A stretch of DNA of 64,000 nucleotides from a virus, in IMG/VR virus record IMGVR_UViG_3300031720_000002, positions 2,667-66,666 of that record, one strand, 5' to 3'. The notes beneath the pieces are model-generated. The model searched no databases. It saw only the letters and a program-made list of their open reading frames with translations, and had not been told where the DNA came from. Below are positions 1 to 64,000 of the stretch, one piece after another. How positions within the stretch are numbered: position 1 is the stretch's first letter; every line of letters begins with the position of its first letter. The position numbers were made by a program, and so were the translations under genes.

Positions 1-5
1 AGCTG

Positions 6-467
6 ATGTTCACCATCAAGACGGAGATCCTCGAAGGCACGGACGCCAAGAGGAAGATGACCACGAACCTCACGGTCTCTCCGGAGAACGGCACGGCGCT
101 CGCGATCTTCTTCCAGAACATGGCGGCCATCGGCATCCCGGATTCGTTCTTCGCCCAGGAGCCGCAGCCCGACCAGATCGCGCAGGCCATGATCGGTCGC
201 GAGGTGACCGTCGTCGTCAAGCACGAGACCTGGCAGGGCGTGAAGCGCGGCAAGATCGATCGCTGGCTCAACACGGGTGCTGGCATTCCCGGCGTTCCCA
301 CCGGTCCACTGGCCCCGGGCGCGGTGGTCGGTGCGCCTGGACCTGTGCTGCCGACCTCCAGCTCGTCCGTCGCGGCCGTTCCGACTACGCCTGCGGTACC
401 GACCACTCCGCCCGCCGGCGCCGGTCCGGTGGCTCCGAGCGACGCTCCGCCGCCGCTGCCGATCTGA
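6..467 (+). CDS. ssDNA-binding protein-like (DUF669-like), probably 5'-truncated by the window edge
   Basis: OB-fold-like segment (MIGREVTVVVKHETWQG) followed by a Pro/Ala-rich tail ending PPPLPI; replication-arm context. Confidence 0.55.
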   Translation: MFTIKTEILEGTDAKRKMTTNLTVSPENGTALAIFFQNMAAIGIPDSFFAQEPQPDQIAQAMIGREVTVVVKHETWQGVKRGKIDRWLNTGAGIPGVPTGPLAPGAVVGAPGPVLPTSSSSVAAVPTTPAVPTTPPAGAGPVAPSDAPPPLPI

Positions 468-563
468 CGAACCGTAACTGACGAATTTGTGGTAGGGTAA
501 GTACGAGGGCGGTTGGATCCCCGCCAGCCGCCCTCACTTATGTCCTCATACAGATGGAGACAG

Positions 564-779
564 ATGATGAAACGACAGACACCACTTCACGAGATTCTAC
601 GTCAGCGGCGTGTTGACCTTGTCATCACGCAGCAAAAGCTCGCCGCTAAAATGGGCGTCGCGCAGAGCATGGTCTCTGATTGGGAATCCGGACGTGTTTC
701 CCCTTACTACGATAACATTGTGAAGTGGACGACAGCACTCGGCATCACACTCGTCCCTACCCTCACGGAGTGGCTGTGA
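564..779 (+). CDS. XRE-family HTH transcriptional regulator
   Basis: ITQQKLAAKMGVAQSMVSDWESG HTH signature; GGAG RBS at 556-559; TGGTAGGGT extended -10 at about 490. Confidence 0.85.
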   Translation: MMKRQTPLHEILRQRRVDLVITQQKLAAKMGVAQSMVSDWESGRVSPYYDNIVKWTTALGITLVPTLTEWL

Positions 780-1840
780 CACGTATCGCACTCATCACCA
801 CGACCATCAACGTCCCAACGGTGCTCACCCAGTGGGCCAAGTCAGGAATGATTAGCGATGACATCATCATCGTCGCAGGTGACCAAAAGTCTCCACACCG
901 TGAGATTGTTGACCTACTCGCCGCAATCGAGCGCGAGACTGGCGTCGTTGGGATATACAGCCCACCAAAGATGCAGGACCTCTGGGCTATCTCGGAGAAG
1001 ATCGGCTGGAACTGCATTCAGCGTCGTAACATCGCGCTACTCGAGGCGATGATGTATAACCCCCAGTACATCCTCACGATCGATGACGACAACGCGCCTA
1101 CATCAGGCTCCCAGGTCACACAGCTCGTTGACATCATGGAGCACCGTATCACGGGCTATGAGTCCGCGCACAGTCAGGCCATCAGCACGAACACAGGGTG
1201 GTACAACCCGGGACGACAGTGCCTCACTGATCATCTTCGTCCCGTCGTCCACCGCGGGTTCCCGTTGTCCCAACGGTTCGTCGCGCCGCTCATCACGCAC
1301 ACGAAGATGGCGCCCGTTGGTGTCGCTGCGATGTTGTGGACGGGTGAGCCCGACATCGACGCGGTGGAACGCATCGCGGTGCGACCCAATGTGACGCGCA
1401 TCGGTCGTCCGAACTTCGTTCTCACTCCCGGCACGTGGGCGCCATTCAACACGCAGGCGACGATGGTTCGCGGTGACCTCGCTCCCGCACTGTTCATGTG
1501 GCCCCACGTCGGTCGGTACGACGACATCTGGGCTAGCTATGTCTACCGCAAGGTCGCAGACAAGCGTGGCTACGGTGCGTATTACGGTCACCCCGCGGTG
1601 CACCAGGACCGCAACGAGCACGACCTCGTGAAGGATCTCGAGCAGGAGATCTTCGGAATGCGGTGGAACGAGTCGATCATCCGCCTCATCCAGGACGTGA
1701 ACCTCGATCCCGACGCCGACGTGATTAGCGACGTCACTCGAATCTTCGCCGATCTCGTCATGCTCGCGCATCCTCTTCCCGACGAGACGAAGTACGCGCT
1801 TGGCGCATGGATCGATGATGTGGAGGCCATTAATGGGTAA
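776..1840 (+). CDS. GT75/RGP-STELLO-like protein (NDP-sugar pyranose/furanose mutase-like)
   Basis: Motifs ITTTIN, AGDQKSP, RRNIA, TIDDDN, HRGFP, GEPDIDA, PFNTQ, GRYDDIW, HQDRNEHDLVKDL; GTG start overlaps the HTH stop (GTGA). Confidence 0.75.
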   Translation: MTRIALITTTINVPTVLTQWAKSGMISDDIIIVAGDQKSPHREIVDLLAAIERETGVVGIYSPPKMQDLWAISEKIGWNCIQRRNIALLEAMMYNPQYILTIDDDNAPTSGSQVTQLVDIMEHRITGYESAHSQAISTNTGWYNPGRQCLTDHLRPVVHRGFPLSQRFVAPLITHTKMAPVGVAAMLWTGEPDIDAVERIAVRPNVTRIGRPNFVLTPGTWAPFNTQATMVRGDLAPALFMWPHVGRYDDIWASYVYRKVADKRGYGAYYGHPAVHQDRNEHDLVKDLEQEIFGMRWNESIIRLIQDVNLDPDADVISDVTRIFADLVMLAHPLPDETKYALGAWIDDVEAING

Positions 1841-3152
1841 GATCGTCGGCTACGGTAAGCTCGGGCGCTCGATGCCCCTCACGCTGGAGAAGTGCGCGAA
1901 TCTTGGTGGCGACGTCGAGATGGTCGCAGTGGTGAAGGAGCTCGCACTTCGCCATCCCGACGACACGTTCCTCTTGCTCGGTCGCAACACTGGCGAGATT
2001 CCTACGAAGGTCGGAATGCCGGCGAACGTCGTCAATCCGTGGGCCGAGTGGGGTTGGTCAGAGCGTCTTCTCCGTGAGGGAACACCGATCAGGAAGAAGT
2101 ACGCGATCAACCCGAATGGCTCGAACCTCGCGGTGCAGGGCCACATCGAGATGCGTGAACTCTTCCGTGACATCACCGAAAAGACGTTCGTCAAGTGTGA
2201 TGGTCACGTCTTCTGGGTCGGTCAGCACGGCTCAACGAACACGCCAGTGCCAAAGATCGAGGACATGTCCATCCTCACGAAGCCGCACGACTGGTGCGCG
2301 TACTACGCGTCGCACATTCTCCTGGGCGTCAACGCTTGGCGTGATGCACACCCAGACAAGGACGTCGTCTGGCTCAACGCTGACGCCCGTAACAAGCACA
2401 AGATGCGGGATCTCAAGCACAAGCTCATCAATCCCATCCTCACCCAGTACACCTTCTCCCACAACCTCAAGCACGAGCAGTACGACGGCACGCCGCCCAT
2501 CACTGGCGCTGTGCACAACATCTACTCGCGCCTCGAGGTCAATGGCCTCGCACCCGGGACGCCGTTTGGTGACCTCATTACGTACAACCCATCGCCCAAC
2601 TTCCGCAAGTACCGCTTCGGCATGTTCATCAACGAGGCACGCGCCATTGGCGTGAAGGCGGGCATGGATCGTCTCTCTGTGATGAAACAGTGGGTGCTGC
2701 CGCTCATCGAGAACAACAGCGAGGAGAACCCCCACTGGATTCATGGCACGTGGAGTCCCCAGTCGCAGTCAGAGCTTGGCTTCGAGATCAATCCCGCGCC
2801 GTGGGATCAGTATTATCCGATGCTCAACGACACGTTGTGCACGTTCACGACGCCGTCCAGTGGCTCCCACTGGGCGACTGCAAAGCCGTGGGAAGCGTTC
2901 GCTGGTGGAACGATCTGCTTCTTCCACCCAGACTACGACAAGCAGGACAACATCCTGCATGACGCGCATCCCAACCTCCGTGAGTGGCTGCGCGTGAAGA
3001 CTCCCAAGGATCTCAAGACACGTGTCGCTGCCGTGACGGCCAACGCGTCCACTGCGAGCTGGCTCATTCAGCGACAGCGTGAGCACTTTGTGCGAGCCAT
3101 TGAGGATAAGCGGTATCTCAAGACCATCGAGGAGATGATCTGGAATGGGTAA
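1833..3152 (+). CDS. GT-B-like glycosyltransferase, putative DNA-modifying
   Basis: N-terminal GYGKLGRS...GGDVE; C-terminal YYPML...TTPSSGSHWATAKPWEAFAGGTICFFHPDYD donor-binding-like motif; GGAGG RBS; lies between sugar enzymes and a dNTPase. Confidence 0.6.
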   Translation: MGKIVGYGKLGRSMPLTLEKCANLGGDVEMVAVVKELALRHPDDTFLLLGRNTGEIPTKVGMPANVVNPWAEWGWSERLLREGTPIRKKYAINPNGSNLAVQGHIEMRELFRDITEKTFVKCDGHVFWVGQHGSTNTPVPKIEDMSILTKPHDWCAYYASHILLGVNAWRDAHPDKDVVWLNADARNKHKMRDLKHKLINPILTQYTFSHNLKHEQYDGTPPITGAVHNIYSRLEVNGLAPGTPFGDLITYNPSPNFRKYRFGMFINEARAIGVKAGMDRLSVMKQWVLPLIENNSEENPHWIHGTWSPQSQSELGFEINPAPWDQYYPMLNDTLCTFTTPSSGSHWATAKPWEAFAGGTICFFHPDYDKQDNILHDAHPNLREWLRVKTPKDLKTRVAAVTANASTASWLIQRQREHFVRAIEDKRYLKTIEEMIWNG

Positions 3153-4065
3153 GCGAGCACTCGTGACCGGCGCTGCCGGGTTCGTCGGACGACACATGAC
3201 GAACCACCTTCACAGTCAGGGATGGGACGTCGCACGGTGTGACATCGTTGGTCCAATGGCGTGGACCATGCACGACTTCAACGATGTGACGCGGTGGAAC
3301 GACATCCGCTACGACATCGTCGTCCACTGCGCGGCGGTGGGTGCACATCGCGCCGCCATCGATGGCCAGCCTCACACGTTCGCGAAGAACATGCGACTCG
3401 ACGCCGCGCTCTTCGACTGGGCGATCAAGACGAAGCAGCGTCGCGTCATCTACATCTCGTCCAGTGCGGCATACCCCATCGAGTATCAGAACATCCTCGG
3501 CGGCGATCACGAGATGCGCCTCGAGGAGGACATGATCGACCTCTGGCACCCACGTCTCGCTGATGGCACGTACGGCGTCACGAAGCTGACCGGAGAGCAC
3601 CTCGCTAGAGCCGCTCGAGCCGCCGGCGTACCAGTTACCGTCGTGCGACCGTTCAGTGGCTACGGTGAGGATCAGGGTCCCGATTGGCCGTTCGGAGCGT
3701 TCGTCCAGCGGATCGGCGCCGGCTTCGGTCAGTCGTCCACGAATCCGTTCGTGATCTGGGGCAGCATGAAGCAGCGACGTGACTGGATCCACATCGACGA
3801 CGTCATCCATGGCATGCTCGCCATCGCGGAGTCCAAGACGGAGGATCCCGTCAATCTGTGCACGGGCGTACCCACGTCCATGAAGGACCTCGTCATGATG
3901 ATGGCGAACGTGATGGGCTACGACGAGTTTCACCTCACCGAAGACCGCGACGCTCCGATGGGCGTGTTGAACCGTGTCGGAAGTCCTGACCGATTCTTCG
4001 AGTACTATGAACCAAAGATCACGCTCGAAGAGGGCGTGTACCGAGCGTTGTGGGGCCACAAGTGA
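3145..4065 (+). CDS. NAD-dependent NDP-sugar epimerase/dehydratase (extended SDR)
   Basis: TGAAGFVG Rossmann motif, ISSSAAY, catalytic YGVTK, RDWIHIDD. Confidence 0.92.
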   Translation: MGKRALVTGAAGFVGRHMTNHLHSQGWDVARCDIVGPMAWTMHDFNDVTRWNDIRYDIVVHCAAVGAHRAAIDGQPHTFAKNMRLDAALFDWAIKTKQRRVIYISSSAAYPIEYQNILGGDHEMRLEEDMIDLWHPRLADGTYGVTKLTGEHLARAARAAGVPVTVVRPFSGYGEDQGPDWPFGAFVQRIGAGFGQSSTNPFVIWGSMKQRRDWIHIDDVIHGMLAIAESKTEDPVNLCTGVPTSMKDLVMMMANVMGYDEFHLTEDRDAPMGVLNRVGSPDRFFEYYEPKITLEEGVYRALWGHK

Positions 4066-4067
4066 CG

Positions 4068-4433
4068 ATGGACCGTCTCGAAGAGATGCTCAAGCTGCAG
4101 GACGAACTGCAGGAGCGATACACGGGCACTTCGCCAATCGACCTCGTCGGCGAGGGTCGCAAGGACTACGTGAGGACGATGGTCCTCGCTTGCACGGATG
4201 AACTTCACGAGGCTCTCCGCGAGGTCCCGTGGAAGCCGTGGTCCGGCAACACGCTGTGGGACAAGGACAGCGAGATCAACTTCAAGCTCGAACTCGTCGA
4301 CGCGTTCCACTTCTTCATGAACCTCATGCTCGTCTCGGGCATGACGGCGGACGAGCTCTTCACTGAGTACCTTCGCAAGAACGGGATCAACCACAGTCGC
4401 ATCGATGGCGGCTACTCCAGCCCCACTGGGTGA
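4068..4433 (+). CDS. Dimeric all-alpha dUTPase/dCTPase (MazG superfamily)
   Basis: DELHEALREVPWKPW, ELVDAFHFFMNL, YLRKNGINHSR; alternative GTG start at 4062. Confidence 0.85.
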   Translation: MDRLEEMLKLQDELQERYTGTSPIDLVGEGRKDYVRTMVLACTDELHEALREVPWKPWSGNTLWDKDSEINFKLELVDAFHFFMNLMLVSGMTADELFTEYLRKNGINHSRIDGGYSSPTG

Positions 4434-4454
4434 CAACCCGATACTATCGATCCC

Positions 4455-6101
4455 ATGACTCATCGCTTTGTCGACGCGCTCGGATTCGCGGGCGGATTCA
4501 CCCTGGGTATGGTCCAAGCCGGATTCGAGCTCGTCGGCAAGCGTGAGATGAAGGGTGGTTTCGGTGTCGCCAACTGCGAGGCTAATCGCCATCTGCTGGG
4601 ACAGGGATGGAAGGCTGAGTCAGTTGATCCGACCCAGTGGAGCGTCGTGGACGCTGACGCCGTCACGGGCAACCCACCTTGCTCTGGTTTCTCAGGAATG
4701 TCAGCGAAGCACTTCCGAGGAGCCAACTCTCCCATCAATCACTGCATGTGGGCGTTCGTCGACTACGTCGCCCGCGTGAAGCCGCAGATCGCGGCGTTCG
4801 AGTCAGTGCAACTTGCCTTCACGCGTGAGGACGGCCTCGCCCTCATGCGAGCCCTCCGAACGAAACTGGAGGAAGCGACAGGTGACAGGTGGACGCTCTT
4901 TCACGTTCTACACAACGCATACAGCCTCGGCGGAGTCGCGCATCGCCGACGTTATTTTTGGGTCGCAACTCGCATCCCGTTCGGCATCGAGTGGCCTCAT
5001 CGAGACAAGCTGCCTGTGTTGGACGACGCTATCGGCGACTTGGAACATCAGCCCCAAGGCTGGGCTGCCGCACCTCTTGTGGGCAATCCTTCCTGGTGGG
5101 CCGCACCTCGCACGCGTGACGACCTTCACGTGGACGGGCACGTGTCAGTGCGTGCTCCGCTCGTTCAGCGAGTGGTTGACCTTCTGCAAGGCGTGGAGTG
5201 GAACGGCGGCGAGCACCTTGCTCGACTTGCGCGCCGCTACTATGACACGTACGGACAGTTGCCCGCTTCATGGGCAGCCACGCAGGACAAGGTCGTCGCA
5301 AACGACTTCAACCTCGGATACAACACACCCGTCAGATGGAAGGGCGACGAGCCAGCGCGTGTTATCACGGGAGCAGGTCCGATCGTGGCGTTCCATCCAC
5401 GCCTGCAGCGACCGCTGACGCACCGTGAGGTCGCTCGCGTGATGGGCTTCCCGGACACGTGGCTCATCGACCCGATCAAGAACACACCGGGTCTCGTGAT
5501 GACGTGGGGCAAGGGCATCACGGTCGACTGTGGTCGCTGGATCGGCTCGTGGATCTACGATGCACTGGATGGAGAACCGGGCAAGTACCACGGCGAACGC
5601 ATCGGTGATCGCGAGTTTCTCATCGATACCACATACGCATGGCACTTGAACCTGGTACAGTCGACATTGACGCTCAGAAGATTCCGTAAACTCATTGGAG
5701 GTAACATCATGACCGAGCCTGTTGCGGCTCCCGAGGTTCCCGTCACCGAGGGTGACGAGGCTCCCGTCGCCGAGGCCAGCACGTCGCGCGCCTCGAGTGG
5801 TCGTCCGCGTCCGCAGGCCACGCTCGAGCAGGACGCGAAGGTTCTCGAGTACCTGTCGGCGGAGGAGAACGCCGACGGCAAGACGAAGGCGGAGATCGGC
5901 ACCGCCCTCGAGCTGGCGACGAACAAGGTCTACCTCTCGCTGTGGCGCCTCGGCACGCGTGAGGGCAAGATCCACCGGACGGGCTCTGGCGCGTCCGCGA
6001 AGTGGGTGGCCGGCTCCGCTCCGGAGGTCGCTGATGACGCTGCCGCTCCTGCGGCCGACGTCGAGCAGCCCGCTCCCGCGGAGGAGCACGTCGCCATCTG
6101 A
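4455..6101 (+). CDS. Divergent C5-cytosine DNA methyltransferase homolog with in-frame C-terminal wHTH-like extension
   Basis: Motif IV GNPPCSGFS, VI FESV, VIII HRRRYF, IX LTHREVARVMGFPD, X WGKGI; leaderless start after TACTAT at 4442-4447. Confidence 0.8.
   Translation: MTHRFVDALGFAGGFTLGMVQAGFELVGKREMKGGFGVANCEANRHLLGQGWKAESVDPTQWSVVDADAVTGNPPCSGFSGMSAKHFRGANSPINHCMWAFVDYVARVKPQIAAFESVQLAFTREDGLALMRALRTKLEEATGDRWTLFHVLHNAYSLGGVAHRRRYFWVATRIPFGIEWPHRDKLPVLDDAIGDLEHQPQGWAAAPLVGNPSWWAAPRTRDDLHVDGHVSVRAPLVQRVVDLLQGVEWNGGEHLARLARRYYDTYGQLPASWAATQDKVVANDFNLGYNTPVRWKGDEPARVITGAGPIVAFHPRLQRPLTHREVARVMGFPDTWLIDPIKNTPGLVMTWGKGITVDCGRWIGSWIYDALDGEPGKYHGERIGDREFLIDTTYAWHLNLVQSTLTLRRFRKLIGGNIMTEPVAAPEVPVTEGDEAPVAEASTSRASSGRPRPQATLEQDAKVLEYLSAEENADGKTKAEIGTALELATNKVYLSLWRLGTREGKIHRTGSGASAKWVAGSAPEVADDAAAPAADVEQPAPAEEHVAI
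5709..6101 (+). CDS. Small acidic wHTH-like DNA-binding protein (internal in-frame start)
   Basis: GGAGG at 5697-5701 then ATG 5709; TGGTACAGT extended -10 at about 5653; GRPRP and KVLEYL...KTKAEIGTAL...KVYLSLWRL...GKI. Confidence 0.6.
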   Translation: MTEPVAAPEVPVTEGDEAPVAEASTSRASSGRPRPQATLEQDAKVLEYLSAEENADGKTKAEIGTALELATNKVYLSLWRLGTREGKIHRTGSGASAKWVAGSAPEVADDAAAPAADVEQPAPAEEHVAI

Positions 6102-6145
6102 CGGGTGACCCCCACCCTCGATGGGATCGCCGACGCGCGCCTCCC

Positions 6146-6182
6146 ACACTGCCCGAGTCTCGTTCAGAGACTCGGGCAGTGT
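6146..6182 (+). terminator. Hairpin terminator closing the modification operon
   Basis: Perfect 16-bp inverted repeat ACACTGCCCGAGTCTC / GAGACTCGGGCAGTGT. Confidence 0.75.
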
Positions 6183-6253
6183 CGTGTTTAGGATCGGTTA
6201 CCCATCAGTACACTACGTGATACAATCGCGCTAGTCACCCAGTGGGAGGCACC

Positions 6254-7198
6254 ATGCCGATCAACATGAATAGCCCGTACATCCGGGCAGAGGTGGTGCC
6301 CCAGTCGATCAACGACATGGGAACACGCCTCAAAGCCCACTATGGTGTGGGCGCCGATTCGTTCGGCAGCAAGGGCAACGAGTATCACGACTACGGGTAC
6401 CATCGTTCACGTAAGTGGATCCTCCTCGACCCGGACAGCCGCTACGGAACGAGCGACTACTCCGTCCAGACGTCACGCGACAACGGCGGCGACGAGGACT
6501 GGAACCGCGCGTTCGACTTCGTGCCGGGCGTGTGGGGCACGCAAGAAAACCGCCGACGCATGATCGAGATCACGACGCGCGTGTACAACGCAGCGAAGGC
6601 CCGTGATCCTCGCCTCAAGAACATGCGCGAGTTCGCCGGCACACTCGACGGCAAGAACGTCATCACCTTCAACTGCGCGGATGGCTCGCACAAGAGCCCA
6701 TTCGACATCACACACCTGGATCACTGTCACGGGTCCATGTACACAGACACCGCCGACGCTGACCACAACGGCATCGTCGACATCATGCTCGGAGAGGACG
6801 ACGACATGGGCGCTTCGCAGCTCGGCCCGTTCCAGCTGAACGCGGATCAGACGGCACTCACGCTTCCGCCCGTAGAGGCCGGTATCGCCGACCCTCGCCA
6901 GGTTTGGCTGAACGTGGGTGCGGATAGTTACGGACACCTGTACGCGCTCCGTATCTGGGCGTCGAACGGCGATGGCCACTGGTTCGCGGTGGACAGCAAG
7001 AACGCCGCGGACACGCAGCGTGCGGACGGTCTCTACAAGATCGACAATGGTGTCGCGCTGTCCATCCAGCTGACGAAGGGTGTGCGCATCCTCACCATCT
7101 CGCGCAAGGCGATCGATCCGGCTGGCCACGTCATCGACGCGTCGACCGATCACCCTGCCTTCGCCGGCTCGATCAGCGTCTGCTTCGAGCGCAAGTAA
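6254..7198 (+). CDS. Endolysin (Zn-peptidase-like N-terminal domain plus C-terminal putative binding domain)
   Basis: GYHRSR...DYSVQ...AFDF...HLDHCHGS putative Zn ligands; EDDDM linker; GGGAGG RBS; TGATACAAT -10 at about 6218; followed by membrane proteins. Confidence 0.7.
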   Translation: MPINMNSPYIRAEVVPQSINDMGTRLKAHYGVGADSFGSKGNEYHDYGYHRSRKWILLDPDSRYGTSDYSVQTSRDNGGDEDWNRAFDFVPGVWGTQENRRRMIEITTRVYNAAKARDPRLKNMREFAGTLDGKNVITFNCADGSHKSPFDITHLDHCHGSMYTDTADADHNGIVDIMLGEDDDMGASQLGPFQLNADQTALTLPPVEAGIADPRQVWLNVGADSYGHLYALRIWASNGDGHWFAVDSKNAADTQRADGLYKIDNGVALSIQLTKGVRILTISRKAIDPAGHVIDASTDHPAFAGSISVCFERK

Positions 7199-7201
7199 GC
7201 C

Positions 7202-7471
7202 GTGAACATCCCACTCGAGTTGTTCGTCAAAGAGTGGGGCCCTAGTGGGTTACTCGCGCTCTTCATCCTCCTTCTCATGTTTGGAAAGATCGTTCCCATC
7301 AGTGTGCACAAGGATGTGCGCCAGCAGCGGGATGAGTGGAAGAGGACCGCCGAGGAAGCCCTCAAGCAAAACACCGTGCTACTCGAGACGGCGCACACTG
7401 CGAACGCGACGTTTAAAGCCATCAAGGCTGTCGCCACACAGGAACCCGAGGCTCATGAGTCTGCTCACTAG
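7202..7471 (+). CDS. Lysis-cassette membrane protein (one TM plus coiled coil)
   Basis: GLLALFILLLMFGKIVP TM then a charged helix; directly after the endolysin. Confidence 0.7.
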   Translation: MNIPLELFVKEWGPSGLLALFILLLMFGKIVPISVHKDVRQQRDEWKRTAEEALKQNTVLLETAHTANATFKAIKAVATQEPEAHESAH

Positions 7472-7646
7472 GTGGTTGCGACGGCGGGGGCCATCACAGG
7501 AACTTGAGGCGGCGCAAGAAGCGCATCGAAACGTCGTCTCGCAGCGAGAAGAAGTCGCAGAAGTCACCACATCACTGCGAGAGAGTGTTCGTCGACCGAA
7601 CAACCTCGCGCCGCTCATCGAAAAGGCACTACGGAGCACGAGGTAA
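7455..7646 (+). CDS. Small lysis-cassette protein
   Basis: MSLLTRWLRRR...NNLAPLIEKAL; overlaps or abuts both neighbours. Confidence 0.55.
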   Translation: MSLLTRWLRRRGPSQELEAAQEAHRNVVSQREEVAEVTTSLRESVRRPNNLAPLIEKALRSTR

Positions 7647-7961
7647 ATGGAAGAAGTCTGGGTCGTATCGAGTAACGTCGCGCTGTTCTTCGCGGCAGTC
7701 GTCACCACCACACTCGTTGTGCTCTATGGCATTTTCACCCAGTGGGAACGCACCCAGGTCGGTCGACAGTTCATGCTGACGAAGACGTGCTTCGCCATCG
7801 TTCTCGATTTCTCCTCCATTGTCGTCGCTACGAATTCACGTGCATGGGAGTACACGCCCTACACGGCTGCGCGATTCATCATCTACGCCGTCGTGGGTAT
7901 CGTCATGCTGCGATGGCTCATCATCCTCATCCGCGCGCAACGCGCGCAGCAACGCTCGTAA
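7647..7961 (+). CDS. Putative holin (about 3 TM)
   Basis: Three hydrophobic segments, WERTQVGRQFM loop, basic C-terminus. Confidence 0.65.
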   Translation: MEEVWVVSSNVALFFAAVVTTTLVVLYGIFTQWERTQVGRQFMLTKTCFAIVLDFSSIVVATNSRAWEYTPYTAARFIIYAVVGIVMLRWLIILIRAQRAQQRS

Positions 7962-7971
7962 GAGGTGCATC

Positions 7972-8160
7972 ATGAACGATCTCAAGTTCCGCGCCGCACT
8001 CAAGTTCTACGTCGCTCTCGCCGCCGCCATCGCTGTGTCGATTCTCGCAGTGTATGGTCCAAACACGGCAGTGGGTCACGTTGCCACTGTCGTCATCGCT
8101 GTCGGTGGTGCGATCGGCGTGTTCCTCGCCAAGAATCAGGATCCGGACAAGACCTCGTAA
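7972..8160 (+). CDS. Holin-like membrane protein (2 TM)
   Basis: GAGGTG RBS; KFYVALAAAIAVSIL and VATVVIAVGGAIGVFLAKN. Confidence 0.65.
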   Translation: MNDLKFRAALKFYVALAAAIAVSILAVYGPNTAVGHVATVVIAVGGAIGVFLAKNQDPDKTS

Positions 8161-8197
8161 CCATCGTGCGGCGCGGGTGACGTCGCAGCCACCGATC

Positions 8198-8235
8198 GAG
8201 ACGGCCCAGTGGAAGAGGCGCCACTGGGCCGTTTC
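8198..8235 (+). terminator. Hairpin terminator after the lysis cassette
   Basis: GAGACGGCCCAGTGG / CCACTGGGCCGTTTC inverted repeat. Confidence 0.7.
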
Positions 8236-8361
8236 GTGCGTACAAAACTGGACAAACAGGTCGATATGTCAAATCCCCAGACCTCCCTGGGGCCACGTTC
8301 GGGCAACATCCGATAGTCCACCAACGGATAAAAATTTGACTGTACACGATATAATAATCTT

Positions 8362-8434
8362 GTTCCGGTAGCTCAAAGGCAGAGCATACGCTACGCGCGC
8401 CAGCATGATGTGGGTTCGAGTCCCACCCGGAGCA
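8362..8434 (+). ncRNA. tRNA-like RNA 1 (degenerate anticodon arm)
   Basis: Acceptor GTTCCGG/CCGGAGC, TA at 8-9, D arm GCTC-AAAGGCA-GAGC, T arm GTGGG-TTCGAGT-CCCAC; no canonical anticodon stem-loop; TATAAT at 8350-8355. Confidence 0.7.
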
Positions 8435-8459
8435 CCGATAAAAATCTTTGTGATTTTGT

Positions 8460-8488
8460 TGGCACTGGGTCATTGCTCCTGTTATTGT
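8460..8488 (+). promoter_or_regulatory. Early-type promoter (phage repeat family)
   Basis: TGGCAC-N17 (ending TCCTGT)-TATTGT. Confidence 0.55.
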
Positions 8489-8527
8489 TGTCATATCAGC
8501 ACGGAACGACAAATGACGGAGGATGCA

Positions 8528-8950
8528 GTGAGCCTTATTGGTAAGCGTGTCGAGTTCGATGTCGCAGCGTTTCCCAAGACCGCGAAGTACGCGGGCCAGG
8601 TCTGGCTCGTACAGCGGAAGTTGCAGGTGAACATCGAGATGCGTCGTGTTGACGCGAGTGGGAACACGTTCGGACCGCTAATGCGCACCCACCCGTCGAT
8701 GGTGCGTGAACTGACCGGCGACACTCCGGCCCCCGTCGTCACGACGACCACGTTCATCCCTCTCGAGTTCGGTTCCATCGTGCGAGTGAACGGCATCTCG
8801 AAGATCGACCCGAGCACGCTGTTCGTCGTCATCCAGGACAAGGGAGTCACCGCGAAGCTCGTCAAGCTCGGCGGCGACAGTGGTCGCTACTGGCCGAACA
8901 TCCCTCGCACCGCACTCACGCTCGTGGACGTGAAGGACATCCTCAAGTAA
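8528..8950 (+). CDS. Hypothetical protein (two small beta-barrel-like repeats)
   Basis: GGAGG RBS before GTG 8528; phage-like codon usage. Confidence 0.6.
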   Translation: MSLIGKRVEFDVAAFPKTAKYAGQVWLVQRKLQVNIEMRRVDASGNTFGPLMRTHPSMVRELTGDTPAPVVTTTTFIPLEFGSIVRVNGISKIDPSTLFVVIQDKGVTAKLVKLGGDSGRYWPNIPRTALTLVDVKDILK

Positions 8951-8979
8951 CACGCCCAGTGGGAGCGTATCCCACACAA

Positions 8980-9061
8980 TGCGAGATCGGCTACTTGGTG
9001 AAGCCGCCGGATGAGCCACCACAGCCATTCGGATACGATGGTTCGACTCCATCTCTCGCAG
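8980..9061 (+). ncRNA. tRNA-like RNA 2 (enlarged anticodon arm)
   Basis: Acceptor TGCGAGA/TCTCGCA, D arm GGCT-ACTTGGTGA-AGCC, stem CCGGA/TTCGG around a 16-nt loop, T arm GATGG-TTCGACT-CCATC. Confidence 0.75.
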
Positions 9062-9097
9062 CGCGCAACACAGCGCACGACGAAGGGACGAAAGATC

Positions 9098-10180
9098 ATG
9101 ACTCAGAGCGTCACGCTCGACGAGGGCGGGAAGAGCGTCCAGTTCACTGACCGTCAGGTTCCGTGGATGAAGCTGGGCAACATCACGGAGGGCGCGTTGA
9201 CCGCGCAGGAAGCGGCGCAGGCAGGTGGCCTGAACTTCACGGTCTCGCTGCACAACGTCCACTTCACCTGCACGGACGAGGACGAGCAGAAGCTAGACGC
9301 GGACTACGTGCGGACGGAGATCATCAAGATCATGGCGCAGCCCATCTTCGACGACGAGAAGACGAAGAAGCTGTGGGAACTGATGGCCTGCACGCGCAAG
9401 ATGACGAATCGCCGCATCGCCGTGCGGGACGACGACCTCACGCCTCTCTCCATCGTCTCCGACGGCTACCCGGTGTTGCAGTATCCGGAGGCGTTCGACT
9501 TCATGGACGGCGCGATCGCCAAGTTCACGAACGAGGGAGCGCGGTACGTCGCCGCGGGTGCCCTCAAGGGCGGCAAGCAGGGATTCATGGTCGTGCGACT
9601 CCCGGAGTCGCTGCAGATCAACGTGCTCGACGGCGGTGACCCGCACGAGATGTTCGCGGTCCTCCGCACGTCGATGGACCTCACTCGCGCGGTCGAGATC
9701 ATGATGATGCCGCTGCGCGGGCTGTGCATGAACCAGCTCACGCTGACGTCCTTCTCTGCCGGCGTGCCGAACCGCTGGGCGGTCCGTCACACCAGCACGA
9801 TGAAGGACAAGCTGATCGAGGCCCAGTCGTCGATGACCAAGATGGACGCGTACGTCAAGCGATACAACGAGATCGTCAAGCGACTGGCCGACATCAAGCT
9901 GAACGACGAGAAGGCCAAGCTGATCCTGGGCCGCGCGTTCGGTCGCATGCAGATGAAGGGCAAGGAGCAGCTGATCGACGCGCTGATCGAGAAGCGGAAG
10001 AACTCGCCTCTCGTCGGATTCGCCGGCACTGGGTGGGGTCTGGTCAACGCTGTGAGCGATCACTTCGACTGGCGGGCGGGCGGCACTCCCGAGTCGAAGT
10101 TCCTGAACGCGCTGCAGGGTCCCACGCACAAGTACATCAACCTGGTCACCACGCATATTCTCCGCACAATGGGCAACTGA
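9098..10180 (+). CDS. DUF932 family phage/plasmid protein
   Basis: PWMKLG...AAQAGGLNFTV, IVSDGYPVLQY, AGALKGGKQ, PLRGLCMNQL, VRHTS, GTGWGLVNAV. Confidence 0.85.
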   Translation: MTQSVTLDEGGKSVQFTDRQVPWMKLGNITEGALTAQEAAQAGGLNFTVSLHNVHFTCTDEDEQKLDADYVRTEIIKIMAQPIFDDEKTKKLWELMACTRKMTNRRIAVRDDDLTPLSIVSDGYPVLQYPEAFDFMDGAIAKFTNEGARYVAAGALKGGKQGFMVVRLPESLQINVLDGGDPHEMFAVLRTSMDLTRAVEIMMMPLRGLCMNQLTLTSFSAGVPNRWAVRHTSTMKDKLIEAQSSMTKMDAYVKRYNEIVKRLADIKLNDEKAKLILGRAFGRMQMKGKEQLIDALIEKRKNSPLVGFAGTGWGLVNAVSDHFDWRAGGTPESKFLNALQGPTHKYINLVTTHILRTMGN

Positions 10181-10190
10181 CATCAACGCA

Positions 10191-10220
10191 GTGGGAGGAC
10201 TTCTTCGGAGGTCCTCCCAT
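10191..10220 (+). terminator. Hairpin terminator
   Basis: GTGGGAGGACTTC-TTCG-GAGGTCCTCCCAT followed by TT. Confidence 0.7.
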
Positions 10221-10270
10221 TTCACTATATACACACCGCTTCCGATAGGATATATTGATCTCATCGATAA

Positions 10271-10471
10271 ATGACGGAGGATATGATGTACAGCTACGCT
10301 CTCGCGGTCGTCCTCGACACTTGCGACAACTGCCTCGCCACCACGCAGTTGATGGCGTCTCCCATCTGCATTAACACCCTGACCGGCGAGACTGAGTGCG
10401 AGGAGTGCGGAGAGTGTGGTCAGCTCGGACAGCATGAGCTGCTCGAGATCCTCATGAACTTGGAGGACTAG
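10271..10471 (+). CDS. Small Cys-rich (Zn-binding) protein
   Basis: CDNC and CEECGECG motifs; true start may be an internal Met after GGAGG. Confidence 0.5.
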   Translation: MTEDMMYSYALAVVLDTCDNCLATTQLMASPICINTLTGETECEECGECGQLGQHELLEILMNLED

Positions 10472-10761
10472 TGAAGATCGATGACCTCGGCGACATGCAG
10501 CGTCGGCTCGTACGCGAGCAACTCCTCGACGCCCAGTCGCGATGGCTCGACGAGGCAGCGAGCGAAGATTCTACCCCGACTCTTCGCGCCGTTGCGATGA
10601 TCATCGCCGATGCGTTCCGCACGGAAGCGGAACTGTACAAGAGCCGTGGCTTGGCGATGGGAGAGTTCAGCAGCTTCTTCAACGAGACGAGGGACCACAG
10701 TGACCACAGCGGATCAGCAGCCGCCGACGGCAGCGGAGCTGCAGAGATTCTACCGTCTTAA
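10471..10761 (+). CDS. Hypothetical protein
   Basis: GGAGG RBS; start overlaps the upstream stop. Confidence 0.5.
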   Translation: MKIDDLGDMQRRLVREQLLDAQSRWLDEAASEDSTPTLRAVAMIIADAFRTEAELYKSRGLAMGEFSSFFNETRDHSDHSGSAAADGSGAAEILPS

Positions 10762-11032
10762 GGCAGACGAGAGCGAGCGCCTTGCGACGCAGCGCAAGGA
10801 ACGCATCGCACTTGATGTTGAGCGTGATCTCAACATCAAGGCTCGCAGTAACCGTGCATTTTACGGCGAGCGTGACATCGACATCGAGCTCGACATCATG
10901 GTGGGAAAAGCCACCGCCAACGATCCCATCTGGAAGCGTCACGCTGCTGATCAGCAGTGGTTCATGACGAAGTCCATGATGTACGGGTCTGAGGCCCAGA
11001 CGCAATTGCTTGAGAAACTCCTCGAGCGGTAG
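10700..11032 (+). CDS. Hypothetical helical protein
   Basis: GAGGG before GTG 10700; fills the gap up to whiB. Confidence 0.5.
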   Translation: MTTADQQPPTAAELQRFYRLKADESERLATQRKERIALDVERDLNIKARSNRAFYGERDIDIELDIMVGKATANDPIWKRHAADQQWFMTKSMMYGSEAQTQLLEKLLER

Positions 11033-11396
11033 CGCAGTGGGCAAGCCGCCTTCCCCCGCGGCGCTGAAGATTCCCGCTCCTGACTGGTCACAGGCTGCAT
11101 GCTTCCGCGCGAAAGACCCCGACATTTTCTTTGACGATGACGCAGAGCAACGCGATCTCACCACACCGCAGGTTCACGCATACTGTAGCCGATGCCCAAT
11201 TCTCCAAGCGTGCCTCAACTGGGCTCTCGATTCGAATCAGAAGCACGGGATGTGGGGCGATACAACGCCACGCGCCCGGGACAAGCTCAAGCGTGTGGTG
11301 ACTCGCGTGAGCTGCCCGGGCTGCATGAGTCAGGACATCTTCGAGATGCCCGACGAGGAGATCTGCGTAAGCTGCGGACTCAGCTGGAAGATCTAG
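11010..11396 (+). CDS. whiB: WhiB-family transcription factor with C-terminal Zn ribbon
   Basis: WSQAAC...DPDIFF...YCSRCPILQAC...HGMWGDTT; extra CPGC and CVSC. Confidence 0.9.
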   Translation: MRNSSSGSAVGKPPSPAALKIPAPDWSQAACFRAKDPDIFFDDDAEQRDLTTPQVHAYCSRCPILQACLNWALDSNQKHGMWGDTTPRARDKLKRVVTRVSCPGCMSQDIFEMPDEEICVSCGLSWKI

Positions 11397-11402
11397 CCAC
11401 GC

Positions 11403-12473
11403 CTACTGGCGCTGGATGGCAAGGGCCTCTGACCAGGCCTCCATCCAGCGCCATGCGTGCTTTTCGATCGTCAGTTCACTTGCTGCGGCACGTCCAGCGG
11501 CCGAGCGTTCCAGTCGATAAGCCTCGTCCGTTACGAGTCTACGGACGAGTCTGTACCAGTCCTTGGGTCGCTCAGCGACGTCGCCGATTCCGTACTGCTT
11601 GTTGAGCTCGATGTACGCGGGACTTGGCGACACGACACTGGGCACACCGGCCGCCGCGTACTCCAGAGGCTTGAGCCACGACTTGGCTCGATTGAATGCG
11701 GATGAGGCGAGGGGCGCAAGTCCAACACCGAGCATTCCCAGTGCGGAGATCCAGTACTCGAGCTGGATTGGGCCAGTGGCCTCAAAATCCTCACGTCGCT
11801 GGAGGCGAAAAGCTTGACGTATTCCTGTGTCAGGTCCGATGACCCGGAACCGGTGACCCTCGCCCACCAGTCGGTTAACCGTGTTGCCCAGTGCCGGAAT
11901 GTCGTCAGCATGCGAGTGAATCCCTCCTCCCCATCCAAAGATGGGCGAGTCTTCGTGATCCACATCGAGCGCCTGTGAAGGCACGTAGTTGGGGATCTTC
12001 CGTGCGACATGTCCGTACTTCTTGGCGAGCGCATCCGTCGTAGTGACGACCATCGTTGCGCGACTGAACGCGTACTCTGCCCACTCCCACGAGTGATCAG
12101 CTGCCGGATGTCCTGGACGCTTCTTTGGGTGCAGCGCGAAGTACATGGGGTTCGTCATCGAGATGTTGTGGAGATCGTCGTCCACATCGATGACGACAGC
12201 AGTACCCTTCGCCGTGATGTACGGCACGATCTGCGCGACGTGTCTGTTCGTCACACGCTGCAGCACGATGACGTCGTACTGCTCGGGAAAGCGGATGTGT
12301 TCGCCCGTGAGGTTGCCCGTCGACTCATCCACCTCAGCGGAGAACATCGCGTGACGATCCATTGGGTTGATGATGTCGATGTCGTGGCCATCGAGTTGCA
12401 GCTGCATCGCCGGCCAGATGAGACGATAGTACCCACATCCGAAGATGTCAGCGGGAAAGACTCCGATCTTCAC
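11403..12473 (-). CDS. Glycosyltransferase (GT-B/GT4-like)
   Basis: GCGYYRL, DVDDDL, GLAPL...FNRAKSWLKPLEYAAAGVP. Confidence 0.88.
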   Translation of the reverse strand: MKIGVFPADIFGCGYYRLIWPAMQLQLDGHDIDIINPMDRHAMFSAEVDESTGNLTGEHIRFPEQYDVIVLQRVTNRHVAQIVPYITAKGTAVVIDVDDDLHNISMTNPMYFALHPKKRPGHPAADHSWEWAEYAFSRATMVVTTTDALAKKYGHVARKIPNYVPSQALDVDHEDSPIFGWGGGIHSHADDIPALGNTVNRLVGEGHRFRVIGPDTGIRQAFRLQRREDFEATGPIQLEYWISALGMLGVGLAPLASSAFNRAKSWLKPLEYAAAGVPSVVSPSPAYIELNKQYGIGDVAERPKDWYRLVRRLVTDEAYRLERSAAGRAAASELTIEKHAWRWMEAWSEALAIQRQ

Positions 12474-13063
12474 CAGCGATCCGGCCTTCCACTTGTGTTC
12501 CCACTGTCGTGATGCCAGTACCACGTCTTCGCGACCACGTGATGGATCTTTGCGCCTTTCTCGAGACACCCCAACGTAAAGGACCAATCTTCACCCCACC
12601 GCTGGCCGTCCACGAGCTCACCATTCTCCGTGAACGCCGCGAATCCCACTTCACGAGCGAGCTCTGTGCGAACCAGCGTTGTGACAGTCGTCTGGCGAGG
12701 GATCTCGTCACGCCAAGGTTCCAAGTAGTGACCGATGGGAAATGGGTCACAACCGGGAGGACTCGTCTCAAACCACGAGTACACGTAGTCCGCTTGATGC
12801 GCCACTGCCGCGTTATGTAGCGTATCCAAGTGAGTGGGCATGAACTCATCATCATCATCCAAGAACGCGACCCACTGGGTGTCGACCATCTCGAGTGCGC
12901 GCTGTCGTGTGGCTCCAGCACCCTGTTTAGCGGAGTCGATAGCGATTGCCAGACCTGCCGCCGGATGTGTCTGGAGGAGGACTGATGCCACCGCGCGCTG
13001 CAGTAGATGTGACCGGGGCGGGATGGTCGGGATCGCAACGGTGATCCCGGGCTTCAGAGCCAC
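12470..13063 (-). CDS. Glycosyltransferase (GT-A/GT2)
   Basis: TVAIPT, LQRAVASV, AFLDDDD, GEDW. Confidence 0.9.
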   Translation of the reverse strand: MALKPGITVAIPTIPPRSHLLQRAVASVLLQTHPAAGLAIAIDSAKQGAGATRQRALEMVDTQWVAFLDDDDEFMPTHLDTLHNAAVAHQADYVYSWFETSPPGCDPFPIGHYLEPWRDEIPRQTTVTTLVRTELAREVGFAAFTENGELVDGQRWGEDWSFTLGCLEKGAKIHHVVAKTWYWHHDSGNTSGRPDRW

Positions 13064-13623
13064 ATCGACCTCGCGATCCAGAACTGATACGTGTAGTAGG
13101 GCTGATTGAACGAATCCACCCAGGTGGGTCGCCAGTCTGTCTCGTGGAACATCTCAGAGATGCCCCACAGATCCCAGCCCCAGTAGTGTTCGTAGTTCTT
13201 CTCCGTGTCGAACTCGCCCAGTGGTGTGGTGACGCAGATCCACTTGAATCGCTCAGACGCAGCACGGAGGAAGTCCTCAGGATCGTCCAAGTGCTCGAGT
13301 GTCTCAGAGCAGATGAGGAGATCGCCACTCACCTTGCGCACGTTCTTCGCGATGTCACCAACGAAGTGAAGATGCTCAGCCGGGACGAGATCACCGAAGT
13401 GCCGTGTCTTCACGCCAGAGATCTCACGCAGGATTCGTCCATCACCACACGAAAGATCATACGCACGATCGATGTCACCGTGCAGTTTGAGGAACTCGTT
13501 GAGGCGAGTGATCGTCCAGTTCACACGGTTCGTATGCTCTTCCCATTGCGATGAATCATACGGCTTACTGTAGATCTCTCGCAGGGTTGCGGCGTCGTGC
13601 ACGTGACGCAGACGTTTGATCAC
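13054..13623 (-). CDS. Class I SAM-dependent methyltransferase
   Basis: YDLSCGDG, ICSETLEHLDDP. Confidence 0.85.
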   Translation of the reverse strand: MIKRLRHVHDAATLREIYSKPYDSSQWEEHTNRVNWTITRLNEFLKLHGDIDRAYDLSCGDGRILREISGVKTRHFGDLVPAEHLHFVGDIAKNVRKVSGDLLICSETLEHLDDPEDFLRAASERFKWICVTTPLGEFDTEKNYEHYWGWDLWGISEMFHETDWRPTWVDSFNQPYYTYQFWIARSMWL

Positions 13624-14243
13624 TTCGTGCCTGCCGGCACAGCGTGGATCACCTGGAACATGCCCGTCGTCTCGTGTCGCACGACGTTGAAACCCGCCTG
13701 CACCATGAGCGCGCGGTAGCCGTCCTGGTCCCACGCCCAGGCGTGACACTCGTCGTGCGATCCCGCGTGCTCAGTGAACGGCGATGAAGCGACGAGCTGC
13801 ACACCATCGCCACGATCACGGATCTTCTTGACGAAGCCATGAGGATCCGTGAGGTGTTCGAGGACCTCGGTCATCACGTACACGTCAGCATCACCAATGC
13901 CGTCAAACTCGTTGACGAAGTCGAGCCCGTATGCCTTGACGTTTCGCTCGTCCCAACCCTGCTTATTGCTCGGCTGGAAATCGAAGCCGTAAGCGTTCAC
14001 CCAGGGGAGACGACTGATGAGTGACAGGAGGCCACCATCGCCACAGCCCAGGTCGATGACAGTGCATGGCACAGTGACACGAGTCTCCACACGATCGACA
14101 GCCTCGCGCACGAAGTCCGCGGCGAGCTGGAGGCGACCCTGATGGATACCCTGCTCGAGGTGTGGTGCACGCTCACGGTGCTCATGGAACGCGTACGTCG
14201 AGACGTGCGCCACGTCGTCCACAAAGAGCTTGTACTCAGCCAC
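13620..14243 (-). CDS. Class I SAM-dependent methyltransferase
   Basis: VIDLGCGDGG, MTEVLEHLTDP. Confidence 0.88.
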   Translation of the reverse strand: MAEYKLFVDDVAHVSTYAFHEHRERAPHLEQGIHQGRLQLAADFVREAVDRVETRVTVPCTVIDLGCGDGGLLSLISRLPWVNAYGFDFQPSNKQGWDERNVKAYGLDFVNEFDGIGDADVYVMTEVLEHLTDPHGFVKKIRDRGDGVQLVASSPFTEHAGSHDECHAWAWDQDGYRALMVQAGFNVVRHETTGMFQVIHAVPAGTK

Positions 14244-14940
14244 AGATCAGTCCTCGCAACTTCTGCTTGTCGGCGGCCCACTGGTCGCCGTTCACGTAGG
14301 CATTGAACGCGGTCTCGTCAGCGACGTACTGCGACCCAGCGTTCACTTCGATGTAGCGATCATCCCACGCCGACTTGCCGGCGATGGGATGCATGTGCTC
14401 GATGATCGTACTCTGCAGGTAGTAGAGACGACCAAGTCCTTCGTGGCCCCACAACTTCCACGTGTTGTCGAGGTACATGTGCACGAGCCCAGGCGGCACC
14501 ATGTACCCAAGTGTCTTGATGATGTCCGCAGTCATGAAGACTGCCGTGGGAAGGTTTGGTCCCTGAATGAGATCGTTCCCGTAGACGATTGACGTGCCTT
14601 GTGACTTGACGACATCCTCGATCGTATGATCCCAGTGTGGCGTGCGTGGACGATGATCGTCGCCCATGAAACCGATGATGTCGTGTGACAACGTTCCTGC
14701 GCGCATGACGCGCGACATCGCCACCGCGTTCAGCGTGCCAGCGAGACGAAGACGTGGTCCGATGACCAACTGAAAGCGATCGTCATGCACGATGCTGAGG
14801 ATCGCTTTGTACTTCTGCAGCTCAGGGTCATCGTCATCCACAGCGACGAGAAGCGTCGCATTCGTGTCTGCGTCGTCCCACGCCTGCATGAGGTCGACGA
14901 TGTTATTGGGTCGACCTCGAGATGGCACAATAACCAGCAT
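14236..14940 (-). CDS. Glycosyltransferase (GT-A/GT2)
   Basis: VIVPSRGRP, VDDDDP, FMGDDH, HMYLDN, IEHMHP; leaderless after TATAAT (minus strand, 14948-14953). Confidence 0.88.
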   Translation of the reverse strand: MLVIVPSRGRPNNIVDLMQAWDDADTNATLLVAVDDDDPELQKYKAILSIVHDDRFQLVIGPRLRLAGTLNAVAMSRVMRAGTLSHDIIGFMGDDHRPRTPHWDHTIEDVVKSQGTSIVYGNDLIQGPNLPTAVFMTADIIKTLGYMVPPGLVHMYLDNTWKLWGHEGLGRLYYLQSTIIEHMHPIAGKSAWDDRYIEVNAGSQYVADETAFNAYVNGDQWAADKQKLRGLICG

Positions 14941-14961
14941 AGAGCTGATTATACCGGGAGA

Positions 14962-15492
14962 TCACGTAACACCGAAGGCGTAGGCCCACTGAGTCGCAGT
15001 GCCAACATCTGTGACGATGAGAGCGCGAGGACGCGTCGAAGCAGCGTCATGCGTCACGGTTCCGGCATTCGCAGTCAGCGTCAAGAGAAGGTCCATGACG
15101 ACGTCTGCGCCAGTCGCGTTCTTCACATAGAGGAAGCCGTTTGCCATCGTCTGCGAGCCATTCGCACCCGCATAGTATCGGTAGAGTGCACCGATCTGTG
15201 TGCCACCAGTGGTGTTCTTGAAGAGACCGAAGTCACCCAGTCGTCCAGTGGCATCGGCAAACATGCCGCCTACGATTTCAATGCGATACGCACGGCCAGT
15301 CTTGAACGTGCACGAAGGCAGCGTGAGGACCGCGGTGATCGTGCTGATCGCCGATGAACCCGCCAACTGCGACGCGACCTGTGGTCCTAGGATCACAGTA
15401 TCCCACAGTGTGTTCACCGCGTCAGTGATGGGCTTACCCCAGTTGTCCCAATCGAGCTTGGACCCCTTGGGTCCGATCTGCACAATGGGCAT
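14962..15492 (-). CDS. Minor tail protein
   Basis: Beta-rich Thr/Gly protein at the end of the tail operon. Confidence 0.6.
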   Translation of the reverse strand: MPIVQIGPKGSKLDWDNWGKPITDAVNTLWDTVILGPQVASQLAGSSAISTITAVLTLPSCTFKTGRAYRIEIVGGMFADATGRLGDFGLFKNTTGGTQIGALYRYYAGANGSQTMANGFLYVKNATGADVVMDLLLTLTANAGTVTHDAASTRPRALIVTDVGTATQWAYAFGVT

Positions 15493-18400
15493 TAGCCCCA
15501 CACCATCCCATCGTCCCAGAAATTCGTGTCCCAGACAGCGATGGCTGGCGCCTCGCGGACTGTGAGCGCCTGCGTGAACCCATCGTTCGTATTGAACAAA
15601 GGATTCTTCGTTGTGATGCGATACTGCCCATTGACACCCAGGCCATTCGGGTCGACGATCGTCGCCATGTCACCGAACTGCAACGTGGGATCACCCTTGA
15701 TCGTCAAGCCAGTGATCACTGGGTGAGGCTGGCAGAGATCACTCAAGAGCTTGAGCGCAACCGTCGCTGCAGAGTCTGATCGCTGAATCCACACAGATGC
15801 GGTGTCGCTCTGAAGTGGCTGCTCGCCAAACTCACGGATGGAGTCTGAGTCAGAGTACGCGACGGGTGCGAAGTTGCCCTGCAGTGGCGTGAAGTAAGAC
15901 CCCGTGATGTGAAGGTTCGGCTTGCCCGTGTTGTCTACGAGGTACGCAGCAGTGCCAGCGTTATTCGTCACAGTCACCGTGAAGTTGCCGGTGTTCGGTT
16001 CAGACACTGTGACGTTTATGAGAGACGTGAGGTTGTCGCCCGTTCCCGCGGGGTATTGATATGCAGTGTATGTCACGTTGGGACCCGAGTAGAGTGGTCC
16101 TTGAATCGTGAACGTGTACACAAGAGGCGAACCCGGTTTGACGAGTAGTGTGCCAGAAGCGGTGAAGAGATCCACGTTGATCGAGGCAGCGTATGGCGTG
16201 TACCCGACGTTCACAATGTTGCGCACTTGCAGGACGCCAGACTCGTACGAGATGTCACGTAGCGATCGCCTCGAGGTCAACTGTCGCTGCACAGTCTGCC
16301 CCGTCGCACTCACATCGGAACGACTCGTCCGATAGTGCGGGAAACCATCCTCGTCAAAGAAGAACGCTGCGAACTCTGCCGCTGCGATGTCACTCACGAT
16401 CTTGAACGAGTCATTGTTCGGATCGATGTATGGGATGACATCGAGAATGTTCTCGCTCTTATCGATGTACGCGCTTGGCGTGAAGTTCTCGTTCGCCCAT
16501 GCATCCGTGACTTGGATGCCGATTTGCGCGCCACTGAAGTCGTAACCACCGTCAAGCTGGAACTCAGCGCACTGCATGCCATCAACGAGCGTCAAGTTCG
16601 CAGACGGTAGGATGAACGAAATCGCTGCGTTCGACCACGTCGACATCGCCACAACAGTGTTCGTCGTATCGAGCCGGAACGTCACAGAGCCCGTGACAGA
16701 GTTGAAGTGTACACCCAAGAAGTGCCACGTCGCGTCTGCCGCGATCGTTGGTCCTGTGATCGTCCGCGACACGCCCGATGCCTCAACGCGGAAGCGAACG
16801 ACACCCGTCGCTAGGACTTCAACCCACGCTGTGTTGACATTGGGGAGGCCATTGTCCGGCAACTCCATCTTGAACGTGCTCGTTGCGTAGTTCCGCTTAA
16901 CCCAGCACTGCAAGCGACCCGCCAGTTGGCGGTTTGCCTGGTTCCACGCCTGATACGCCTGGAACGCCCACGAGATGTTCGTCTGCGACCCTGTGCCGTG
17001 GTTCTTCGTCGCGGCGACGAACGGTCCAACCTCAAACGCGCAGCGACGTCGCAGAGCTCGTCCTGAGAGGTCTGTGTATGCGTAGATGATGGAGCCTTGC
17101 AGAGCATGTGCAGAGCCGTGTAGAGGTGCCCAGACAGACACCGTACGATGCGCCAGCGGCGACGGGAAGAAGCCAAGGCCAGTCGTCGTCGGATACTGCG
17201 AATCGTACGTGAAGACGCCCGTGAAGTTCAGACGAGGACGATAGTACGCGAGGAAGAAGAGACGTGACACCATCCATGTTGACTCGAGACCAGGCATCGT
17301 CGGAAGACCCAGACCCGTGTACGAATCGAGACTCGTCGGATACTCTGCCGCGAGATCTGCGCCCCACCCAGTGTTTCGCATGATCTCGCGGTTATCCAAG
17401 GCTGTAATTACAGCCTGCCGATTACTCGAGGCAGACGGCGCAGTGGTAAGTCCAGTGAAGAGTGGAATGCTCTCGAAGCCATTGGCGGTGACGAATCGAA
17501 GCGCCCACTGTACACGTCGGCGGAGACGTGACTTTCCTGCATAGGGAGAGTTTGCGTTGAGTTCACTGAACGTCCACGCCGCGTGTTGCGTCTCGTCGCC
17601 TGCGAGCTTTGGCGCCAAGACGACAGCGAAGCCAATCGTCGCCACATCCTGGCCACCTGCGGATCCCGTGAAGGTGACACCCTTCTGATAGAGACCCTGT
17701 GATGCATTCGAATGCGTGAGAACAGCCATACGTGTCGCTGGCCGTGCGCTTGGCGTAATCGTCGTCTCGATCTGCTCAACGTCTCTCGAGTCCAGTGGCG
17801 AAAATGCGATACCCGAAACGGCGTATGACGCAGCACCAAAGAACGAGATGATCGTTGAGCCCGGCACGTCAACCTTCACCTGTGGGAGCACGATGCTCGT
17901 TGGCGACTGGGTGTTGTCCTCGCCCTTCTGCGTGAAGTCAGTGATGCCCATGAGGTTCTGCTCACCGACGTTTACTGCAGCAGAGATCCACGCGACTTGA
18001 CTGCCCAGTGGCAGCGTGATCGTGTAGTTGTCTGGCTCACTCACTGTGACGCGCCTCGAGAGGAGAAGTCCCTCGAGTCGAGTGGAGTTCGTCGTCCCAT
18101 CACCACGGATGGACATGTACGTCCATGAAACGTTCGCATCGAGAAGAGGCCGCCACGACGCCATCACACTGCCGATGCCTGGCGCTGGCGTGAAGATGGC
18201 GACGATGATAACGTCGCCCACTTTCGCGGTCGTTGGCTTCGCGATTGCCCACGTTGGAGTTGTGGTCGTCGCAAGCGCAGACGACGTCGTCAGTGACCGA
18301 TATGTCGCTGGCACTGTGTATCGCGCAGTGTTGCCGCGTCCAAGGTTCGCAGTGAGTTCAGCGACAGCGACACCGGGAACGGCGCGCACTTGGAGAGGGA

Positions 18401-18563
18401 GGCTACTCTCCAGTGACTGATTCACAGCGACTTGTGACGTCTTGTGCGATAGATCATCGATGTCCTGCACGCCATCGTTGTCCCAGTCCACGGTGAACGT
18501 CTGCGTGATGACACGCTCACCTGAGTCAATGGCCGCTCGTAGTGCGGCAGACACCTGTCTCAC
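15492..18563 (-). CDS. Minor tail protein (hub/tip with LamG-like domain)
   Basis: VDWDNDG N-terminus, DATWHFLGV LamG-like motif, GDPTLQFGD hub motif. Confidence 0.8.
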   Translation of the reverse strand: MRQVSAALRAAIDSGERVITQTFTVDWDNDGVQDIDDLSHKTSQVAVNQSLESSLPLQVRAVPGVAVAELTANLGRGNTARYTVPATYRSLTTSSALATTTTPTWAIAKPTTAKVGDVIIVAIFTPAPGIGSVMASWRPLLDANVSWTYMSIRGDGTTNSTRLEGLLLSRRVTVSEPDNYTITLPLGSQVAWISAAVNVGEQNLMGITDFTQKGEDNTQSPTSIVLPQVKVDVPGSTIISFFGAASYAVSGIAFSPLDSRDVEQIETTITPSARPATRMAVLTHSNASQGLYQKGVTFTGSAGGQDVATIGFAVVLAPKLAGDETQHAAWTFSELNANSPYAGKSRLRRRVQWALRFVTANGFESIPLFTGLTTAPSASSNRQAVITALDNREIMRNTGWGADLAAEYPTSLDSYTGLGLPTMPGLESTWMVSRLFFLAYYRPRLNFTGVFTYDSQYPTTTGLGFFPSPLAHRTVSVWAPLHGSAHALQGSIIYAYTDLSGRALRRRCAFEVGPFVAATKNHGTGSQTNISWAFQAYQAWNQANRQLAGRLQCWVKRNYATSTFKMELPDNGLPNVNTAWVEVLATGVVRFRVEASGVSRTITGPTIAADATWHFLGVHFNSVTGSVTFRLDTTNTVVAMSTWSNAAISFILPSANLTLVDGMQCAEFQLDGGYDFSGAQIGIQVTDAWANENFTPSAYIDKSENILDVIPYIDPNNDSFKIVSDIAAAEFAAFFFDEDGFPHYRTSRSDVSATGQTVQRQLTSRRSLRDISYESGVLQVRNIVNVGYTPYAASINVDLFTASGTLLVKPGSPLVYTFTIQGPLYSGPNVTYTAYQYPAGTGDNLTSLINVTVSEPNTGNFTVTVTNNAGTAAYLVDNTGKPNLHITGSYFTPLQGNFAPVAYSDSDSIREFGEQPLQSDTASVWIQRSDSAATVALKLLSDLCQPHPVITGLTIKGDPTLQFGDMATIVDPNGLGVNGQYRITTKNPLFNTNDGFTQALTVREAPAIAVWDTNFWDDGMVWG

Positions 18564-20191
18564 GTGACCTCCACCGCGACGTAATTCATGCTCGTTCGCA
18601 AGATGCGTGGAACGCTCTCACTGTCCGACCGTACTGACACTAGCGGTTGGCCCTGTCCATACTCCCACGTTGTGCACGTCGTGCCGTCGATGATCTCCAA
18701 CTGCAGCTTATCGAACAAGAACGTCGCCGGCACCATGATCGTAGAGTTGACGGCTGAAAACCGCGGCTCGAGGTAGACACCAGACTGCCCGCTGGGGACG
18801 CTACCGGTCACGCAGAACGCTTGCCAACCGCTTCCAGCAGTACCGGTTACGGCGGTAATCGTGACTCCGCTGAGCGTGCTCTGGACGCTTCCGACTCCGT
18901 TCATGAAGACCATCTGCGGAGTGATCTGCGCTGAGGCGTCAACTGACGTCGAGGCCAACTTCACGTAGCCACTGAAGGCCACCTTCTTCGCAGACTGCGC
19001 AGTGGGTGGAATGCAGAAGCCATACAGTCCCGTCTGCGCCGCAACGTGCATGACCGTCGCGGTGCCTGTCACAGGAGGAGACATCGTCCATGCGAGTGCA
19101 CGTTCACCCTGCACACTGTCGTCAGTGGACGATGAGAGCGCGTTCGTGTAATACGACGTGACCTGGATGTTGTCAAAGTCCACGTTGACGTTATCGGTGT
19201 TGCCCGTCTCTCGACGAAGCCCAGCACCCGCTTGCGTTCCCACAGTCAGCGACGAATCCGTCTGCACAAGCTGATACGAACCTGGATCCGTGTTGCCCGC
19301 CGTGATGTTCCACGCCTTCGCACGGAGTGTTGAGCTCTGCACATCGAGGACGATCTGCCATGTGTTGCCCGCAGCGTGAACACTGCCCATTGTCGTTGAG
19401 TTGCCGATGCTCGAACCAGAACCTAGGACGCGCTTCTGCAACTGTAGTGTGCCCACGCCCGTCGTTGCAGCGATGGAGAGCTGCACTTCGTAGTAGTTGT
19501 TCCCGTCAGCGTAGCGACCAACGACACGCAGCGTGATGGGACCACCAGTGGGAACAACGGGCAGCGTGATCTGCGCTGAGATCGTGTGGTCACTCGAGCC
19601 ATTCGGGTTGCCAGTCACGATCGTCTGGTAGTACAACGTCCCGACAGCACCCGCGTTGATGCGACCGACAGAACCTGTCGTACTCATCGCGCTCGGTGCC
19701 GTAGAAGCGTTCCAGGCGTTACCACTGACGGGTTCAGTGCCCCACGACCCGGACACCGTACGTGAGAACGTGTCGAGGATAACGATGGCGGTCGTGGCGT
19801 CGACAGTGAAGCCATCCGTTGCGTGAAGCGCATCCGTCGCTGACGCTTGGTTGGAAGTGAGAAGGTTCTTCATCTGCGGATCGATGAGGATGAAGGGACC
19901 GATGCCACGCTGCCGTGTGGCGTACTCCATGAAGACCGTCATCACGTCGGGCGTAAGCCACTCGTGCGTGAACTGCCACGATCGGCACTGATAGGGCGAA
20001 CGATCCACCGCTTGCCCATCGATGAGGTTCTGCACTGCGAAGTTGTCGTTCAGTCCTCGAGGCCAGCCAGCATCCGGCATGCGGATCTGCGTGAGGGCTC
20101 CCGGCTTACCCAGCCAGAACGACGGTGCATATGGATCGCTGCACACGTTTGGATTGCCCAGTGGCGCAGTCTGGAAGCCAAGACTCATCAT
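18560..20191 (-). CDS. Distal tail (Dit-like) protein with inserted carbohydrate-binding-like domains
   Basis: Immediately after the tape measure gene; DTFSRTVSGSWG beta-sandwich insert. Confidence 0.7.
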   Translation of the reverse strand: MMSLGFQTAPLGNPNVCSDPYAPSFWLGKPGALTQIRMPDAGWPRGLNDNFAVQNLIDGQAVDRSPYQCRSWQFTHEWLTPDVMTVFMEYATRQRGIGPFILIDPQMKNLLTSNQASATDALHATDGFTVDATTAIVILDTFSRTVSGSWGTEPVSGNAWNASTAPSAMSTTGSVGRINAGAVGTLYYQTIVTGNPNGSSDHTISAQITLPVVPTGGPITLRVVGRYADGNNYYEVQLSIAATTGVGTLQLQKRVLGSGSSIGNSTTMGSVHAAGNTWQIVLDVQSSTLRAKAWNITAGNTDPGSYQLVQTDSSLTVGTQAGAGLRRETGNTDNVNVDFDNIQVTSYYTNALSSSTDDSVQGERALAWTMSPPVTGTATVMHVAAQTGLYGFCIPPTAQSAKKVAFSGYVKLASTSVDASAQITPQMVFMNGVGSVQSTLSGVTITAVTGTAGSGWQAFCVTGSVPSGQSGVYLEPRFSAVNSTIMVPATFLFDKLQLEIIDGTTCTTWEYGQGQPLVSVRSDSESVPRILRTSMNYVAVEVT

Positions 20192-22836
20192 CGCCTCCGA
20201 GCGAGATCAGTGCCACCCTGCTCAGCAGCGAGAGCGACATCTTGCGCGTTGTCATACATGGCCTGCACCACTACTGGGTGGAACTGACCGCCATCCACCG
20301 CGAAGTACGCCGTGAGTTGCGCGCCACCCACGTTCACCTGTGGCTGATACTGCGCCAGCGAGTTCGAGCCGCCAGGACCAAGCGACGTCATTGGCACCTT
20401 CACTGTGCGTGCGAAGTCACCCGCAAGATCGTACTGGTCGAAGCCTTGCGCCATACCCTGCGCACTCCACTTACCCAGCTTCGCGAACTCCTTCGACGGC
20501 GAATTCGCGCCAATCGCGTCCTTCGCGCCTTGCCACGCATCGTGTGCAAGATTCGCTGCCGTGTCCTTGAGCCAACCAGCGAGTGACTTGATGCCGTTCA
20601 CCATACCACGTACGATATCTCGTCCGAGGTTATACGCTTTGTCGTAGAGGCTGCTAAGTGCGTCAGAGATCTGTCCGGGAATCTTGTGTGCTTCAGCGAC
20701 AATCTCGGTGACGAGGTTCCTGAAGTAGTTCACCGCGCTGTGCCACAAGTCAGAGAGCGTGTTCAGCGCGCGGGTCTTCGTATCCTGCACCCACGCGTTG
20801 ACGCGACCCGGAAGCTGACTAACCCAGTTGATCGCCTCAGTCACCCAGTTGGCCACCGCGTTCACGGCGCGGTTCTTCATGTCTACGAACCAGTCACCCA
20901 CACTCACTGCGAGTGCCGGGATCGTCTGTGTGAAGAAGTCGATGACCGCGTGAACACCCGTGCGGATCATGTCCATGAACGATTGCCACGCTGACGCGAT
21001 ATTCGAAGGCAAGTCCATGAAGAACTTGACGATCATACCGATGGCATAACCGAAGTTGTATGCAGCCTGGTGAATCGCGTCGATGAGGTACTGCTTCAGT
21101 GCGCCCGGGAAGGCCATGATGGCATTCGTCGTGTTCGTGATGAAGTTCCTCACGCTGTTGACGATGCCGTTCCACAAATTCACGAAGAACGAACCGATGC
21201 TCGTCCCTGTGTTCTTGAAGAAGTTAATGATCCCGTTCCACGCACCGACGACGAAGTCCTCGATACTGTGCCACGCGTTCACTGTCCAGTCGACAGCGCT
21301 GTTCCACGCGTCTTTGATCCAGTTACCCAGCTTGACGAAGAATGGCCCGATGCCGCGAACGAAGTCGAAGAACGCGTTCAGTGCCTTGTACGCCATCGTC
21401 GTACTCTGCACAAGGAACACGACTGCGTTCCCTGCCCAGTGGATCATAACGCCCAGGTTGTGGAGCGTCTCGACACCATCACTCGTCTTGAAGTACTCGT
21501 TTACCTTCTTAAGCGCGTCGCCCAGGCCATTGAGCGTATCGGTGCCCTCATCAGAGAACGAGCCGAGTAGTGTTGCTGCGAAGATGCCGAGTTGCTTGAT
21601 GACCTCGACGGCCTTCTTGCCGACGTCCCATGCCTTCTCAAGCCACCCGGTGATCTTGTCACCGTCAACAGCCTTCTCGAGCCATGAAGCGAAGGTGTCA
21701 ACGCCCTTCGCGATGACCCCAAAGAAGCGCTCGACGAATGGTAGACCCTGCACGAACAGAGTCATCACGACGTTCAGCAGGTGGTCGAGAACGGGCGTAA
21801 AGCCGTTGATGATTCGACCTGTCGCGGCAAAGAGCTTATCGAGGACACCCGTCGTTTCAAGAGTGCCGATCGACCTTGCGAACGTCGCGAACATATTGCC
21901 GAACGCGCCAGCGACGAGTGGAACACCACGCTGTAGTGCGGGCAACACTGCGTTGGCGAGAATCGTCAGTGAACCAACGAGCGGCTTAAAGAGCGCTTCT
22001 TGTGCGAGCTTTTGGATCTGACTGAACGGCTTGACGAGACCCTGGAACTCTTTCGCTACCTTCGCCGCACTGGGCGAGAGTTTCTTTAGTGCTTCGTTGA
22101 CCTTCTCTGGGTCACCGTCAAGGATCGCACCGATGGCATCAGAGAACCCATGAAACGCAAAGATAAGCGGCGCGATGGCTGTAGCCGCCACTCCCGCCGC
22201 AGCGGGAAGTGCAGCGAGAACTGCAACAAGCTGCGAAAGAGCGGATGCAAGGCCGATGGCTGCGGGAATAAGCGTGGCCATGAGTGCGAATTGGCCGATG
22301 CTTCCGATACTTCCAGTCACCGTGCCAAGACTGGAACCCACTTGTCCAATGGTGCTGCCAAGCGATGAACCGATCTTCGAGCCAATGTTCGACGCACTCT
22401 CGCCGATATTGCTAAAGACGTTCATAATGCTTGACCCCATCTTGGAAAAGATTCCCATGATGGAGAAGCCAGAGCCACGCGCGGATCGCTCGATGCGGTT
22501 GAAGTCGTGCTTTGCGTCGTCAGCGAGATCGTCGATCTCATGCTTCGCGATCTTCGTACCGACTTCGATGTCAGTGGCAATCGAGCGACCCGCGCTTCGA
22601 GCGAAATCCTGGATCTCGTCGAAAGTGTCTCTCGCAATGTACTGCAGTTCAGAGAAGTTTGCGTCTAGTGCAGCGACGAGTCGATCAAAGCTATTCTCAA
22701 TCGTATCGATGAGATCATCGAGCTTGTCCTCGATACGATTGAAAGACCCGTCAAGCTCACGCTTGACATCCTTGTCAAAATTCTTGAGATCAGGCTTAAT
22801 CTCGACATAGGCTTCATCGATCGGGTCAGTCGCCAC
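20188..22836 (-). CDS. Tape measure protein
   Basis: 882 aa; EAYVEIKPD start, W/F-spaced amphipathic repeats, ANSPSKEF motif. Confidence 0.92.
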   Translation of the reverse strand: MATDPIDEAYVEIKPDLKNFDKDVKRELDGSFNRIEDKLDDLIDTIENSFDRLVAALDANFSELQYIARDTFDEIQDFARSAGRSIATDIEVGTKIAKHEIDDLADDAKHDFNRIERSARGSGFSIMGIFSKMGSSIMNVFSNIGESASNIGSKIGSSLGSTIGQVGSSLGTVTGSIGSIGQFALMATLIPAAIGLASALSQLVAVLAALPAAAGVAATAIAPLIFAFHGFSDAIGAILDGDPEKVNEALKKLSPSAAKVAKEFQGLVKPFSQIQKLAQEALFKPLVGSLTILANAVLPALQRGVPLVAGAFGNMFATFARSIGTLETTGVLDKLFAATGRIINGFTPVLDHLLNVVMTLFVQGLPFVERFFGVIAKGVDTFASWLEKAVDGDKITGWLEKAWDVGKKAVEVIKQLGIFAATLLGSFSDEGTDTLNGLGDALKKVNEYFKTSDGVETLHNLGVMIHWAGNAVVFLVQSTTMAYKALNAFFDFVRGIGPFFVKLGNWIKDAWNSAVDWTVNAWHSIEDFVVGAWNGIINFFKNTGTSIGSFFVNLWNGIVNSVRNFITNTTNAIMAFPGALKQYLIDAIHQAAYNFGYAIGMIVKFFMDLPSNIASAWQSFMDMIRTGVHAVIDFFTQTIPALAVSVGDWFVDMKNRAVNAVANWVTEAINWVSQLPGRVNAWVQDTKTRALNTLSDLWHSAVNYFRNLVTEIVAEAHKIPGQISDALSSLYDKAYNLGRDIVRGMVNGIKSLAGWLKDTAANLAHDAWQGAKDAIGANSPSKEFAKLGKWSAQGMAQGFDQYDLAGDFARTVKVPMTSLGPGGSNSLAQYQPQVNVGGAQLTAYFAVDGGQFHPVVVQAMYDNAQDVALAAEQGGTDLARRR

Positions 22837-22847
22837 ACCACACCACC

Positions 22848-23180
22848 CTACGCCAGGCCGAGCTGTCGTGCGGCCATGATGGACGAGTCAGAGGCGTCGT
22901 CTTCGTCCCACCACGCCGGCATCGGTGGTTCGTCAGGCGCCTGCGCACGGAGAAGCGCGCGACGCTTCAGATCCGTGAGACGTGGCCCAGTGAGAGAGTT
23001 ATTCACTGCCTGACGATCCTTTTCATCAGTGTGCTCGATGATGAAGTAGTGGATGAGATCCAGGGCTATGCGGGCTGAGGCGCGCCCAACATCAACACCC
23101 CGGGAGTAGCACCATCCGGAGAAGTAGGACCAGTTTCTCCGTCGTTCGACCCACTGGATGAGGGCGACGACGGCTGGGTA
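22848..23180 (-). CDS. Tail assembly chaperone, frameshift extension (gpGT C-terminal part)
   Basis: Overlaps the upstream TAC in the -1 frame, has no clear RBS, ends just before the tape measure gene. Confidence 0.6.
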   Translation of the reverse strand, partial: YPAVVALIQWVERRRNWSYFSGWCYSRGVDVGRASARIALDLIHYFIIEHTDEKDRQAVNNSLTGPRLTDLKRRALLRAQAPDEPPMPAWWDEDDASDSSIMAARQLGLA

Positions 23181-23497
23181 GGGTGGCCAAGGCCATACTC
23201 CTCCATGATCCACGGAAGAATCTTCATGAGGCGCTTGACACCGATGACACGCTCACTGACGAGCTTGTGGAAGAGCTCCGCCGACGTTGGCGTGAGAAGC
23301 TGATCGAAGAGATCGAGGATTTGGGTGAGGTCACCCGTCTCCTGCAGCTGCTTCTGCAGATCACGGAACCGCGTGATCTGCTGCATGAGACCCAGTGGGA
23401 TATCGGGAACGCACACAAAGTGATTCTCCGGCCCCACGTAGAATTCCGGGACGGTGTCGTCCGCGGCGAAGTCCATAATGTTGATGATTTCTGCCAC
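23066..23497 (-). CDS. Tail assembly chaperone
   Basis: WIMEEYGLGHPTQPSSPSSSG pattern; position before tape measure; leaderless GTG after TACGAT. Confidence 0.75.
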   Translation of the reverse strand: MAEIINIMDFAADDTVPEFYVGPENHFVCVPDIPLGLMQQITRFRDLQKQLQETGDLTQILDLFDQLLTPTSAELFHKLVSERVIGVKRLMKILPWIMEEYGLGHPTQPSSPSSSGSNDGETGPTSPDGATPGVLMLGAPQPA

Positions 23498-23546
23498 GGA
23501 ACTATCGTAAACTGCCCGACTCCGTGTGCGTGCATCTAAGATCAAC

Positions 23547-23963
23547 TCACAGCTTCGCAGCAGGAAGAGCGTCCTTCATGAACGGGTTAGGCGGCATACC
23601 CTTCACGTGCTTTGCGAAGACGAACTCGCCCATGTTTCCCTGCCAACGCAACGCTTTCGCGTGCGTGGGTTCAATGAGGTGATGACGCGGCCCGTAGATG
23701 CCAGTGCCATCATGCACGTAGCGAGCGTACTTCAGTGGCGAACCAATGCGAAACGCGGGGTATCCCATGTAGAAGTATCCCTGAATCGTAATGGATGCGC
23801 GCAGTTCACCGGTCTTGATGCGCGTTGGGGGACGTGATAGATTCTGCTTCGCCTTTGCTTGAACCTTCGCTGCGCGCTTGAACATGTTCTTGGCGAGTCC
23901 GCCATTGGGACTCGCCAAGATCTCATGCATCGTCGCTGCCTTGTAGTGATGATGCACAGGCAT
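23547..23963 (-). CDS. HK97 gp10-like tail completion protein
   Basis: KTGELRASI, YARYVHDGT, VKGMPPNPFMKDAL. Confidence 0.85.
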   Translation of the reverse strand: MPVHHHYKAATMHEILASPNGGLAKNMFKRAAKVQAKAKQNLSRPPTRIKTGELRASITIQGYFYMGYPAFRIGSPLKYARYVHDGTGIYGPRHHLIEPTHAKALRWQGNMGEFVFAKHVKGMPPNPFMKDALPAAKL

Positions 23964-24478
23964 TAGCACGGCCCCCATCGGTTTGCAAAGCCGAGGTAGA
24001 TCTGCTGCGTGATGCCGACACAACCGCCCTCAGGACCGGCCGGGTTGGGCGCGTCCATTGCGAACTCGAGGATGACGTTGTTGTCAAGGAGTGCGCGACA
24101 CCCAATGCTCACGCCGCGCAACACTGCCTCGAGGTCATCCAGATTCGTCGCAGCAGCGGCGATCAACGCGTCACTCGAAGGCGCCTCACCGTGTGGTCCT
24201 GGATTTGGCGCGCAGCGAAGCACGGTCAACTTCGTCTGTAGGGCAAGCAGCGGCTTGCATCCGTCGGAGAGTGTCTGCCGTGGGTTCGGAAACACTCCCG
24301 TATACGGTGCGCTGAGCCACTCGATGGCCAGCAATCCACACTCGCACTCGTCCCACGCGAGCGCGCCGGGCACGACGTAATTCCGCGCGCCAGTGGGCCA
24401 CCCAGTAGGCGTCGCACTGAGCGTTGTGTTCACGGAATCCAGAATGACCTGTAGAGCCGCCTGAAACGTCCCATTCAC
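23963..24478 (-). CDS. Tail terminator-like protein
   Basis: AWDECECGLL, VLRCAP, GPEGGCVG; neck-gene position. Confidence 0.65.
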   Translation of the reverse strand: MNGTFQAALQVILDSVNTTLSATPTGWPTGARNYVVPGALAWDECECGLLAIEWLSAPYTGVFPNPRQTLSDGCKPLLALQTKLTVLRCAPNPGPHGEAPSSDALIAAAATNLDDLEAVLRGVSIGCRALLDNNVILEFAMDAPNPAGPEGGCVGITQQIYLGFANRWGPC

Positions 24479-25560
24479 TGCGAGCCTGCCCGACGTGGAT
24501 TCGGACCATCAACGGCGTACGCCTGGCTCCTCGCCTGGAGCTTTCCCGGGTTGTATGCGGAAAGAAACATGTCGGTGAACTGCAGACCCAGTCGCCCCGC
24601 ATCAAGCGAGGCCTCGGGATCACCGAAGCTGAGAGAAACACCCTGCCGAGAGAGATTCGTGACTGCCTGAGGAAGGTTGCAATCTTGCCCACTGAGAAAC
24701 TTTCCGAACTCGCATGCCAACTCGCCAACGGCCAACATACCAATGTACGGAAGTGGAGTGCCCCACTGGGCGGTGATGGACCACGTTCCCGTCTGATCGT
24801 CATCCTTGCTCAGGTCGTTGCAGAGCGGCCAAGTACCGCCGTCCGTTCGTACGACGAGGCGGTTATCATCAAGACGATACCCCGCAGGTGAAAGTTCCAC
24901 CCCGTCGATGAGCACCTGCAAGACTTGATAGACACCACCGGGTAGTGTGACCTCTTCAACCGTCGAGCACGAGCAGTCAGTTGAGCACGAGCCACACGTG
25001 AGGTTGAGCCACTGTCCATTCCACCACACAGGGAGAGGGTAGGTTTGTCCCGGATTTACGTATGGCCAGACGTTCTCAGCGAACGGCCAGGGCATCCCCT
25101 GGCACTCGCGCCGACACGGCCGAAGGACCTGAGTGCAGAAGCCAAACTGACGACCTGACTTCACCCAGATGAGCTCTGACGCTGCCGCGAGGGCGGCGCC
25201 TGAGACTGCGGGACTCAGTGTGCAGTCGCCTGGCAGTAGGTAGGGCAGCGTGTCACATGGTCCCGTCCCCATCGATGCTGAGGCCTCGACGACAGTGACC
25301 GTCTCGTTCGCAGTTCCCTCGTTCGCAGTCCACTGAACGAGGTAGTCGCCCAGGTTCGCGCCAACGGGAATAGCCCACACGTACGTGTACGTGCCAGTAC
25401 CGATGTGCGTGGGAGTGGCCGCGTTGACCATCACCGCGCCATCACTGATACGAGTGATCGTCACCTTGAGGTTCGTGACGTCTTGCGCAGGACCACCCTG
25501 AAAAGCAAAGAACTGCGCGGTGAGCGTCGCTGCTTGACCACGAAGCTTGATCATGCTCAC
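24475..25560 (-). CDS. Head-to-tail adaptor with N-terminal Ig-like domain
   Basis: SGRQFGFC...RPC, ELACEF, LSRQGVS; Cys-rich. Confidence 0.7.
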   Translation of the reverse strand: MSMIKLRGQAATLTAQFFAFQGGPAQDVTNLKVTITRISDGAVMVNAATPTHIGTGTYTYVWAIPVGANLGDYLVQWTANEGTANETVTVVEASASMGTGPCDTLPYLLPGDCTLSPAVSGAALAAASELIWVKSGRQFGFCTQVLRPCRRECQGMPWPFAENVWPYVNPGQTYPLPVWWNGQWLNLTCGSCSTDCSCSTVEEVTLPGGVYQVLQVLIDGVELSPAGYRLDDNRLVVRTDGGTWPLCNDLSKDDDQTGTWSITAQWGTPLPYIGMLAVGELACEFGKFLSGQDCNLPQAVTNLSRQGVSLSFGDPEASLDAGRLGLQFTDMFLSAYNPGKLQARSQAYAVDGPNPRRAGSQ

Positions 25561-25563
25561 CTC

Positions 25564-26289
25564 CTAAAGTGCCATCGTAAGACCAAGCTGCTGCCCCATT
25601 GCAGCGCTCAGTGCGAAGTTGAATCCAGTGGGATTGGCCCCCGCGTTGACGGTACCAGTCACACCACTGAACGTAGACGCTCCCACAATCGATGCTCCCG
25701 TCGTCCCGTTCCAGTTCTCGAACGAGAAGAGCTCTGCGGGCGAGAGGGCCGCCCACGCAGAGAGTTGATTCGACTTGAGCGTGTTGCGTTCTATGCCCGA
25801 AAGCTTGCGAGTCCAGATGCCAACGACCGCGATGAGACCATTTGCAGGGACGACATTCGCACCGATACGAATCGACTGAATCGTCAGACCGTTGCCCTGA
25901 TTCGCAGAGCCGACAGCGTTGCCTCGCCACATCGTCCCTGCGCCGGTCTGGTCATAGACCCAGTTGTCCCACTCGAAGAACTCACTCGCGCTCGTCTTAC
26001 TGAGACAGTCGACGTACCACACACCCTGCGTGAGGTTTGTGGAGCCTGTGTTGTCGCCTGTGCCATACCCATTTGAGAAGTCTGCTGTGCCACCGAAGCA
26101 GCGAAGCGAGTCCTCAAACATAGCACGCTGAACGTTCGTCGAGTTGTAAAGACCACAGATCGCGGAACCGTTATTGCCTGTCGTACCTTGCCACAACGCA
26201 GCGATGGTGAAGTCAGCAGTACCCGCGGCGCCAGAATTACCCGCGGTGAACCCGAGGTAGTTCGTGCCAACCGGATACGACGCGCTCAT
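25564..26289 (-). CDS. LamG-like virion protein
   Basis: FTIAALW, NGLIAVVGIWTRKLS concanavalin-like pattern. Confidence 0.55.
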   Translation of the reverse strand: MSASYPVGTNYLGFTAGNSGAAGTADFTIAALWQGTTGNNGSAICGLYNSTNVQRAMFEDSLRCFGGTADFSNGYGTGDNTGSTNLTQGVWYVDCLSKTSASEFFEWDNWVYDQTGAGTMWRGNAVGSANQGNGLTIQSIRIGANVVPANGLIAVVGIWTRKLSGIERNTLKSNQLSAWAALSPAELFSFENWNGTTGASIVGASTFSGVTGTVNAGANPTGFNFALSAAMGQQLGLTMAL

Positions 26290-27545
26290 CGATACACGAC
26301 TCCCACAGTCACGTTCGCACCGGCGATCGTTGAGCCGATGATGTCAAGATCCACGGTGATGTAGTCGCCATCAGTCACAGATGTGACATCAGGAGTCGCC
26401 AAGACACCGCCATTTGTCGACACTACGACTTTCGGCCGGTTACCCTGTGTCGTGAAGATGGTCGTCCCGTTCTTGTTCACATCACAAACGAGGTCAGCAC
26501 CCGTGGGTTGCGTGTTCGCGGCCGCCCAACATCCCACCACGGTGAGAGTGCGTCCCGTGCGGTTGTACCATCGCAGAACACCCGTCGTCACGACTGCAGT
26601 ACCGGTGAACGCAAACATCACAGTCTCAGCGGGCTGCGTGGGCGTGCCGTGCGTGTGATCCGAACGAGCGAGTGTCGCCGCTGCACCATTGCCACTCGAG
26701 GCGCCAAACGTCGTCTGTGCAGTGACTGCGCCAAATGCCTCACGCGCATGCTTGTGATCGTCACGCGCAGGCGCAGTGCCAGTGCCAACGACGGCAGAGT
26801 CGCCAACCGCGGAAGTCGTCGGTGCGTTGCTCGTCAGTGATGGCGAACCGTGAGTGTGATCGCCCTTCGAGTACGTCGCCGCGGCACCCGCGTTCGAAGA
26901 CGCCCCATACGACGTCTCTGCCGTGACGGTGCTCGATGCACTCGGCACTGTTGGCGCAGTGGGAGTGCCATGCGTGTGATCACCTCTCGAGTACGTCGTC
27001 GCCACGCCAGCCGCCGCTGAGATACCGAACGAAGTCTCAGCGGCTACGGAGGAGCTAGCGGAGGGTACTGTCGGCGCCGTTGGCGTTCCATGCGTATGGT
27101 CAGAATGTGCTACAGAGGAGGCTACACCGTCCGCAGCAGCTGCCCCGAAGCTGGTCTGCGCGACAACACTACCGAACGCCGGCATCGCGTGTCGATGATC
27201 GCCACGTGCGGGCGTAGTCGCCACGCCAACGGAACCTGTGTCACCAATCGCCTCTGCGGTCGGGACACTGCCACTCAGTGATGTCGTGCCGTGAGTGTGA
27301 TCACCACGAGAGTATGTGGTCGCAACGCCTGCAGTCGCGCTCTGTCCATAGCCCGTCTCACTGACGACTGTGGAACTTGGGACACCACTGCCTCCACCGC
27401 CACCACTGTGCGTGTCGACGTAGTCCTTCGTCGCCGCCTGCAGACCAGACGACGGGTCCCCCGGAAGAACCAGTGGACCCGTCATCGTGTCGCCAGCGAC
27501 GTCGACCTTGTTGGGATCGCCTCCCGTGTAGCCGACGGCGGTCAT
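26286..27545 (-). CDS. Fiber protein with seven DHxH repeats
   Basis: GDTMTGPL...AATKDYVD fiber motif; RGDHTHG-type repeats; GGAGG RBS. Confidence 0.75.
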   Translation of the reverse strand: MTAVGYTGGDPNKVDVAGDTMTGPLVLPGDPSSGLQAATKDYVDTHSGGGGGSGVPSSTVVSETGYGQSATAGVATTYSRGDHTHGTTSLSGSVPTAEAIGDTGSVGVATTPARGDHRHAMPAFGSVVAQTSFGAAAADGVASSVAHSDHTHGTPTAPTVPSASSSVAAETSFGISAAAGVATTYSRGDHTHGTPTAPTVPSASSTVTAETSYGASSNAGAAATYSKGDHTHGSPSLTSNAPTTSAVGDSAVVGTGTAPARDDHKHAREAFGAVTAQTTFGASSGNGAAATLARSDHTHGTPTQPAETVMFAFTGTAVVTTGVLRWYNRTGRTLTVVGCWAAANTQPTGADLVCDVNKNGTTIFTTQGNRPKVVVSTNGGVLATPDVTSVTDGDYITVDLDIIGSTIAGANVTVGVVYR

Positions 27546-27565
27546 CAGCCCTCCACACTCACTCC

Positions 27566-28240
27566 TTACGCGAGCGTCACCGCACCGGCCGTGATAGCCG
27601 GAGGTGCCGTCGTCGTGATGTTGAAGAGACCGTGTGTACCCTGTGGCACAGTGACGCCCGCAGGAAGCCACGTACTCGCGCCTGGGCCATCACCCCATAG
27701 GTAGCCAGCGCCGTCGGTCTCATTGCTGATGACCCAGTCGAAGACGTCGTTCTCGAAGGTCCAGTCGTTCAGCTTGCCGTTCGTGACGTTCGGGAACGCC
27801 CAGTACACGTAGTACTGATTCCCACTCGCGTCACATCCGCCAGCGCCGGCGACGGGCTGCCAGAGCTCGAGCGAGTAGCGAGCGTCGAGGTTGCGATTGT
27901 CGAACATCAGACCCGTGCCAGTGACGGGACCGGCGCCGGTGAAGATCTCCGTGTAGCCGGTCTGCATCTGAATGAGATCCGGCGAGATCGTGCAGAAGTG
28001 ACCTTCGATGCCGATCCGCTTGAGGAACGACGGGTCCTTCTGGTTCACACACGCTGAACCATCGGCGAGCTTGGCCAGGAACTCCTGACCCTCTTCGTAG
28101 TCGGGGGAGAGCTGAACCTGCGTGAAGCCCTTGCCCACCCACATGGCAGACGAGGCACCGGTGACCGGGTTGCCACACACGTCCAACTTGACTGCCCGGA
28201 TGACCCTCGCCTTGATTGGCGAGATCTGGCGATCAGCCAT
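27566..28240 (-). CDS. Major tail protein
   Basis: LDVCGNP, YEEGQEF...ADGSAC, YSLELW, YVYWAFP. Confidence 0.75.
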   Translation of the reverse strand: MADRQISPIKARVIRAVKLDVCGNPVTGASSAMWVGKGFTQVQLSPDYEEGQEFLAKLADGSACVNQKDPSFLKRIGIEGHFCTISPDLIQMQTGYTEIFTGAGPVTGTGLMFDNRNLDARYSLELWQPVAGAGGCDASGNQYYVYWAFPNVTNGKLNDWTFENDVFDWVISNETDGAGYLWGDGPGASTWLPAGVTVPQGTHGLFNITTTAPPAITAGAVTLA

Positions 28241-28252
28241 CGTTCCTCACTA

Positions 28253-29143
28253 TCACACGTTGATCTGGGCAGCGAAGTGGCAGCAGTCCCACCCGAGTAC
28301 GTACGTCCGGTAGGCCCTCGCCTTCATGGTATTCACACTACGATCGAGTGACTGAACCTCGTTCGCGACTTCCTTGACGGGACCTCGGTACATGAAGAGC
28401 TGGCCCGTGGCATACATCCACGTCGTACCGGCCGTCGGTGCGGCACCACTGGGCGACGAGCCCGTGTAGCCTGCGCCAGCGACGATCTGGTTCCCGTTCT
28501 GCGTGTACAGCTTACCGCCACGTTCACGCAGCATGTTGAGGTTAGCCAGTGCCGGGATCGCCGACTCCGGCACGTGAAGCGTACCCTGCCCGTCGTAGCA
28601 GGCGGAAAGCGCCCCCTCGAGCGCACCGATCGCTGCGACTGGACTGAGAGAGCCGCCAGACACCACAATGGCGCCAGTCTGCAGGGTAACCTGCAGACCA
28701 TTCGTCACCACGCTCTGGGTGACTGGGGTGGCCGCAGCGAGGTGCGGATACACCATGTTGTCCAGACCGGCCGCTTGACCCGTCCAGAACGCTCGCTCCA
28801 CCTGATACTGCTCAGTGGTCTGGAGCATGTTCCGGGCGTCTTCAAACGCCTGGTCCCAGTGTGTACCCACAGGCGCGCAGTCGATCTCGGAGAACACCGT
28901 GAACGGCAGGGCCGCACGGAACGATCGCGCTGCGGTGGGGTACATCTGGGGCGCGGGACCACCCGTCACGCAGTAGTCGAAGGTCGTACCAGCCCCTCCA
29001 CAGAGAGGCTGATACTCCACGCCACCGAGGATGTGCGGATCGTCGACAGGTCGTTCCTGAACCGCAGTGAAGATGCCGTATGGCATCGGCTGCCGGTTCG
29101 GTGGCTCGACGAGCATACGAAGTTGCCGAACAGAGACTGGCAT
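28253..29143 (-). CDS. Second capsid protein (pentamer-type by analogy with cluster B mycobacteriophages)
   Basis: GGVEYQPLC, PFTVF, VERAFW, ALEGAL, AGAGY, MYATG, NTMKARAYRTY; directly after the MCP. Confidence 0.65.
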   Translation of the reverse strand: MPVSVRQLRMLVEPPNRQPMPYGIFTAVQERPVDDPHILGGVEYQPLCGGAGTTFDYCVTGGPAPQMYPTAARSFRAALPFTVFSEIDCAPVGTHWDQAFEDARNMLQTTEQYQVERAFWTGQAAGLDNMVYPHLAAATPVTQSVVTNGLQVTLQTGAIVVSGGSLSPVAAIGALEGALSACYDGQGTLHVPESAIPALANLNMLRERGGKLYTQNGNQIVAGAGYTGSSPSGAAPTAGTTWMYATGQLFMYRGPVKEVANEVQSLDRSVNTMKARAYRTYVLGWDCCHFAAQINV

Positions 29144-29191
29144 CGCTTACCTCCTCGTATGCTCGTCAATCACCCAGTAGGAACATCAGGA

Positions 29192-30880
29192 TCAGACGTC
29201 GCAGGCGGTGAGGTCGCTCGCGCCGACCGTACCGTCCGGGCAGATGTTGATCGTACCCTTGCGCGACTCGTGACCGATCTGCGCGATCAGCCAGCACTCC
29301 TCCATCCACTCGGCCGTGTGGTCGTTGGTGGAGTTGAGGACAGAGTCACGGATGATGCCCAGATCCAGGCGCAGGCCGTTGCCCATCACCCAGGTGCCCG
29401 GCGCGTACATCATGAAGTCGACCGTGGACGGCCAGGCCTTCGCCCAGGCCGCGCCGCCGAGACCGAACGTACCGGTCTGCCGAGTCTGCCAGTCGCCGAC
29501 CCACTGGACACGGATGCCGATCGCGTCGAACAGGGCCATGAGGGCCGCGTCAGTCAGCGAGAGCATCGACGTGTTCTCACGGGTGCGCTTGCGCAAGTCA
29601 GACCGCATCACGGCGCGGAGCCAGCGAGGCAGAACGACCTCGAGGATGGCACCATCAGCCATCGCGTACTTCTCGCGGTAGTCGATCGCGGAGAGCTCGA
29701 GTGCGCCCAGGACCGGAGCCACCACGCCAGAGCCGGCGGAACCGAAGGTGCCGGTGACTGCGGTGGAGTTGGTCACGAGCTGCAGGATGCGCTTCGCGTT
29801 CATCTTGTGCGCGTGAGCGGCGAAGAGCAGGCGAGTGTGGTTCGCGATCAGTTCAGGGTAAGCATCCTCAGTGAGGTTACCCACAGTGAGACACAGACCG
29901 TCACAGCCGAGGCGAGCCTCATTGAACGACGGGCAGGGAACGCGAGCGCAGGTCTTCGTGCCGGACTGCGCGGTGCCGGTGACGGCCGCGATGTCCTGCG
30001 TCTCGGACCAGGACCACATCGCAGCGTTGCCGACGAGGTCACCGAACGATGGGGAGGTCGGCCAGCGCATACCGCCGCGGTTGATGCCGACGGTCGGGAT
30101 GTCGAGGATGCCGTCCACCGCGACGATGTTGTAGAAGTCGTAGGAGATCTCGCTGGGCGAGCACCAGCCGCCGGCGGCGACCAGAGAGTCGACGTCAGTC
30201 GCGGCCTTGAGGACCTCGTTGACCTGATCCGGCGACGCGTTCGGGTCCAGCGTGTACCGGAAGTCGCGCTTGAGTGACGCGATCGGGTACCGCGTGGTGT
30301 CGTCACCGCGGGCGAGGATCGGAAGAGCGCGAGAGCGCGACTGCATCGCCGCGACCAGCGACTCCATGCCATCGAGCTGCGAGCCGACGGCGAACTCGGG
30401 GATGTCCGCGGAAGCGACGAGAACGGACTCACGCCGCTGACCGACGACACGACCCGTCGCAGCCTCAGGCTGGCGAAGAGCGACCTCAGAGAGTGGCACG
30501 TTGAGACCGCGAGTGCCCTTCTCGCGCGGATTGGTCCGCGCACCGCCGACGCCTGCGCCAGCCGTGACGGCTTCCTTGTCAGCGTCGTCGGACTTCTCGT
30601 CCTTCTTCGCGAGCGTGGCAGTCGAGTCGATGAAGTCATCCATCGATGCGAGCTCCGCAGCCTGCTTGGCAGCCGCGGCAGCGCGAGTCTCGATGGTCTT
30701 CTTCACCGTCTTGATGCCGGCGGAGAGCGTACGAAGCGTCGACATGGACGCCTCGGTGATCTCGCCACCACGAACTTCGGTGTACTCCGCGAGCGCGTCA
30801 TCGTGTAGCTTCGAAAGCGCCGCGTCGTCCAGAGAGGTCACATCCTCCGGGAAGGACACTCCCTGCTGCTTATCGGGCAT
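29192..30880 (-). CDS. Major capsid (hexamer) protein with N-terminal coiled-coil extension
   Basis: LVAAGGWCSPSEISYD, LDIPTVGINRGG, AYPELI, LDLGIIRDSVLN. Confidence 0.88.
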   Translation of the reverse strand: MPDKQQGVSFPEDVTSLDDAALSKLHDDALAEYTEVRGGEITEASMSTLRTLSAGIKTVKKTIETRAAAAAKQAAELASMDDFIDSTATLAKKDEKSDDADKEAVTAGAGVGGARTNPREKGTRGLNVPLSEVALRQPEAATGRVVGQRRESVLVASADIPEFAVGSQLDGMESLVAAMQSRSRALPILARGDDTTRYPIASLKRDFRYTLDPNASPDQVNEVLKAATDVDSLVAAGGWCSPSEISYDFYNIVAVDGILDIPTVGINRGGMRWPTSPSFGDLVGNAAMWSWSETQDIAAVTGTAQSGTKTCARVPCPSFNEARLGCDGLCLTVGNLTEDAYPELIANHTRLLFAAHAHKMNAKRILQLVTNSTAVTGTFGSAGSGVVAPVLGALELSAIDYREKYAMADGAILEVVLPRWLRAVMRSDLRKRTRENTSMLSLTDAALMALFDAIGIRVQWVGDWQTRQTGTFGLGGAAWAKAWPSTVDFMMYAPGTWVMGNGLRLDLGIIRDSVLNSTNDHTAEWMEECWLIAQIGHESRKGTINICPDGTVGASDLTACDV

Positions 30881-30967
30881 TTAGACCTCACTGTGTACGA
30901 GCGGGATGCTACCCAGATAGTATTTCGATCTCCGCTAGATGAGCAAACTGTGTGAATCCGTCCAGTG

Positions 30968-31135
30968 TTATCGGAGAGCAGACGCACCCGAGTTTGCGTT
31001 CCCGATGGCCGACTGGGCCGACGCAACCATCGCCTCAGCCTCCGTCTGCACCTGCTGACGAGCCGCCTCGAGGAGAGCGTTCACCTCAGTCGTCGTCATC
31101 GTCTGGATGTTCGAGTTCTGACCACACGCGCACAT
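30968..31135 (-). CDS. Small head-module protein (MCACG...)
   Basis: AGGAGGT RBS; 55-aa ORF below the ORF-track cutoff, between protease and MCP. Confidence 0.6.
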   Translation of the reverse strand: MCACGQNSNIQTMTTTEVNALLEAARQQVQTEAEAMVASAQSAIGNANSGASALR

Positions 31136-31145
31136 TGCGCACCTC

Positions 31146-33554
31146 CTAGAACTTGTCGAGATCCGCGAGCTCTGACTCGAGCGTCGCGTACTTCAGCTTG
31201 GGCTTCTTCGTCGCTGCAGAGATGCCGCACGCCATGTCGAGCGCAGCGAGTTCATCGTCCAGACTCATCGTCGTCCGGTCCACGACACCAGCCGCGACGA
31301 GCGAGACCTGCTTACCCTGCGCCAGTGCCGTGCCCACGCGCGGGATCGGGAAGCCCGGAACATTCACGGCTAGAAGTGCAACCATCCGAAGATTGCCACT
31401 AATGCGACGCCAGTCACCAGACAAAGCAGAAGCACGGAGAGCATGCATGTGCTCACTGGAAGTGCCGGGCCGTACGGCGCCCGCAATCCAAATGCCATGC
31501 TCGTCAGTTCCAGCCGTGACATCCGCGACTGCCGTGCCAGTGTCGCCGTAGTGATCGATCGCCCGGGCGAGAGTGACGCCACGAGTTGGCGCGTGCGACG
31601 TGCCGAGCGTGATCTGACCGACCGCGACACTGTGACCCTCCGCAGTGAGCACCTCGCCAGTCGTGAAGTACGAGTAGTCCGGCTCAGCAGGCGGCGTCAC
31701 GCAAGTGTCAGCGAACCCAGTGTGGCATGTTCCCCAACATGCAGCGTGGCCGAACACGCGGCCGTCCTCGGTGACGGTGACCGGTGTCGGGCCATACAGC
31801 TCAGGCTTGCCAAACCACTCGAGCGGAGCGGTAGCAGGGATAGCTGCGGCAACCATCGACTCTGTCTGGAGCGTGAACGCTGGTGCGATCTGGCCGGCAT
31901 CGGTGAAGTGTTGCGCCATGTGGTCGTATGCGTACTTCAGCTGCGTCGTCGTCAGTCCGAACGCGCGTCCCGAGTTGATCGAGCCGATGTGCTTCGCGCA
32001 GGCGACGAGCGATGCGCGGCCAGGCTGACCGTCCTCGTCGATCTCGTGGTGCAGGAAGCGGCACTGCTGACGAGAGACGACATCGTCGATGCCATCCACG
32101 TACGCGAATGCAGCAGCAGCGACGAGACCGTCCAGTTCACCTTCACCCAGTCGCAGCTCGTGCTCGATCGATTTCCACGGCGCATCAGTGACGGAAGCGA
32201 CGACAGCGGAACTCTCGCCCTTCTTCGTCAGCTTGATGGCAGCCTCAACCAACGCAGGGAACGCAACCAGCGTCGCACCACGGAGACGGCCCTTGTGGAA
32301 GATCGTCTTGGTCGGCTTCGCAAAGGGGTCGTTGTCCTCGCCCAACGCGAACTCAAGCTCGACGTCAGCGTCGGTCACCTGATCCGGGTCGACAGAGACA
32401 CCGCCCGCGAAGCCATCGCGGACCTGACGAAACGCACGGAGACCGTCCGGATCGTTGATGTTGAATCGACCCTTGCCCATGATGACTCGCGGGTTCTCAG
32501 GCGAGCGCCACATCTTATCGATGCGACCAGCAGTCACGCTGCCCTTGTGCTCGCCGAGGTTCGACTGCGCCCACTGGAACGGGTGGATGATCGATTCCGT
32601 GTCCTCCCAGGTGAGTGACCCGCCCGAGAACATCCGCTGATCGCCAGTGTCCGTGTCCTCGACGACGAGTGGCCCTTCCCAGCCGCCATCGTACTCGCCG
32701 AGCTCGGCTTCGAGATCCACAGCCGCGTCAGCCGTCACGACATCCACCTCCAGATTCTTCTTGTCGCTGCTGCTTTCCTTGCCACCGGCGGCGACATACG
32801 CAACAGTGTCAGTACTCGCAGTGCCATCATACAACGGAAAGTCAGTCACCTCCCCGCCGAAGGCAACACGCACATGGTCGAAGCGGATGGGACCTTCACG
32901 GTCCTTCAGCTTCTTCACCGTGCCTGAGTCTGACGTGTAGGCGAGCGTAATGTGCGGAATCCACGGCTCGTACTGTGGCGGGTAGTAGTCGCCCAAGTAG
33001 TCACTCGCAATGTTGTCCGCCATCATGTGCGGCTTCTTGAGTTCGTCACCCGAAACGAGAAGGACGACGCACGGCTCCTTCTCTTGGTCTTGGTTGAATG
33101 CTGCCACGCCGAAGCCATCTGCATCAATGATGGGAACGTTCCTCGACATATGACGCACAGACTCGATGATGTCGTTCCGCATCATGGGCGTGATCTTCGC
33201 TGCCTCGCCCAAGTAGCAAAGCGTGAGGTGAAGATCCTCGTCGTCCTCACCACCATCGACGACAAGACGGTTCATGTCGTCCTCACTGGGCAGCAAGGCG
33301 ATCATCGCGCCCGTCTGCTCATCAGCTTCCTCAGCCGCTTCAGACGCAGCGTCCGCAGTGAGGCCGAGTGCAGTGTAATCCCCATTGAGAACACTCTCAA
33401 CCTCAGCGTCGGTAAGTTCACGAGAACCAGACGTGTCTGGTGCCTCGTAGTCACCCTGTTCGTACTGAGCGAATGTGACACCCTGATCCGCCAAGCCAAC
33501 GGGCACGAAAGCCATGTCTGAGCCATTCGCCCAGGGAGGAGTCCATTTTGCCAT
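31146..33554 (-). CDS. 2H phosphoesterase (Acb1/2'-5' RNA ligase-like) fused to capsid maturation protease
   Basis: HLTLCYLG and PHITLAY 2H motifs; GGVSVD...LRGATLVAFPA protease-like; GRVFGHAACW...SGDWR...VNVPGFP C-terminal domain. Confidence 0.8.
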   Translation of the reverse strand: MAKWTPPWANGSDMAFVPVGLADQGVTFAQYEQGDYEAPDTSGSRELTDAEVESVLNGDYTALGLTADAASEAAEEADEQTGAMIALLPSEDDMNRLVVDGGEDDEDLHLTLCYLGEAAKITPMMRNDIIESVRHMSRNVPIIDADGFGVAAFNQDQEKEPCVVLLVSGDELKKPHMMADNIASDYLGDYYPPQYEPWIPHITLAYTSDSGTVKKLKDREGPIRFDHVRVAFGGEVTDFPLYDGTASTDTVAYVAAGGKESSSDKKNLEVDVVTADAAVDLEAELGEYDGGWEGPLVVEDTDTGDQRMFSGGSLTWEDTESIIHPFQWAQSNLGEHKGSVTAGRIDKMWRSPENPRVIMGKGRFNINDPDGLRAFRQVRDGFAGGVSVDPDQVTDADVELEFALGEDNDPFAKPTKTIFHKGRLRGATLVAFPALVEAAIKLTKKGESSAVVASVTDAPWKSIEHELRLGEGELDGLVAAAAFAYVDGIDDVVSRQQCRFLHHEIDEDGQPGRASLVACAKHIGSINSGRAFGLTTTQLKYAYDHMAQHFTDAGQIAPAFTLQTESMVAAAIPATAPLEWFGKPELYGPTPVTVTEDGRVFGHAACWGTCHTGFADTCVTPPAEPDYSYFTTGEVLTAEGHSVAVGQITLGTSHAPTRGVTLARAIDHYGDTGTAVADVTAGTDEHGIWIAGAVRPGTSSEHMHALRASALSGDWRRISGNLRMVALLAVNVPGFPIPRVGTALAQGKQVSLVAAGVVDRTTMSLDDELAALDMACGISAATKKPKLKYATLESELADLDKF

Positions 33555-33571
33555 CTTAAGTTACCTCCTAC

Positions 33572-36500
33572 TCAGGCAGACGTGTCCACGTCAATGGCGT
33601 TATCACTGGGTGGAATCACACGGAGTCGCACAGTGACCTTCGTATTGAAGTGTTGACTGTTATCGGGAGCCTTGTTTCCCTCGATGATCTCAACGACACG
33701 ATAGTTGAGGTTAGCACCGAGGAGCATCTCCTCCTCAGAGGGATGCTGTGAGAACGTATCGACGAACGCCATTGGCGTGCCCGGTGGACACTCGATGACA
33801 AAGTTAATTTGACCACTAAACGCACTCTTACCACCGATGCTGGCAGAGAAGAACGCAGCCTGGTGGAAGTCTTCACCGAGGTGACTTTTGACTTCCTCCA
33901 CACTGCTCCATCCCGGGAACCACCCATTACCACGGTGAAGGACGATTGGCTCGAGGCTAAGCTTCATACCCTTCTGCGCGTTCATGACGTCCTTGTGGAT
34001 CTGCGCACTCGCACCACTGTAGCCACGCAAGTAGTCGTTCATCGGGTCATAACTACTACCCGTATACTTACGCAACGCAGTTTTCTGCGTCTCGTTCATC
34101 GGACCCTGTTGCGCGTTCCAATTCGCCGTCATCTGCTTGGCCTTAGCCTCAGTGATGACGGGGAAGTCCTTGCTATTCGACTTCGTCCAGTCGTAGCCCT
34201 TACTCGGGTCGAAGTCCTCAACCTGCTGAAGTGGCGGGCCGACCTTCTCGTCGATCGGCGTATTCGAAGGATGCGCGTACGACGTCCCATACCCACTAGA
34301 GCCGTACGACGAAGACGAGGACGTTGACGCTGGTGACCACGTACCGGCCTTGATCTCCGCAGCCTTCTTCTTGCCGCTTGGAGTGTTGAGCCAGTCAGTG
34401 ACTTTCTGCATGAACTTATGCTCGTCAGCGACGCCGAACTTCTTCGCGCCTTCAGCATCCACATTCGTCAGGATCGCGCCTGGCGTCATGTGAGCGTTAG
34501 CTTTTGACTGCTGCACTGCGTTCCAGTAAATGTCCTCAGGCTTATCCGTGAGGTACTTACCGTACGACGCACCCTTGAACGAGTTGTACAGCGACGTGTG
34601 ATTCGCTAGCGCATCAACCGATGGATCGCCCAGTGCTTCCTCGGGAGTGATGCTTGGACCAGCCGTCGTCGACGAAACCTTCTTCGCGGCCTTCTTCGCG
34701 GCCTTCTTCGTCACTGAGTATGCAGAGAACGGCGGTGCGACCTTCTTCGCGCCGGTCTTCTTCGCCAAACTCGGCGTGAGTGTGGGAATCGCCGGGTTGA
34801 GCTCCTTGAACGCCTTCTGCCCGTTGGGAGTCTTCAGCCACTCCTTGACCTTGTCAGAGTAGGCATTCACCTTGCCGGTCTTGGCCTGCTCCACCATGTC
34901 GAGCGCCTTGAGCAGCTCAGCATCAGACATGCCAGCGATCTTAGGATCGCCGCCCATCTTTGCCTTCGCTGCGTGCATGCTGTGATAGATCTTACTCGCA
35001 GACCAGGCGGGCGAGACTTTCTCTGCCTTGAAGTGGTGGTAGAACTGCGACTTCTGAAGATACGACAGATCCATCGCAGTGGGAGGCGGAGCAACTGACG
35101 CAGGGTACAGCTCCTTCATCGTCTCGAGCAGGTCGTCAACCTGCGCCTTCGAGATGATGCCAGCGTTGTACTTCTCGATCATCTGCTTATACTGCGCGTT
35201 CCCGACGTCGTTGAGCTCGGGATGCGCATCGGGCAGAGGTGCAGGCGACTTCACGACCTTCATGAAGTGCGCGTGCGCATTGTCACTGAGGTCAGACAGG
35301 TACATGTCAAGAACGTCTTGCTCATCAACACTCAGTGAGTGCCACTTCTCGGGAGTGAGGTTCATGATGGCGTCCGCGATCGCTGCGGGCGTGAAGCCAT
35401 CACCCTCACTATCAGCGAAGATGAGATCGTCGACAGTCACCTTCGTGTTGATGACCGGCCCAAGGTCAGGCGTGACGTCAGTCATCTCGTGCACGACGAG
35501 AGGCTTATTCGCGCTGATGACCATCTTCGGGACAAGAAGATCGCCGTTGTTTGTGGACTTAACCAACGAAGTGTGCTCGGCGTCGGAGATCACACCGGCG
35601 TTCAGCAACATCTTAAGACTCTGAAGGATCTTCGTGGGAGTCTCAGTCGACAACTTCGAGGGATCGAGGACAGAGGGTGAGGCGAGATCAGCGGTGTCTG
35701 GTCCGTTCTTCACAAGCTGAAGTTGCTGATACGCTTCCTTTTGCGTCATCATACCCTTGGTGTACTGCTCCCACAGGGTGTTGACCTCACCCATCTTGCC
35801 TGGACCATACTGGCCAATGTCCCACATACTGTCATACTGAGACTGTGTCGGTTCGTTGATCGGCCCGGCGAGGGACGGACCAGGCTCCTTCTTCCACGAC
35901 GCAGACGCTGGGACGTTCTGGCCAACGGCTGCTTTGCCCTCATCCCACGTACCATCGGGGTTCTTCTTGTGAAGCTGAACGACACCTACACCAGCGAAGT
36001 CCTTCTTAGAGAGCTTGTACTTCCCATTGGGCGAGTAGAGATCCTCACCCGTCTTAAGCACGTGCTGAAGAGCATCCTCGGTCTGCAGTGGAAAGTTACT
36101 GTCACCACTCGTGTCCGGGAGATCAGGCAGCGATGGCACATCGATGGGCTCGTTCTTCTTCCACTTCAAGCCCTTCGGCATGTCCTCGTCGGTGAAGAGT
36201 GTCTCTGGCTTATACCATCCACCGTGAGGGGCCTTCGACCACACCGTGACGTTGCCACTCGACTTGCCCTTGGTCAGAAGGTACTTCCCGTTTGTGGAGT
36301 ACATCTTCTCGCCATTGGCCTTGACGAGGTTGTACGCGCCCTTACTGCCCTGTGTGTCAAGCAACCCCACGGGCGCACTTGGCGCATTCGTCGTAGGAAC
36401 ACTCGGTGCGACAGCGCTCCACGTAATACCAACGCCTTCTTGCGTCTTAATTGACGCCTTAAGATCGTCAGCATTAAAGTGCTTATTAGTTTCGTCCCAA

Positions 36501-38560
36501 TTCTTACCGATCTTGTCCCACGTCTGCTCTGACAAGTATCGCTGCCCAGTACCATGCTCAGCCACCACAAGCCGGTACTTATCGTTGCTAGCTGGCCGTA
36601 CACCCTGCGCGACCACAGTGCCAATGGAAGCAGTCTTCGCTGTGTCAAGCAGACTCTTTGCGTCAAATGACGCAACGGGATGTGGAATCGGCTCAGGCGC
36701 AGGCGCGGCATCGAGTGGCGCAGCGTGCGTCGTCGGCGCTTCTTGCTTACCCTTCGGCTCGTGCCACTGCGCGTTCTTGTGGTTCGTTCCCAAGTACGCG
36801 TAGAGCTTACTCTTCTTGAGCTTCTCGTCAGTCGTCCACTTGCCCTCGGCATCAGTCGACTGCACGCGGTATTCAGCGCCGTCCCAAACGATGCGCGTGT
36901 TGCCCTGCTTATTGATCGCGATGACGTCGCCGGGCTCATGCTTTGCGTGAATGAGGCCATGCGTGATCTTCATTGGCGCACCGATGGAAGGTCCCATCGG
37001 TGCGTCGATGGTTGGCGCAGGCGTAGCGATCTGGATCGTCTGCATCATTGCAAGCGCTGTGGTCGCTTCTTTATGCCCTTGGTTATCAAGGATGTCAAGA
37101 AGCACCTGCTGCTCATTATCATTGATCTTGCCCGCGTCATACGCGTTGTAGATCGCATTCTCAGCGAGCTTCTCAGGCGACTTGTTCTTCTCAGCGAACA
37201 ACTCGTTGTCGTAAATGAGTGCGTCAAGATCACTCTTAACGACAGACTCTTCCTCACCATCAATTGCGAGCAAATCGTGTAGGTTACTCGCCTGCGTGGC
37301 AGTAATCTTCCCCGACTTCTCAGCATCGTCGATCTCCTTGTGCACGCCAGTGAGTGGCGCACTGCCCGGGAGAGGCGTGTTCGGATCGAAGATGTTAGTG
37401 TCGTCTTCGCTGAACGACACCATGTTCAAGTCGTCGATGATCTGTTGCGACTTCGCAGCGCCAGGCACGCCCTCCTCGATCGCGTCATCGATGGCCTTCT
37501 CGATCGCGTGCTTCTGCTCGCTCTTGAGGTTGTCCCACTTATTCGCGTCGAGTCCCTTGACCTGCGAGATGAACGACTTCTTATCGTTCTCCGTCAAGTT
37601 CTTGAACTTACTCGCAGTGGAAAGGATGTCCTTGAGAACGTGACCGTACGAGCCCGCCTCGATGAACTTCCCGTCCTTGCCACGCGGATGCTGGACAGGA
37701 TCCCACGCTGCCGTCAGAGCCGAAATCTGGCCGTTGGTATCTACCGCGGAGTCGGTAGAAAGTGTCTCCGGGGAGGTCTGGGAGGCCGTGATTTGGTCTT
37801 CCACATCCAGATCATACAAGGTCGTGCACCGACAAGAGATGATCTCTTCCGGAGCACCCTCGGGATCACCTGGGAACATGAGGAACGACCCACCGACGAC
37901 GAAGTGTGCGTCGATCGGGACTCGCTGACCGTCTGCCGCGTGATGCGTGGGTCGAGTGTGCGAGTCCTCGGTAGCCTCCCACTCCTTCATACCCTGGATG
38001 TCAAAGGCGGAGGCTGCCTCCATCATCTGCTTCCACTCGCCGCCGTTGATCGCAGCGATGACGGTGGTCTGCGCGATGACGTGTGCCTTCTTCGTCTTGA
38101 CCTGCGCCACTTCCTCCACTCGAGTGGCGAGCTCCGCGATCGATTCGCCATCCTGCGCGCCAGTGATGAGTGACGTCTTCGCCGCCTGCCACACGTCGTC
38201 GCCAAACACCGTGACCTTGTTCGCCATCTCACTGATGAATGCCTCAGTCTTGACGACGGGCATGCCACCCAGTGGCGCAACGACGGCCTTCGCGGACTTC
38301 TGCGCGATGACGTTGAGCTCCGGCATGAGACTGCCTGCAACGTACTCGCCCCACTGGGTGGTGATCACACTCAGCGCATCGATGGCGGTGGAGAGCTCAC
38401 CACCGGTCGCAGGTGGAACGTCTCCCGCTGCGACGAGGTGTCCACTGAATGCGTACGACGCAGCAGACGCGCACGCGGCGCGCATGCCCTTCATCATGAG
38501 GGCATGGAACGCGTCGATCTGCTCGTTCACCTGCTCAGCGTTCAAGCCGTGAATCTTCAT
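33572..38560 (-). CDS. MuF minor head protein with C-terminal ADP-ribosyltransferase (polymorphic-toxin architecture)
   Basis: KEWEATEDSHTRPTH...PGDP...ISCRCT MuF domain; HPRGKDGKF; ALRKYT...MNDYLRG, LHRG, FFSAS, EEEMLL R-S-E ART. Confidence 0.88.
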   Translation of the reverse strand: MKIHGLNAEQVNEQIDAFHALMMKGMRAACASAASYAFSGHLVAAGDVPPATGGELSTAIDALSVITTQWGEYVAGSLMPELNVIAQKSAKAVVAPLGGMPVVKTEAFISEMANKVTVFGDDVWQAAKTSLITGAQDGESIAELATRVEEVAQVKTKKAHVIAQTTVIAAINGGEWKQMMEAASAFDIQGMKEWEATEDSHTRPTHHAADGQRVPIDAHFVVGGSFLMFPGDPEGAPEEIISCRCTTLYDLDVEDQITASQTSPETLSTDSAVDTNGQISALTAAWDPVQHPRGKDGKFIEAGSYGHVLKDILSTASKFKNLTENDKKSFISQVKGLDANKWDNLKSEQKHAIEKAIDDAIEEGVPGAAKSQQIIDDLNMVSFSEDDTNIFDPNTPLPGSAPLTGVHKEIDDAEKSGKITATQASNLHDLLAIDGEEESVVKSDLDALIYDNELFAEKNKSPEKLAENAIYNAYDAGKINDNEQQVLLDILDNQGHKEATTALAMMQTIQIATPAPTIDAPMGPSIGAPMKITHGLIHAKHEPGDVIAINKQGNTRIVWDGAEYRVQSTDAEGKWTTDEKLKKSKLYAYLGTNHKNAQWHEPKGKQEAPTTHAAPLDAAPAPEPIPHPVASFDAKSLLDTAKTASIGTVVAQGVRPASNDKYRLVVAEHGTGQRYLSEQTWDKIGKNWDETNKHFNADDLKASIKTQEGVGITWSAVAPSVPTTNAPSAPVGLLDTQGSKGAYNLVKANGEKMYSTNGKYLLTKGKSSGNVTVWSKAPHGGWYKPETLFTDEDMPKGLKWKKNEPIDVPSLPDLPDTSGDSNFPLQTEDALQHVLKTGEDLYSPNGKYKLSKKDFAGVGVVQLHKKNPDGTWDEGKAAVGQNVPASASWKKEPGPSLAGPINEPTQSQYDSMWDIGQYGPGKMGEVNTLWEQYTKGMMTQKEAYQQLQLVKNGPDTADLASPSVLDPSKLSTETPTKILQSLKMLLNAGVISDAEHTSLVKSTNNGDLLVPKMVISANKPLVVHEMTDVTPDLGPVINTKVTVDDLIFADSEGDGFTPAAIADAIMNLTPEKWHSLSVDEQDVLDMYLSDLSDNAHAHFMKVVKSPAPLPDAHPELNDVGNAQYKQMIEKYNAGIISKAQVDDLLETMKELYPASVAPPPTAMDLSYLQKSQFYHHFKAEKVSPAWSASKIYHSMHAAKAKMGGDPKIAGMSDAELLKALDMVEQAKTGKVNAYSDKVKEWLKTPNGQKAFKELNPAIPTLTPSLAKKTGAKKVAPPFSAYSVTKKAAKKAAKKVSSTTAGPSITPEEALGDPSVDALANHTSLYNSFKGASYGKYLTDKPEDIYWNAVQQSKANAHMTPGAILTNVDAEGAKKFGVADEHKFMQKVTDWLNTPSGKKKAAEIKAGTWSPASTSSSSSYGSSGYGTSYAHPSNTPIDEKVGPPLQQVEDFDPSKGYDWTKSNSKDFPVITEAKAKQMTANWNAQQGPMNETQKTALRKYTGSSYDPMNDYLRGYSGASAQIHKDVMNAQKGMKLSLEPIVLHRGNGWFPGWSSVEEVKSHLGEDFHQAAFFSASIGGKSAFSGQINFVIECPPGTPMAFVDTFSQHPSEEEMLLGANLNYRVVEIIEGNKAPDNSQHFNTKVTVRLRVIPPSDNAIDVDTSA

Positions 38561-40284
38561 CGGCCGATCCTCGTCAGCTCAGTTCCGGCGTATGGCGTCG
38601 GTCGTGGCGGTCCACTGGTAGTGGACGGCTTCTTCGGTGTCTGCGGTTCTGCCCGCTGAGACGCACCAGAGTCGCTCGGCGCCGTCTCCTGGGTAGTCTC
38701 TGTCACCGTCGTCGGCTCGGGTGCTAGCGGACGACCGTCGGGTCCATATCCTGGTGTCTGCGGCGTCATCGACTCAGCGAGATCCGGGAAGAGCTGACCG
38801 ATCGCCTGCGTGTTGCCCTGGAACGCCAGGAAGCGAAGAAGCTGCTTCTTGAGCTGCTCGTCGTCGGGAGCGTCAGCCTCGGTGAAGCCCTTCTCACGGC
38901 GGTACGCCTCGTCGGAGATGGAACCGTCCGCGTGCGCCTCCTGCGCGGCCTCGCCCAGGTCCGGCTTCGCGGTGAGTTCGCTGACGTCGTACCACACCAC
39001 GTAGCGAGAGCCATCCGCAGCTGTCGTCTGCGCTCCCATCGCTTCAAGCATCGGCTCGAGGTATCCGATGGTGAGCGCGTGCGCGATGATCTCCGCCATT
39101 GGCGCGATGTGAATCTTGATGCCGGACTCGTCGATCTGCCACGCTGTCCAGTGGTTCACGTTCTGCACGCCAAGGAGGACTTCCTCCGGCATTGCGAGAG
39201 TCGTAGCGAGACGCTTGATCGCCCTATCGCGCGCGTCGAGGATACCTGGCTCGAAGGGTGCGCCGAACGTCAGGTGAATGAACTTCTCGACGAGCTCTGC
39301 GGGAACACGCAGTGGAATGGGCAGCGCGGCGGAGGCAGAGCCAGGGTTCTTGATCGCTCGAGAGGCGATGTCGATGAGCTCAGCGACGAATGGGTCAGCA
39401 GCGTCCTTGAACTCCGGGCGCGTGGGGAACGTCGCCTCGGATGGAATGATGAGGACGCCATTACTGGCGAGACGAGAGACGAGATCCGCGATGATGCGAC
39501 GATTGTAGAGATCAATCTCGCGGAGGATGGGCAGCGCAGGGAGAGACGCGCTCGTCGCACGCCAGTGGAACTGGTCGTCGGGCTGCCATACACGGCAGAC
39601 GATCGACTCACCACTGAGTGGAACCCATCGGTTCTCTTCGACCTGCACCTCGTACATCGACTCTGCGCGAGCGACACCGGGACCGATGCGACTGAGCAGC
39701 CCAGTGGGTCGCTGCTTCGTATTGCCGCGCTCCTTGCGACGAATCTCATCCGTGCTCTTCACGGACCACGCTGCGTTCGAGAGCGCGCCGGTGTTCTCGT
39801 CGATCACCTTCTGCTCGCCCACGACGAAGCCTTCTCCCGGCACAGACAACTGCACCGTGAGCGACTTCATGATCGCGGACTGACCACCCATGCCACCGCC
39901 GAACTGCTCGACGATCTGCACCACCGTGCGATCCTGGTCAGTGAGAGTGGATTTAGGACGAGAAGTCTCACCAGTGCCGTTCGCCGACGACTCCTCGCCG
40001 GGATCGTCGACTTGATCGTCGCGCAGGATCTCCGGCTCGTCGCCGCCTGGCTGCAGCTTCGCCGCCACTAGACGCACGCGAGACATCGCGTTCGACAGCC
40101 AGGTGACGCCGTACCAGAACTCGCCCATGGCCCGCCAGAAGTCCCACGCCTCAGACTGCCACGCCTTCTTCTGGATGATCGGATCGCCCTGCCCTGTGTA
40201 CAGGCGAGCGGACGCGACGAGCGAGTTGAACGCAGGATTCTGCTGTCCCCCATAAGGGTTCGCACTGCGACGATAGTCAGGCAT
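38557..40284 (-). CDS. Portal protein
   Basis: WQSEAW, SRVRL, LSVPGEG, SRLASNGVLIIP, PEEVLLG...NHWTAW; first gene of the head operon. Confidence 0.85.
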   Translation of the reverse strand: MPDYRRSANPYGGQQNPAFNSLVASARLYTGQGDPIIQKKAWQSEAWDFWRAMGEFWYGVTWLSNAMSRVRLVAAKLQPGGDEPEILRDDQVDDPGEESSANGTGETSRPKSTLTDQDRTVVQIVEQFGGGMGGQSAIMKSLTVQLSVPGEGFVVGEQKVIDENTGALSNAAWSVKSTDEIRRKERGNTKQRPTGLLSRIGPGVARAESMYEVQVEENRWVPLSGESIVCRVWQPDDQFHWRATSASLPALPILREIDLYNRRIIADLVSRLASNGVLIIPSEATFPTRPEFKDAADPFVAELIDIASRAIKNPGSASAALPIPLRVPAELVEKFIHLTFGAPFEPGILDARDRAIKRLATTLAMPEEVLLGVQNVNHWTAWQIDESGIKIHIAPMAEIIAHALTIGYLEPMLEAMGAQTTAADGSRYVVWYDVSELTAKPDLGEAAQEAHADGSISDEAYRREKGFTEADAPDDEQLKKQLLRFLAFQGNTQAIGQLFPDLAESMTPQTPGYGPDGRPLAPEPTTVTETTQETAPSDSGASQRAEPQTPKKPSTTSGPPRPTPYAGTELTRIGR

Positions 40285-40289
40285 GTGAC

Positions 40290-40745
40290 CTACTCAGGCT
40301 CGCGCTGGGAGATGAGGCCGGCGACGCTCGAGGCGGCCAGCCAGAGAAGAAAGAACCATGGCCACGTGAGGCCAATGAAGATCATGACGAAGCCAGTCAC
40401 GCCGGCACCAACCCAAATGGACGTGCACCAGGCGCAGCCGATGAGGTAGGCGATCGAGCGCTTCCACCCAGTGGGTCGGGACGTGATCCCGTACTGCTCA
40501 CTGATGGTCTTCCACGCGATGTCTTGTACGGCCTTCGGAGCGGCGCGATACGCATCCCAGGCGTTGTCGTCTGGGAAGGGATTCCAGTGCTTGTCGATCC
40601 ATCTCCGTGGCCTGGACACCAGCGGCAGAGCGTCGCGGGTGACGAACCTGGTGAGACGGTACGTCGCCAGGCAGGACAGCAGTACGAGCATCCAGTGCGG
40701 AGCCACGCTCTCTCCGTTCGGTGTGTTGATCGAACCGTACAACAC
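40290..40745 (-). CDS. DUF1360-like membrane protein (start uncertain)
   Basis: LATYRLTRFVTRD and LIGCAWCTSIW. Confidence 0.75.
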   Translation of the reverse strand: MLYGSINTPNGESVAPHWMLVLLSCLATYRLTRFVTRDALPLVSRPRRWIDKHWNPFPDDNAWDAYRAAPKAVQDIAWKTISEQYGITSRPTGWKRSIAYLIGCAWCTSIWVGAGVTGFVMIFIGLTWPWFFLLWLAASSVAGLISQREPE

Positions 40746-40826
40746 AGCGGAGAGAAGACACGAAAAACCGCTCTCGCCGTGTGAACGGTGGAGCGGTTTG
40801 TCGGTTTTGTCTAGACTCTCTCAACG

Positions 40827-41030
40827 CTATCGTCTGATCGCTTCCGACGCAGCGATGATCTCTTCCGCGAACGACGCACGAGCCGCGGCGCGTTCCTCGA
40901 TGATGAGTTCACCGATCGCGCCATCGAGATACTCTATCATTCCATCGATGTCACCGTACTCCCGCGAGCACTCTTCGATGGGCTTACTGTAGATCTCGAA
41001 TGCCGTCTTGAGGATCTGCTCGTGTGTCAT
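40827..41030 (-). CDS. Hypothetical protein
   Basis: ATGA overlap with the upstream gene; GGAG RBS. Confidence 0.5.
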   Translation of the reverse strand: MTHEQILKTAFEIYSKPIEECSREYGDIDGMIEYLDGAIGELIIEERAAARASFAEEIIAASEAIRR

Positions 41031-41215
41031 CCCATTGACTCCTGTCCGACATGCACACCACTCTGATACGCCTCGTCGCGGTTGTCCTGCACGTCCTCTT
41101 CCCACTTCTCGACGATCGCTGCGACAGTACCCTCCCACACGCTGTACTCATCCGCCCAGGTGGGGTCAGCGTTGATCGTCTTCTCAACGAACTCGCGGAT
41201 CTCATCCTTCGTCAT
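41027..41215 (-). CDS. Small acidic protein
   Basis: Coupled overlaps; AYQSGVHVG C-terminal motif. Confidence 0.5.
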   Translation of the reverse strand: MTKDEIREFVEKTINADPTWADEYSVWEGTVAAIVEKWEEDVQDNRDEAYQSGVHVGQESMG

Positions 41216-41475
41216 TTCGTCTCCGTTTCACAGGGCGGGTACTGCGTGTACTGTCCCACGCTCGCCGCCAGCTTCGCTATGGCATCTTGCGCTGATGTCT
41301 TCCCGACCTGCCGTGCCTTGATGACTACGTGGCGCATCGCATCTGTGGCGAGCGTCACCTGCGTGGCGTTCGTACTGATCTTGACCTCGTAGCCCATCTC
41401 CTCGAGGATGGCCGCCGCCTTGCGGACGGCGGCCTCCTCGGCGATGTGGCGAGTGATGACGAAGTTCGTCTTCAT
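41212..41475 (-). CDS. Small protein with terminase-like KARQVGKT motif
   Basis: VVIKARQVGKTSA. Confidence 0.5.
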   Translation of the reverse strand: MKTNFVITRHIAEEAAVRKAAAILEEMGYEVKISTNATQVTLATDAMRHVVIKARQVGKTSAQDAIAKLAASVGQYTQYPPCETETK

Positions 41476-41614
41476 CGCTTCGCATCCACGCTGATGGAGA
41501 GGCGACCGATCGAGATGTGGAACGCGTAAAACTTCGTGCCGAGGCTGAGGAAGAACCAGCCCTTGTCGCTGCTGACCTTCCAGCCACTCGCGTCAGGCAC
41601 TCGGTGTAGCTTCT

Positions 41615-41851
41615 TCACTGCGTCTCCTTCACGTCATCTGCGTGACGCTCGTCAACATACTCGATTGCGAAGCTCCACATGTTCTGTGCGTTCCACGCGA
41701 TCATTCGCTGCACTGCAAGTGTCGGGTGATCTGGGCAGATGATGGTGAGCATGTGCTCGTCATCGCCGTCCAGTGGTGCAAGTGGAATATGGAGCTCGGC
41801 AGTCGGCGAGATGAACGCCGACCACCGGCCCTGTGTGTAAGTGGCGATCAT
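41615..41851 (-). CDS. Hypothetical protein
   Basis: Start overlaps the upstream stop in a run of minus-strand genes. Confidence 0.45.
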   Translation of the reverse strand: MIATYTQGRWSAFISPTAELHIPLAPLDGDDEHMLTIICPDHPTLAVQRMIAWNAQNMWSFAIEYVDERHADDVKETQ

Positions 41852-42026
41852 CAGTCACACTCCGCGTTCCCGAACATGATCTCATTCGAGTACTCGTCGT
41901 CGGTGTCGTCCTCAGCGTTGGTCTCGCACTCGACGTTCGTGCACTGCCCGAAGCGGTCGAGGTCTGAACCGCAGGCGTCACAACTGCCAGCCGAGTCGTG
42001 ACGCCCATTCAACTTCCGCTGCTTCA

Positions 42027-42386
42027 TCACCACTTCACTCCCCACTGAGGCGCGCACTTCGGACCCATCCCGCACTTGCGGCTACGCTCGTGCGTCAGAG
42101 GCGAGTCACAGGCACCACAGAAGTGCGCGTGCTTTCCGTACAGCGTGATCGCCTGCTTGGGGTTCTGCGAGATGACGTACAGAACGTAAGACTGCCACTT
42201 AACGTTCAGCGTGTGGCGAGCGTAGTCGCCCGGGTGGCCGATGAGGCGGTAGATCCGGTTCCCGCCCTTGACTTTCTTGATCTCGAAGAAGTACGGCGTA
42301 ACGCCGTCCTTCGCCATGACCACGTACTTGCCCTCCGCGAGCGTCGCGGCGAGGGCGTTCAGCTGGGGGTAGGTCATGCTAGCCAT
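42027..42386 (-). CDS. DUF6011-like Zn-finger protein
   Basis: CGACDSPLTHERSRKCGMGPKC; GGAG RBS; own promoter. Confidence 0.75.
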   Translation of the reverse strand: MASMTYPQLNALAATLAEGKYVVMAKDGVTPYFFEIKKVKGGNRIYRLIGHPGDYARHTLNVKWQSYVLYVISQNPKQAITLYGKHAHFCGACDSPLTHERSRKCGMGPKCAPQWGVKW

Positions 42387-42435
42387 CGTTCCTACTCCTT
42401 CGTCTTTCGTCGAGTTTCCTTGCCCTTATGAGATA

Positions 42436-42464
42436 ATCTTAACAGGACCTTGAGTGAATGTCAA
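42436..42464 (-). promoter_or_regulatory. Repeated early promoter P1
   Basis: TTGACA-N17 (ending CCTGT)-TAAGAT-TATCTC. Confidence 0.85.
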
Positions 42465-42501
42465 CGGATTCACTCAAGGTCCGATCAGACGACCTCATCG
42501 T

Positions 42502-42846
42502 TCACTTGACGACGTAGTGCTTGTACGTGTTCGGGAAGAGCTGCTTGACACCCTTCGCCCAGTAGGTGACGCCCGTCGTCAGGTCCATGATGGCGTACAC
42601 GACGTGCGTGCCCAGGTCGCGGCCGGACTGATCGCCGTACAGACCGACCGAGTCGCCCACGCTCATCGGCTCGAGGTGGCCGTGCGAGGTGACCATCTTC
42701 GTCTGGCCGCGCCGCTTGCCATTCGACTGCTTGACGGGAACGCAGAGGTACGCGAACATCCCGGGCTCCGCGTACGGGTTCGTCTTGGGGATGTAAGCGT
42801 TCATCCGCGTGCCGGAGTTCAGGACGGCCAGGGTGCCAGCGTACAT
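42502..42846 (-). CDS. Hypothetical protein
   Basis: AGGAG RBS; downstream of P2. Confidence 0.6.
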   Translation of the reverse strand: MYAGTLAVLNSGTRMNAYIPKTNPYAEPGMFAYLCVPVKQSNGKRRGQTKMVTSHGHLEPMSVGDSVGLYGDQSGRDLGTHVVYAIMDLTTGVTYWAKGVKQLFPNTYKHYVVK

Positions 42847-42886
42847 GATCGTCTCCTAAGTCATCTGTCGTGTTTCCGTTGAGATA

Positions 42887-42915
42887 ATTCTAACAGGATC
42901 CTGTGCGCTGTGCAA
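42887..42915 (-). promoter_or_regulatory. Repeated early promoter P2
   Basis: TTGCAC-N17 (ending CCTGT)-TAGAAT-TATCTC. Confidence 0.85.
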
Positions 42916-43085
42916 TACAACGACGCACAGAATCCCGTTAGAACGACCTAGCTCTTCCTCATCACTTCCGTCGCCCGAAGACGAGTGGGAGGATGAAGAG
43001 AATTGCCATGACGATGATGAGACCGAGTGCCACGTTGTGGTTGGGGTGATGCAACTCGGGCGTGGGGGTGAGAGTGGGAGTCACG

Positions 43086-43502
43086 TCAGCCCTTCGTCGT
43101 GTACACGCAGGCGGCCTTGCCGTACTGGTTCAAGTTGTCCTGCGCGTCACCGAATCGGCCATCGTCGATCTTGCACCAGCCCTCCGCGCAGCCATCCTTC
43201 GCGGTGACCTTGATGGTGAACTGGATGCGCTTGCCCGCACTGTACGTGAGGGCGTGCTCCCACCCACCGCCGGCGATGTGGATGTCAGACTCCGGGATGA
43301 GGCCCTTCCCGGACGAGGTCAGGTGAATCGAGTAGGGCGAGCAACGCTCACTCACCCACGTCTGCAGCAGGAGGTCACGGACGCCTTCAGGGTCACCGTC
43401 CATCGGATCCTGCTTCGGCTTGGCCGCGTCCTTCGGACAGGCCATCAGAAACGGGACGATGATGGCCGTGAGGCCAGCGATGACGATCTTGCTCTTGTTC
43501 AC
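43086..43502 (-). CDS. Putative lipoprotein
   Basis: Basic N-terminus, hydrophobic core, lipobox LMAC. Confidence 0.7.
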   Translation of the reverse strand: MNKSKIVIAGLTAIIVPFLMACPKDAAKPKQDPMDGDPEGVRDLLLQTWVSERCSPYSIHLTSSGKGLIPESDIHIAGGGWEHALTYSAGKRIQFTIKVTAKDGCAEGWCKIDDGRFGDAQDNLNQYGKAACVYTTKG

Positions 43503-43513
43503 TTCGTCTCCTG

Positions 43514-43747
43514 TCAATCGATGATCTCGTAGGTGACGGTGACACGTACGATGCGGAACTCGAAGCGCCATCCATACTTTGCGCTTCGCTTGATGAACGC
43601 AGCGCGTGCCTTCTTCGCCTCCTCCACAGTCGGAAAGATTTGCTTCTTACTGAGGTCACCTAGCTTCGCGTACTCCATCACGCCCCAGTCACTCCAGTGG
43701 CCTGCCACAACTTCCGAGCGTCGCTGCAGCTCAAAGGTGACCTTCAT
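43514..43747 (-). CDS. Hypothetical protein
   Basis: GGAGG RBS; downstream of P3. Confidence 0.55.
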   Translation of the reverse strand: MKVTFELQRRSEVVAGHWSDWGVMEYAKLGDLSKKQIFPTVEEAKKARAAFIKRSAKYGWRFEFRIVRVTVTYEIID

Positions 43748-43778
43748 CGTACGTCCTCCATCAATCCGTCCTGAGATT

Positions 43779-43807
43779 ATCATATCAGGATTCGTGATTA
43801 CGTGCAA
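43779..43807 (-). promoter_or_regulatory. Repeated early promoter P3
   Basis: TTGCAC-N17 (ending CCTGA)-TATGAT-AATCTC. Confidence 0.88.
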
Positions 43808-43808
43808 C

Positions 43809-43830
43809 AAAAAAGCGGCCCGAAGGCCGC
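43809..43830 (-). terminator. Intrinsic terminator abutting P3
   Basis: Minus strand GCGGCC-TTCG-GGCCGC-TTTTTT. Confidence 0.8.
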
Positions 43831-43886
43831 CCCTTTGCTCTTACGCTAGTCCCACATGTAGTCCTTCATGTCCCCTCCTCTCACAC

Positions 43887-44327
43887 TTAGACGCCGTAGA
43901 ACTCCGCGATCCAGCGGTGCACGCGGGGCAGGACGTAGGCGCGAACGGTGTTGCCGTCGATGTGGACGCCGGAGCCGTCGTCGTGCAGGTACTTGGCGGC
44001 GAAACCCTTCGTCTCGATGCTCGCCGTGCGGTACGCGTTCCAGGCGACGATGCGGTGCGCGGTGACGCCCATCGGCAGGTGGCCGCCGATCTGCTCCGCG
44101 CCCAGCTCCACCTCGTTGTTCACCGTGAACCACAGGATCGTCTTGCCGTTCGAGTTGAGCGCGTACACACTGTGACCGACCTGGTCGTCGTGCACGTACC
44201 AGAGGCCGTCCTTCTTCGCGGACTCGGCCACCGCCGCCTGCACCTCGGCGTACACGGCCTGGAGCTCCGCGAGCTCGTCCGCGTTGAAGAGGTTCTCGAA
44301 GCTCTTCTCGTTCTCGTTCTCGCCCAT
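43887..44327 (-). CDS. Hypothetical protein
   Basis: GAGG RBS; strong GC3 bias; downstream of P4. Confidence 0.65.
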   Translation of the reverse strand: MGENENEKSFENLFNADELAELQAVYAEVQAAVAESAKKDGLWYVHDDQVGHSVYALNSNGKTILWFTVNNEVELGAEQIGGHLPMGVTAHRIVAWNAYRTASIETKGFAAKYLHDDGSGVHIDGNTVRAYVLPRVHRWIAEFYGV

Positions 44328-44366
44328 CGTCCTCTGTCCCTTCGTCTGATTCCCCGTGCTGAGATA

Positions 44367-44395
44367 ATCATATCAGGAGGATCGTCGCAGTGCAA
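44367..44395 (-). promoter_or_regulatory. Repeated early promoter P4
   Basis: TTGCAC-N17 (ending CCTGA)-TATGAT-TATCTC. Confidence 0.88.
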
Positions 44396-44410
44396 CAACT
44401 TCCTGTGCGA

Positions 44411-44602
44411 TTACCCAGTGGTCTCGCCTCGCGCCTCCGCGATGCCGTCACGGCGACCCTCGCGGTAGCCCTCCGCCGACGCCTCACGCCGCGCGTCTGC
44501 GGTGATCTCGTTCACCGCGGTGTCGACGAGGTCCATCACGTTCGTGGTGTCGCCGCTCTCAAGCATCTGCTCGAGCAGCGCCATCAACTCTGACTTGTTC
44601 AC
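44411..44602 (-). CDS. Small protein with GxxxG (GYREGRRDG) helix
   Basis: AGGAGG RBS; downstream of P5. Confidence 0.6.
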   Translation of the reverse strand: MNKSELMALLEQMLESGDTTNVMDLVDTAVNEITADARREASAEGYREGRRDGIAEARGETTG

Positions 44603-44636
44603 TGTGTCCTCCTAAGTATAACTTCCCGATGATACT

Positions 44637-44665
44637 AATATATCAGGAACTTAAGAACGATGCAA
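44637..44665 (-). promoter_or_regulatory. Repeated early promoter P5
   Basis: TTGCAT-N17 (ending CCTGA)-TATATT. Confidence 0.8.
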
Positions 44666-44724
44666 CAACTGTCGCACACAAAAGAGGCGCACCCAGTTGG
44701 GTACGCCTCGAGTTGCGTGAGGTG

Positions 44725-45006
44725 CTACGCCTGGCCCGTCTCCCGCAGCCACGCGCAGCGAATGCGGTCGTTGAGGACCCGCTGGGTGGGACGACGACGG
44801 TCGCCCGGGAGGTAGCCCGGCTGGTCGACGATGCCGAACGACCCGCCGAAGCCACGCGGCTTCCACACGCAGACCTCATTGTACTTCGCCAGCAAGTTCG
44901 CCGGCGAGTACCAACCCGCCCACGTCACCTTCGACGCGACGAGCATCTCGATCATGACCTTCGGGGCGACTCGGCGGTGCTCCACGTTACCCATGATGTC
45001 CTCCAT
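44725..45006 (-). CDS. Hypothetical protein
   Basis: Between P6 and a hairpin/T-tract at about 44679-44709. Confidence 0.55.
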   Translation of the reverse strand: MEDIMGNVEHRRVAPKVMIEMLVASKVTWAGWYSPANLLAKYNEVCVWKPRGFGGSFGIVDQPGYLPGDRRRPTQRVLNDRIRCAWLRETGQA

Positions 45007-45033
45007 CGTCTGTCGCTATCGCCTTACCTGTTT

Positions 45034-45062
45034 ATCATATCAGGATTAATCACATCATGCAA
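45034..45062 (-). promoter_or_regulatory. Repeated early promoter P6
   Basis: TTGCAT-N17 (ending CCTGA)-TATGAT. Confidence 0.85.
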
Positions 45063-45348
45063 CAAATCCTCCCAGGGTCATCAGCGAACGGGAGGTGACA
45101 CTGTAGCCGGGGTGTGGGTGAACGCGGTAACCCGCCTCATCCCAGACCTCCTGGGTCCAGCGCTGAACGAGCTTGTCTACGAAGTGCTGACGAGTGGTGC
45201 AACCACGCGTGACAATGCGCTCTTGCTTGCAGAGTGCCTTGAGTTCCGCCACCCTCATCGTGTCGAGCTTATCGAGGAAGGCGGGGGCGAGTTGATCGGC
45301 GAGCTTCATCGCGTCCGTGATGGCCTTGCCGCTATTGTACTCCGTCAT
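45055..45348 (-). CDS. SAP/HeH-like small protein, leaderless
   Basis: LDTMRVAELKALCKQERI...TTRQHFVDKL; ATG 6 nt after the P7 -10. Confidence 0.55.
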   Translation of the reverse strand: MTEYNSGKAITDAMKLADQLAPAFLDKLDTMRVAELKALCKQERIVTRGCTTRQHFVDKLVQRWTQEVWDEAGYRVHPHPGYSVTSRSLMTLGGFVA

Positions 45349-45354
45349 GCGTTA

Positions 45355-45383
45355 ATCATAACAAGATTAATCCCATCGTGCAA
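45355..45383 (-). promoter_or_regulatory. Repeated early promoter P7
   Basis: TTGCAC-N17 (ending CTTGT)-TATGAT. Confidence 0.85.
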
Positions 45384-45397
45384 CAACTCTCGCACAC

Positions 45398-45434
45398 AAA
45401 GATGGGACCCATCGGGAGGGTGATGGGTCCCACC
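45398..45434 (-). terminator. Intrinsic terminator after tRNA/ncRNA
   Basis: Minus strand GGTGGGACCCATC-8nt-GATGGGTCCCATC-TTT. Confidence 0.8.
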
Positions 45435-45436
45435 TT

Positions 45437-45660
45437 GTCACCAGCTTCACAGGCTCCCTCATCAGTCCCTCGCAGCGATCACGACGGAAAGAGGTCCAAG
45501 CGCCTCCGCCTAGCTTTGCATCCCACTAGCCTGTCGTTCTCAGGTCTGCCGGACTGTGGAGGCCCTAGGCCTGTTGATCCACTTTTGCCGGGTAGTAAGA
45601 TGACACATGGCCCGAGTTCAATGAAGTGTAGCTGTGATCTCATTGAAAGTGAAGTAAGCC
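45437..45660 (-). ncRNA. Candidate structured ncRNA (about 220 nt), family unknown
   Basis: No credible ORF; nested stems CTTCAC/GTGAAG, TTCAATGA/TCATTGAA, CGGG/CCCG, GATCA/TGATC, GCCTCC/GGAGGC, CCTG/CAGG, CTAG/CTAG; between tRNA-Met and a terminator. Confidence 0.55.
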
Positions 45661-45683
45661 ACACAAACGCACCGAGCCATGCG

Positions 45684-45759
45684 TAGCGGCGGGCGGATTT
45701 GAACCACCGATCTCAGACTTATGAGGCCTGCGAGGACGACCGAGCTCCTCTACACCGCT
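45684..45759 (-). tRNA. tRNA-Met(CAT), initiator-like, no encoded CCA
   Basis: AGCGGTG/CGCCGCT acceptor, GAGG/CCTC D stem (A11-U24), CAGGC-CTCATAA-GTCTG, GGTGG-TTCAAAT-CCGCC. Confidence 0.92.
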
Positions 45760-45851
45760 ATGGCACGCAACGCGCGGAGAGCGAGAACGCTACATCTCAG
45801 CCAGAAAGGATTAGAAGGAAGCGTCCTCATGGCCGCGCGTTGCTTGCAAGT

Positions 45852-46094
45852 CTACTGTACCAGGTCTGCGTCACACGTGGTAGGCGACTCTGCCACACGG
45901 CGATGCATGAATGCGTGCATGTCGTGTCCCATCCACATCATGATCTCAGTGACTGCGCCGATGGTCGCACGATCTAGCTTATCAGCTCGCTCTGCTGGCT
46001 CGTCGCCATTCTCGTACGAACACTCCCAGTGGTGTGTCTCGTCGTTGAAGACCCAGAACCACGCTTCGTCATCAATGATCAGCACGAATTTCAC
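45852..46094 (-). CDS. Hypothetical protein
   Basis: AAGGAG RBS. Confidence 0.5.
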   Translation of the reverse strand: MKFVLIIDDEAWFWVFNDETHHWECSYENGDEPAERADKLDRATIGAVTEIMMWMGHDMHAFMHRRVAESPTTCDADLVQ

Positions 46095-46103
46095 GTACGC
46101 TCC

Positions 46104-46340
46104 TTATCGACCGTTGCGCGTGATGATCTGATGCTTGATGTCGTCGTAGTAGTCCTTCGTGATGAGAATGCGGAAGCGCGTGCTGCCCGTGTGACCGATG
46201 CTGATGAACGCGACGACACCCGTGCCGTACTGCTGCACTTCTTCGTCGGTAGGCCGATCAGCCTCGAAGGAGAAGACCTGATCGAGGTTGACGAGCATCT
46301 CGTAGGCGTTGATGTCCTTGATGAGGATGAAGTTACTCAC
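46104..46340 (-). CDS. Hypothetical protein
   Basis: GTG start overlapping the upstream gene; MLVNLDQVFSF. Confidence 0.5.
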   Translation of the reverse strand: MSNFILIKDINAYEMLVNLDQVFSFEADRPTDEEVQQYGTGVVAFISIGHTGSTRFRILITKDYYDDIKHQIITRNGR

Positions 46341-46611
46341 TGATCTCACCCTGCCCATTGCAGCGAGAGCAGACGACGTAGCCCTTGCCCGCATCGCCGC
46401 AGTCACTAGCCTCGCAGTCGTACGAGCCCTCACCCTCACACTCGACGCAGGTGTCATCGTCGACGACGCCCTCACTGTCGCAAGCGTCGCAGGGCTCGCC
46501 ATCGCCCGTACCGCCGCACTCGTCGCAGGCGACCTCACCATCGCCACCACAGTCGGGACACGTCTTGATGTTCTCGTCCTCGTCGACGTCGTTCGGGTCG
46601 ATGTCAGCCAC
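46333..46611 (-). CDS. DnaJ-like Cys-rich Zn-finger protein
   Basis: Repeated CxxCxGxG (CPDCGGDG, CDECGGTG, CVECEGEG, CSRCNGQG); GGAGG RBS. Confidence 0.8.
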   Translation of the reverse strand: MADIDPNDVDEDENIKTCPDCGGDGEVACDECGGTGDGEPCDACDSEGVVDDDTCVECEGEGSYDCEASDCGDAGKGYVVCSRCNGQGEISE

Positions 46612-46939
46612 TGGTTGCCTCCGTGTTCTTGCGGGACGGACAGTACACACGTCCCATGAGTGTAGTGATGCGCGGCTTGACGTACGCCGCGATGGAGCCG
46701 AGGCAGACGTACGAGGTGTCGATGCCGTTCTTCTCGAACCACTCGTCGACGTGACGGTGCGCTCGTCCGAGCGTCTCTTGCGGAACTGCGACGCCAAAGC
46801 CGCGCACGCCCGCGATCCAGATCTTCATGTCTGGGCAGACCGCGATCTCGAGGACCGACTCGCCCTCGCCATCGAGGTAGTGGAAGAGCTCGAAGTAGTC
46901 GCCGTCGCTCTTCCCGACGTAAGTGACGTCCATCATCAC
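46604..46939 (-). CDS. Hypothetical protein
   Basis: GAGGAGG RBS; coupled to neighbours. Confidence 0.55.
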   Translation of the reverse strand: MMMDVTYVGKSDGDYFELFHYLDGEGESVLEIAVCPDMKIWIAGVRGFGVAVPQETLGRAHRHVDEWFEKNGIDTSYVCLGSIAAYVKPRITTLMGRVYCPSRKNTEATSG

Positions 46940-47048
46940 TCATCCTCCTCGTCACTGTCGATGAGGTTATACCGCTTCTCGATCCACAAGATCCATCGCT
47001 GCATGTTGGGCAGCAGGAGTGCCAGAATCATGCTGAGGATGATGCCGA

Positions 47049-47261
47049 TCACTTCGCTGCCTCTTTCGTGTGACGCATGTCAGTGCGCGTGGTGATGACC
47101 TGGATCTTGCGAAGCAGCGCCTCGAGAGCGTCCCAGTCGAGCTCGTCAACCATCTGAAGGGCACGCTCGTAGTACGAGCTCGACCGCAGCCACTCGATCT
47201 TCAGCTGAGGGAGCTGGAAGCGCTCGCGGATGATGTTCTCGTACAGGTTGTTGAGTCGCAT
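47049..47261 (-). CDS. Hypothetical protein
   Basis: TGATG overlap start (MRLNNLY...). Confidence 0.45.
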   Translation of the reverse strand: MRLNNLYENIIRERFQLPQLKIEWLRSSSYYERALQMVDELDWDALEALLRKIQVITTRTDMRHTKEAAK

Positions 47262-47415
47262 CAGAGGTCCTTGCCCTTCGTCTCGAGGCACGCAGTGCAG
47301 GTGACCTGCCACCACTTGCCGGGATACTTCTCCACGTTGACGCGCTCGTCGCCGGAGGTGGTGCTGCCGCACCGCTTGATGCCACGGCTGCTGGCCGCGT
47401 GTACGATGTTCATCA

Positions 47416-47634
47416 TCACTCCTCAACGCCGATCGCGATCATCAGGTTCTGGTCAGTGACGTGCTGGACCCAGATGTGATCGATCTGCAGGAAGCAAGCG
47501 ACCCACGCGATCGCGTCGTCCATGTCGCCAGTGGGAACCATGAAGCTGAACAGCTCGCCATCGTGCGTCAGCTGGAAGCCCGTCTCGCCCGTGCGCTCGA
47601 GCTTCGTAACGTTCGTCTTCTGTCCGTTCGTCAT
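47416..47634 (-). CDS. Hypothetical protein, leaderless
   Basis: ATG 6 nt after the P8 -10. Confidence 0.6.
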   Translation of the reverse strand: MTNGQKTNVTKLERTGETGFQLTHDGELFSFMVPTGDMDDAIAWVACFLQIDHIWVQHVTDQNLMIAIGVEE

Positions 47635-47640
47635 GCGTTT

Positions 47641-47669
47641 ATCATATCAGGACTAATGAGGATGTGCAA
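47641..47669 (-). promoter_or_regulatory. Repeated early promoter P8
   Basis: TTGCAC-N17 (ending CCTGA)-TATGAT. Confidence 0.88.
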
Positions 47670-47851
47670 CCCGATGTGACCACTTCCAGAAATACCACGG
47701 CCAAGTGAGTGAGGCGTAGATGATCCACGCGATGGCAAGGCCACCTAGGACCGCCGCACCCATCAGGCCGACGAAGAACCACGTGATGACCTCTTGAAGG
47801 CTAAGGCTGCCTCCCTGCTCCATTTGCTCCATACGACCATCATACCAAGAA

Positions 47852-48190
47852 CTACCAACCGCGGTCCCACGCGGAACAGTATGCGCGTATGGACGACACG
47901 AGCTGGAGTTCAATGAGCCACTCTCGCGCGAAGAGTTCGCCACGCTCCTTACGACGAGCGTCGACCTGGCGCCAGATGAAGCGGTTGCGCTTGTCACTGC
48001 GATGGATCTCGAGCACCTGCATGATCCACGTTGCGTGCCGCTTCGTGCAACCCAGGTTCTCGGCGACTTCCTTGTGAGTGAGGTCATCGTCGTAGATCCA
48101 CGTCGTGAGACGCGGGCGAAGGTGCTCGTACGTACCCGCCTCTCGAGCGCGGAATACGCGCACTGCGAGACTGAGGTTGTTTGCGCCCAT
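47852..48190 (-). CDS. HTH DNA-binding protein
   Basis: LTHKEVAENLGCTKRHA. Confidence 0.6.
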   Translation of the reverse strand: MGANNLSLAVRVFRAREAGTYEHLRPRLTTWIYDDDLTHKEVAENLGCTKRHATWIMQVLEIHRSDKRNRFIWRQVDARRKERGELFAREWLIELQLVSSIRAYCSAWDRGW

Positions 48191-48390
48191 CAGTGGCCTT
48201 CTTCGTTCTTCATCTGCTCAGTGAGGTCGTATCCGAGCTCCGCGAGTAGATCAGGTCGCAACTGCTCGTTAATCTCCCGAGTAATGGTCTTACGACCACG
48301 CATCCGGCCAGACTTGCGCATGAGGCGACTCGTCTCGCCACACGGGTACCCGTAGTACCACGCGCCATCACGGCCAAGCATGTTGCTCAA
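48190..48390 (-). CDS. Hypothetical protein
   Basis: Coupled between terL and the HTH gene. Confidence 0.4.
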   Translation of the reverse strand: MSNMLGRDGAWYYGYPCGETSRLMRKSGRMRGRKTITREINEQLRPDLLAELGYDLTEQMKNEEGH

Positions 48391-50076
48391 TCACAGCCTC
48401 CCGCCTTGCATGGGACCTCCGCCATAGAGGTCGACATCGACCATCATACCAGCGCGCACCCTCTGCAGGGTCGCGCCGTCCAGACGACCGGGTCCCGCCA
48501 CTCCACCCAGTGGTGTGAGGTTCCGCGTCAGGTCCACATCCATGTTGGCGTCTGGGAGCTTGACCTCGGAGAACGGGTCGTAGAACGCTAGGAGGAGTGC
48601 CTCCGCGCGGTCGGGAGAGGCACCCAACCGCTCGATGATCTTGTCCTTGGGCTCGATCTTGATCTTACCGAAGGAGTCTAGGACCTCGTACGTCGAGACT
48701 GTAAGTTCTGCAATGACATCGTCATCGACCTCTCCAAGGTCCCAACGTCGGAGGCGAGAGTATTCACGACCAACAGTCCAGTAGACCTCTGCTCGCTTGT
48801 TAAGATACTGCTTCTCTCGACCCTCAGTCGGACGCTCTCCAAAGTTGACAGCCACCACCTCAGCAGAATGAGTTGTAGTGCCATCCAGAGTTCCCGCATG
48901 ATTGTGAACTGAGCTAAGCTCTCTAAGTCTCCCTGTGAGAGCCCAACCGATGCCGATCGAGTCGATCTTGACACGCGTCAGTCCCCATTCGTTGATGCAC
49001 TGGACGAGGTGTCCGATGGATCGCATGGGATCGGCGTCAACGAACACCTCTTCCCGTCCAGCTCGAAAACCCCGTCGCTCCCGAAGAACGGTCCTATCCC
49101 CACCCGCACCCACGTCGATCCCACCTTCAGCGACGTCATGCGGATTTTCCGGGAATTCCAAATCCCGACAAGCGACTGCCCATGCGTAAGGAATTGTTCC
49201 CGATGTCCCCTCGAGGGGGAACTGCCCCTCGCACTTGCTGGTGAAGATGGCACTGCCCTGTCCCCACTTCTTACGACGTTCGTCTACCCAGCGTGGGGAG
49301 ATCAGTGAGTCGCGGACGATCTCCTCGACAGGCTCGCCCGTGAAGTTTGGCGTGTGCTTGTACCCGACGTGGATGACGTTCCACCCCGAACCTTTATGAC
49401 AGTTCGCGGCGAACTCCCCGAAGGGATCATCGGGGTTACCGATCGCCAGTGTGCGACTATGCTCATTCGAAACGATTGAGGAGCCTGCGTCCCAGAGATC
49501 CTTCGGAATGCCACACGCCTCATCGAGTACCAGCAGTACATAGCGAGCGTGGATTCCCTGGAAGGCGGTAGGATCCTGGTCCGCAGGTTTACGACCGAAG
49601 GCGACGAGTTCCTTGCCGATGTACCACTCACTCAGGTTCGTCCTGCCCGCGAGACCAGCTCGAGTGTGCAGGCGGTTAATCTCTCGCCACAACACGGCCT
49701 TGACCTGCTTATCAGTCGGAGCCGTTGTGACGACGAAAGCCTCACCCACCGGGTGAACATCCAGCCACCAGGCAACCGTCGTAGCCGCAACGAAGGACTT
49801 ACCGATGGCGTGGCAGGAGTGGACGGCCGTCTGAGCATGATCGCGAACGCTCTCGATGATCTCACGTTGCTTACTCCAAAGGTGGACGTCGGCGCGTTCC
49901 CTCGCCCAGCGTGCGGGGTCCTTCTTGTAGTTCAGGCCACCGCGGTCGAAGATGTCTAGTGCGCGATTGATCGCGACTTTCTTGCCCGCACTACGCACTC
50001 CTCGAGGGTCCAGGAGCAGCTCCTCGAGCTGCGCCATGGAGAGACCCTCAACGCCGTGGATCTTTCGCCCTGCCAT
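48391..50076 (-). CDS. terL: Terminase large subunit
   Basis: SCHAIGKS Walker A, TAPT, VLDEAC Walker B, IGNP, GIDVG, SPDRAEAL; leaderless after TGGTAAGAT. Confidence 0.95.
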   Translation of the reverse strand: MAGRKIHGVEGLSMAQLEELLLDPRGVRSAGKKVAINRALDIFDRGGLNYKKDPARWARERADVHLWSKQREIIESVRDHAQTAVHSCHAIGKSFVAATTVAWWLDVHPVGEAFVVTTAPTDKQVKAVLWREINRLHTRAGLAGRTNLSEWYIGKELVAFGRKPADQDPTAFQGIHARYVLLVLDEACGIPKDLWDAGSSIVSNEHSRTLAIGNPDDPFGEFAANCHKGSGWNVIHVGYKHTPNFTGEPVEEIVRDSLISPRWVDERRKKWGQGSAIFTSKCEGQFPLEGTSGTIPYAWAVACRDLEFPENPHDVAEGGIDVGAGGDRTVLRERRGFRAGREEVFVDADPMRSIGHLVQCINEWGLTRVKIDSIGIGWALTGRLRELSSVHNHAGTLDGTTTHSAEVVAVNFGERPTEGREKQYLNKRAEVYWTVGREYSRLRRWDLGEVDDDVIAELTVSTYEVLDSFGKIKIEPKDKIIERLGASPDRAEALLLAFYDPFSEVKLPDANMDVDLTRNLTPLGGVAGPGRLDGATLQRVRAGMMVDVDLYGGGPMQGGRL

Positions 50077-50267
50077 GAGCAGATCTTACCAGGAGTACTG
50101 CGTTGCCCAGTGTGATGGGCATCGCGAACATCGCCACGAGCATCAAGAGTTCACGCACAGTCGTCTCCTACACAGTCGACTGTGACATTCGGGACCATAC
50201 CCAATCCAGCACATGGCGCAACACGTCTTACCACGCTTATCCGTGAGACGTCCGCAACGGCATCTCA

Positions 50268-50513
50268 TTACCACGTCCTCATCAGTTCTCTCGCAGTGTT
50301 CCACATCGCCTCGAGCAGCTGGCCCAGTGGCGATGCGATCATCAGCAGGCCACCCCACAGGACAGCCGTGACGAGCCACTCGAGGAGTCGCGTGCGCCAT
50401 GCCTTCCATGGCACTTGCCACCAGTGCCACCACCGGTGTCTCATCTCCACGCGCTCGAGGCGTGTCTCGTGAGCTGCGGCCAGTCGTACATCTTCTGTCG
50501 TGATCGTCGTCAT
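50268..50513 (-). CDS. Small membrane protein
   Basis: Trp-rich segment plus TM; leaderless after TGTACAGT. Confidence 0.45.
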   Translation of the reverse strand: MTTITTEDVRLAAAHETRLERVEMRHRWWHWWQVPWKAWRTRLLEWLVTAVLWGGLLMIASPLGQLLEAMWNTARELMRTW

Positions 50514-50657
50514 AACAACGACTGTACAACATCTCGTCCAGGTGCGTCCCAAACTGTCACCGAGTCGACAACTACGGACGCGGCCAGAACTCTCCGCTAC
50601 CGCTCCCTGGCGTACGCAGACGCGTGTCTACGGACGTACGTCTGCGTACGCTAGAAG

Positions 50658-50888
50658 CTAGCTTGCAGCCGGACCGAGGTCCTTCACGGTGACGCGGCAG
50701 GTCCGCCCACCAACCTCGAAGTCGTACACTGCCTCCTCGGCCCCCGTCTCACTTGCCCAGTGGCCAACTCGTCCCGCCAGTCGTTCCTCGTTGTTCGCGA
50801 TGTCCGTCAGGAATCGGTCCTGCAACGACCCATCACGCCACAGAGAGACATCCATGCGCGTGCTTCCTTTCCCTTGCATATCGCTCAT
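50658..50888 (-). CDS. Hypothetical protein
   Basis: Minus-strand run; internal Met after GGAAG may be the start. Confidence 0.45.
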   Translation of the reverse strand: MSDMQGKGSTRMDVSLWRDGSLQDRFLTDIANNEERLAGRVGHWASETGAEEAVYDFEVGGRTCRVTVKDLGPAAS

Positions 50889-51222
50889 CCAGTACGCGCT
50901 TCACGTACTCTTCCCGCATCACCGTGATGTACTTCGGCGGACGTCCCTGTCCCCACCGCAATCGTATACCAGCTCGACGCAGTGCGCATGTCACCGCGAC
51001 CGCAGTGGAGGGCGGATCCAGCAGCATGGCGATCTCTGTCGCTCCCATGCCGTCCTTGATGTACTGCTCCACCTCGTCGTACTCATCCGCAGTCCACACC
51101 CAGCGGCTGCCGTCACGGCGGAACATGCGACCACGCTCATCGGGCTGCATGACGCGAGTCCGACGCCACTTCTTCCGTCCCGAGGGGTAGCGCTCCACAC
51201 GCGCCTCCACGTCATCTGTCAT
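50833..51222 (-). CDS. HTH-like protein
   Basis: WTADE...GMGATEIAMLL...AVAVTCALRRAG; leaderless after CCTGA-TACGAT. Confidence 0.6.
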   Translation of the reverse strand: MTDDVEARVERYPSGRKKWRRTRVMQPDERGRMFRRDGSRWVWTADEYDEVEQYIKDGMGATEIAMLLDPPSTAVAVTCALRRAGIRLRWGQGRPPKYITVMREEYVKRVLDERYARERKHAHGCLSVA

Positions 51223-51234
51223 GCAGATATCGTA

Positions 51235-51969
51235 TCAGGAAGCGCTGCTCTCGAGGGCGAACTGGAGCTCATTACGCAGTACAGCGCGTGCCGCATCGAG
51301 CATCGCATCGCTCATGCCCGCCTTCTCCAGTTCAGCGAGAACGCGTGTGAACGTCGATGCCAGGGCCTCGCCCTGTCGCAGCTCCTTCTCGATCAGCAGC
51401 TGAGCCACGCCAGCGTCGATCGCCGCCTTCGAGAACTTCGCGAGGTTCGTTCGCTCCAGTTCTGACTTCTCCACCCACCACGTCATGTTCCGCCCAGTGG
51501 TGAGTTGCCCATCCTCACTCACTCCCGTTGGCTCGTCCTCATCGACTCGACCCTCGAGCTCCTTGTCGTCCACCGCGCTCGCCAAGACCGACTCGATGTA
51601 CCGCAGTCGTCCCGCCGTGATGCGGATCACCATGAGCAGTGCCTCCCACGGAGACACGTCCAGCTCTTCCGCGAACTTATGTGCCATGAACCAAGCTCCC
51701 CTCGCTCGTCCTTCCTTCTTCGCCCCACCGTGCGCGACACACTTGCCACCAAGACCTGCGTACTGCGTCCCTTGCCCAGGAATGCGCCAACACGCTCGTC
51801 CCGCGTACACACCCCTCTGAATGATCGTCCCACAGATCTCGTTGGGACCGTGATGCTCCGCCCAATACCCCGTGACGTATTCGTACGCTTCCTGTTGCCA
51901 TCGGCTCAGGAGTGATACGCGCGAGTCATCGGTGATCATGGGCGCACCATCTTCCACGTAAGTCTCCAC
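51235..51969 (-). CDS. Terminase small subunit-like protein
   Basis: CG...C...KCVAHGG motif, AIDAGV helix; upstream of terL. Confidence 0.6.
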   Translation of the reverse strand: METYVEDGAPMITDDSRVSLLSRWQQEAYEYVTGYWAEHHGPNEICGTIIQRGVYAGRACWRIPGQGTQYAGLGGKCVAHGGAKKEGRARGAWFMAHKFAEELDVSPWEALLMVIRITAGRLRYIESVLASAVDDKELEGRVDEDEPTGVSEDGQLTTGRNMTWWVEKSELERTNLAKFSKAAIDAGVAQLLIEKELRQGEALASTFTRVLAELEKAGMSDAMLDAARAVLRNELQFALESSAS

Positions 51970-52376
51970 ATTAAAGGATCAGTCGACAAGACTTCACGAT
52001 GAGGCTCCATCTCAACGATCTCGCCGCCCAAGATTCGTGCTTCTCGTTGCGCCATTGCCAGAACCGCATCACGCGCATGCTGTACGTATTGCGGCGCCCA
52101 CCAATCATGATCTGAAATACACGTGATGGTCGTGACGTTGCGTCCTCGTTTGTCGACCCAGTTAAGAACAACAGCGCTGAAAAGATCTTCGAGTGGTCGT
52201 TCAAGATACTTTGGGAGTTCACGACGCACATCATCATTTGGGCAAATGTTTCCATCAAGACATGACTGCAGATGCGCTTGCTTCACGTGAATGTCTAACG
52301 CCGCTTGCGCAATCGACACGCCACGCGCACGCAGCATTTTCTTCGCAGGTTGCTCACCAAACTTAGTAGGTCTCAT
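51936..52376 (-). CDS. XRE-like HTH protein
   Basis: GVSIAQAALDIHVKQAHLQSCLDG...PLEDLF; noticeably lower GC. Confidence 0.6.
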   Translation of the reverse strand: MRPTKFGEQPAKKMLRARGVSIAQAALDIHVKQAHLQSCLDGNICPNDDVRRELPKYLERPLEDLFSAVVLNWVDKRGRNVTTITCISDHDWWAPQYVQHARDAVLAMAQREARILGGEIVEMEPHREVLSTDPLMWRLTWKMVRP

Positions 52377-52379
52377 ATT

Positions 52380-52730
52380 GCTAACCTTAAACTATTTTAC
52401 GAAAAGTGTAAAATTGAGTGATCTCGCTGCATCTCTTGATCAACGACGATTGTAACCTTGAAAGCAACCACGTCCGATTTCTACCCCTTGCGTACCCGCG
52501 CGTCGCATACGGGGTAGTACATGGTACTACCCCATTCTCTCTTACAAGCTTACAGAGAGGAGAAGACAAAATAATCTATCTGGTACTACGCAAGATCAAT
52601 CACTATAAGTGGGTCTTTCATCTCCGTTACAAAACCGCTTATAACGGGACAAGGTGAGGATGCCCAAATGGCGTAAGTCCTGCGCATCCTCACCTTGAAA
52701 CGCATTTGTATCCTAGGCTAATCCGCGCGG
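52380..52730. other. AT-rich non-coding region with palindromes (candidate origin or packaging site)
   Basis: GGGGTAGTAC-ATG-GTACTACCCC (52511-52533); CAAGGTGAGGATGC/GCATCCTCACCTTG (52650-52697); AT tract at 52387-52418. Confidence 0.5.
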
Positions 52731-54230
52731 TTACAGGTTCATGTTAGGCCACATCGGGATTTGAATCAACTTACGACCCATCCAGCGAATCCCCGCGGAG
52801 GGTTTCGTCTGCCATCCACGCTCCCGCAACTGCCGTCCGAACTCCGGCATGTCCATGACATCCTTCTTCGCCTGGGCATCGCCGTGGTTCTTAACGTAGT
52901 TCACATACTGCGTGTGGAGGTCCGATGCCTTGACGAAGTGACTCGCGGGCGTGGTCGAGATCGGTGCGTCCTCGAGGTACCCGTCCTCATACATGAACTG
53001 CAAGAACTCCTCGAGGTTCGTCAACGACCCAGTGGCGTTCATCGTTGCGAGGATGTACTTCTGCGGGATGTGATCCACGTTTGCCATCATCGTGTCCTGC
53101 GCACCCTCGACGAGTCGCGCCAGGATCGCTCGCAGACACTCCTCATCGTTCAAGAATCGCTGCTTGATGCGCGGGTCTTCTTGTCCCGGTGCAAGCGACC
53201 GATCAAAGGTCACCACCACGATGCGTCGCCGGATCGCGGGATCCGCGCCATTGATCTTTGGCATCTCGTTCGTAATGAGCATCGGCGTGAACCTCGGTTG
53301 CGCGTTCACCACTCCCGCGTAGTGATCACGGTATGGCAGTGGGTCACCACCCGTGAGCCGCTTGATCTGGTCCGCGTGAAGATGCCAGCCCTTGCTTGCC
53401 TCACTCGCCCAGGCCAGTCGCGTGTACATCGCCTTGACGAGGTCGGGCCGTGGCTTGTCATCCATGTTGCCGCGGAAGACCGACGAGCCAATGGCGCAGG
53501 CGTACGACCCCAGGATCTTATGCACCGCGGCCATGAGTTGGGACTTACCTGACGTTGTGCCGCCCAGGATAATGGGAAACGTCCGCGTGTGATTGCCCGC
53601 CATGAGACATCGCCCCAAGAGAGCGAAGACGAACCGCTGATCCAGCTCATCCGGGAGGAACGTCTTGAGGAAGAGGTCCAGCTCCTTACTCTTCGCCTTG
53701 GGATCATACGCCACGGTGCACATCCGTGTGTTGCGATCCGCGGGTGTCGCCTTCCTGATCTCACCTCCCAGGAGATCCACCACACCATTCTCCACCACGA
53801 GATCCGTGCCAACGGCATCCAATTCTTCCTCGCGTACGTGGATCGAGGGGTGTTCCTTCGCGGCCTCCAAGATCTTCTTTCTCGCCGCGACGGACTCCAT
53901 GCCTTGGATGAAGCGAAGCTGCCGACCACGCGGGGTGTCCGGGTCGTTCGCCTCCCCATCCATCTCGAGTGCCTCTTCACGCATGTCATCCAGGACGCGC
54001 ATCGTCAACGCGTACGCCTTGAGGTTCTCACTAGTGTCCGGCTCCAGGATCTTCCCGTTCCACAAGAGCCACTGTTGTCGCTCCACGTCGTACCGCAGCA
54101 GCGGTCCATACGTCTGCACGTAGCGACGTCCCACACCAGTGTCGGTGTTGCGTAGCTCTACGACGTCCGTCCCAGCGATGAGTTGATCCACCGTGGGAAG
54201 GACGGCTGTGCTCGCTTCGTTATCGGTCAC
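52731..54230 (-). CDS. D5/P4-type SF3 helicase
   Basis: NTDTGVGRRY D5_N, ENGVVDL, GGTTSGKS Walker A, IKRLTGGD, ITNEMP, AIRRRI. Confidence 0.92.
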   Translation of the reverse strand: MTDNEASTAVLPTVDQLIAGTDVVELRNTDTGVGRRYVQTYGPLLRYDVERQQWLLWNGKILEPDTSENLKAYALTMRVLDDMREEALEMDGEANDPDTPRGRQLRFIQGMESVAARKKILEAAKEHPSIHVREEELDAVGTDLVVENGVVDLLGGEIRKATPADRNTRMCTVAYDPKAKSKELDLFLKTFLPDELDQRFVFALLGRCLMAGNHTRTFPIILGGTTSGKSQLMAAVHKILGSYACAIGSSVFRGNMDDKPRPDLVKAMYTRLAWASEASKGWHLHADQIKRLTGGDPLPYRDHYAGVVNAQPRFTPMLITNEMPKINGADPAIRRRIVVVTFDRSLAPGQEDPRIKQRFLNDEECLRAILARLVEGAQDTMMANVDHIPQKYILATMNATGSLTNLEEFLQFMYEDGYLEDAPISTTPASHFVKASDLHTQYVNYVKNHGDAQAKKDVMDMPEFGRQLRERGWQTKPSAGIRWMGRKLIQIPMWPNMNL

Positions 54231-55266
54231 GTGGTTCTCGCTTTGCAATGGTCACACGACCGACCTTCCTGTATGGTTTCGCCTCATCCACCACAACGAA
54301 CGCCGACGACTGACCTGCGTTGCTGCCGATCGTCTTGGCCCACCGCAACTGGGCGGAAGTGACGTCTGGACGGATGTGGCGATCGCGAATCATCTTGTAC
54401 TCGACGTATTGCCAGTGAAAGTAGTCGCCGGGCGGCTGCTCACAACGCTCCCAGTGCGCACGAAGTGTCTGCTCCACCACTGAATCCGACATACCACTCT
54501 TCCGGCACTCGAACGACAGACGCGCGAAGAACGGCTCACGTGCGCCAGCCTTGGCCCCATCCTTGAGGGCGACGCGGTACTCTTCGTCGCTCAAGAGCCC
54601 GCCCCCACCTTTTCCCGCGCGGTGACCCAGCTTCGTGCGTCGCTCCTGCAGCCACCCGAGCAGCTCCGGCGTGGCGAGTGCCACAGACGCGTTCCAGTCC
54701 AGCCACTGTCGCTCCGCGTCTGTGCCGTCTGCGACGACGATGTAGCCGTACTCGCTCTTCACATCGACCTGCGGAAGTACTCGAGGCGCGGTGCGAACGA
54801 CCTCCTCGGGATGCAGGCGATACAGGAGGTGTAAGCCACCACTGGGCGTTCGCTGCCGAAGTGTTGGCGACAACTCGAAGTTCGTCCATCCCGCCCAGTC
54901 GTCCAGGACATCCAGACCGGTCACGCCGTCTTCTGCGTTCGGATCTGCATGGCCCTCTGCGTCGACGACCAGCAAGCGACTCAGACCGCCGGTGCGTACT
55001 GCCAGGTGACCGTGCGGCCGGTGACGTAGCATCTCTCGAACGTACCGTGGCTCGAGCGTCGCAGCGTAAAAGCCGTGGCACATGAGGCAGCCACATGACT
55101 CCTCGTCGTGCAGGACGTACGTGCTCGACTGCCGATCGCAGCGCGGACAGTTCTTGACGGGTGTCTTGCCCTCGCCCAGGACGAACACGGGCCATCCTCG
55201 CCCAATGTAAGCAAGTGCGAATGACAATTTGGTTTCCAGCGCGTCAGATTGTGGTACAGTAGACAT
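54220..55266 (-). CDS. Bifunctional DNA primase/polymerase
   Basis: GWPVFVL, CHGFYAAT, LVVDAE, TPSGGLHL, DVKSEYGYIV. Confidence 0.9.
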   Translation of the reverse strand: MSTVPQSDALETKLSFALAYIGRGWPVFVLGEGKTPVKNCPRCDRQSSTYVLHDEESCGCLMCHGFYAATLEPRYVREMLRHRPHGHLAVRTGGLSRLLVVDAEGHADPNAEDGVTGLDVLDDWAGWTNFELSPTLRQRTPSGGLHLLYRLHPEEVVRTAPRVLPQVDVKSEYGYIVVADGTDAERQWLDWNASVALATPELLGWLQERRTKLGHRAGKGGGGLLSDEEYRVALKDGAKAGAREPFFARLSFECRKSGMSDSVVEQTLRAHWERCEQPPGDYFHWQYVEYKMIRDRHIRPDVTSAQLRWAKTIGSNAGQSSAFVVVDEAKPYRKVGRVTIAKREPRDR

Positions 55267-55300
55267 CGAACAACTCCTCGTGCGGCTCACGCGGACAATG

Positions 55301-55330
55301 AAGCCCAGGTCTCGCCAAGGACCTGGGCTT
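55301..55330. terminator. Hairpin terminator after the RHH gene
   Basis: AAGCCCAGGTC / GACCTGGGCTT. Confidence 0.65.
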
Positions 55331-55515
55331 TATCGCGTGTATGGGGACTGGTCTGCTGCGCGTGCTGCGATGGCATTGTTGATGATGCGTGTCATTGAGA
55401 GGCCGGTGCGCTTCGCCTCTGCCTCGATCCAGATGCGCAACTCGCGATCGAGGCGAAGCAGGAAGTTCTGATAGGGCCGATCTGTCTCGGCCACAGGCAT
55501 GGGGGTGGGGGCCAT
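55330..55515 (-). CDS. Arc/ribbon-helix-helix DNA-binding protein
   Basis: NFLLRLDRELRIWIEAEAKRTGLSMTRII. Confidence 0.75.
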   Translation of the reverse strand: MAPTPMPVAETDRPYQNFLLRLDRELRIWIEAEAKRTGLSMTRIINNAIAARAADQSPYTR

Positions 55516-55662
55516 GCGATCATTGTATACCACCACCGTAATTCACTTCCGGCACTGTGCAAGCGTGATCAACAACCAACCGCCACGCTGTTTGGCGACC
55601 GTCGCACATCCCGCCTGTTACTATCGACCTAGCACAGCCACTCTAACGATAGAGGACGGAAG

Positions 55663-56163
55663 ATGAAGGAGATCAAGGCAGGTCCTAACAACCACGCCGC
55701 GCTGATGACCCTGGACGATGGTCTGTTCGACATCGACGACTGGGCGATCGAGGACCGCACGGGCATGCGGCGACTGCGCGGGCGACTCGTTGGACTCGGT
55801 ACGTCACAGCGAGTCGAGCACAGCCACGGCGATATCTACTCGAACGGAACGCAGGACAGCGCGCTCACTCGTCGCTGCACTGCGTGCCGGTGGTCGGAGA
55901 TCTACATCTTCGAAACCACTGGCGAGCCAGACATGCGTAAGTTTTGCGTGTACACGCTCGGTCCATCGACGATTCTTGGCGAAGTCACGCGGTCGAACAT
56001 CCGCTGGGCATCGAGCGGTTTCGAGGTCATCGAGCTCGCTACCGTGCGACGTGGTGAGCGTGGCGCCGCGTTCCTTCCCGCCGCGCATGCCCGAGCACTC
56101 GCGATGGCAGCGGAGGTCGACGAATCCATCGCCGAGGCGTACGTGAACCGCGCGGTTGCGTAA
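55663..56163 (+). CDS. Hypothetical protein
   Basis: AGAGGA RBS; CCTGT-TACTAT -10 at 55614-55624; HSH...CTACRW. Confidence 0.65.
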   Translation: MKEIKAGPNNHAALMTLDDGLFDIDDWAIEDRTGMRRLRGRLVGLGTSQRVEHSHGDIYSNGTQDSALTRRCTACRWSEIYIFETTGEPDMRKFCVYTLGPSTILGEVTRSNIRWASSGFEVIELATVRRGERGAAFLPAAHARALAMAAEVDESIAEAYVNRAVA

Positions 56164-56438
56164 TGGCATCAAAGCGCTCACGACAGCAGCGTGAACGTGA
56201 AGCTGCGCAGCTTGCGCACGAACAGTGGAAGAGAGGCACCGAGGCCTACAACGACCTCGGTGTCCTCACCACGAAAGAGATCTACGCTCTCGATCAACAG
56301 TCCATCCTCAACGTACGTCGCTACCTCGCCAATATCTACGGCCACCTCGGCCAGCGTGTTGCGTGGAACGAGTACTGCCGCCTGACGTATCGCGCAGATC
56401 GCCGTCGTCGGACGTTTGCACCACTGCCTACATCCTGA
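56163..56438 (+). CDS. Hypothetical protein
   Basis: TAATG overlap with the upstream gene. Confidence 0.5.
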   Translation: MASKRSRQQREREAAQLAHEQWKRGTEAYNDLGVLTTKEIYALDQQSILNVRRYLANIYGHLGQRVAWNEYCRLTYRADRRRRTFAPLPTS

Positions 56439-56444
56439 TATGGT
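56416..56444 (+). promoter_or_regulatory. Repeated early promoter (plus-strand copy)
   Basis: TTGCAC-N17 (ending CCTGA)-TATGGT-CATCTC. Confidence 0.8.
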
Positions 56445-56486
56445 CATCTCAAGCACAGCATGACCCCCAAGACAAAGGACGAACAG

Positions 56487-57125
56487 ATGAGCGACAGCGT
56501 GACCATCAACGACGAGACGTTCGAGATCGTCGGCCGCGAGAAAGCCGTCACCGACGAGACGATGACACCCATCGCATCGATGCAGGGCAAGGAGTTGCGG
56601 TCGGTCGACCGTATCCTTCTCGCCGACGAGCGAGAACTCTTCCAGTGCGTGCACGCGGCCAACCCGAACTGTGGCTACACCGCGAACACGATTCGCAGCG
56701 TCACCGCGCACCAGCGCACGCACAGTGGGGCAGCCGTCGCCAAGCAAAAGCAGGCCGAAGTCGACGCGGCGAACGAGCGTGCCGCAGCTGCGGAGCAGGC
56801 ACTCAACGAGCGGAAGCAGGCAGCGAGCGACCGTGCCAAGAAGGCGGCCGCGACGCGTGAGAGCCGCAAGTACGATAAGAACGATGAGGTCGCGGCTCCG
56901 ACGACGACGACGACCAACGTCAACGCCGCGAGCAAGGAAGTCACGCTCCTCATTCAGCGAGTGCAGCTCACCGCGAACGCGGTGGACGACGCCACCGAGG
57001 CACATCGCAAGGCGGTCCTCAACCTCGTCAAGTTCATCAACGACCACCCCGCGGTGGACCCGCAGATCATCGCCAAGGCCAAGCAGTACGACGTGCTCAA
57101 GGCCGCGCTCAACGGCGCCGTCTGA
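56487..57125 (+). CDS. C2H2-like Zn finger plus coiled-coil protein
   Basis: FQC...NCGY...HQRTH; AAGGA RBS. Confidence 0.7.
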   Translation: MSDSVTINDETFEIVGREKAVTDETMTPIASMQGKELRSVDRILLADERELFQCVHAANPNCGYTANTIRSVTAHQRTHSGAAVAKQKQAEVDAANERAAAAEQALNERKQAASDRAKKAAATRESRKYDKNDEVAAPTTTTTNVNAASKEVTLLIQRVQLTANAVDDATEAHRKAVLNLVKFINDHPAVDPQIIAKAKQYDVLKAALNGAV

Positions 57126-57210
57126 GCTACAGTTACCACAGCGTAATTCGCACAGAGGCCGGCGGCGATTCAACTCGCCGCCGGTCGTGGGGCAGAACGG
57201 AGGTGAGCCT

Positions 57211-57240
57211 ATGCGTACGCGTGAGTGGATCTGGTTGTGA
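57211..57240 (+). CDS. Putative 9-aa micropeptide MRTREWIWL
   Basis: GGAGGTGA Shine-Dalgarno at 57199-57206, ATG...TGA. Confidence 0.35.
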   Translation: MRTREWIWL

Positions 57241-57278
57241 TTTAGCTTACTTAGGCCGGCGATCCCATTCCCACAACT

Positions 57279-57349
57279 GAGACGAAGTCCTCCTGGTGGA
57301 GGAAGGGCAACTCGAGCCCGGGTGGTAGGTTCAATTCCTGCTCGTCTCG
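57279..57349 (+). ncRNA. tRNA-like RNA 3 (6-bp D stem, non-canonical anticodon loop)
   Basis: GAGACGA/TCGTCTC acceptor, TCCTCC-TGGT-GGAGGA, GGGC-AACTCGA-GCCC, GTAGG-TTCAATT-CCTGC. Confidence 0.7.
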
Positions 57350-57369
57350 CTCCCCCAAGCTAAGGATAG

Positions 57370-57771
57370 ATGATGAATGACCTCGAGATTGCTGCCTTCA
57401 TCGTATCACCCAGTGTGATCATCCTGTTCGGGCTGATCCTCATCCTCATCTCGTTCATCACAGCGCCGGATCCATACGAGCCGCCACAGCCCAAGCACGC
57501 CACACCTGAGGAAGCGACGACTCACTACGAGGTCGTTGAAGGTGTCATCGACGAGCTTGAGAGCTACTCACAAGTGGGTCGGCGTGGTCTCTATTCGGCA
57601 GTGCGCGCGATGCGTGTAGCGGAGGACTGGCAGCCTTACGTTGGCGATCGGCTCGTCACCATCCTAACGCAGTCAACAACTGAGTGGCTCTTCGTGCGCA
57701 AGCCAGCGCAACAGCTCACGGACCCATACGAGCGCGCTCAGTGGGCAACGCAACTCGCCACTTGCGGCTAG
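57370..57771 (+). CDS. Membrane-anchored protein
   Basis: N-terminal TM; AAGGA RBS. Confidence 0.6.
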   Translation: MMNDLEIAAFIVSPSVIILFGLILILISFITAPDPYEPPQPKHATPEEATTHYEVVEGVIDELESYSQVGRRGLYSAVRAMRVAEDWQPYVGDRLVTILTQSTTEWLFVRKPAQQLTDPYERAQWATQLATCG

Positions 57772-57780
57772 GATCAATCC

Positions 57781-58683
57781 ATGACCATCTTCGTCCTTGA
57801 GGGACCTGATGGCGCAGGGAAGTCGTACCTTGCGCAGCAGATTCAGCAAGAGCTGCCCGACACCCTCATCCTTCGGCAGGGACCACCCACGCCGGGCGAG
57901 GATCTGCTCGAGAAGTACCTCCGACCCATCGAGAACATCTTCGTCAATGGGACGCGACAAACATCTCACGTCGTGATGGACCGTTGGCACGTGGGTGAGC
58001 TGGTGTATGGTCCACTGCTGCGCGGCAAGTCGATGCTGACACGCGCACAGATGAACTACATCGACATGGTCCTCGGCACGTTCGATGCGCGATTCTACTT
58101 CATGTCTGCGTCGCTGGACACACTCCTCAAGCGGTACGACAAGCGCGGTGATGAGCTCATCAGTCGTGACCAGATCGAGCACATCAAGGACGAATACACA
58201 GATCTTCTCGTGCCGCTTTACCACTGGGAAGTCGTGTCGTTCATGCGTCTTCCATTCGTGATGCCACCCGTGCGTCACGTACAGGCGCCCAACGCGGGTC
58301 GCTACATCGGTCCACCCGGACCTAAGGTCCTCCTACTGGGCGACGTTCGCGGCAACGAGAAGTTCACGTTCCCGTTCGTGCCATACCAGGCGACATCTGG
58401 TCACTGGCTCATGACCGCGATGGCGGACGCGCACGTGGATCACATGCTCGTCGGCGTCATGAACGCCTGTGAGATGACACCCGACGAACTCAGCACCCAG
58501 TGGGACGCGCTTGGGCAGCCACCCGTCATCACGCTCGGTCGCAACGCACAACGAGCATGGAAGACCGTGGGTGACTGGAACCCAAACAAGGATCACTACC
58601 TCCATCACCCCCAATATGCGAGGAGGTTCAATCACAGGAGCACGTTCGAGTACGGACAGACGATCAAGGATGTGATGAAGTAA
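57781..58683 (+). CDS. dNMP kinase fused to a UDG-superfamily domain
   Basis: EGPDGAGKS P-loop, DRWHVGELVYG; C-terminal KVLLLGD...PFVP...SGHWL...VITLGRNA...HHPQY. Confidence 0.8.
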   Translation: MTIFVLEGPDGAGKSYLAQQIQQELPDTLILRQGPPTPGEDLLEKYLRPIENIFVNGTRQTSHVVMDRWHVGELVYGPLLRGKSMLTRAQMNYIDMVLGTFDARFYFMSASLDTLLKRYDKRGDELISRDQIEHIKDEYTDLLVPLYHWEVVSFMRLPFVMPPVRHVQAPNAGRYIGPPGPKVLLLGDVRGNEKFTFPFVPYQATSGHWLMTAMADAHVDHMLVGVMNACEMTPDELSTQWDALGQPPVITLGRNAQRAWKTVGDWNPNKDHYLHHPQYARRFNHRSTFEYGQTIKDVMK

Positions 58684-59216
58684 TGGGTGACGGCTATTAC
58701 GACGATATGGGATCGGGCTTTTATGACGATCTCGACTATTATGCCACGTACGACGATTCCGTGTACGACGATTCCGCGTACATTGAGTACCCGCAGTACA
58801 GCGTCCCTCGTGGTGGCATTCAGTTCCCGACGCAGGACACCCTCGAAGCAAGTGCGGACACAGGAGAGAAGATGAAGACGAACACCCAGCTCGCCACCGA
58901 GGCAGAGCAGCTGCGCGCCGAGGCCGAGCGCCTCGAGCAGATCCTCGCGGCGCGTGAGAAGTACGGCGATGACCCGTTCAAGAACGGCGCCGTGCTGAAG
59001 GTCGACATGAAGTACCGCGGGACCGCGCGGTCGTACGCGTACGCCGCCATCAAGACGGCCGGCAAGTTCTGGCTCAGTGGGAAGCTTTCCCGGACGGGAG
59101 CGTCCACCACCGAGGACGCGCAGCCCACCGGCATGACGTGGGAGCAGTTCGTCGGCTGGCTCAGCCAGGGGGACGCAACTGTGTGGCAGGCGGTCGGTCT
59201 ACGTCAGGTATTGTAA
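58683..59216 (+). CDS. Hypothetical protein with Asp/Tyr-rich N-terminus (alternative start 58872)
   Basis: TAATG coupling at 58683; second RBS AGGAG before ATG 58872. Confidence 0.6.
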   Translation: MGDGYYDDMGSGFYDDLDYYATYDDSVYDDSAYIEYPQYSVPRGGIQFPTQDTLEASADTGEKMKTNTQLATEAEQLRAEAERLEQILAAREKYGDDPFKNGAVLKVDMKYRGTARSYAYAAIKTAGKFWLSGKLSRTGASTTEDAQPTGMTWEQFVGWLSQGDATVWQAVGLRQVL

Positions 59217-59220
59217 TCGT

Positions 59221-60108
59221 ATGACTGAAATCGTACTGCTCGACATGAGCGAGTACCCCGTGGTGCTCCGTCGTCTCCTCCAGTTCGGGGAGCGGCGGAG
59301 CCCTCGTGGTTTGGCGACGCTGGATCTCAACTTCACCTCGATCAATCTCGTGCAGCCTCAGAAGGCCCTACCCCTGGGCATCGGGCGCAAGCTCAACCCG
59401 GCCATCGCGGCAGTCGAGGCCATCCAGCTAATCGCCGGCGTTAGTGACCCTGAGCTCGTCCTCAGACTTGCTCCGCAGTTCGAGCGGTATACCGACTGGA
59501 ACGAGGACGGCACAACCGAGCGGACGTTCTGGGGCGCGTATGGCGACCGCATCAAGATGCAGGTCCACTGCGCGGTCCAGAAGCTGACGGCCGATCCATC
59601 GACACGTCAGGCCATCGTCACCTTGTGGGACCCGTGGATGGACAACGTCCAAGGCAAGCACGACTACCCCTGCACCATCGCACTGCAGTTCTGGCTGGAC
59701 ACTGATGGCCTCCTCAGCATGAACACCATCATGCGGTCGAACGACGCGTGGCTCGGTCTCCCGTACGACGTGTTCCAGTTCACCCAGTTGCAGGCGAGTG
59801 TAGCACACGCGCTTCACACACAGCCTGGCGTGTATCGTCACACCACACTGTCGCTTCACCTCTATGAGACGAACTTTGACGAGGCGCGCGCACTCGTCAA
59901 GGATTACGTACCGCAGGCCAATCGTGAGGTGTTCCGGAACCTCTGGCTTCCCACTGAGTCGATCGGCCACCCTGGCCAGTCATTCAACGACATCATGCGA
60001 CGCGCGCAAGCGATCATGCGCAACGAGGAACTGTACGGCGAGACCCCGAGTGAAAGCTGGTACCGTGACCTCCTCCACCCCAAGGCCTCCACGTCTAACG
60101 TGGGATGA
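59221..60108 (+). CDS. Thymidylate-synthase homolog, dCMP-type (hydroxymethylase-like)
   Basis: GAYGDR, TRQA, YPCT (Cys151), MRSND, GLPYD (Asp183), SLHLYE. Confidence 0.85.
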   Translation: MTEIVLLDMSEYPVVLRRLLQFGERRSPRGLATLDLNFTSINLVQPQKALPLGIGRKLNPAIAAVEAIQLIAGVSDPELVLRLAPQFERYTDWNEDGTTERTFWGAYGDRIKMQVHCAVQKLTADPSTRQAIVTLWDPWMDNVQGKHDYPCTIALQFWLDTDGLLSMNTIMRSNDAWLGLPYDVFQFTQLQASVAHALHTQPGVYRHTTLSLHLYETNFDEARALVKDYVPQANREVFRNLWLPTESIGHPGQSFNDIMRRAQAIMRNEELYGETPSESWYRDLLHPKASTSNVG

Positions 60109-60559
60109 AGTCCGCGCGCTACAGGCGCGGCAGATCGCAAGTCGTTCACTCTGTGAACGTGACCAAGTCGGCGCCATCATCGTCAACCGCCAGCAGCGGA
60201 TCGTCGCCGAGGGATACAACGGACCACCCGCCGGCTTCGTACACGGCAACGCAGGTTGCTCGTCGTGGTGCTCACGCGCCATGTTTGCAGCGTCGACCGG
60301 TATCTTGCAGTCGGACTACCAAGACTGTCCCGCACTCCACGCTGAGGCTAACGCGCTAATGGTGTGTGACCGCAAGGACCGTGAGGGCGGTACGATCTAC
60401 GTCACGAGCGGCGTGTGTTGGGGCTGCGCCAAGTTGATCGCGAACTCTGGCCTCTCAACGGTCGTCGTCGACGCGACGACGTACGAGAAGAATCATCGCA
60501 ACACAGAGAAGTCGTACAGCTTCCTCGAGCAGTGTGGGATCACCGTTGTCACCGGATGA
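60065..60559 (+). CDS. dCMP deaminase
   Basis: RSLC...VGAII, GYNG, HAEANA, CWGC. Confidence 0.92.
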   Translation: MTSSTPRPPRLTWDEVRALQARQIASRSLCERDQVGAIIVNRQQRIVAEGYNGPPAGFVHGNAGCSSWCSRAMFAASTGILQSDYQDCPALHAEANALMVCDRKDREGGTIYVTSGVCWGCAKLIANSGLSTVVVDATTYEKNHRNTEKSYSFLEQCGITVVTG

Positions 60560-60560
60560 A

Positions 60561-62405
60561 ATGACACCTGAGCAGCAGCAACGGTCGAAAGATTTACACG
60601 CGTCTGTCACCGCGAGAAAACGGGGACTTGACGACGTCAAGCTCCATCTCATCGATAGCGTCGACGAAGCGTTCAAGTTGATGGAGTGGCTCTCACGCAG
60701 TCGACGTGACGACGTCATCGGCATCGACATTGAGACGACGGGTTTGGACAAGGTGAACGATCGTGTTCGCCTCGTCCAGATCGGTGATGAGGACGAGGGT
60801 TGGGCCATCCCGTGGGAAGACTGGGGTGGTGTGGTTCGCGAGGTCGTTCGCAAGTATAAGGGCTACTACACGGGGCACAACTTTGTCAGCTTTGACTGGA
60901 CATTCCTTGACCGTGTTGGGGTACGCGTACCTCGCGATCGGCTTCACGACACTCGTCCTATGGCGCATATTCTCGAACCCAACATGTCCACCGCGCTCAA
61001 AGTTCTCGCGTCGCGGTACATCGACTCACGTGCCGCTGCGATGCAAGAGGATCTCGACCAAGCGATTGGTTCACGCGGTGGGTGGACGTGGGCGACAGTG
61101 CCCATCGAGTTCCAGCAGTACTGGACATATGGTGCGCTCGATCCGGTCATCAGCGTTCGTCTGTTCCACCACCACAGGGAAGCCATCGAGCGAGACGGAT
61201 CCTGGGCAGCGTACGAGCTGGAGCTCGCAGTCGCATGGGTGATCCGTCAGATGGAGATCAATGGCGCACACGTGGATCGCGCGTACGCGTCGTCGTTCTA
61301 TGACAAGTACCTCGCGTACTGCAAGACCGCGGCTGAGTGGGTGACTGCCCAGTACGGCATCTCGCCGGGTAGTGACCTCGCTGTCATCGACGTCCTCAAG
61401 ACGCAAGGCTTCGAGTTCTCAAAGCGCACGAAGGGTGGGCGTGAGTCACTGGACAAGGAAGTCCTCGCCAACATCGATCATCCACTCGCACAGACGATCC
61501 TCCAGCGTCGTCAGCTCCAGAAGATCTGCTCCACGTACCTCAAGCACATCATCGAGGAAGCTGACGCGGACGATCTTCTCCATCCATCGATCAACCCGCT
61601 CGGTGCTCGGACCAGTCGGATGTCGATGTCACAACCGAACCTCCAGAACCTCCCTCGGGCATCCGAAAACAACCCTGCGGCAACAACTGTGCGGAACTGC
61701 TACACCACTCGCTACGGAGGCGACGGTCGCATGCTCTTCTGCGACTTCGACCAGATCGAGATGCGTGGTCTGGCTCACATGTCGCAAGATCCTGGCCTTC
61801 GCGCTGCGTTCCTTGCGCCGGGTGACTTCTTCGTCAACCTAGCTCGTCAGGTATTCCGTGACGACACCATCCACAAGAAGCACCCGCTTCGTCAGCGAGT
61901 GAAGAACGTCGGCTACGCCAAGATCTACGGCGCAGGCACCGCGAAGATGGCTCTCACAGCAGGCATCCCATTCGAAGAGATGGACGTCTCAGTGAAGGCG
62001 TTCGATGCCGAGTACCGCTACGTGAAGATGTTCCAGCAGCGTGTGTATCGCACCGCGATGGAGCGGAAGCAAGAGTCTGGTGTAGGCTACGTTCGCTCAC
62101 CACTTACTGGGCGTCGCCACCCATCGGACGACGGCAAGGAATACGCACTCGTCAACTACCTTGTGCAGGGACTCGCCGCTGAGATGTTCAAGATGAAACT
62201 CGTTGAGCTGGAGAACGCCGGTCTTCTCCCGTACATGATCCTCCCGGTGCATGACGAGATCATCCTCGATGTGCCGAACGATCGCTACGACGACGCGGTC
62301 ACCACTCTCAAGGACATTATGAACGATCAGAAGCTACTGTCGATTCCGGTCACCGCGGGACTGGCCTATGGTGAGAGGTGGGGAGCGAAAGTTGACATCG
62401 ACTGA
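60561..62405 (+). CDS. polA: DNA polymerase family A (3'-5' exonuclease plus polymerase)
   Basis: DIETTG, HNFVSFD, PNLQNLP, DFDQIEMR, KNVGYAKIYG, VHDE. Confidence 0.96.
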   Translation: MTPEQQQRSKDLHASVTARKRGLDDVKLHLIDSVDEAFKLMEWLSRSRRDDVIGIDIETTGLDKVNDRVRLVQIGDEDEGWAIPWEDWGGVVREVVRKYKGYYTGHNFVSFDWTFLDRVGVRVPRDRLHDTRPMAHILEPNMSTALKVLASRYIDSRAAAMQEDLDQAIGSRGGWTWATVPIEFQQYWTYGALDPVISVRLFHHHREAIERDGSWAAYELELAVAWVIRQMEINGAHVDRAYASSFYDKYLAYCKTAAEWVTAQYGISPGSDLAVIDVLKTQGFEFSKRTKGGRESLDKEVLANIDHPLAQTILQRRQLQKICSTYLKHIIEEADADDLLHPSINPLGARTSRMSMSQPNLQNLPRASENNPAATTVRNCYTTRYGGDGRMLFCDFDQIEMRGLAHMSQDPGLRAAFLAPGDFFVNLARQVFRDDTIHKKHPLRQRVKNVGYAKIYGAGTAKMALTAGIPFEEMDVSVKAFDAEYRYVKMFQQRVYRTAMERKQESGVGYVRSPLTGRRHPSDDGKEYALVNYLVQGLAAEMFKMKLVELENAGLLPYMILPVHDEIILDVPNDRYDDAVTTLKDIMNDQKLLSIPVTAGLAYGERWGAKVDID

Positions 62406-62901
62406 GACTGAACCCGGCAATGCATTTCACGTGATCGCACTTGACACTGGTCTTGTGTCTGGCGTCTGCGCCATCACGGTTGCGACTGCGCCGTACATCA
62501 CAACGACCAGTGGCATCGCTGTGAGTCACTCATCCAGTGAACGTTCATGGATTCACGCGGTGGCATACGCAGAGCGTTGGGCGCGTTCTGCCGATCAGTA
62601 CAGTAATGTATCGATGTGTTGGGAGCGCTATGATCAGACTCCCGGGCGTCGCGTTCTCACTCCCCAGCCCGAAGCCATAAAGGCGAATGGGGCGCTCGAG
62701 TACATCTCCACACAATGCGGGGTAACCTTTCGGCAACAGTCTCGTGCCGATGCGAAGAAGGTTGTCACAGATAAGGTGCTCCGTCAGCTTGGTTGGTACA
62801 AGTCTACGAAGGACGGTCACGCGAACGACGCGTCACGTCAGGCTGGTTTTTTCCTGCATCAGAACCATCCTGAACTGTGGATGAAGTTACTCGGGAAATA
62901 G
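62392..62901 (+). CDS. RuvC-like resolvase/nuclease
   Basis: IALDTGLVSG, WERY, HANDASR. Confidence 0.7.
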   Translation: MTSTETEPGNAFHVIALDTGLVSGVCAITVATAPYITTTSGIAVSHSSSERSWIHAVAYAERWARSADQYSNVSMCWERYDQTPGRRVLTPQPEAIKANGALEYISTQCGVTFRQQSRADAKKVVTDKVLRQLGWYKSTKDGHANDASRQAGFFLHQNHPELWMKLLGK

Positions 62902-62944
62902 CGGTAGAATCAAGTTACGAACGACGAACGATAGAGGACGTAGG

Positions 62945-64000
62945 ATGCCACTAGCTGAGATTTCCACCGAGGGGCCATGGATCACCGTGGCCACCCAGTG
63001 GAACGAGAAAGAGCAGATCAAAGCGATCCCGGGTTCGACGTGGGCTGCGACTGCGAAGGAATGGCGCTTGCCGCTCACCTTCGTCGCATGCTCACAGCTC
63101 AAGGGACGCTTTCCCGATACACTCCGTGTGGGGCCTCAGCTCACGGCGTGGATTTGGGCAGAGTATGAACGAAGAGTGAAGCCAGCACTTGAGTGGCGTA
63201 CGCGCTTCGAGGGCAACATCGGCGACATCATCGATCCTCGTCTGTATGGCTTCCAGCGCGATGGTGTGAAGTGGCTCATTGCGACGGAGTCTGGACTTCT
63301 CGGTGACGAGATGGGTACGGGTAAGACAATCCAGATTCTCGCGGCAATGTCACGCCTCGAGAATGCGCTGCCAGCGCTGGTCATTGCGCCAAATTCCGTG
63401 AAGGCGAACTGGGCAAAGGAGGCAGCCACATGGTTGCCACAGGCCACTCCGTACGTGCTCACTGGGACAGCTACCGTCAAGGCCAAGTTGATCGCCGCCG
63501 CTGCGAAGGACCCAACTGCGCTTGTCATTACGAACTTCGAGTCGACCCATCGGCTCTCAAGACTCGCGGGATTTGGCTCAATCCGCCTACTCCGTTGCCG
63601 GGAGTGTGACCCGCAACATGGCGCGGAAGGGCTTCGTGCGTCGTCGTGCGAGGTGCATCCACGACCACTCAACGAGATTCCATTCAAGACAGTCATCGTG
63701 GATGAAGCACACCGGATCAAGGATCCGAAGGCAAAACAGACGAGAGCCACATGGGCGCTTTCGACAGGTCATTCTGTGGTACGCCGCTGGGCACTTACCG
63801 GCACGCCTCTGGCTAACGATCCGAGTGACCTATGGGCCATTGCGCACTTCTACGCGCCACAAGAGTTCCCGACGAAGTCTAAGTTCGTCGACCTCTATTG
63901 CCTCCTAGCGTGGAACGTGCACGGTGGACTCGACATCGTAGGTATCAACCCGGAAAATAAGGACGAGTTCTACAAGATCTTCGATCCGCGCTTCCGTCGC
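62945..64000 (+). CDS. SNF2-family helicase (3'-truncated; absent from the ORF track)
   Basis: Hand translation from ATG 62945: YGFQRDG, GDEMGTGKT, VIVDEAHRIK, ALTGTP. Confidence 0.92.
   Translation, partial: MPLAEISTEGPWITVATQWNEKEQIKAIPGSTWAATAKEWRLPLTFVACSQLKGRFPDTLRVGPQLTAWIWAEYERRVKPALEWRTRFEGNIGDIIDPRLYGFQRDGVKWLIATESGLLGDEMGTGKTIQILAAMSRLENALPALVIAPNSVKANWAKEAATWLPQATPYVLTGTATVKAKLIAAAAKDPTALVITNFESTHRLSRLAGFGSIRLLRCRECDPQHGAEGLRASSCEVHPRPLNEIPFKTVIVDEAHRIKDPKAKQTRATWALSTGHSVVRRWALTGTPLANDPSDLWAIAHFYAPQEFPTKSKFVDLYCLLAWNVHGGLDIVGINPENKDEFYKIFDPRFRR

Follow-up and report, generated by a model that had tools for sequence, protein, structure and literature searches.

The question raised by this locus is whether an uncultured virus from soil, probably an actinophage, with a genome of approximately 66.7 kb, carries a route for placing a sugar-bearing cytosine in its own DNA and for making the sugar donor. 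The window analysed here is a stretch of 64,000 nucleotides (bases 2667–66666 of one 66,666-bp virus record). A preliminary description had assigned such a pathway to an operon at 776–6101 and a second block at 57781–60559 beside PolA. Both are present in the window. The operon consists of five genes, all on the + strand, with overlaps of 8, 8 and 16 nt and one gap of 21 nt; four were identified with Pfam and the fifth (GT-B) with an AlphaFold model. The second block was recognised through PHROG, Pfam and PDB matches. The genes are as follows:

513–779, + strand, small HTH_3 DNA-binding protein (Pfam HTH_3, E 1.2e-10)
776–1840, + strand, GT75-family NDP-sugar pyranose/furanose mutase homolog (MtdL/UAM-like, Gln subfamily)
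1833–3152, + strand, GT-B glycosyltransferase, predicted to act on DNA (AlphaFold model)
3145–4065, + strand, extended SDR, NDP-sugar-modifying (Pfam Epimerase, 1.9e-36)
4050–4433, + strand, small all-alpha dNTP pyrophosphatase, T4 gp56-related (Pfam dUTPase_2, 2.3e-14)
4455–6101, + strand, C5-cytosine methyltransferase homolog with a C-terminal tail (Pfam DNA_methylase, 5.5e-17)
57781–58683, + strand, P-loop kinase fused to a divergent UDG-superfamily fold (PHROG, PDB YorR)
58683–59216, + strand, conserved 177-aa protein in the kinase/TS interval (only PHROG 1342, unknown function, 5.4e-6)
59221–60108, + strand, thymidylate synthase (TS)-family enzyme, predicted dCMP hydroxymethylase (PF00303, 6.8e-19)
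59864–60559, + strand, dCMP deaminase (Pfam dCMP_cyt_deam_1, 1.7e-14)
60534–62405, + strand, family A DNA polymerase (PolA) with 3'-5' exonuclease (Pfam)
62945–64000, + strand, first 352 codons of an SNF2 helicase gene, whose frame runs on at record base 1

The pathway had been described as split over two loci, which was not confirmed. The SNF2 reading frame is open at the window end and, when joined in frame over the record ends, encodes 587 aa; in eight related contigs with the same gene order this gene lies uninterrupted between the two blocks. Hence, the two blocks are one, a co-directional replication and nucleotide module in which, on the circular map, the sugar operon and the block starting at 57781 are about 5 kb apart. 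The HTH_3 gene directly upstream of the operon (3179–3445 on L001) has weak homologs at the equivalent place in two related contigs (L003/L016 and L004/L014), and homologs of the 177-aa protein (55–63% identity) occupy the equivalent position in L002, L003, L004 and L015.

The best PDB match of the TS homolog was the CMP hydroxymethylase MilA (9.1e-19). Alignment with E. coli ThyA, T4 gp42 and RB69 gp48 revealed that Cys146 and Asp169 are kept, and that Leu143 and Asn177 are both replaced by Asp, the latter being the Asp-type feature recognised earlier. According to published criteria, Asp instead of Asn177 denotes dCMP as substrate, Asp instead of Leu143 a non-methyl product and a kept Asp169 a product other than a 5-hydroxy one (PMC13326640). 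At all three product-diagnostic positions the enzyme coincides with T4 gp42 and not with the 5-hydroxy-dCMP synthase of RB69, and the same pattern was found in the six of six related IMG/VR contigs that reach the gene and in the phages DSL-LC01, Kurnik and Sixama. The product predicted from these residues is 5-hydroxymethyl-dCMP rather than 5-hydroxy-dCMP; the preliminary description had kept both alternatives.

The neighbouring kinase matched thymidylate kinase in PHROG (2.4e-16) and YorR in the PDB (2axp, 3.8e-8, residues 1–143). Its C-terminal half gave a Pfam UDG match with E 0.013 (16 bits, under the cut-off of 24.3), and its Atlas structure a TM of 0.74 to archaeal UDG-superfamily proteins. 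The kinase part of the proposed kinase-UDG fusion is therefore backed by both searches, and a UDG-superfamily fold is weakly suggested for the other half. The deaminase ORF, whose domain spans residues 80–202 (PHROG dCMP deaminase, 2.4e-36), overlaps the end of the TS gene here and in relatives, its true start being uncertain, and PolA matched Pfam DNA_pol_A (1.2e-60) and DNA_pol_A_exo1 (6.3e-10). No dTMP-forming ThyA or ThyX was found in the phage genome. The small dNTPase, present in 11 of the 11 related contigs that reach its position, matched PHROG NTP pyrophosphohydrolase (2.8e-22) and was 37% identical over 71 aa to T4 gp56, a dCTPase/dUTPase (BLASTP, pairwise E 1e-13); its closest matches in Pfam and the PDB are dimeric dUTPases, which counts against a dCTP-directed role. 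Together, the Asp of the TS homolog, the kinase, the gp56-like dNTPase and the deaminase lend support to the envisaged synthesis of a C5-modified dCTP ahead of replication, in the manner of T4.

The GTG start of the first operon gene at 776 agrees with the conserved N-termini of its relatives. Its product matched Pfam RGP (E 1.6e-11) and, in a profile search of the PDB, MtdL (1.5e-44). The AF2 model (pLDDT 88.9) was matched by Foldseek to MtdL (E 5.6e-28, TM 0.85) and rice UAM2 (1.9e-14); VIA Z was 41.9 for MtdL over the whole length (343 aa, rmsd 2.6, 27% identity), 28.6 for UAM2 and 15.9 for the best unrelated GT-A. In A201A biosynthesis MtdL acts as the GDP-sugar pyranose mutase, and it shares CAZy family GT75 with the plant RGP/UAM proteins; residue roles were assigned after the same work (PMC9937993). 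The phage protein retains D103–D105, R160, D193, Q227, R247, D250, R279 and H282, which in MtdL are the DDD motif, the nucleophile Arg159, Asp195, Gln229, Arg257, Asp260, Arg289 and His292; the first six of these are conserved in all 10 phage relatives and all 80 cellular ones. In contrast, the Mn-binding His287 of MtdL is Gln277 in the phage protein, an invariant Gln, and the MtdL pair Ser86-Asp87 (Asp at 86 in RGPs) is replaced by Cys or Ser followed by Ile or Val. The loss of the His counts against our reading, since the inactivity of AtRGP5 was linked to missing the Mn-binding His and Arg257 (PMC9937993). Because of both changes, nucleotide and sugar specificity are not transferable from MtdL or the plant enzyme. 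Sequence and model identify the 776–1840 product as a predicted, flavin-free GT75 NDP-pyranose/furanose mutase, located, unlike MtdL and plant RGP/UAM, in a DNA-metabolism operon. The idea of a phage sugar supply with a GT75 mutase was thus supported by sequence and fold; as MtdL, a bacterial enzyme acting on GDP-sugars, is nearest among the solved mutases and not the plant UDP-Ara mutase, Araf becomes only one candidate for the furanose.

The SDR carries the GxxGxxG and YxxxK motifs and matched PHROG nucleotide-sugar epimerase (1.1e-51); its best PDB matches were UDP-GlcA 4-epimerase (6zl6, 9.1e-17) and GDP-6-deoxy-4-hexulose reductase (2pk3, 4.2e-15). It lies beside the mutase and is probably a 4-epimerase. 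Its absence from the relative L013 and the presence of a different SDR (28% identity) in L015 count against the pathway favoured below.

The GT-B ORF has alternative starts at 1800 and 1833, ends at 3152 and is given as a protein of 450 aa. It had no match in Pfam, PHROG or NCBIfam, nor in a PDB profile search, and its sequence gave no significant match to any DNA glycosyltransferase, which weakens the case for DNA as its target; hhalign aligned it with T4 beta-glucosyltransferase (BGT) only locally (E 5.9e-4, 29% probability). In agreement with the GT-B assignment made previously, its AF2 model (pLDDT 80.7) had T4 BGT (1nzd) as best Foldseek match (E 1.2e-8) and as closest solved structure (VIA Z 22.3, 319 aa, rmsd 3.8), followed by BshA (20.2), T4 AGT (18.8) and HY126 GT (18.3). 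T4 BGT is ahead of small-molecule GT4 enzymes such as BshA by only about 2 Z units, a further point against. In a BFVD search the second match was labelled 'DNA beta-glucosyltransferase' (E 9.1e-20). The family comprises 565 proteins and was absent from the 185,579 species genomes searched. On the strength of the model, the enzyme is predicted to be a DNA glycosyltransferase.

The last gene of the operon encodes a C5-methyltransferase homolog that belongs to the conserved module. Its DNA_methylase domain spans residues 5–363, it matched HaeIII (2.6e-8) and it contains the motifs PPCSGFS, FESV, HRRRYF, LTHREVARVMGF and WGKGITV. Motif VI reads ESV rather than ENV, and in motif X GN is changed to GK, with Lys at the Asn position of the cofactor pocket; this GK is kept in nine aligned IMG/VR homologs and in Kurnik, DSL-LC01 and Sixama. 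A basic residue replaces the same Asn (HhaI Asn304) in two other proteins of the C5-MTase fold, as Arg350 in CmoX and as Lys in the engineered M.MpeI N374K (PMC12783734). CmoX is a DNA cytosine C5-carboxymethyltransferase, defined by SPPC and Arg350 and usually adjoining CmoA (PMC12783734). The phage protein differs from it by NPPC, Lys and the ESV motif VI, and no Cx-SAM synthase/CmoA homolog was found in the phage genome. The tail (about residues 400–548) is shared by six of the twelve phage homologs in the alignment and had no Pfam match; by eye, it resembles a winged helix.

In the gene-neighbourhood check suggested earlier, the gene order was common to 13 distinct IMG/VR contigs (30–85% identity). 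DSL-LC01 (an Actinomycetia phage), Micrococcus phage Kurnik and Gordonia phage Sixama, whose proteins are 29–41% identical to those of the window, have the backbone in the same order: kinase, TS homolog, deaminase, PolA, resolvase, helicase, nuclease and RecA-like protein, with one or more GTs next and, after these, a MazG-like dNTPase and a GK-clade methyltransferase. The cassette slot holds two GTs of about 250 aa in Kurnik and one of 416 aa in Sixama. In DSL-LC01 it is occupied by another GT together with a UDP-galactopyranose mutase of the flavin type (Pfam GLF, 5e-30); MazG and the same-clade methyltransferase come next. Neither the GT75 mutase nor the 450-aa GT-B is present in these three phages, for whose DNA chemistry no report was found in the literature searched. 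Among related actinophages the backbone is constant and the sugar cassette is exchanged.

What was observed is the identity of the genes, the folds and active-site residues of their products, the joining of the two blocks, and a module that is conserved while its sugar cassette is exchanged; from this we infer substrates, products, a DNA target and a sugar for the pathway enzymes. By analogy with T4, before replication the gp56-like dNTPase would convert dCTP to dCMP, which the TS homolog would hydroxymethylate; phosphorylation by the phage kinase together with the NDP kinase of the host would yield 5hm-dCTP for incorporation by PolA, and the deaminase would supply dUMP to host thymidylate synthase. 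After replication, the SDR, probably as a 4-epimerase, would provide an NDP-pyranose scarce or missing in the host, the GT75 mutase would turn it into an NDP-furanose through its conserved Arg and with no flavin, and the T4-BGT-like GT-B would transfer the furanose onto the 5-CH2OH group in duplex DNA. We consider it somewhat better than an even chance that one early (replication) module builds glycosylated 5-hydroxymethylcytosine DNA in this manner, via the predicted 5hm-dCTP and a phage-made furanose. The earlier statement that no comparable system was known is not supported. Papers of 2023–2026 describe phage pairs of GT and epimerase in which GT activity on 5hmC needs the epimerase (bioRxiv 10.1101/2023.12.21.572611), and glycosylation of 5-hydroxycytosine in the Rhizobium phage RL38J1, fed by a phage-encoded UDP-galactopyranose mutase (PMC13326640).

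Full cytosine replacement would leave the conserved C5-MTase homolog with no obvious substrate, which counts against this pathway. A substrate would be supplied if the 5hm-dCMP made by the TS homolog were turned into 5hm-dUMP by the deaminase, so that glycosylated 5hmU, as in base J, replaced thymine and cytosines were left for the methyltransferase. The overlap of the TS and deaminase ORFs, the lack of a dTMP-forming ThyA or ThyX in the genome and the closeness of the dNTPase to dimeric dUTPases all fit this alternative. We nevertheless judge it unlikely: in T4, whose genes include 42, b-gt and 56, a dCMP deaminase coexists with a full 5hmC pathway, and the known 5hmU phages retain an Asn-type enzyme acting on dUMP. 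It is more doubtful still that the TS homolog forms 5-methyl-dCMP or 5-hydroxy-dCMP, giving DNA with 5mC or with O-glycosylated 5-hydroxycytosine (cf. RB69, RL38J1). In favour of such a product, the window enzyme is only about 20–24% identical to the reference enzymes, and the three-residue rule was derived largely from Straboviridae enzymes, with few from elsewhere (PMC13326640). Against this stand the Asp at 143, which is the hydroxymethylase state, MilA as best PDB match, and Asp169, kept in the window and all relatives checked, where every verified 5hoC synthase has Asn (PMC13326640).

The mutase, GT-B and SDR might also glycosylate virion proteins, as actinophage GTs are known to do, or a glycan of the host envelope, with the TS homolog yielding plain 5hmC or being unrelated. 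In keeping with this, the GT75 homolog of cyanophage S-T4 lies among heptose, fucosyltransferase and cytidylyltransferase genes, a surface-glycan-type cluster and not a DNA cluster, which speaks against our preferred pathway; the eighty cellular relatives of the mutase are spread over diverse bacteria and archaea, and many GT4 enzymes acting on small molecules or lipids are within 2–4 Z units of T4 BGT. However, one side of the cassette adjoins recombination genes and the other the genes of the dNTPase and the DNA methyltransferase homolog; it lies on the replication strand, distant from the structural genes. GTs fill the equivalent slot in four phage lineages, all with a hydroxymethylase-type TS, and the GT-B has T4 BGT as its best structural match and belongs to the family absent from the species genomes. 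We regard a target other than DNA as improbable and retain glycosylated 5-hydroxymethylcytosine as the favoured product.

Compared with T4, all five functions (gp42, gp1, gp56, Cd and BGT) have putative counterparts by sequence or model, namely the TS homolog, kinase, dNTPase, deaminase and BGT-like GT-B. The backbone, in contrast, resembles that of actinophages and includes a family A polymerase, a YorR-like kinase fused to a putative UDG fold stands in for gp1, the GT is not recognisable by sequence as a member of the T4 BGT family, and the C5-methyltransferase homolog is an addition. T4 uses host UDP-glucose, whereas here the donor would be remade by the phage SDR and mutase. With RL38J1, RB69 and DLP3 the module would share a dCMP-acting TS homolog, a thymidylate-kinase-like accessory kinase (DLP3 gp78 has YorR as Foldseek match), a GT-B and a phage-made sugar nucleotide (PMC13326640, Table 1 for gp78). 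In those phages the TS has Asn instead of Asp169 and forms 5-hydroxy-dCMP with flavin, whereas the window enzyme keeps Asp169. RB69 and DLP3 make UDP-Araf from ribulose 5-phosphate with no mutase (PMC13326640). RL38J1 resembles the present phage in that its sugar-nucleotide synthesis includes a pyranose/furanose mutase, a flavin UDP-galactopyranose mutase in that phage and one of the metal-dependent GT75 type here.

The genes named in the preliminary description were borne out by Pfam, PHROG and NCBIfam scans. They are as follows, together with one further conserved protein (58683-59216), in window coordinates and with their strand.

776-1840, +, RGP/GT75-like protein, a predicted pyranose/furanose mutase, hereafter the mutase (Pfam RGP, 1.6e-11)
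1833-3152, +, GT-B glycosyltransferase of 439-450 aa, no family match
3145-4065, +, extended SDR of the NDP-sugar epimerase/dehydratase family
4050-4433, +, all-alpha dNTPase of the dUTPase_2 type
4455-6101, +, C5-cytosine methyltransferase homolog
57781-58683, +, P-loop kinase, the C-terminal half with a possible UDG-superfamily fold
58683-59216, +, conserved protein with no assigned function
59221-60108, +, TS homolog
59864-60559, +, dCMP deaminase
60534-62405, +, PolA

The genes of the first block show successive overlaps of 8, 8 and 16 nt, with a gap of 21 nt before the last gene, and are read as one operon. A scan of positions 1-7600 gave one promoter-like site (1.5 expected) and four terminator-like sites (3.5 expected). 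The ORF at 62945-64000 was open at the end of the window and continued in frame into base 1 of the record, yielding a 587-aa SNF2 helicase that was found whole in eight related contigs. Hence, the 66,666-bp record, which is rated complete by CheckV, is cut inside a gene, and the pathway is not split over two loci as had been proposed: ~5 kb separates the two blocks, which belong to one and the same replication module. The SNF2 gene cut in this way spans 62945-64000 of the window plus bases 1-708 of the whole record, at whose ends no repeat of 10-500 bases is present. Although listed as linear in the collection, the genome is either circular or circularly permuted. The SNF2 gene is followed by genes for a PD-(D/E)XK nuclease, an AAA_24 RecA-like protein, a DUF669 protein and a small HTH protein, and then by the mutase gene.

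Relatives were found on 13 distinct IMG/VR contigs. A gene-neighbourhood search for co-occurrence, which had been suggested as a check, was performed by tblastn with the window proteins and recovered the same module order across these contigs: kinase fusion, unknown protein, TS homolog, deaminase, PolA, unknown protein, SNF2, nuclease, AAA_24, DUF669, (HTH), mutase and GT-B, SDR, dNTPase and methyltransferase homolog. Counting only the contigs that reach the position of each gene, the mutase was present in 12 of 12, the dNTPase in 11 of 11, the methyltransferase homolog in 10 of 10 and the TS homolog in 6 of 6. The SDR was present in 11/12; it was absent in contig L013, and contig L015 showed only 28% identity. 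In contigs L009-L013 the GT-B gene was located upstream of the mutase gene. Megablast of positions 700-6200 against 50,697 phage records gave no match.

Several other genes were observed around the module. Immediately upstream, positions 52731-55290 carry genes on the other strand (-) for a Prim-Pol protein (E 3.5e-20) and for a primase-helicase of the D5_N type (E 3.4e-14). Downstream, a DUF932 protein (9011-10180, E 3.8e-30) is kept in eight distinct related contigs (L003/L016, L007, L009, L011, L012, L013, L015). A separate class I SAM-dependent methyltransferase (13620-14243, - strand; Methyltransf_23, E 5.6e-12) is not part of the module. In an 802-aa protein (31146-33554, - strand), residues 105-227 resemble Acb1 or a 2H-phosphoesterase (Pfam Acb1, E 4e-6, at the cut-off). 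Just 3' of the methyltransferase homolog, a 318-aa protein (6242-7198) shows several His-rich stretches and has a homolog (48% identity) only in the relative represented by contigs L003 and L016. It was considered as a possible dioxygenase or peptidase, but no family match was obtained, and with a homolog in only one related contig it was placed outside the module.

The base that is modified was approached through the TS homolog, which belongs to the thymidylate synthase family (PF00303, E 6.8e-19, past the cut-off) and matched 122 PDB sequences of this family at E <= 0.001, the best being the CMP hydroxymethylase MilA (9.1e-19). Its sequence was aligned with those of E. coli ThyA, T4 gp42 and RB69 gp48 taken from public records. 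The catalytic cysteine (Cys146 of ThyA) was present (DYPCT, against APCH in ThyA and FMCT in T4). Asn177 was replaced with Asp (GLPYD, against GLPFN in ThyA and GFRND in T4) and so was Leu143 (KHDYPC, against ALAPC in ThyA, SDFMC in T4 and LEYPC in RB69), whereas Asp169 was retained (RSND, as in T4; RSQN in RB69 gp48). Positions 143, 169 and 177 thus read Asp/Asp/Asp, which is the pattern of T4 gp42, RB69 gp48 having Glu/Asn/Asp. The T4 gp42 pattern was also found in the 6 of 6 related contigs with a TS gene and in the actinophage relatives DSL-LC01, Kurnik and Sixama. According to PMC13326640, the change of Asn177 to Asp in TS homologs selects dCMP rather than dUMP, that of Leu143 to Asp or Glu admits water and accompanies a non-methyl product, and Asn in place of Asp169 is diagnostic of the flavin-dependent 5-hydroxy-dCMP synthases. 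Membership in this last type (RB69 gp48 or DLP3 gp80) was discarded, since the diagnostic change of Asp169 to Asn does not occur in the TS homolog. Judged from these residues, the best reading is a T4-like route to 5hm-dCTP, in which the TS homolog would act as a dCMP hydroxymethylase. The last part of the TS gene is shared with the deaminase reading frame over up to 245 nt (59864-60108), and over ~125 nt in contigs L002 and L003.

The dNTPase is a member of the T4 gp56 dCTPase/dUTPase type (dUTPase_2, 2.3e-14), and BLASTP against T4 gp56 revealed 37% identity over the C-terminal 71 residues (E 1e-13). The gene at 57781-58683 had been described as a dNMP kinase-UDG fusion. The kinase part stood and is YorR-like; the UDG fold of the C-terminal half is weakly suggested by a Pfam UDG match below the cut-off (E 0.013) and by an Atlas structure with a TM of 0.74. 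In Table 1 of PMC13326640, YorR is given as the Foldseek match of the accessory nucleotide kinase in the DLP3 cluster. No second ThyA or ThyX was found in the phage genome. This absence, the gp56-like dNTPase and the YorR-like kinase are consistent with a T4-like route.

The GT-B protein is highly conserved among its relatives (mean column identity of 62% in 13 sequences). Its AlphaFold model (pLDDT 80.7) has the GT-B fold with two Rossmann domains, and the Foldseek comparison upheld the assignment as a GT-B transferase, the top match being T4 BGT (1nzd, E 1.2e-8). T4 BGT was also the top match by VIA (Z 22.3, 319/351 residues), followed by BshA (20.2), the T4 alpha-glucosyltransferase (18.8) and the HY126 phage DNA glycosyltransferase (18.3), and the second match in a viral structure library was a metagenomic protein named DNA beta-glucosyltransferase. 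At the sequence level the protein did not fall into the T4 BGT family: no Pfam family matched at E <= 0.01, the best hit of the family profile against PDB sequences reached only E 0.21, and hhalign to T4 BGT gave a local alignment only, with a probability of 29%. A relationship to the glycosyltransferase of DSL-LC01 or to its 329-aa neighbour was rejected (hhalign probabilities of 0.5% and 0.3%, respectively). The family comprises 565 members, none with a name, and a search of one genome from each of 185,579 species gave 72 pattern matches, of which 0 were confirmed, and thus no prophage or host clue. The model fits a phage DNA glycosyltransferase, by a small margin over small-molecule GT4 enzymes. 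Activity on 5hmC in duplex DNA is predicted, as the gene context suggests.

The mutase was modelled with AlphaFold from 10 homologs (pLDDT 88.9). The model shows the full-length GT75 architecture (GT-A, GT75 core and helix domains), and the GT75-like identity was upheld by Foldseek: the closest solved structure was MtdL, a pyranose/furanose mutase that depends on metal and acts on GDP-sugars (Foldseek E 5.6e-28; VIA Z 41.9, 343/354 residues, rmsd 2.6), followed by the rice UDP-arabinopyranose mutase UAM2 (VIA Z 28.6), ordinary GT-A enzymes scoring <= 15.9. The profile search also retrieved MtdL (E 1.5e-44). The DXD motif D103-D104-D105, equivalent to Asp109-111 of MtdL, was unchanged in 10/10 phage and 80/80 cellular relatives. 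Residues R160, D193 and D250, also invariant in the relatives, correspond to MtdL Arg159, Asp195 and Asp260; PMC9937993 describes Arg159 as the nucleophilic, self-glycosylated arginine, acting with the two aspartates. The set that binds the beta-phosphate in MtdL (Arg257, Gln229, Arg289, His292) was conserved as well, with R247, Q227 and R279 invariant and H282, the counterpart of His292, kept in 75/80 cellular relatives and at least 90% of the phage set. The counterpart of MtdL Ser228 is Thr. The Mn2+-coordinating His287 is replaced by Gln277. All 10 phage relatives and all 80 cellular ones, which span many phyla, carry this Gln, and it marks a distinct conserved subfamily of Gln-type GT75 proteins, not a decayed copy. 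Such proteins occur, with 30-39% identity and with invariant catalytic Arg and DDD, in at least 80 bacterial or archaeal assemblies, whose phyla include Patescibacteria, Gammaproteobacteria, Binatia, Acidobacteriota and Planctomycetota. No characterisation of a Gln-type GT75 subfamily was found in the literature searched.

For the base-selectivity positions, residues were mapped from the structural alignment, in which the offset is a constant +4; a phmmer search of PDB with the first 115 residues gave no alignment of the base-binding region. On this mapping Thr13 of MtdL corresponds to Thr9, Asn42 to Lys38 and Ser86 to Cys/Ser, a combination that fully matches neither MtdL (GDP) nor the plant RGPs (UDP). 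For this reason neither the nucleotide nor the sugar was copied from MtdL or RGP, and Araf, Galf and Fucf are the candidates for the product sugar. The SDR keeps its GxxGxxG and YxxxK motifs intact and contains the stretch SSSAAY, which we take to be comparable with that of GalE-type epimerases. Its nearest solved structures, with similar E-values, were UDP-glucuronate 4-epimerase and GDP-deoxyhexose reductases. GDP-L-fucose synthase was rejected as its identity (NCBIfam score of 71 bits, against a cut-off of 500). With low certainty, the SDR may supply the pyranose as an enzyme of the 4-epimerase type.

The same backbone and TS signature were found in three further lineages. In the Actinomycetia phage DSL-LC01, assembled from a lake metagenome, the cassette slot is occupied by another glycosyltransferase together with a UDP-galactopyranose mutase of the flavin type (Pfam GLF, 5e-30), followed by MazG and a methyltransferase of the same clade. 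Micrococcus phage Kurnik carries two small glycosyltransferases, MazG and the methyltransferase homolog, and Gordonia phage Sixama carries a glycosyltransferase, MazG and the methyltransferase homolog, its kinase, TS homolog and deaminase being elsewhere in the genome. The presence of two unrelated pyranose/furanose mutases in the same slot of related backbones is the strongest contextual argument for a furanose donor with a DNA-linked function. A GT75 homolog was also found in the cyanophage Synechococcus phage S-T4 (7001-7861, 32% identity, annotated as a membrane or hypothetical protein). Its neighbours are heptose-pathway, cytidylyltransferase, fucosyltransferase and epimerase genes, a cluster of the surface-glycan type and not of the DNA type, which counts against a DNA-linked furanose cassette. 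In literature searches that covered few subscription journals, PMC13326640 alone paired a UDP-galactopyranose mutase with hypermodification, and no relevant work was retrieved that connects GT75, RGP or arabinopyranose mutase to phages or to DNA modification.

The METHYLTRANSFERASE homolog (4455-6101) belongs to the C5-cytosine family PF00145 (Pfam 5.5e-17) and keeps the Pro-Cys of motif IV (PPCSGFS), the Glu of motif VI (ESV for ENV) and motifs VIII and IX. The Gly-Asn of motif X (Asn304 of HhaI) was not found, GK being present instead of GN. The sequence WGKG aligns with FGNS of E. coli Dcm, which we take to be motif X of that enzyme, and lies 20 residues past motif IX, as compared with 22 in Dcm. 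This GK is present in the window, in nine aligned IMG/VR homologs and in Kurnik, DSL-LC01 and Sixama. The C-terminal tail (5700-6101) is of low complexity and acidic and then shows a stretch resembling a winged helix; it occurs in 6 of 12 aligned phage homologs, is absent in Kurnik and DSL-LC01 and has no Pfam match. In PMC12783734, the natural carboxymethyltransferase CmoX binds the carboxyl group of Cx-SAM through an Arg at the position of HhaI Asn304, an Arg likened to the engineered N374K of M.MpeI, and CmoX enzymes are recognized by an SPPC motif, this Arg and the Cx-SAM synthase CmoA in the genome. Neither CmoX membership nor the use of Cx-SAM was supported for the phage protein, which has NPPC instead of SPPC and Lys instead of Arg, and a scan of the 66.7-kb record for CmoA (TIGR00740) found nothing at E <= 1.

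The methyltransferase homolog co-occurs strictly with hydroxymethylase-type TS genes in four lineages. If cytosine were fully replaced, a C5 enzyme would have no plain substrate, and its association with the TS genes would be left without explanation. Two other readings arise from this point. In one of them, the deaminase would make 5hm-dUMP from 5hm-dCMP, so that thymine, and not cytosine, would be replaced and glycosylated. In the other, the conserved methyltransferase homolog, with its Lys at the cofactor-pocket Asn, ESV for ENV and no CmoA in the genome, would not be a plain methylase but would perform a second C5 chemistry that in actinophages always accompanies hydroxymethylase-type TS genes. 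An anionic SAM analogue might serve as donor of a group other than methyl for cytosines left free, or 5hmC itself might be activated for substitution by the attack of the enzyme's Cys on C6. If furanosylation through the flavin-free GT75 mutase is added, the phages would have two different hypermodifications, possibly of both pyrimidines. We regard this reading as improbable.

The host is probably actinobacterial, as the matches of PolA are mostly proteins of Mycobacterium, Microbacterium, Arthrobacter and Gordonia phages (1,447 records, best ~41% identity), the relatives of the TS and methyltransferase homologs are actinophage proteins and the G+C content is 56-64%. The gene module is well supported, and each chemical step is a prediction. 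Glycosylated hydroxymethylpyrimidines are a major means by which phages escape restriction and CRISPR nucleases, and the sugar on the phage DNA decides which defence systems still detect it. If the T4-like cytosine route with furanosylation is true, furanosyl-5hmC made through a flavin-free GT75 mutase would be added by an abundant metagenomic clade, in which the glycosyltransferase has 565 homologs and the mutase 2,340, many of them encoded on contigs of ~60-67 kb, and cytosine replacement of the T4 type would reach probable actinophages whose sugar cassettes can be exchanged. Kurnik and Sixama, two isolated relatives, offer immediate material for LC-MS, and the Gln-type GT75 and Lys-type C5-methyltransferase clades are uncharacterised groups of enzymes for which assays are clear.

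In its overall working, the module resembles the glucosyl-hmC pathway of T4. It shares a phage-made sugar donor with RL38J1, RB69 and DLP3, and a glycosyltransferase with an epimerase partner with the pairs reported in bioRxiv 10.1101/2023.12.21.572611. In comparison with these systems, the distinguishing features of the window are the Gln-type GT75 mutase, the orphan family of BGT-like transferases, the kinase with its putative fusion to a UDG fold and the Lys-type methyltransferase homolog.

What the first reader, a model, noticed from the sequence alone, without database searches (positions are those of the whole stretch)
4455..5600. C5-MTase homolog with a rewired cofactor pocket: motif X GN->GK
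Seen: the catalytic PC (Cys76), Glu of motif VI (ESV instead of ENV) and RxR are kept, but motif I reads DALGFAGG instead of DLFxGxGG. Motif X reads WGKGI (AAG at 5511-5513, Lys353) where the family has IGNAV. Established: the engineered Asn->Lys change at this motif X position in M.MpeI (N374K) makes the enzyme use carboxy-SAM and form 5-carboxymethylcytosine. Inference: a natural enzyme that uses an anionic or non-SAM cofactor, or acts on already-modified cytosine. No CmoA-like synthase is evident in the window.
Basis: partly seen in the sequence, partly recalled or inferred. Interest (0 to 1): 0.85.

Follow-up and report, generated by a model that had tools for sequence, protein, structure and literature searches.

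The report
Phage cytosine-methylase look-alike with lysine pocket
A phage of high-GC bacteria carries a DNA cytosine-methylase look-alike that keeps its chemistry-doing residues but has a rebuilt cofactor pocket with an always-conserved lysine, and it travels with genes that replace cytosine by sugar-decorated hydroxymethylcytosine, so it is probably an undescribed DNA-modification step.

Summary
ORF 4455-6101 (548 aa, longer than the stated end at 5600) is a C5-cytosine-methyltransferase homologue. It has PPC (Cys76), ESV, RRR, motif I DALGFAGG and motif X WGKGI. Lys353 (AAG 5511-5513) aligns with HhaI Asn304, the HaeIII GN and Arg350 of the natural carboxymethyltransferase SpCmoX.

The Lys is not chance: 120 of 120 close homologues have it. 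Among 151 representatives at 50% identity there are 137 K, 3 R, 3 other, 7 gaps and no Asn.

The carboxy-SAM reading is unlikely:
- No CmoA was found in 10 of 10 phage genomes of the family, while the S-B43 control was positive.
- CmoA-like genes are rare in the host phylum: 0 of 301 genomes over the cut-off, 3 of 301 near-full matches.
- The adenosine-contact positions are not conserved.

The gene instead sits in a conserved actinophage module: glycosyltransferases (one with a T4 beta-glucosyltransferase-like fold), a MazG-type pyrophosphatase directly upstream, and an Asp-type thymidylate-synthase homologue elsewhere (8 of 8 genomes). Long family members are fused to class-I methyltransferase domains (9 of 20) and once to a 5-hmdU-DNA-kinase helical domain.

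My best reading is an enzyme acting on C5-substituted (hydroxymethyl) cytosine in DNA. The chemistry is not shown. This scan noted the same family earlier on other DNA. Cultured Gordonia and Micrococcus phages carry it, so it is testable.

The parts
4455..6101 (+). C5-cytosine-methyltransferase-fold gene, 548 aa: MTase-like core (about residues 1-400), low-confidence linker, C-terminal winged-helix domain
   Evidence: AF2 model has mean pLDDT 78, and Foldseek top hits are DNMT1, M.HaeIII and ZMET2.
4473..4496 (+). Motif I variant DALGFAGG (residues 7-14): canonical Phe replaced by Leu, first Gly by Phe
4674..4685 (+). Motif IV PPCS (Cys76 nucleophile; Ser77 where canonical enzymes have Gln)
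   Evidence: C 128 of 130, S 117 of 130; SpCmoX also has PPCS
4800..4808 (+). Motif VI ESV (Glu116 kept, Asn replaced by Ser)
   Evidence: E 142 of 143, S 137 of 143
4944..4952 (+). Motif VIII R-R-R (Arg164, Arg166)
5511..5513 (+). AAG = Lys353, at the motif X position of HhaI Asn304 and SpCmoX Arg350
5697..5711 (+). In-frame GGAGG (5697-5701), 7 nt, then ATG (5709-5711, Met419) ahead of the winged-helix part: possible separate start
   Evidence: helices and strands at 454-519 in the model; one homologue carries PF01978, P0126 carries TrmB/MarR
4050..4433 (+). MazG/dimeric-dUTPase-type NTP pyrophosphatase, 21 nt upstream of the MTase-like gene
   Evidence: PF08761 E 2.3e-14; phrog_173; present just upstream in 34 of 36 related loci and in Kurnik, Sixama, DSL-LC01 and GodonK
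1836..3152 (+). GT-B glycosyltransferase. Its best structural matches are T4 beta-glucosyltransferase.
   Evidence: no Pfam or PHROG hit; Atlas lead; AF2 mean pLDDT 82; Foldseek ranks 1-5 are T4 BGT, E 5e-8 to 3e-7; present in 33 of 36 loci
725..1840 (+). RGP (reversibly glycosylated polypeptide)-like protein
   Evidence: PF03214 E 1.6e-11; 29 of 36 loci
3145..4065 (+). NAD-dependent sugar-nucleotide epimerase/dehydratase
   Evidence: PF01370 E 1.9e-36; 17 of 36 loci; closest cellular relatives in Streptomyces, 45% identity
59221..60108 (+). Thymidylate-synthase homologue with Asp where TS has Asn (LPYD versus VPFN): probable dCMP hydroxymethylase
   Evidence: best PDB sequence hit is CMP 5-hydroxymethylase MilA (5b6d), E 9e-19; the alignment to TS 3kgb shows the Asp/Asn column; present with Asp in 8 of 8 genomes
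60104..60559 (+). dCMP-deaminase-like ORF overlapping the end of the TS homologue (true start not determined)
   Evidence: TIGR02571 E 7e-19
57781..58683 (+). P-loop kinase, thymidylate-kinase-like N-terminus
11403..12587 (-). Glycosyltransferase
   Evidence: phrog_7162 E 1.4e-32; 20 of 36 loci
13054..13749 (-). Class-I methyltransferase (Methyltransf_23); not a core partner
   Evidence: found in 1 of 5 other genomes; no BLAST similarity to S-B43 CmoA or to the fused class-I domains
14236..14940 (-). Glycosyltransferase
   Evidence: phrog_14945 E 3e-53

Best explanation
The gene encodes a C5-cytosine-methyltransferase-fold enzyme that is a fixed part of an actinophage module for replacing cytosine by glycosylated 5-hydroxymethylcytosine. 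It most likely works on C5-substituted cytosine in phage DNA rather than transferring methyl or carboxymethyl to plain cytosine.

Proposed mechanism:
1. The enzyme flips the base out, and Glu116 and Arg164/166 hold it.
2. Cys76 adds to C6.
3. The pocket beside C5 is widened (Gln to Ser77, Asn to Ser117) and given a positive charge (Asn to Lys353). It holds or protonates the oxygen-bearing group on the 5-methylene, so that group can be exchanged or tailored.
4. Accessory domains or neighbours (class-I methyltransferase, glycosyltransferases) finish the decoration.

Shown: the fold, the retained catalytic residues, the register and invariance of Lys353, the non-canonical motif I, the lack of a Cx-SAM source, and the conserved context and fusions.

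Inferred: the substrate (hmC or glycosyl-hmC), the role of Lys353, and the reaction itself.
For: 1. Catalytic residues are nearly invariant in 151 diverse representatives: C76 128 of 130, E116 142 of 143, R164 143 of 147, R166 147 of 147. The motif X position is K 137, R 3, N 0.
2. Positions that align with the SAM adenosine contacts of canonical enzymes are not conserved. The motif I Phe position reads Q 65, H 18, Y 10, E 10 and others. The first Gly reads F 80, L 37, Y 7. The motif II Glu is kept in 91 of 129. The motif III Asp position reads P 33, D 31, E 13. Kurnik and Sixama lack the motif II acid.
3. The nearest canonical relative in the phage collection (Halfgib1 dcm) has DLFAGAGG, PPCQ, ENV and GN, so all four changes are family-specific.
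4. Context: MazG lies directly upstream in 34 of 36 IMG/VR loci, the BGT-like GT is in 33 of 36, and the RGP-like gene in 29 of 36. The order GT-GT-MazG-MTase-WhiB is also seen in Micrococcus phage Kurnik, Gordonia phages Sixama and GodonK, and the metagenome-assembled DSL-LC01.
5. An Asp-type TS homologue is present in 8 of 8 genomes examined. TS homologues were also found in all 13 Gordonia records and in DSL-LC01.
6. The neighbouring GT's best structural matches are T4 beta-glucosyltransferase, an enzyme of hmC-DNA.
7. Fusions among the 20 longest representatives scanned: class-I SAM-methyltransferase domains in 9, a 5-hmdU-DNA-kinase helical domain (PF18723, E 5e-40) in 1, HTH domains in 2.
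8. No relative was found in one genome each of 185,579 prokaryote species, so the family appears confined to virulent phages.
Against: - No assay, no ligand model and no DNA chemistry exist for any member.
- The motif X loop (residues 349-354) has pLDDT below 50 in the model, so the position of Lys353 in space is not shown.
- The PF18723 fusion is a single protein on a 5.6-kb contig, and this genome has no PF18723 match. A phosphate leaving group is therefore not supported here.
- The close subfamily of the window keeps Glu31 (nearly invariant) and mostly Asp58, so SAM binding is not excluded for this protein.
- N-to-K mutants of ordinary enzymes still methylate with SAM.
- Full replacement of C by hmC is inferred from genes only.
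- One distant member (L051) lacks the MazG/GT neighbours within 10 kb.
- Other actinophages (Glutamicibacter phage Montesquieu, Brevibacterium phage LuckyBarnes) have a related TS homologue and did not appear among the MTase hits.
Confidence: 0.42

Rival explanations
1. Ordinary SAM-dependent 5-methylcytosine methyltransferase with unusual motifs. It would methylate residual unmodified cytosines of phage DNA (a mop-up of what escapes hmC replacement) or specific sites, to evade restriction.
For: PF00145 match over the gathering score. The fold and motif order are those of M.HaeIII/DNMT1. The Gly-rich motif I core (G13 125 of 127) and, in the window's subfamily, Glu31 are kept. M.MedI-N377K gives over 99% protection with SAM (PMC12015181 passages). 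Published annotations call the homologues methyltransferases.
Against: Lys or Arg, never Asn, in 140 of 144 residues at motif X, over a family reaching down to about 25-35% identity. The adenine-contact positions are not conserved. The protein scores 43.3 bits against a 100.65-bit cut-off of NCBIfam dcm. The tight linkage to the hmC/glycosylation module has no obvious reason under this reading. The recurrent fusions are to non-DNA-type class-I methyltransferases.
Confidence: 0.22
2. A Lys-type natural carboxymethyltransferase, a CmoX analogue. It would use carboxy-SAM to make 5-carboxymethylcytosine, with Lys353 binding the carboxylate as in M.MpeI N374K.
For: Lys353 aligns with SpCmoX Arg350 and HhaI Asn304. 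A positive charge is conserved (K 137, R 3). PPCS is shared with SpCmoX. The published CmoX search demanded SPPC and R350, so it would have missed a Lys type (PMC12783734, Results read). cmo5U is reported in BCG tRNA (PMC5114619 passages).
Against: CmoA (TIGR00740) was found in 0 of 10 family phage genomes. The same search hit S-B43 CmoA (115.6 bits) next to CmoX, and the paper counts 4257 CmoA for 5615 CmoX. In 301 sampled genomes of the phylum of Streptomyces G008, 0 were over the cut-off and 3 had near-full matches of 132-152 bits; one of those three is the unpublished genome G013. Five named actinobacterial genomes scored at best 24 bits. CmoA/CmoB are reported mainly from gamma- and one other class of Proteobacteria and were not found in BCG (PMC6063277 passages). 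SpCmoX keeps canonical FAGGGG, NEF, DDI and ENV, which this family does not. Only weak fragments of SpCmoX match the family HMM. No asparagine-synthetase-like ligase appeared in the Pfam scans of 36 window ORFs.
Confidence: 0.07
3. A host-directed enzyme. Phage DNA is shielded by glycosyl-hmC, so a SAM-independent MTase-fold enzyme would attack only unmodified cytosine of host DNA. Lys353 would donate a proton to C5 in place of the methyl group, which promotes hydrolytic deamination to uracil or covalent trapping, and so shuts off or degrades the host genome.
For: Catalytic Cys/Glu/Arg are kept while the cofactor pocket is not. A basic residue sits at the methyl-donor side. The gene co-occurs with a pathway that removes plain C from phage DNA. 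From recall, not from a call: C5-methyltransferases deaminate cytosine when SAM is lacking, and fungal RID is an MTase homologue linked to C-to-T mutation.
Against: Purely inferential. The fusions to class-I methyltransferases and to a hydroxymethyl-pyrimidine DNA-kinase domain fit DNA decoration better than host attack. No nuclease or UDG-inhibitor link was examined.
Confidence: 0.12
4. A non-catalytic or scaffold role. The domain would only bind and flip the (modified) cytosine, presenting it to glycosyltransferases or to the fused methyltransferase domains.
For: Fusions with tailoring-type domains and HTH domains; degenerate members such as P0244 with altered PC and ES motifs.
Against: The nucleophilic Cys is kept in 128 of 130 representatives and Lys in 137 of 144. 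That argues for chemistry, not only binding.
Confidence: 0.08

Closest known systems
Bacterial and phage DNA cytosine-C5 methyltransferases (M.HaeIII, M.HhaI, DNMT1 catalytic domain; Pfam PF00145)
   Same: Fold, motif order, target-recognition domain between motifs VIII and IX, and the catalytic Pro-Cys, Glu and Arg-x-Arg.
   Different: Motif I is x-G-F-A-G-G instead of F-x-G-x-G-G; PCQ becomes PCS; ENV becomes ESV; GN becomes GK. The protein scores below the NCBIfam dcm cut-off. It occurs only in phage genomes with an hmC-type module.
SpCmoX, the natural DNA cytosine C5-carboxymethyltransferase of Synechococcus phage S-B43 (PDB 8YF3; PMC12783734)
   Same: A basic residue at the HhaI Asn304 position and Ser after the catalytic Cys (PPCS); phage-encoded; part of a hypermodification route.
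   Different: Arg rather than Lys. SpCmoX keeps the canonical SAM-adenosine motifs and ENV. It sits beside CmoA and an amide ligase; this family has neither. Sequence relation is only fragmentary. Hosts are cyanobacteria versus Actinobacteria.
Engineered M.MpeI N374K and M.MedI N377K
   Same: Asn-to-Lys at the same motif X position. As cited in PMC12015181 and PMC12783734, the Lys is said to salt-bridge the Cx-SAM carboxylate.
   Different: These are single mutants of ordinary enzymes and still use SAM. Here the Lys comes with three further pocket changes, and no Cx-SAM source is present.
T4-type cytosine replacement system (dCTPase, dCMP hydroxymethylase, dNMP kinase, dCMP deaminase, glucosyltransferases). 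The comparison is from recall.
   Same: This genome has counterparts of each: MazG, Asp-type TS homologue, P-loop kinase, deaminase, BGT-like GT.
   Different: To my recollection T4 has no C5-methyltransferase-fold enzyme. Here it is a conserved member of the module.

Membership tests
DNA cytosine-C5 methyltransferase (PF00145 / NCBIfam TIGR00675 dcm) | Profile match over the curated threshold | tested here: inconclusive
   Pfam 62.6 bits against a cut-off of 22: met. NCBIfam dcm 43.3 bits against 100.65, N-terminal half only: not met.
DNA cytosine-C5 methyltransferase | Catalytic Pro-Cys (motif IV), Glu of motif VI, Arg-x-Arg of motif VIII | tested here: met
   PPC 74-76, E116, R164/R166; nearly invariant in the family.
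DNA cytosine-C5 methyltransferase | Motif I F-x-G-x-G-G and motif X G-N (the SAM pocket) | tested here: not met
   L-G-F-A-G-G and G-K. Across the family there is no Asn at motif X, and the Phe position is variable.
DNA cytosine-C5 methyltransferase | SAM-dependent formation of 5-methylcytosine | not testable with these tools
   Needs an enzyme assay or nucleoside mass spectrometry.
CmoX carboxymethyltransferases (as defined in PMC12783734: SPPC motif plus Arg350) | SPPC and Arg at the HhaI Asn304 position | tested here: not met
   NPPC and Lys353. The position is basic, and the Ser after Cys is shared.
CmoX carboxymethyltransferases | A Cx-SAM source (phage or host CmoA) | tested here: not met
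   0 of 10 family phage genomes, with a positive control in S-B43. 0 of 301 sampled genomes of the host phylum were over the cut-off and 3 of 301 had near-full matches, one of them in the unpublished genome G013. 0 of 5 named actinobacterial genomes.
CmoX carboxymethyltransferases | Neighbouring AMP-forming amide ligase (CmoY) | tested here: inconclusive
   No such family appeared among the 36 window ORFs scanned against Pfam. Not every ORF was scanned.
CmoX carboxymethyltransferases | Formation of 5-carboxymethylcytosine | not testable with these tools
   Needs LC-MS.
T4-type hmC replacement and glycosylation module | dCMP-specific TS homologue (Asp at the TS Asn position), NTP pyrophosphatase, kinase, DNA glucosyltransferase-like GT | tested here: met
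   Sequence and fold evidence only; the DNA chemistry was not tested.

The most novel reading that the evidence does not exclude
This would be a SAM-independent enzyme of the C5-methyltransferase fold. It would use Cys-C6 covalent catalysis to exchange or tailor the oxygen substituent of 5-hydroxymethylcytosine in DNA, with Lys353 acting as acid or anchor for the leaving or appended group. That would be the first natural use of this fold to derivatise hmC, and it would define a new cytosine hypermodification in actinophages.
Probability: 0.28. Interest if true: 0.9.

Novelty: new variant of a known kind. Interest (0 to 1): 0.72.

Why it matters
The Asn of motif X is one of the hallmark residues of C5-methyltransferases. 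Engineered Lys and natural Arg at this spot both redirect the enzyme to another alkyl donor.

This is a large phage-only family: 1249 representatives at E up to 0.001 and 168 at up to 1e-30. In it, Lys is fixed together with three other pocket changes, no known alternative donor is available, and the gene is locked to a hydroxymethylcytosine-glycosylation module.

Either a new cofactor, a new substrate (hmC-DNA) or a new reaction is implied. Any of these would widen the known chemistry of DNA base modification, and could give new tools for hmC labelling or sequencing.

Cultured, non-pathogenic systems exist (Gordonia terrae phages, Micrococcus phage Kurnik). The question can therefore be settled with nucleoside mass spectrometry and phage knock-outs.

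Tried and rejected
- Near-identity DNA search in the phage collection: no match.
I got context from the search for related loci and the genome search instead.
- The family is not in cellular genomes: 37 pattern matches, none a relative. Prophage and host assignment by that route failed.
- The class-I methyltransferase at 13054-13749 as a possible CmoA substitute was rejected. It is found in only 1 of 5 other genomes. It has no similarity to S-B43 CmoA or to the fused class-I domains. Its best NCBIfam hit is E 0.008.
- The route methyltransferase, then TET, then glycosyltransferase: no Tet_JBP match in the genome, but that search had no positive control.
- A DNA kinase of the 5-HMUDK type in this genome: no PF18723 match.
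- The distant member L051 gave an uninformative neighbourhood: 1 of 10 ORFs had a Pfam hit, a Gly-rich domain.
- An alignment of 18 distant members was too diverse to scan with. Of two single-protein scans, one found nothing and one found one locus.
- Literature searches found no paper on this Lys-type family or on DNA modification in its cultured phages. Supplements of PMC12783734 could not be opened and might list sequences bearing on the CmoX set.
- Not used: complex prediction, read laying, the look-up of sequencing runs and the RNA tools.
Full report
**What is there.** The window is 64,000 of the 66,666 bases of one virus record that CheckV rates complete. The ORF at 4455-6101 (+) encodes 548 residues, so the finding's end at 5600 truncates it. 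Pfam places residues 5-363 in PF00145 (E 5.5e-17) and PHROGs in phrog_116 'DNA methyltransferase'. NCBIfam dcm matches only the N-terminal half, at 43.3 bits against a 100.65-bit cut-off. An AlphaFold2 model built on 20 homologues has mean pLDDT 78. It shows the methyltransferase core, a disordered linker (about 416-450) and a helical/strand C-terminal domain at 454-519. Foldseek's best PDB matches are DNMT1, M.HaeIII, ZMET2 and M.HhaI.

**The observation.** Codon 5511-5513 is AAG.
- A 20-sequence family profile searched against PDB sequences aligns 'twGkGitvdC' with HaeIII 'miGNAVPVN' and HhaI 'qfGNSVVIN'. Lys353 therefore takes the place of the motif X Asn, which is HhaI Asn304 as named in PMC12783734.
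- I took the natural carboxymethyltransferase SpCmoX from the S-B43 genome (MN018232.1). Its numbering matches the paper (F25, E47, F48, D69, C98, R350).
- In a MAFFT alignment, Lys353, the Lys of five other family members, the Arg of P0244, SpCmoX Arg350 and the Asn of Haloferax virus Halfgib1 dcm share one column.
- In motif I the family reads L-G-F-A-G-G where HaeIII reads F-S-G-A-G-G. The canonical Phe and the first Gly are both replaced.

**Is it more than chance.** Among the 120 best homologues (49-100% identity) Lys353 is invariant, as are PPCS, ESV, R164 and R166. An exhaustive HMMER search of 1.84 billion cluster representatives gave 1249 hits at E up to 0.001, 305 at up to 1e-10 and 168 at up to 1e-30. 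Counts in the best 150 plus the query:

| Position | Residues seen |
|---|---|
| Motif X (Lys353) | K 137, R 3, S/Q/M 1 each, gap 7, no Asn |
| Cys76 | 128 of 130 |
| Ser77 | 117 of 130 |
| Glu116 | 142 of 143 |
| Ser117 | 137 of 143 |
| Arg166 | 147 of 147 |
| Motif I Phe position | Q 65, H 18, Y 10, E 10 and others |
| Motif I first Gly position | F 80, L 37, Y 7 |
| Motif II Glu | E 91 of 129 |
| Motif III Asp position | P 33, D 31, E 13, A 12 |

The last four rows are the positions that align with the adenosine contacts of canonical enzymes, and they are poorly conserved. That these positions contact SAM is taken from the SpCmoX description (F25, E47, F48, D69) and from recall for HhaI. 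The nearest canonical relative in the phage collection, Halfgib1 dcm, has DLFAGAGG, PPCQ, ENV and GN. The four changes therefore define this family.

**What is known.** PMC12783734 (outline, Results and Discussion read) shows the following:
- SpCmoX makes 5-carboxymethylcytosine from Cx-SAM supplied by a phage CmoA.
- Arg350 replaces HhaI Asn304 and touches the carboxymethyl group.
- R350N is dead.
- 5,615 candidate CmoX were collected by demanding SPPC and R350, and 4,257 CmoA were found on their contigs.

A Lys-type family with NPPC would not pass that filter; I could not see the supplements. PMC12015181 (passages) reports that M.MedI-N377K still gives over 99% protection with SAM, and that M.MpeI-N374K is thought to salt-bridge the Cx-SAM carboxylate. 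The original M.MpeI N374K paper was not read; it is known to me only through these citations.

**Test of the Cx-SAM reading.**
- TIGR00740 (CmoA) finds nothing at E up to 0.01 in the window's genome, in five complete related IMG/VR genomes, or in two further IMG/VR genomes, Micrococcus phage Kurnik and Gordonia phage Sixama. That is 0 of 10.
- In the same call it finds S-B43 CmoA (115.6 bits, E 2.5e-34) just upstream of CmoX, so the search works.
- For hosts, the phage epimerase's best cellular relatives are in Streptomyces (45% identity).
- Five named actinobacterial genomes (two Streptomyces, one Mycobacterium, two Actinomadura) give at most 24 bits.
- In 301 genomes sampled from the phylum of Streptomyces G008, none passes the 193-bit cut-off and three have near-full-length matches of 132-152 bits. 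One of the three is the unpublished genome G013. Because the proven S-B43 enzyme scores only 116 bits, these three may be real CmoA-like genes. The gene is therefore rare, not absent.
- PMC6063277 (passages) likewise places CmoA/CmoB mainly in Proteobacteria and finds none in BCG. PMC5114619 (passages) reports cmo5U in BCG with only weak candidate homologues.
- SpCmoX matches the family HMM only in two short fragments, and it keeps the canonical SAM motifs that this family lacks.

I therefore rate the Cx-SAM reading at about 0.07.

**Context.** Thirty-six IMG/VR loci encode relatives at 44-86% identity. Counts by tblastn with the window's proteins, within 10 kb:

| Neighbour | Loci with it (of 36) |
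|---|---|
| MazG-type gene, directly upstream of the methyltransferase-like gene | 34 (the two exceptions are truncated loci) |
| ORF 1836-3152 homologue | 33 |
| RGP-like gene | 29 |
| Epimerase | 17 |
| DUF932 | 25 |
| WhiB | 22 |
| Family-A polymerase | 20 |
| SNF2 helicase | 26 |

- In the annotated phage collection the family occurs in 15 records. These are eight Gordonia phages (GMA2, Sixama, Mareelih, Forza, BlueNGold, Boopy, GodonK, Phendrix), Micrococcus phage Kurnik and the metagenome-assembled Actinomycetia phage DSL-LC01 (PMC10611076 passages).
- In Kurnik, Sixama, GodonK and DSL-LC01 the order is again glycosyltransferase(s), MazG-like, small ORF(s), methyltransferase, WhiB. DSL-LC01 adds a UDP-galactopyranose mutase and a class-I methyltransferase directly upstream.
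- All four keep G-K at motif X.
- No relative was found in one genome each of 185,579 prokaryote species.

**The hmC pathway.**
- The ORF at 59221-60108 is a thymidylate-synthase homologue. Its best solved relative by sequence is the CMP 5-hydroxymethylase MilA (E 9e-19). It reads LPYD where TS reads VPFN.
- The same Asp is present in the homologues of five related complete genomes, Sixama and Kurnik, giving 8 of 8 with the window.
- That Asp selects cytosine nucleotides is recalled (T4 gp42 versus ThyA), not tested.
- A dCMP-deaminase-like ORF overlaps its end, and a P-loop kinase lies upstream.
- ORF 1836-3152 has no Pfam or PHROG hit. The protein Atlas pointed to phage glycosyltransferase clusters, including one that is 100% T4-Gluco-transf. 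An AF2 model (pLDDT 82) has T4 beta-glucosyltransferase as Foldseek ranks 1-5 (E 5e-8 to 3e-7, TM 0.48-0.63), ahead of generic GT-B enzymes.

Together this is the gene set of a T4-like replacement of C by glycosylated hmC. This is an inference from genes. No TET/JBP was found (no positive control).

**Fusions.** I scanned 20 of the longest family representatives against Pfam:
- Nine carry a second, class-I SAM-methyltransferase domain: Methyltransf_23 in 3, FkbM-type Methyltransf_21 in 5, FtsJ-like in 1.
- One (P0245, 919 aa, motif X A-K-A, PPCS, ESV) carries the helical domain of 5-hmdU DNA kinases (PF18723, E 5e-40).
- Two carry HTH domains.
- One has an intein.
- One has a weak NUMOD3 match.
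- Six show nothing more.

The kinase-domain fusion is a single case, and this genome has no PF18723. The fused class-I domains are not the usual DNA amino-methyltransferase families. I read them as tailoring enzymes, but this is inference. The window's own Methyltransf_23 gene is not detectably related to them.

**Interpretation.**
- The enzyme keeps everything needed to flip a cytosine-type base and attack C6. It has lost the signature of the SAM pocket and has fixed a positive charge beside C5.
- Two canonical polar residues near C5, the Gln after Cys and the Asn of ENV, are both Ser. That these line the C5 side of the pocket is recalled from HhaI work. SpCmoX shares the Gln-to-Ser and Asn-to-basic pair.
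- No Cx-SAM source is evident, and the gene is locked to an hmC-glycosylation module. The simplest reading is that the group accommodated next to C5 is the oxygen-bearing 5-substituent of hmC (or its sugar), not an incoming carboxymethyl.
- From recall: C5-methyltransferases can exchange the hydroxyl of hmC for thiols, or remove it, when SAM is absent. This makes the chemistry plausible.
- I give this reading 0.42, an ordinary SAM methylase 0.22, host-directed deamination or trapping 0.12, a scaffold role 0.08 and Cx-SAM 0.07.
- Points against my reading are listed in full in the Against line. The main ones are the low model confidence of the motif X loop, retention of Glu31 in the window's own subfamily, and the complete absence of chemical data.

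**Earlier notes of this scan.** Searches show that the same family was noted on other genomes. One follow-up (e1-5360548) reached a similar verdict. I treat these as leads only. I checked here the MazG coupling, the Asp-type TS with its deaminase, and the in-frame Shine-Dalgarno plus ATG before the winged-helix part (GGAGG 5697-5701, ATG 5709).

**Novelty.** Nine literature searches found no description of a Lys-type family or of modified DNA in its cultured phages. The published papers on GMA2 and DSL-LC01 call the gene a methylase in passing. I class it as a new variant of a known kind. It is of high interest because cultured, harmless systems allow a direct test.

Noticed in passing
window 5697-5711: In-frame GGAGG, 7 nt, then ATG (Met419) just before the winged-helix C-terminal part of the methyltransferase-like ORF. 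The HTH part might also be made as a separate protein. Shorter homologues (about 394-400 aa) and the cultured-phage homologues lack this part.
   Followed up: partly
window 1836-3152: A protein with no Pfam, PHROG or NCBIfam hit whose AF2 model matches T4 beta-glucosyltransferase best. The annotated start at 1800 is probably too early: homologues start at the MGK... corresponding to 1836.
   Followed up: yes
window 59221-60559: An Asp-type thymidylate-synthase homologue (closest solved relative is CMP hydroxymethylase MilA), with a dCMP-deaminase-like ORF overlapping its 3' end in another frame.
   Followed up: partly
window 33572-38560 (-): A 1662-aa protein with a phage Mu F-like domain near the N-terminus and an ADP-ribosyltransferase exoenzyme-like domain (PF03496, E 2.5e-15) at the C-terminus. 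It may be a virion-delivered ADP-ribosyltransferase.
   Followed up: no
window 31146-33554 (-): An 802-aa protein with a weak 2H-phosphoesterase / anti-CBASS Acb1-like match (PF23474, E 4e-6) at residues 105-227.
   Followed up: no
window 3145-4065: A sugar-nucleotide epimerase whose closest cellular relatives are in Streptomyces genomes (45% identity). This hints at a Streptomyces-like host.
   Followed up: partly
P0236 (family member, 752 aa): A family member interrupted by an intein (Hint_2, LAGLIDADG_3 and Intein_splicing domains) inserted right after the catalytic PPC motif.
   Followed up: no
L052 6434-6946 (Actinomycetia phage DSL-LC01): A 170-aa class-I SAM-methyltransferase gene lies directly upstream of the Lys-type methyltransferase homologue, and a UDP-galactopyranose mutase lies in the same block. 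It has no similarity to S-B43 CmoA.
   Followed up: partly

Follow-up and report, generated by a model that had tools for sequence, protein, structure and literature searches.

The tRNA genes of phages are as a rule treated purely as decoding genes, which add to the codon supply or allow escape from anticodon nucleases. The t-elements of plant mitochondria, as described in Forner et al. 2007 (PMC1920247), are transcribed together with the protein genes that they separate or adjoin, and fold as non-canonical cloverleaves whose T arm follows the conserved GGTTCRANYCC. In that account, RNase P at the 5′ end and RNase Z at the 3′ end are proposed to cut them out and so to make mRNA ends, which has been demonstrated in some cases, and after excision the element can survive as a small RNA. 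Irregular or allo-tRNA-like sequences with an 8/4 or 9/3 acceptor/T geometry and 7-nt anticodon loops are described from soil metagenomes and phages in Mukai et al. 2017 (PMC5389517). Furthermore, a survey of candidate structured RNAs in IMG/VR contains a tRNA-like set, to which the sections that present it assign neither a function nor a flanking architecture (PMC10690425).

Here, we describe an 82-nt tRNA-like cloverleaf without a usable anticodon, RNA 2, at positions 8980-9061 on the plus strand of the window, the 64,000-nt stretch of DNA analysed (positions 2,667 to 66,666 of IMG/VR record IMGVR_UViG_3300031720_000002), which comes from a 66.7-kb uncultured soil actinophage. RNA 2 resembles the t-elements as portrayed in PMC1920247: its cloverleaf is non-canonical, its T arm fits GGTTCRANYCC (GGTTCGACTCC), and co-directional protein genes flank it. 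In contrast to them, it is found in an actinobacterial phage and not in an organelle, its ends are predicted ones, short hairpins flank it, one 4 nt from the predicted 5′ cut and the other 1-2 nt from the predicted 3′ cut, and it alternates with a true tRNA-Glu at its slot in relatives. With the allo-tRNA-like sequences, as far as PMC5389517 characterizes them, it shares a soil origin, a tRNA-Sec-like appearance to covariance models, an occasional tandem arrangement and a possibly non-translational role, but its geometry is 7/5 and its anticodon arm is aberrant. Like the candidates outlined in PMC10690425, it is phage-borne, tRNA-like and outside standard tRNA calls; related elements might be found in that candidate list or in the supplementary figures of PMC5389517. 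Compared with canonical tRNA genes embedded in operons (RF00005), RNA 2 has the same acceptor, D and T arms with the tertiary-contact nucleotides, no encoded CCA and a co-directional setting, but it carries a 7-bp plus 12-nt anticodon arm without U33, scores too low for the gathering threshold and receives no ARAGORN call. Because real tRNAs or other look-alikes occupy the same spot in related phages, RNA 2 most likely marks a site at which the host tRNA-trimming enzymes cut a phage message. We give a probability of about 0.5 to the reading that it is a non-decoding, t-element-like module which is excised by host RNase P and RNase Z and leaves hairpin-capped mRNAs.

The acceptor strands of RNA 2, TGCGAGA (8980-8986) and TCTCGCA (9054-9060), form 7 of 7 Watson-Crick pairs, with C-G at position 3:70. 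The D arm (8989-9005) consists of a 4-bp stem (GGCT/AGCC) and the loop ACTTGGTGA, in which a G18G19-like GG is present, and the T arm (9037-9053) reads GATGG-TTCGACT-CCATC, with GGTTCGACTCC at 9040-9050. The acceptor/T geometry is 7/5, the variable region is 4 nt long, the discriminator is G9061 and CCA is not encoded. The cloverleaf, in which all 23 pairs are intact in the window copy, is both the minimum free energy (MFE) and the centroid structure (-33.4 kcal/mol, z -3.83), and none of 200 shuffled sequences was equally stable. The anticodon arm is built from CCGGATG (9007-9013) and CATTCGG (9026-9032), a stem of 7 bp including one G.T pair, which closes the 12-nt loop AGCCACCACAGC (9014-9025); this loop lacks U33 and contains the direct repeat AGCCA. 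A full cloverleaf with an extended anticodon stem had been proposed in a first-pass annotation, and both the sequence and the MFE structure agree with it; the 16-nt anticodon loop given there is obtained if the stem is counted as 5 bp, and shrinks to 12 nt with the 7-bp stem. RNA 2 therefore has the tRNA skeleton of a 7-bp acceptor, a GG-bearing D arm, a 5-bp T stem and a TTCRA loop, but its anticodon arm is not the regular one, in which a 5-bp stem closes a 7-nt loop that offers U33 and a readable anticodon.

With default settings on the 66.7-kb genome, ARAGORN called only the elements at 8362-8436 and 45683-45759, and Rfam at gathering score (RF00005 included) found the same two and left RNA 2 unmatched. 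The best Rfam match to RNA 2 (8979-9061) was tRNA-Sec, at 18.9 bits and an E value of 0.88. A tRNA-Sec (RF01852) has an 8/5 (or 9/4) acceptor/T geometry, a 6-bp D stem, a long variable arm and a UCA anticodon; we rejected this assignment on the score (18.9 versus at least 47 bits), the 7/5 geometry, the 4-bp D stem, the 4-nt variable region and the lack of UCA. A tmRNA was also rejected, as ARAGORN found none, position 3:70 is C-G and not G3:U70, and the element is only 82 nt long. For YrlA/Y RNA (RF02553), the sole match was a weak one at 8381-8482, in the RNA 1 region described below (18.1 bits versus a gathering score of 69), and no TROVE-like (Ro) family was found among the 45 proteins scanned, a subset of the ORFs. 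As for an attP site, RNA 2 is a whole cloverleaf with both acceptor strands, as opposed to the usual partial tRNA (3′ half), and no integrase was found among the 45 scanned proteins, which cover the small ORFs in part.

The first-pass annotation had placed both RNA 2 and a third element, RNA 3, between co-directional genes, as the ORF layout confirms. Upstream of RNA 2 lies an ORF of 145 amino acids (8513-8950, plus strand; GC3 0.74) with no relative in IMG/VR and no Pfam or PHROG family. It is preceded by a promoter-like site, TTGGCA-18-TATTGT with a TG before the -10 element (8459-8488, plus strand; a match to the consensus only), and a stretch homologous to this site is conserved in two related loci (L003 and L004). 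Judged from its sequence, this site is the likely start of a transcript that covers the ORF, RNA 2 and the downstream DUF932 gene. No promoter or terminator was called in the 29 nt between the upstream stop codon and RNA 2, and since this gap leaves no room for a promoter, we infer that the ORF and RNA 2 are co-transcribed. The DUF932 gene (9098-10180, plus strand; 360 amino acids; PF06067, 3.4e-30) is the conserved 3′ neighbour of the tRNA slot, with a Shine-Dalgarno-like GAAGGGA at 9082-9088, of which ACGAAGG is kept in relatives; a literature search, which covered its sources in part, returned nothing on the function of DUF932. Elsewhere in this phage, a virion protein contains an RNA-ligase-like region.

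RNA 2 is flanked by hairpins on both sides. Hairpin A, GTGGGA-GCGTA-TCCCAC (GTGGGAGCGTATCCCAC; 8959-8975, plus strand; -10.3 kcal/mol, z -2.9), is followed by a spacer of exactly 4 nt, ACAA (8976-8979), and then by RNA 2, just as first noted, so that the predicted RNase P cut falls at 8979/8980. The idea that different elements share such a leader gained from the relatives: hairpin A is located 3-4 nt 5′ of six different tRNA or tRNA-like elements (in the window, L005, L009, L017, L030 and L038). In an alignment of hairpin A, 42 of 42 cells were paired, with one compensatory change, from A-U to C-G, in L036. Other long hairpins (10-14 bp) stop 3-4 nt before four further tRNA or tRNA-like genes, namely a 94-nt element of phage G002, a tRNA-Met and a 65-nt element of G003, and L095; the background frequency of such hairpins was 3.2% of positions (190/6000) under looser criteria picked after looking, and under the first, stricter criteria just two independent hairpin sequences qualified, against a background of 5.0%. 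RNA 1 and RNA 3 of the same genome have no adjacent hairpin. On the 3′ side, a small hairpin, GCGC-AACACA-GCGC (9063-9076, plus strand; z -1.95), follows the discriminator of RNA 2 and is also present in L003, L004, L005, L030 and L032. Its counterpart in L009 and L038 is GTAGC...GCTAC instead of GCGC/GCGC, a covarying replacement; the MAFFT alignment misplaced these two loci.

These features suggest how a processing module might work. RNA 2 appears to retain what the tRNA end-processing enzymes read, that is, the 7-bp acceptor, the T arm and the elbow of D-loop GG and T loop. A single message would run from the promoter-like site at about 8459-8488 through the ORF at 8513-8950, hairpin A, RNA 2 and DUF932. 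Host RNase P would cut it at 8979/8980 and RNase Z, given that CCA is not encoded, probably after G9061, and the two cuts would split it into an upstream mRNA and a DUF932 mRNA. The upstream mRNA would end in hairpin A and a 4-nt tail, which would offer a poor footing for 3′ exonucleases, and the DUF932 mRNA would start 1-2 nt before the small 5′ hairpin, which may shield it from 5′-end-dependent RNases. Against this mechanism, the RNase P protein may bind less well to a leader that has a hairpin as close as 4 nt to the cut. The slot could then be a general site of tRNA punctuation in this phage clade, filled by a true tRNA-Glu(CUC) in some members, and where decoding is not needed, any element with the acceptor/T/D skeleton would suffice.

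We read 10 related slots 5′ of DUF932 (the window, L003, L004, L005, L009, L010, L030, L032, L036 and L038), across which the amino acid identity of DUF932 is 52-74%. A tRNA-Glu(CUC) was found in 3 of the 10, with compensatory changes in its stems (L003, L009 and L010/L034); six slots contain only aberrant tRNA-like elements (the window, L004, L005, L030, L032 and L038), and one (L036) has no tRNA or tRNA-like element. The proposed family of anticodon-less elements is borne out by many more members in the corresponding slots of related phages, where the loops range from 3 to 12 nt; in the slot before DUF932, ‘anticodon’ loops of 3, 6, 9, 10 or 12 nt were seen. In 14 aberrant elements that we parsed, a curated list and not an unbiased census, the acceptor has 6-7 of 7 pairs, the T stem has 4-5 of 5, and the TTCRA loop is present in all; the loops of their central hairpins measure 3, 4, 6, 6, 8-10 and 12 nt. 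Some relatives have elaborately folded versions of 100-150 nt, with GNRA-type tetraloops in the inserts, and the central parts are wholly different between relatives at the same slot. Run at 6 of 7 acceptor pairs and with long spans, the skeleton scanner gave evident false positives (E09, E11-E14, E16, E17, E19, E22 and E24), which were removed by eye, and it passed over L030, L032 and L038 as well as the second element of both L004 and L009; these were added by eye and re-parsed. In E-value mode, Rfam gave only four tRNA matches in 8 related loci, which places the aberrant elements outside any described family. In the related phage G003, one tRNA has a CUA anticodon. A whole clade of soil actinophages keeps non-decoding tRNA bodies at fixed intercistronic slots, with hairpins at fixed short distances. 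If these are processing modules, the phages would set mRNA boundaries and stability through the tRNA maturation enzymes of the host; a full-text literature search found no described phage case of mRNA boundaries set by tRNA processing, a logic known from mitochondria. If this is true, some phage tRNAs annotated as ‘pseudo’ or ‘undetermined’ would be functional cis elements, and the combination of hairpin, tRNA-like element and hairpin would provide compact natural parts for operon engineering in Actinobacteria.

RNA 2 itself is known from two phages and one strain variant. The copy in phage G002 is identical at 80 of 82 positions, the neighbouring gene being 76% identical, and this exceeds even the second-codon-position identity of that gene (84%; P about 1e-4); the anticodon arm is identical at 25 of 26 positions. 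One of the changes seen lies in a loop and two lie in stems, and both of the latter break a pair to C.A: G9058A in G002, and G9031A in one contig of run X2, at a depth of 3.6. Among the sequencing runs listed as containing the region, none was of RNA, and the DNA contigs compared over it showed strain differences only. The structural conservation on which the first-pass annotation depends can be judged from the two copies and the strain variant, which contain two pair-breaking changes and no compensatory one. A covariance-model search had also been suggested; our model of RNA 2 (R1) matched only G000 and G002 among five related records, and in 70 loci it gave one real match (L095, 38.2 bits) and five weak ones with E values above 0.5. 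Pattern searches of IMG/VR found no exact match to the 24-mer of the RNA 2 T arm and acceptor or to a 21-mer of RNA 3; the 18-mer of the RNA 2 D arm was found in G002 and, by chance, in an HNH-like coding region (L110), and the RNA 2 anticodon stem with a free loop was found in G002 only. Among cultured phages, megablast of 8300-9300 returned no match, and blastn of 8945-9097 matched nothing but the T arm, over 24 nt, in two enterobacterial phages.

This record bears directly on the alternative that survives best, namely that RNA 2 is a decaying pseudogene, the relic of a working phage tRNA with a wrecked anticodon arm and no selected function, perhaps still trimmed. A slipped duplication in the anticodon arm (AGCCA-CCAC-AGCCA), for example, might have caused the damage, and the AGCCA direct repeat in the loop fits this. 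The rarity of RNA 2 (2 of 5 related records by the model and one other IMG/VR contig by pattern), the fast turnover of slot contents, with the tRNA lost entirely in L036, and the two disruptive C.A substitutions with none compensatory also argue for decay. However, a relic would hardly be expected to keep all 23 cloverleaf pairs and an anticodon stem of 7 bp rather than merely 5, and no 9-nt deletion brings back a loop with U33, since the only T of the 16 nt is at the first position. The 80/82 identity, above that of the second codon positions next door, and the at least 14 independent aberrant elements that keep acceptor and T arms, well-paired central arms and loops of other than 7 nt also speak against it, though the intactness of the latter is in part ascertainment, because the scan requires an intact acceptor and T stem. 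We therefore regard the pseudogene as unlikely, yet as deserving serious weight.

It is rather unlikely, in our view, that RNA 2 acts in trans after release, either by drawing off a tRNA-binding host factor or a tRNA-targeting defence nuclease, as a decoy or sponge would, or as a scaffold, in which the tRNA body could present the CCA-rich 12-nt loop (GCCA-CCA-CA-GCCA). The near-invariance of the anticodon arm and loop (25/26) between two otherwise diverged phages would be explained in this way, though the near-identity of RNA 2 may reflect a recent lateral transfer, as the flanks differ. The large structured inserts with GNRA-type tetraloops in relatives exceed what a cleavage signal needs, and the RNA-ligase-like region of the virion protein hints at an RNA-level conflict with the host. 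Against a trans role, no target was found in the window, where the sole perfect complement of the loop is the loop itself. With up to two mismatches, 23 matches were found versus 7 expected (2 with one mismatch and 20 with two); this excess looks like codon-bias background, and none of the matches was singled out in a leader. Moreover, an anticodon-nuclease decoy would be expected to retain the recognized anticodon loop, and because the central parts differ completely among relatives at the slot, no common trans target is evident.

Punctuation by a processing module leaves two findings unexplained if it is the only role, namely the near-invariant anticodon arm and the elaborate 100-150-nt versions. 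A further reading, which we consider quite improbable, is a clade-wide system of tRNA-scaffold RNAs with a dual role, the release of stable trans-acting RNAs and the cutting of mRNA. Here, the acceptor/T/D body would be kept for excision by host RNase P and RNase Z and the anticodon arm swapped for structured inserts, anything from a 3-12-nt loop to roughly 100 nt of additional hairpins. CCA may be added to the excised elements, the released RNAs might serve as decoys for tRNA-targeting defences or for other tRNA-binding host factors, and the message would be divided into mRNAs, with a purpose-built hairpin 2-4 nt away from each cut as the cap.

We know of no decoding architecture with a 7-bp anticodon stem and a 12-nt loop. 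None that matches is described in the parts of a review of non-canonical tRNAs concerned with them (PMC7609411). That RNA 2 is an unusual tRNA that does work, whether it contains a short intron or serves as a frameshift, quadruplet or suppressor decoder, is scarcely credible: ARAGORN at a lowered threshold does give tRNA-?(ccac) or Ala(agc) with a 9-nt intron, and G003 has its tRNA with a CUA anticodon, but such calls are noise, given that they number from 78 (80%, no introns) to more than 200 (introns) in 66.7 kb, default thresholds with introns of up to 50 nt make no call, U33 is impossible in RNA 2, and there is neither a G3:U70 pair nor a long variable arm for anticodon-independent charging.

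RNA 2 is not alone in its genome. When both strands of the 66.7 kb were scanned with a crude skeleton, 10 matches were obtained, six of which have a TTCRA T loop and represent only four elements, at 8362, 8980, 57279 and 45685 (minus strand). These are three aberrant elements, as the first-pass annotation had claimed, and one canonical tRNA-Met(CAU) (45683-45759, minus strand; ARAGORN and Rfam), the only regular tRNA of the genome; none of the four encodes CCA. RNA 1 (8362-8434, plus strand) is called tRNA-Ala(cgc) by ARAGORN and found by Rfam, and it has two mismatches in the anticodon stem, A at position 33 and no G3:U70; compared with L003 and L004, RNA 1 is an insertion. RNA 3 (57279-57349, plus strand; 71 nt) also has the cloverleaf as its MFE structure, with a weaker fold (z only -1.82; 9 of 200 shuffled sequences were as stable), a 6-bp D stem, a 4-nt D loop, a 4-bp anticodon stem and the loop AACUCGA (A33). 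Its best Rfam match is tRNA-Sec, which we rejected at 32.9 bits versus a gathering score of 47 and for want of a variable arm and UCA. The leader hairpin attributed to RNA 3 by analogy with RNA 2 does not hold up: its arms, GTGGGG (57187-57192) and TCCCAC (57269-57274, then 4 nt), are 76 nt apart, and the 88-nt fold that they would close has a z of 0.00 (93 of 200 shuffles) and is missing from the centroid in a larger context. A 12-bp GC-rich hairpin (57157-57186, plus strand) does follow the ORF at 56460-57125, 92 nt before RNA 3, and its homologue in G002 stands 3 nt before the 94-nt tRNA-like gene.

We found that RNA 2, an aberrant tRNA-like element at 8980-9061 (+), agreed in sequence with the cloverleaf described in the first-pass annotation: a perfect 7-bp acceptor stem, a 4-bp D stem whose loop contains GG, the T arm GATGG-TTCGACT-CCATC, and an extended anticodon stem (CCGGATG/CATTCGG) enclosing AGCCACCACAGC; the discriminator is G and CCA is not encoded. 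The predicted cloverleaf was both the minimum free energy (MFE) and the centroid structure (-33.4 kcal/mol, z -3.83, with 0/200 shuffles as stable), and was retained on folding with 171 nt of context. RNA 2 was not called by the standard finders (ARAGORN at default settings, Rfam at the gathering score), and its top Rfam match was tRNA-Sec at 18.9 bits. ARAGORN calls of RNA 2 at lowered thresholds were discarded as noise, since at least 78 calls then appeared in 66.7 kb. A coding reading, in which an ATG at 9011 lengthens the downstream DUF932 ORF, was rejected on two grounds: every relative begins its protein at MTQS, downstream of a conserved ACGAAGG, and relatives carry unrelated sequence in place of the extension. 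The 18-nt D arm also matched exactly the start of an HNH-like gene (L110:1378-1395), which was judged to be chance.

The DUF932 protein is encoded directly downstream of RNA 2 (9098-10180). With this protein, and then its alignment, as the query, related contigs were collected from IMG/VR and metagenomes, and the intergenic slot upstream of the gene was read in ten sequences (the window, L003, L004, L005, L009, L010, L030, L032, L036 and L038; 52-74% amino acid identity). A regular tRNA-Glu(CUC) occupied 3 of the 10 slots (L003, L009, L010/L034), and its copies carry compensatory differences in the acceptor, anticodon and T stems, which we take as the positive control for the evolution of a working tRNA in this clade. 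In six slots, aberrant tRNA-like elements stood alone: RNA 2 in the window; another copy of RNA 2 and a 150-nt element bearing G3.U70 in L004; 93 nt with a 6-bp stem, a loop of 3 nt and a long additional arm in L005; 71 nt with a loop of 8-9 nt in L030; 104 nt with a loop of 6 nt and two additional hairpins in L032; and 107 nt in L038. The L009 slot held a 61-nt D-armless element behind its tRNA-Glu, and the L036 slot held no tRNA-like element. Judged from these sequences, the comparative pattern of the slot elements is clear and testable.

Among DUF932 relatives further removed (about 40-47% identity), the loci examined showed no tRNA-like element. The exception was a low-GC phage (L095): its DUF932 protein shares only 24% identity, but 65 nt upstream lies a non-decoding tRNA-like element of 69 nt that scores 38 bits against the RNA 2 model. 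The same order is kept there (L095:2326-2500), with a 14-bp hairpin, a few nt, the element, another hairpin and DUF932. Elsewhere, the complete relative G003 carries, ahead of another gene, a 65-nt element whose 'anticodon' loop is 4 nt long, and in the related phage G002 the homologous counterpart of the RNA 3 slot holds a 94-nt tRNA-like gene starting 3 nt past the homologue of the window hairpin 57157-57186. Rfam returned no family beyond weak or true tRNA for the elements of the relatives. G003 also encodes a 60-bit tRNA with the amber-suppressor-like anticodon CUA (G003:C1:51935-52006, L111:536-607; labelled Pyl by ARAGORN). Its acceptor stem apparently contains two U.U oppositions, and it adjoins a tRNA-Met that is itself behind a 12-13-bp hairpin.

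The hairpin GTGGGA-GCGTA-TCCCAC (hairpin A, 17 nt, 8959-8975) was present exactly 4 nt ahead of RNA 2, as annotated, and it stands 3-4 nt ahead of six different tRNA or tRNA-like elements (window, L005, L009, L017, L030, L038). In an alignment of seven sequences, 42 of 42 cells were paired, with one compensatory change (A-U to C-G, L036), though the shuffle control was weak (62/500). The stop codon of an upstream ORF always precedes hairpin A, and homology does not extend to all of these ORFs. On the 3' side, a 4-5-bp hairpin immediately follows the discriminator (GCGC...GCGC in six slots, GTAGC...GCTAC in L009 and L038), and then come the conserved ACGAAGG and the start codon. Under our first, stricter proximity criteria (at least 6 bp, at most one G.U, loop 3-13, ending 2-5 nt upstream; background 5.0%, 954/18,992), hairpin A and the G002 hairpin were the only independent sequences to qualify, which is not significant by itself. 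Under long-stem criteria (at least 8 bp, at most two G.U, loop 3-30, ending 2-6 nt upstream; background 3.2%, 190/6000), 4 of 12 independent contexts qualified (binomial P 4e-4), a value treated as indicative only because these criteria were picked after the data were seen.

Three slots (L003, L004, L010) are preceded by a promoter instead of an ORF, and their leader is structured differently. The promoter is of the type TTTACA/TTGCAC ... TAnAAT, and the leader (L003:2770-2848, L004:3650-3732, L010:1990-2073) is predicted to fold as a closing helix around two hairpins whose loops share GGAAGCAAGC and whose stems covary between contigs; this leader is a putative, unnamed conserved motif. The 17-mer of hairpin A was also found, with no tRNA, in an unrelated phage group of eight near-identical contigs (exact in L015, L016, L018, L020, L021, L022, L026 and L027), and in three other contexts; in the phage group it is intergenic, followed by an AT-rich stretch and then a gene.

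The stop codon of the upstream ORF (8948-8950) lies 29 nt before RNA 2, and RNA 2 lies 36 nt before the DUF932 start. A consensus scan found its sole promoter-like site at 8459-8488, upstream of the ORF, and no terminator between the ORF and the DUF932 gene. Given these short spacings, the position of the promoter-like site and the lack of a terminator, hairpin A would be part of the precursor, and the layout appears to force co-transcription of the ORF, hairpin A, RNA 2 and DUF932. In the 171-nt fold, a conserved ACGCCC ahead of hairpin A pairs with GGGACG (8953-8957 with 9085-9090), which overlaps the Shine-Dalgarno-like site of DUF932; provided that this pairing is real, cutting out RNA 2 would expose the ribosome-binding site.

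As the first-pass annotation had proposed, three distinct aberrant tRNA-like elements occur in one genome. The genome also has one regular tRNA-Met; a crude skeleton scan of both strands of the genome found no further element with a TTCRA T loop. RNA 3 (57279-57349) has the cloverleaf as its MFE structure (z -1.82), with a 6-bp D stem as in tRNA-Sec (tRNA-Sec score 32.9 bits versus 47), a 4-bp anticodon stem and A at position 33. The claim that it shares the leader hairpin of RNA 2 did not hold: the hexamers are 76 nt apart and fold no better than shuffled sequence (z 0.00). RNA 1 (8362-8434) was accepted by the tRNA finders and labelled 'Ala', and it has two mismatches in the anticodon stem, A at position 33 and no G3:U70. 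Compared with L003 and L004, whose intergenic region aligns with that of the window apart from this element, RNA 1 is inserted sequence (window 8355-8455), bracketed by the short direct repeat AATCTT ... AATCTT, which suggests that tRNA-like cassettes may be gained by insertion.

The acceptor, T and elbow region of a tRNA is what RNase P, RNase Z and the CCA-adding enzyme recognize. Exactly these parts appear to be kept in the elements, and the part read by the ribosome is lost. The same combination defines the t-elements of plant mitochondria (PMC1920247). We propose, at a probability of about one half, that an RNA 2-type element would be a processing module yielding two hairpin-capped mRNAs, on the grounds of the fixed short distance to a hairpin on either side, the alternation of a true tRNA with aberrant elements at the same slot, and the forced co-transcription.

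The RNA 2 copy in G002 is 80/82 identical, while the adjacent DUF932 genes share 75.7% DNA identity (78.5/84.1/61.1% at codon positions 1/2/3); at least 79/81 matches would be expected with P ~1e-4 even at the second-position rate. The flanks differ: upstream of the G002 copy the leader is of the other type, and downstream there is a second element. Recent lateral transfer of the cassette therefore accounts for the identity no less well than selection. The G002 differences are C9019G in the loop and G9058A, making pair 3:70 C.A; a strain from a second sample (run X2) carries G9031A, giving C.A in the anticodon stem (one contig, depth 3.6). No compensatory change was found among these three versions of RNA 2, and its predicted structure is backed by thermodynamics and analogy, not by covariation. 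The X2 strain is ~99.6% identical over 8300-10200, with seven single-base differences (e.g. 9031, 8564, 9148).

Processing alone does not explain the large, elaborately folded inserts of some relatives or the near-invariant RNA 2 loop between two phages, and for these reasons we keep a trans-acting role, possibly alongside processing, as an unlikely alternative. Neutral decay of a former tRNA is rated unlikely as well, though slightly more probable than a trans-acting role. A decoding role is very unlikely.

tRNA-like processing signals are already known in organelles (PMC1920247), irregular tRNAs of different geometry in soil bacteria and phages (PMC5389517), and unnamed tRNA-like candidates are listed in IMG/VR (PMC10690425). 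Full-text searches found no description of hairpin-bracketed, non-decoding tRNA-like intercistronic modules in phages.

The parent IMG/VR record is 66,666 bp and rated complete, the window being its bases 2667-66666 (G+C ~60%). Gene identification in the window gave a WhiB-like regulator, glycosyltransferases and methyltransferase-like proteins; a holin; tape measure, major tail, major head, portal and terminase; and primase/helicase, family A DNA polymerase and thymidylate synthase. The WhiB-like regulator, together with the base composition, suggests an actinobacterial host, and searches of cultured phages found no close relative. In an 802-aa virion protein (31146-33554, -), portal/protease-like parts occur along with an RNA-ligase-like region (PHROG 2659, residues 65-243). 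The adjoining 1662-aa protein (33572-38560, -) has MuF-like head morphogenesis parts and, at its C terminus, a region resembling ADP-ribosyltransferases.
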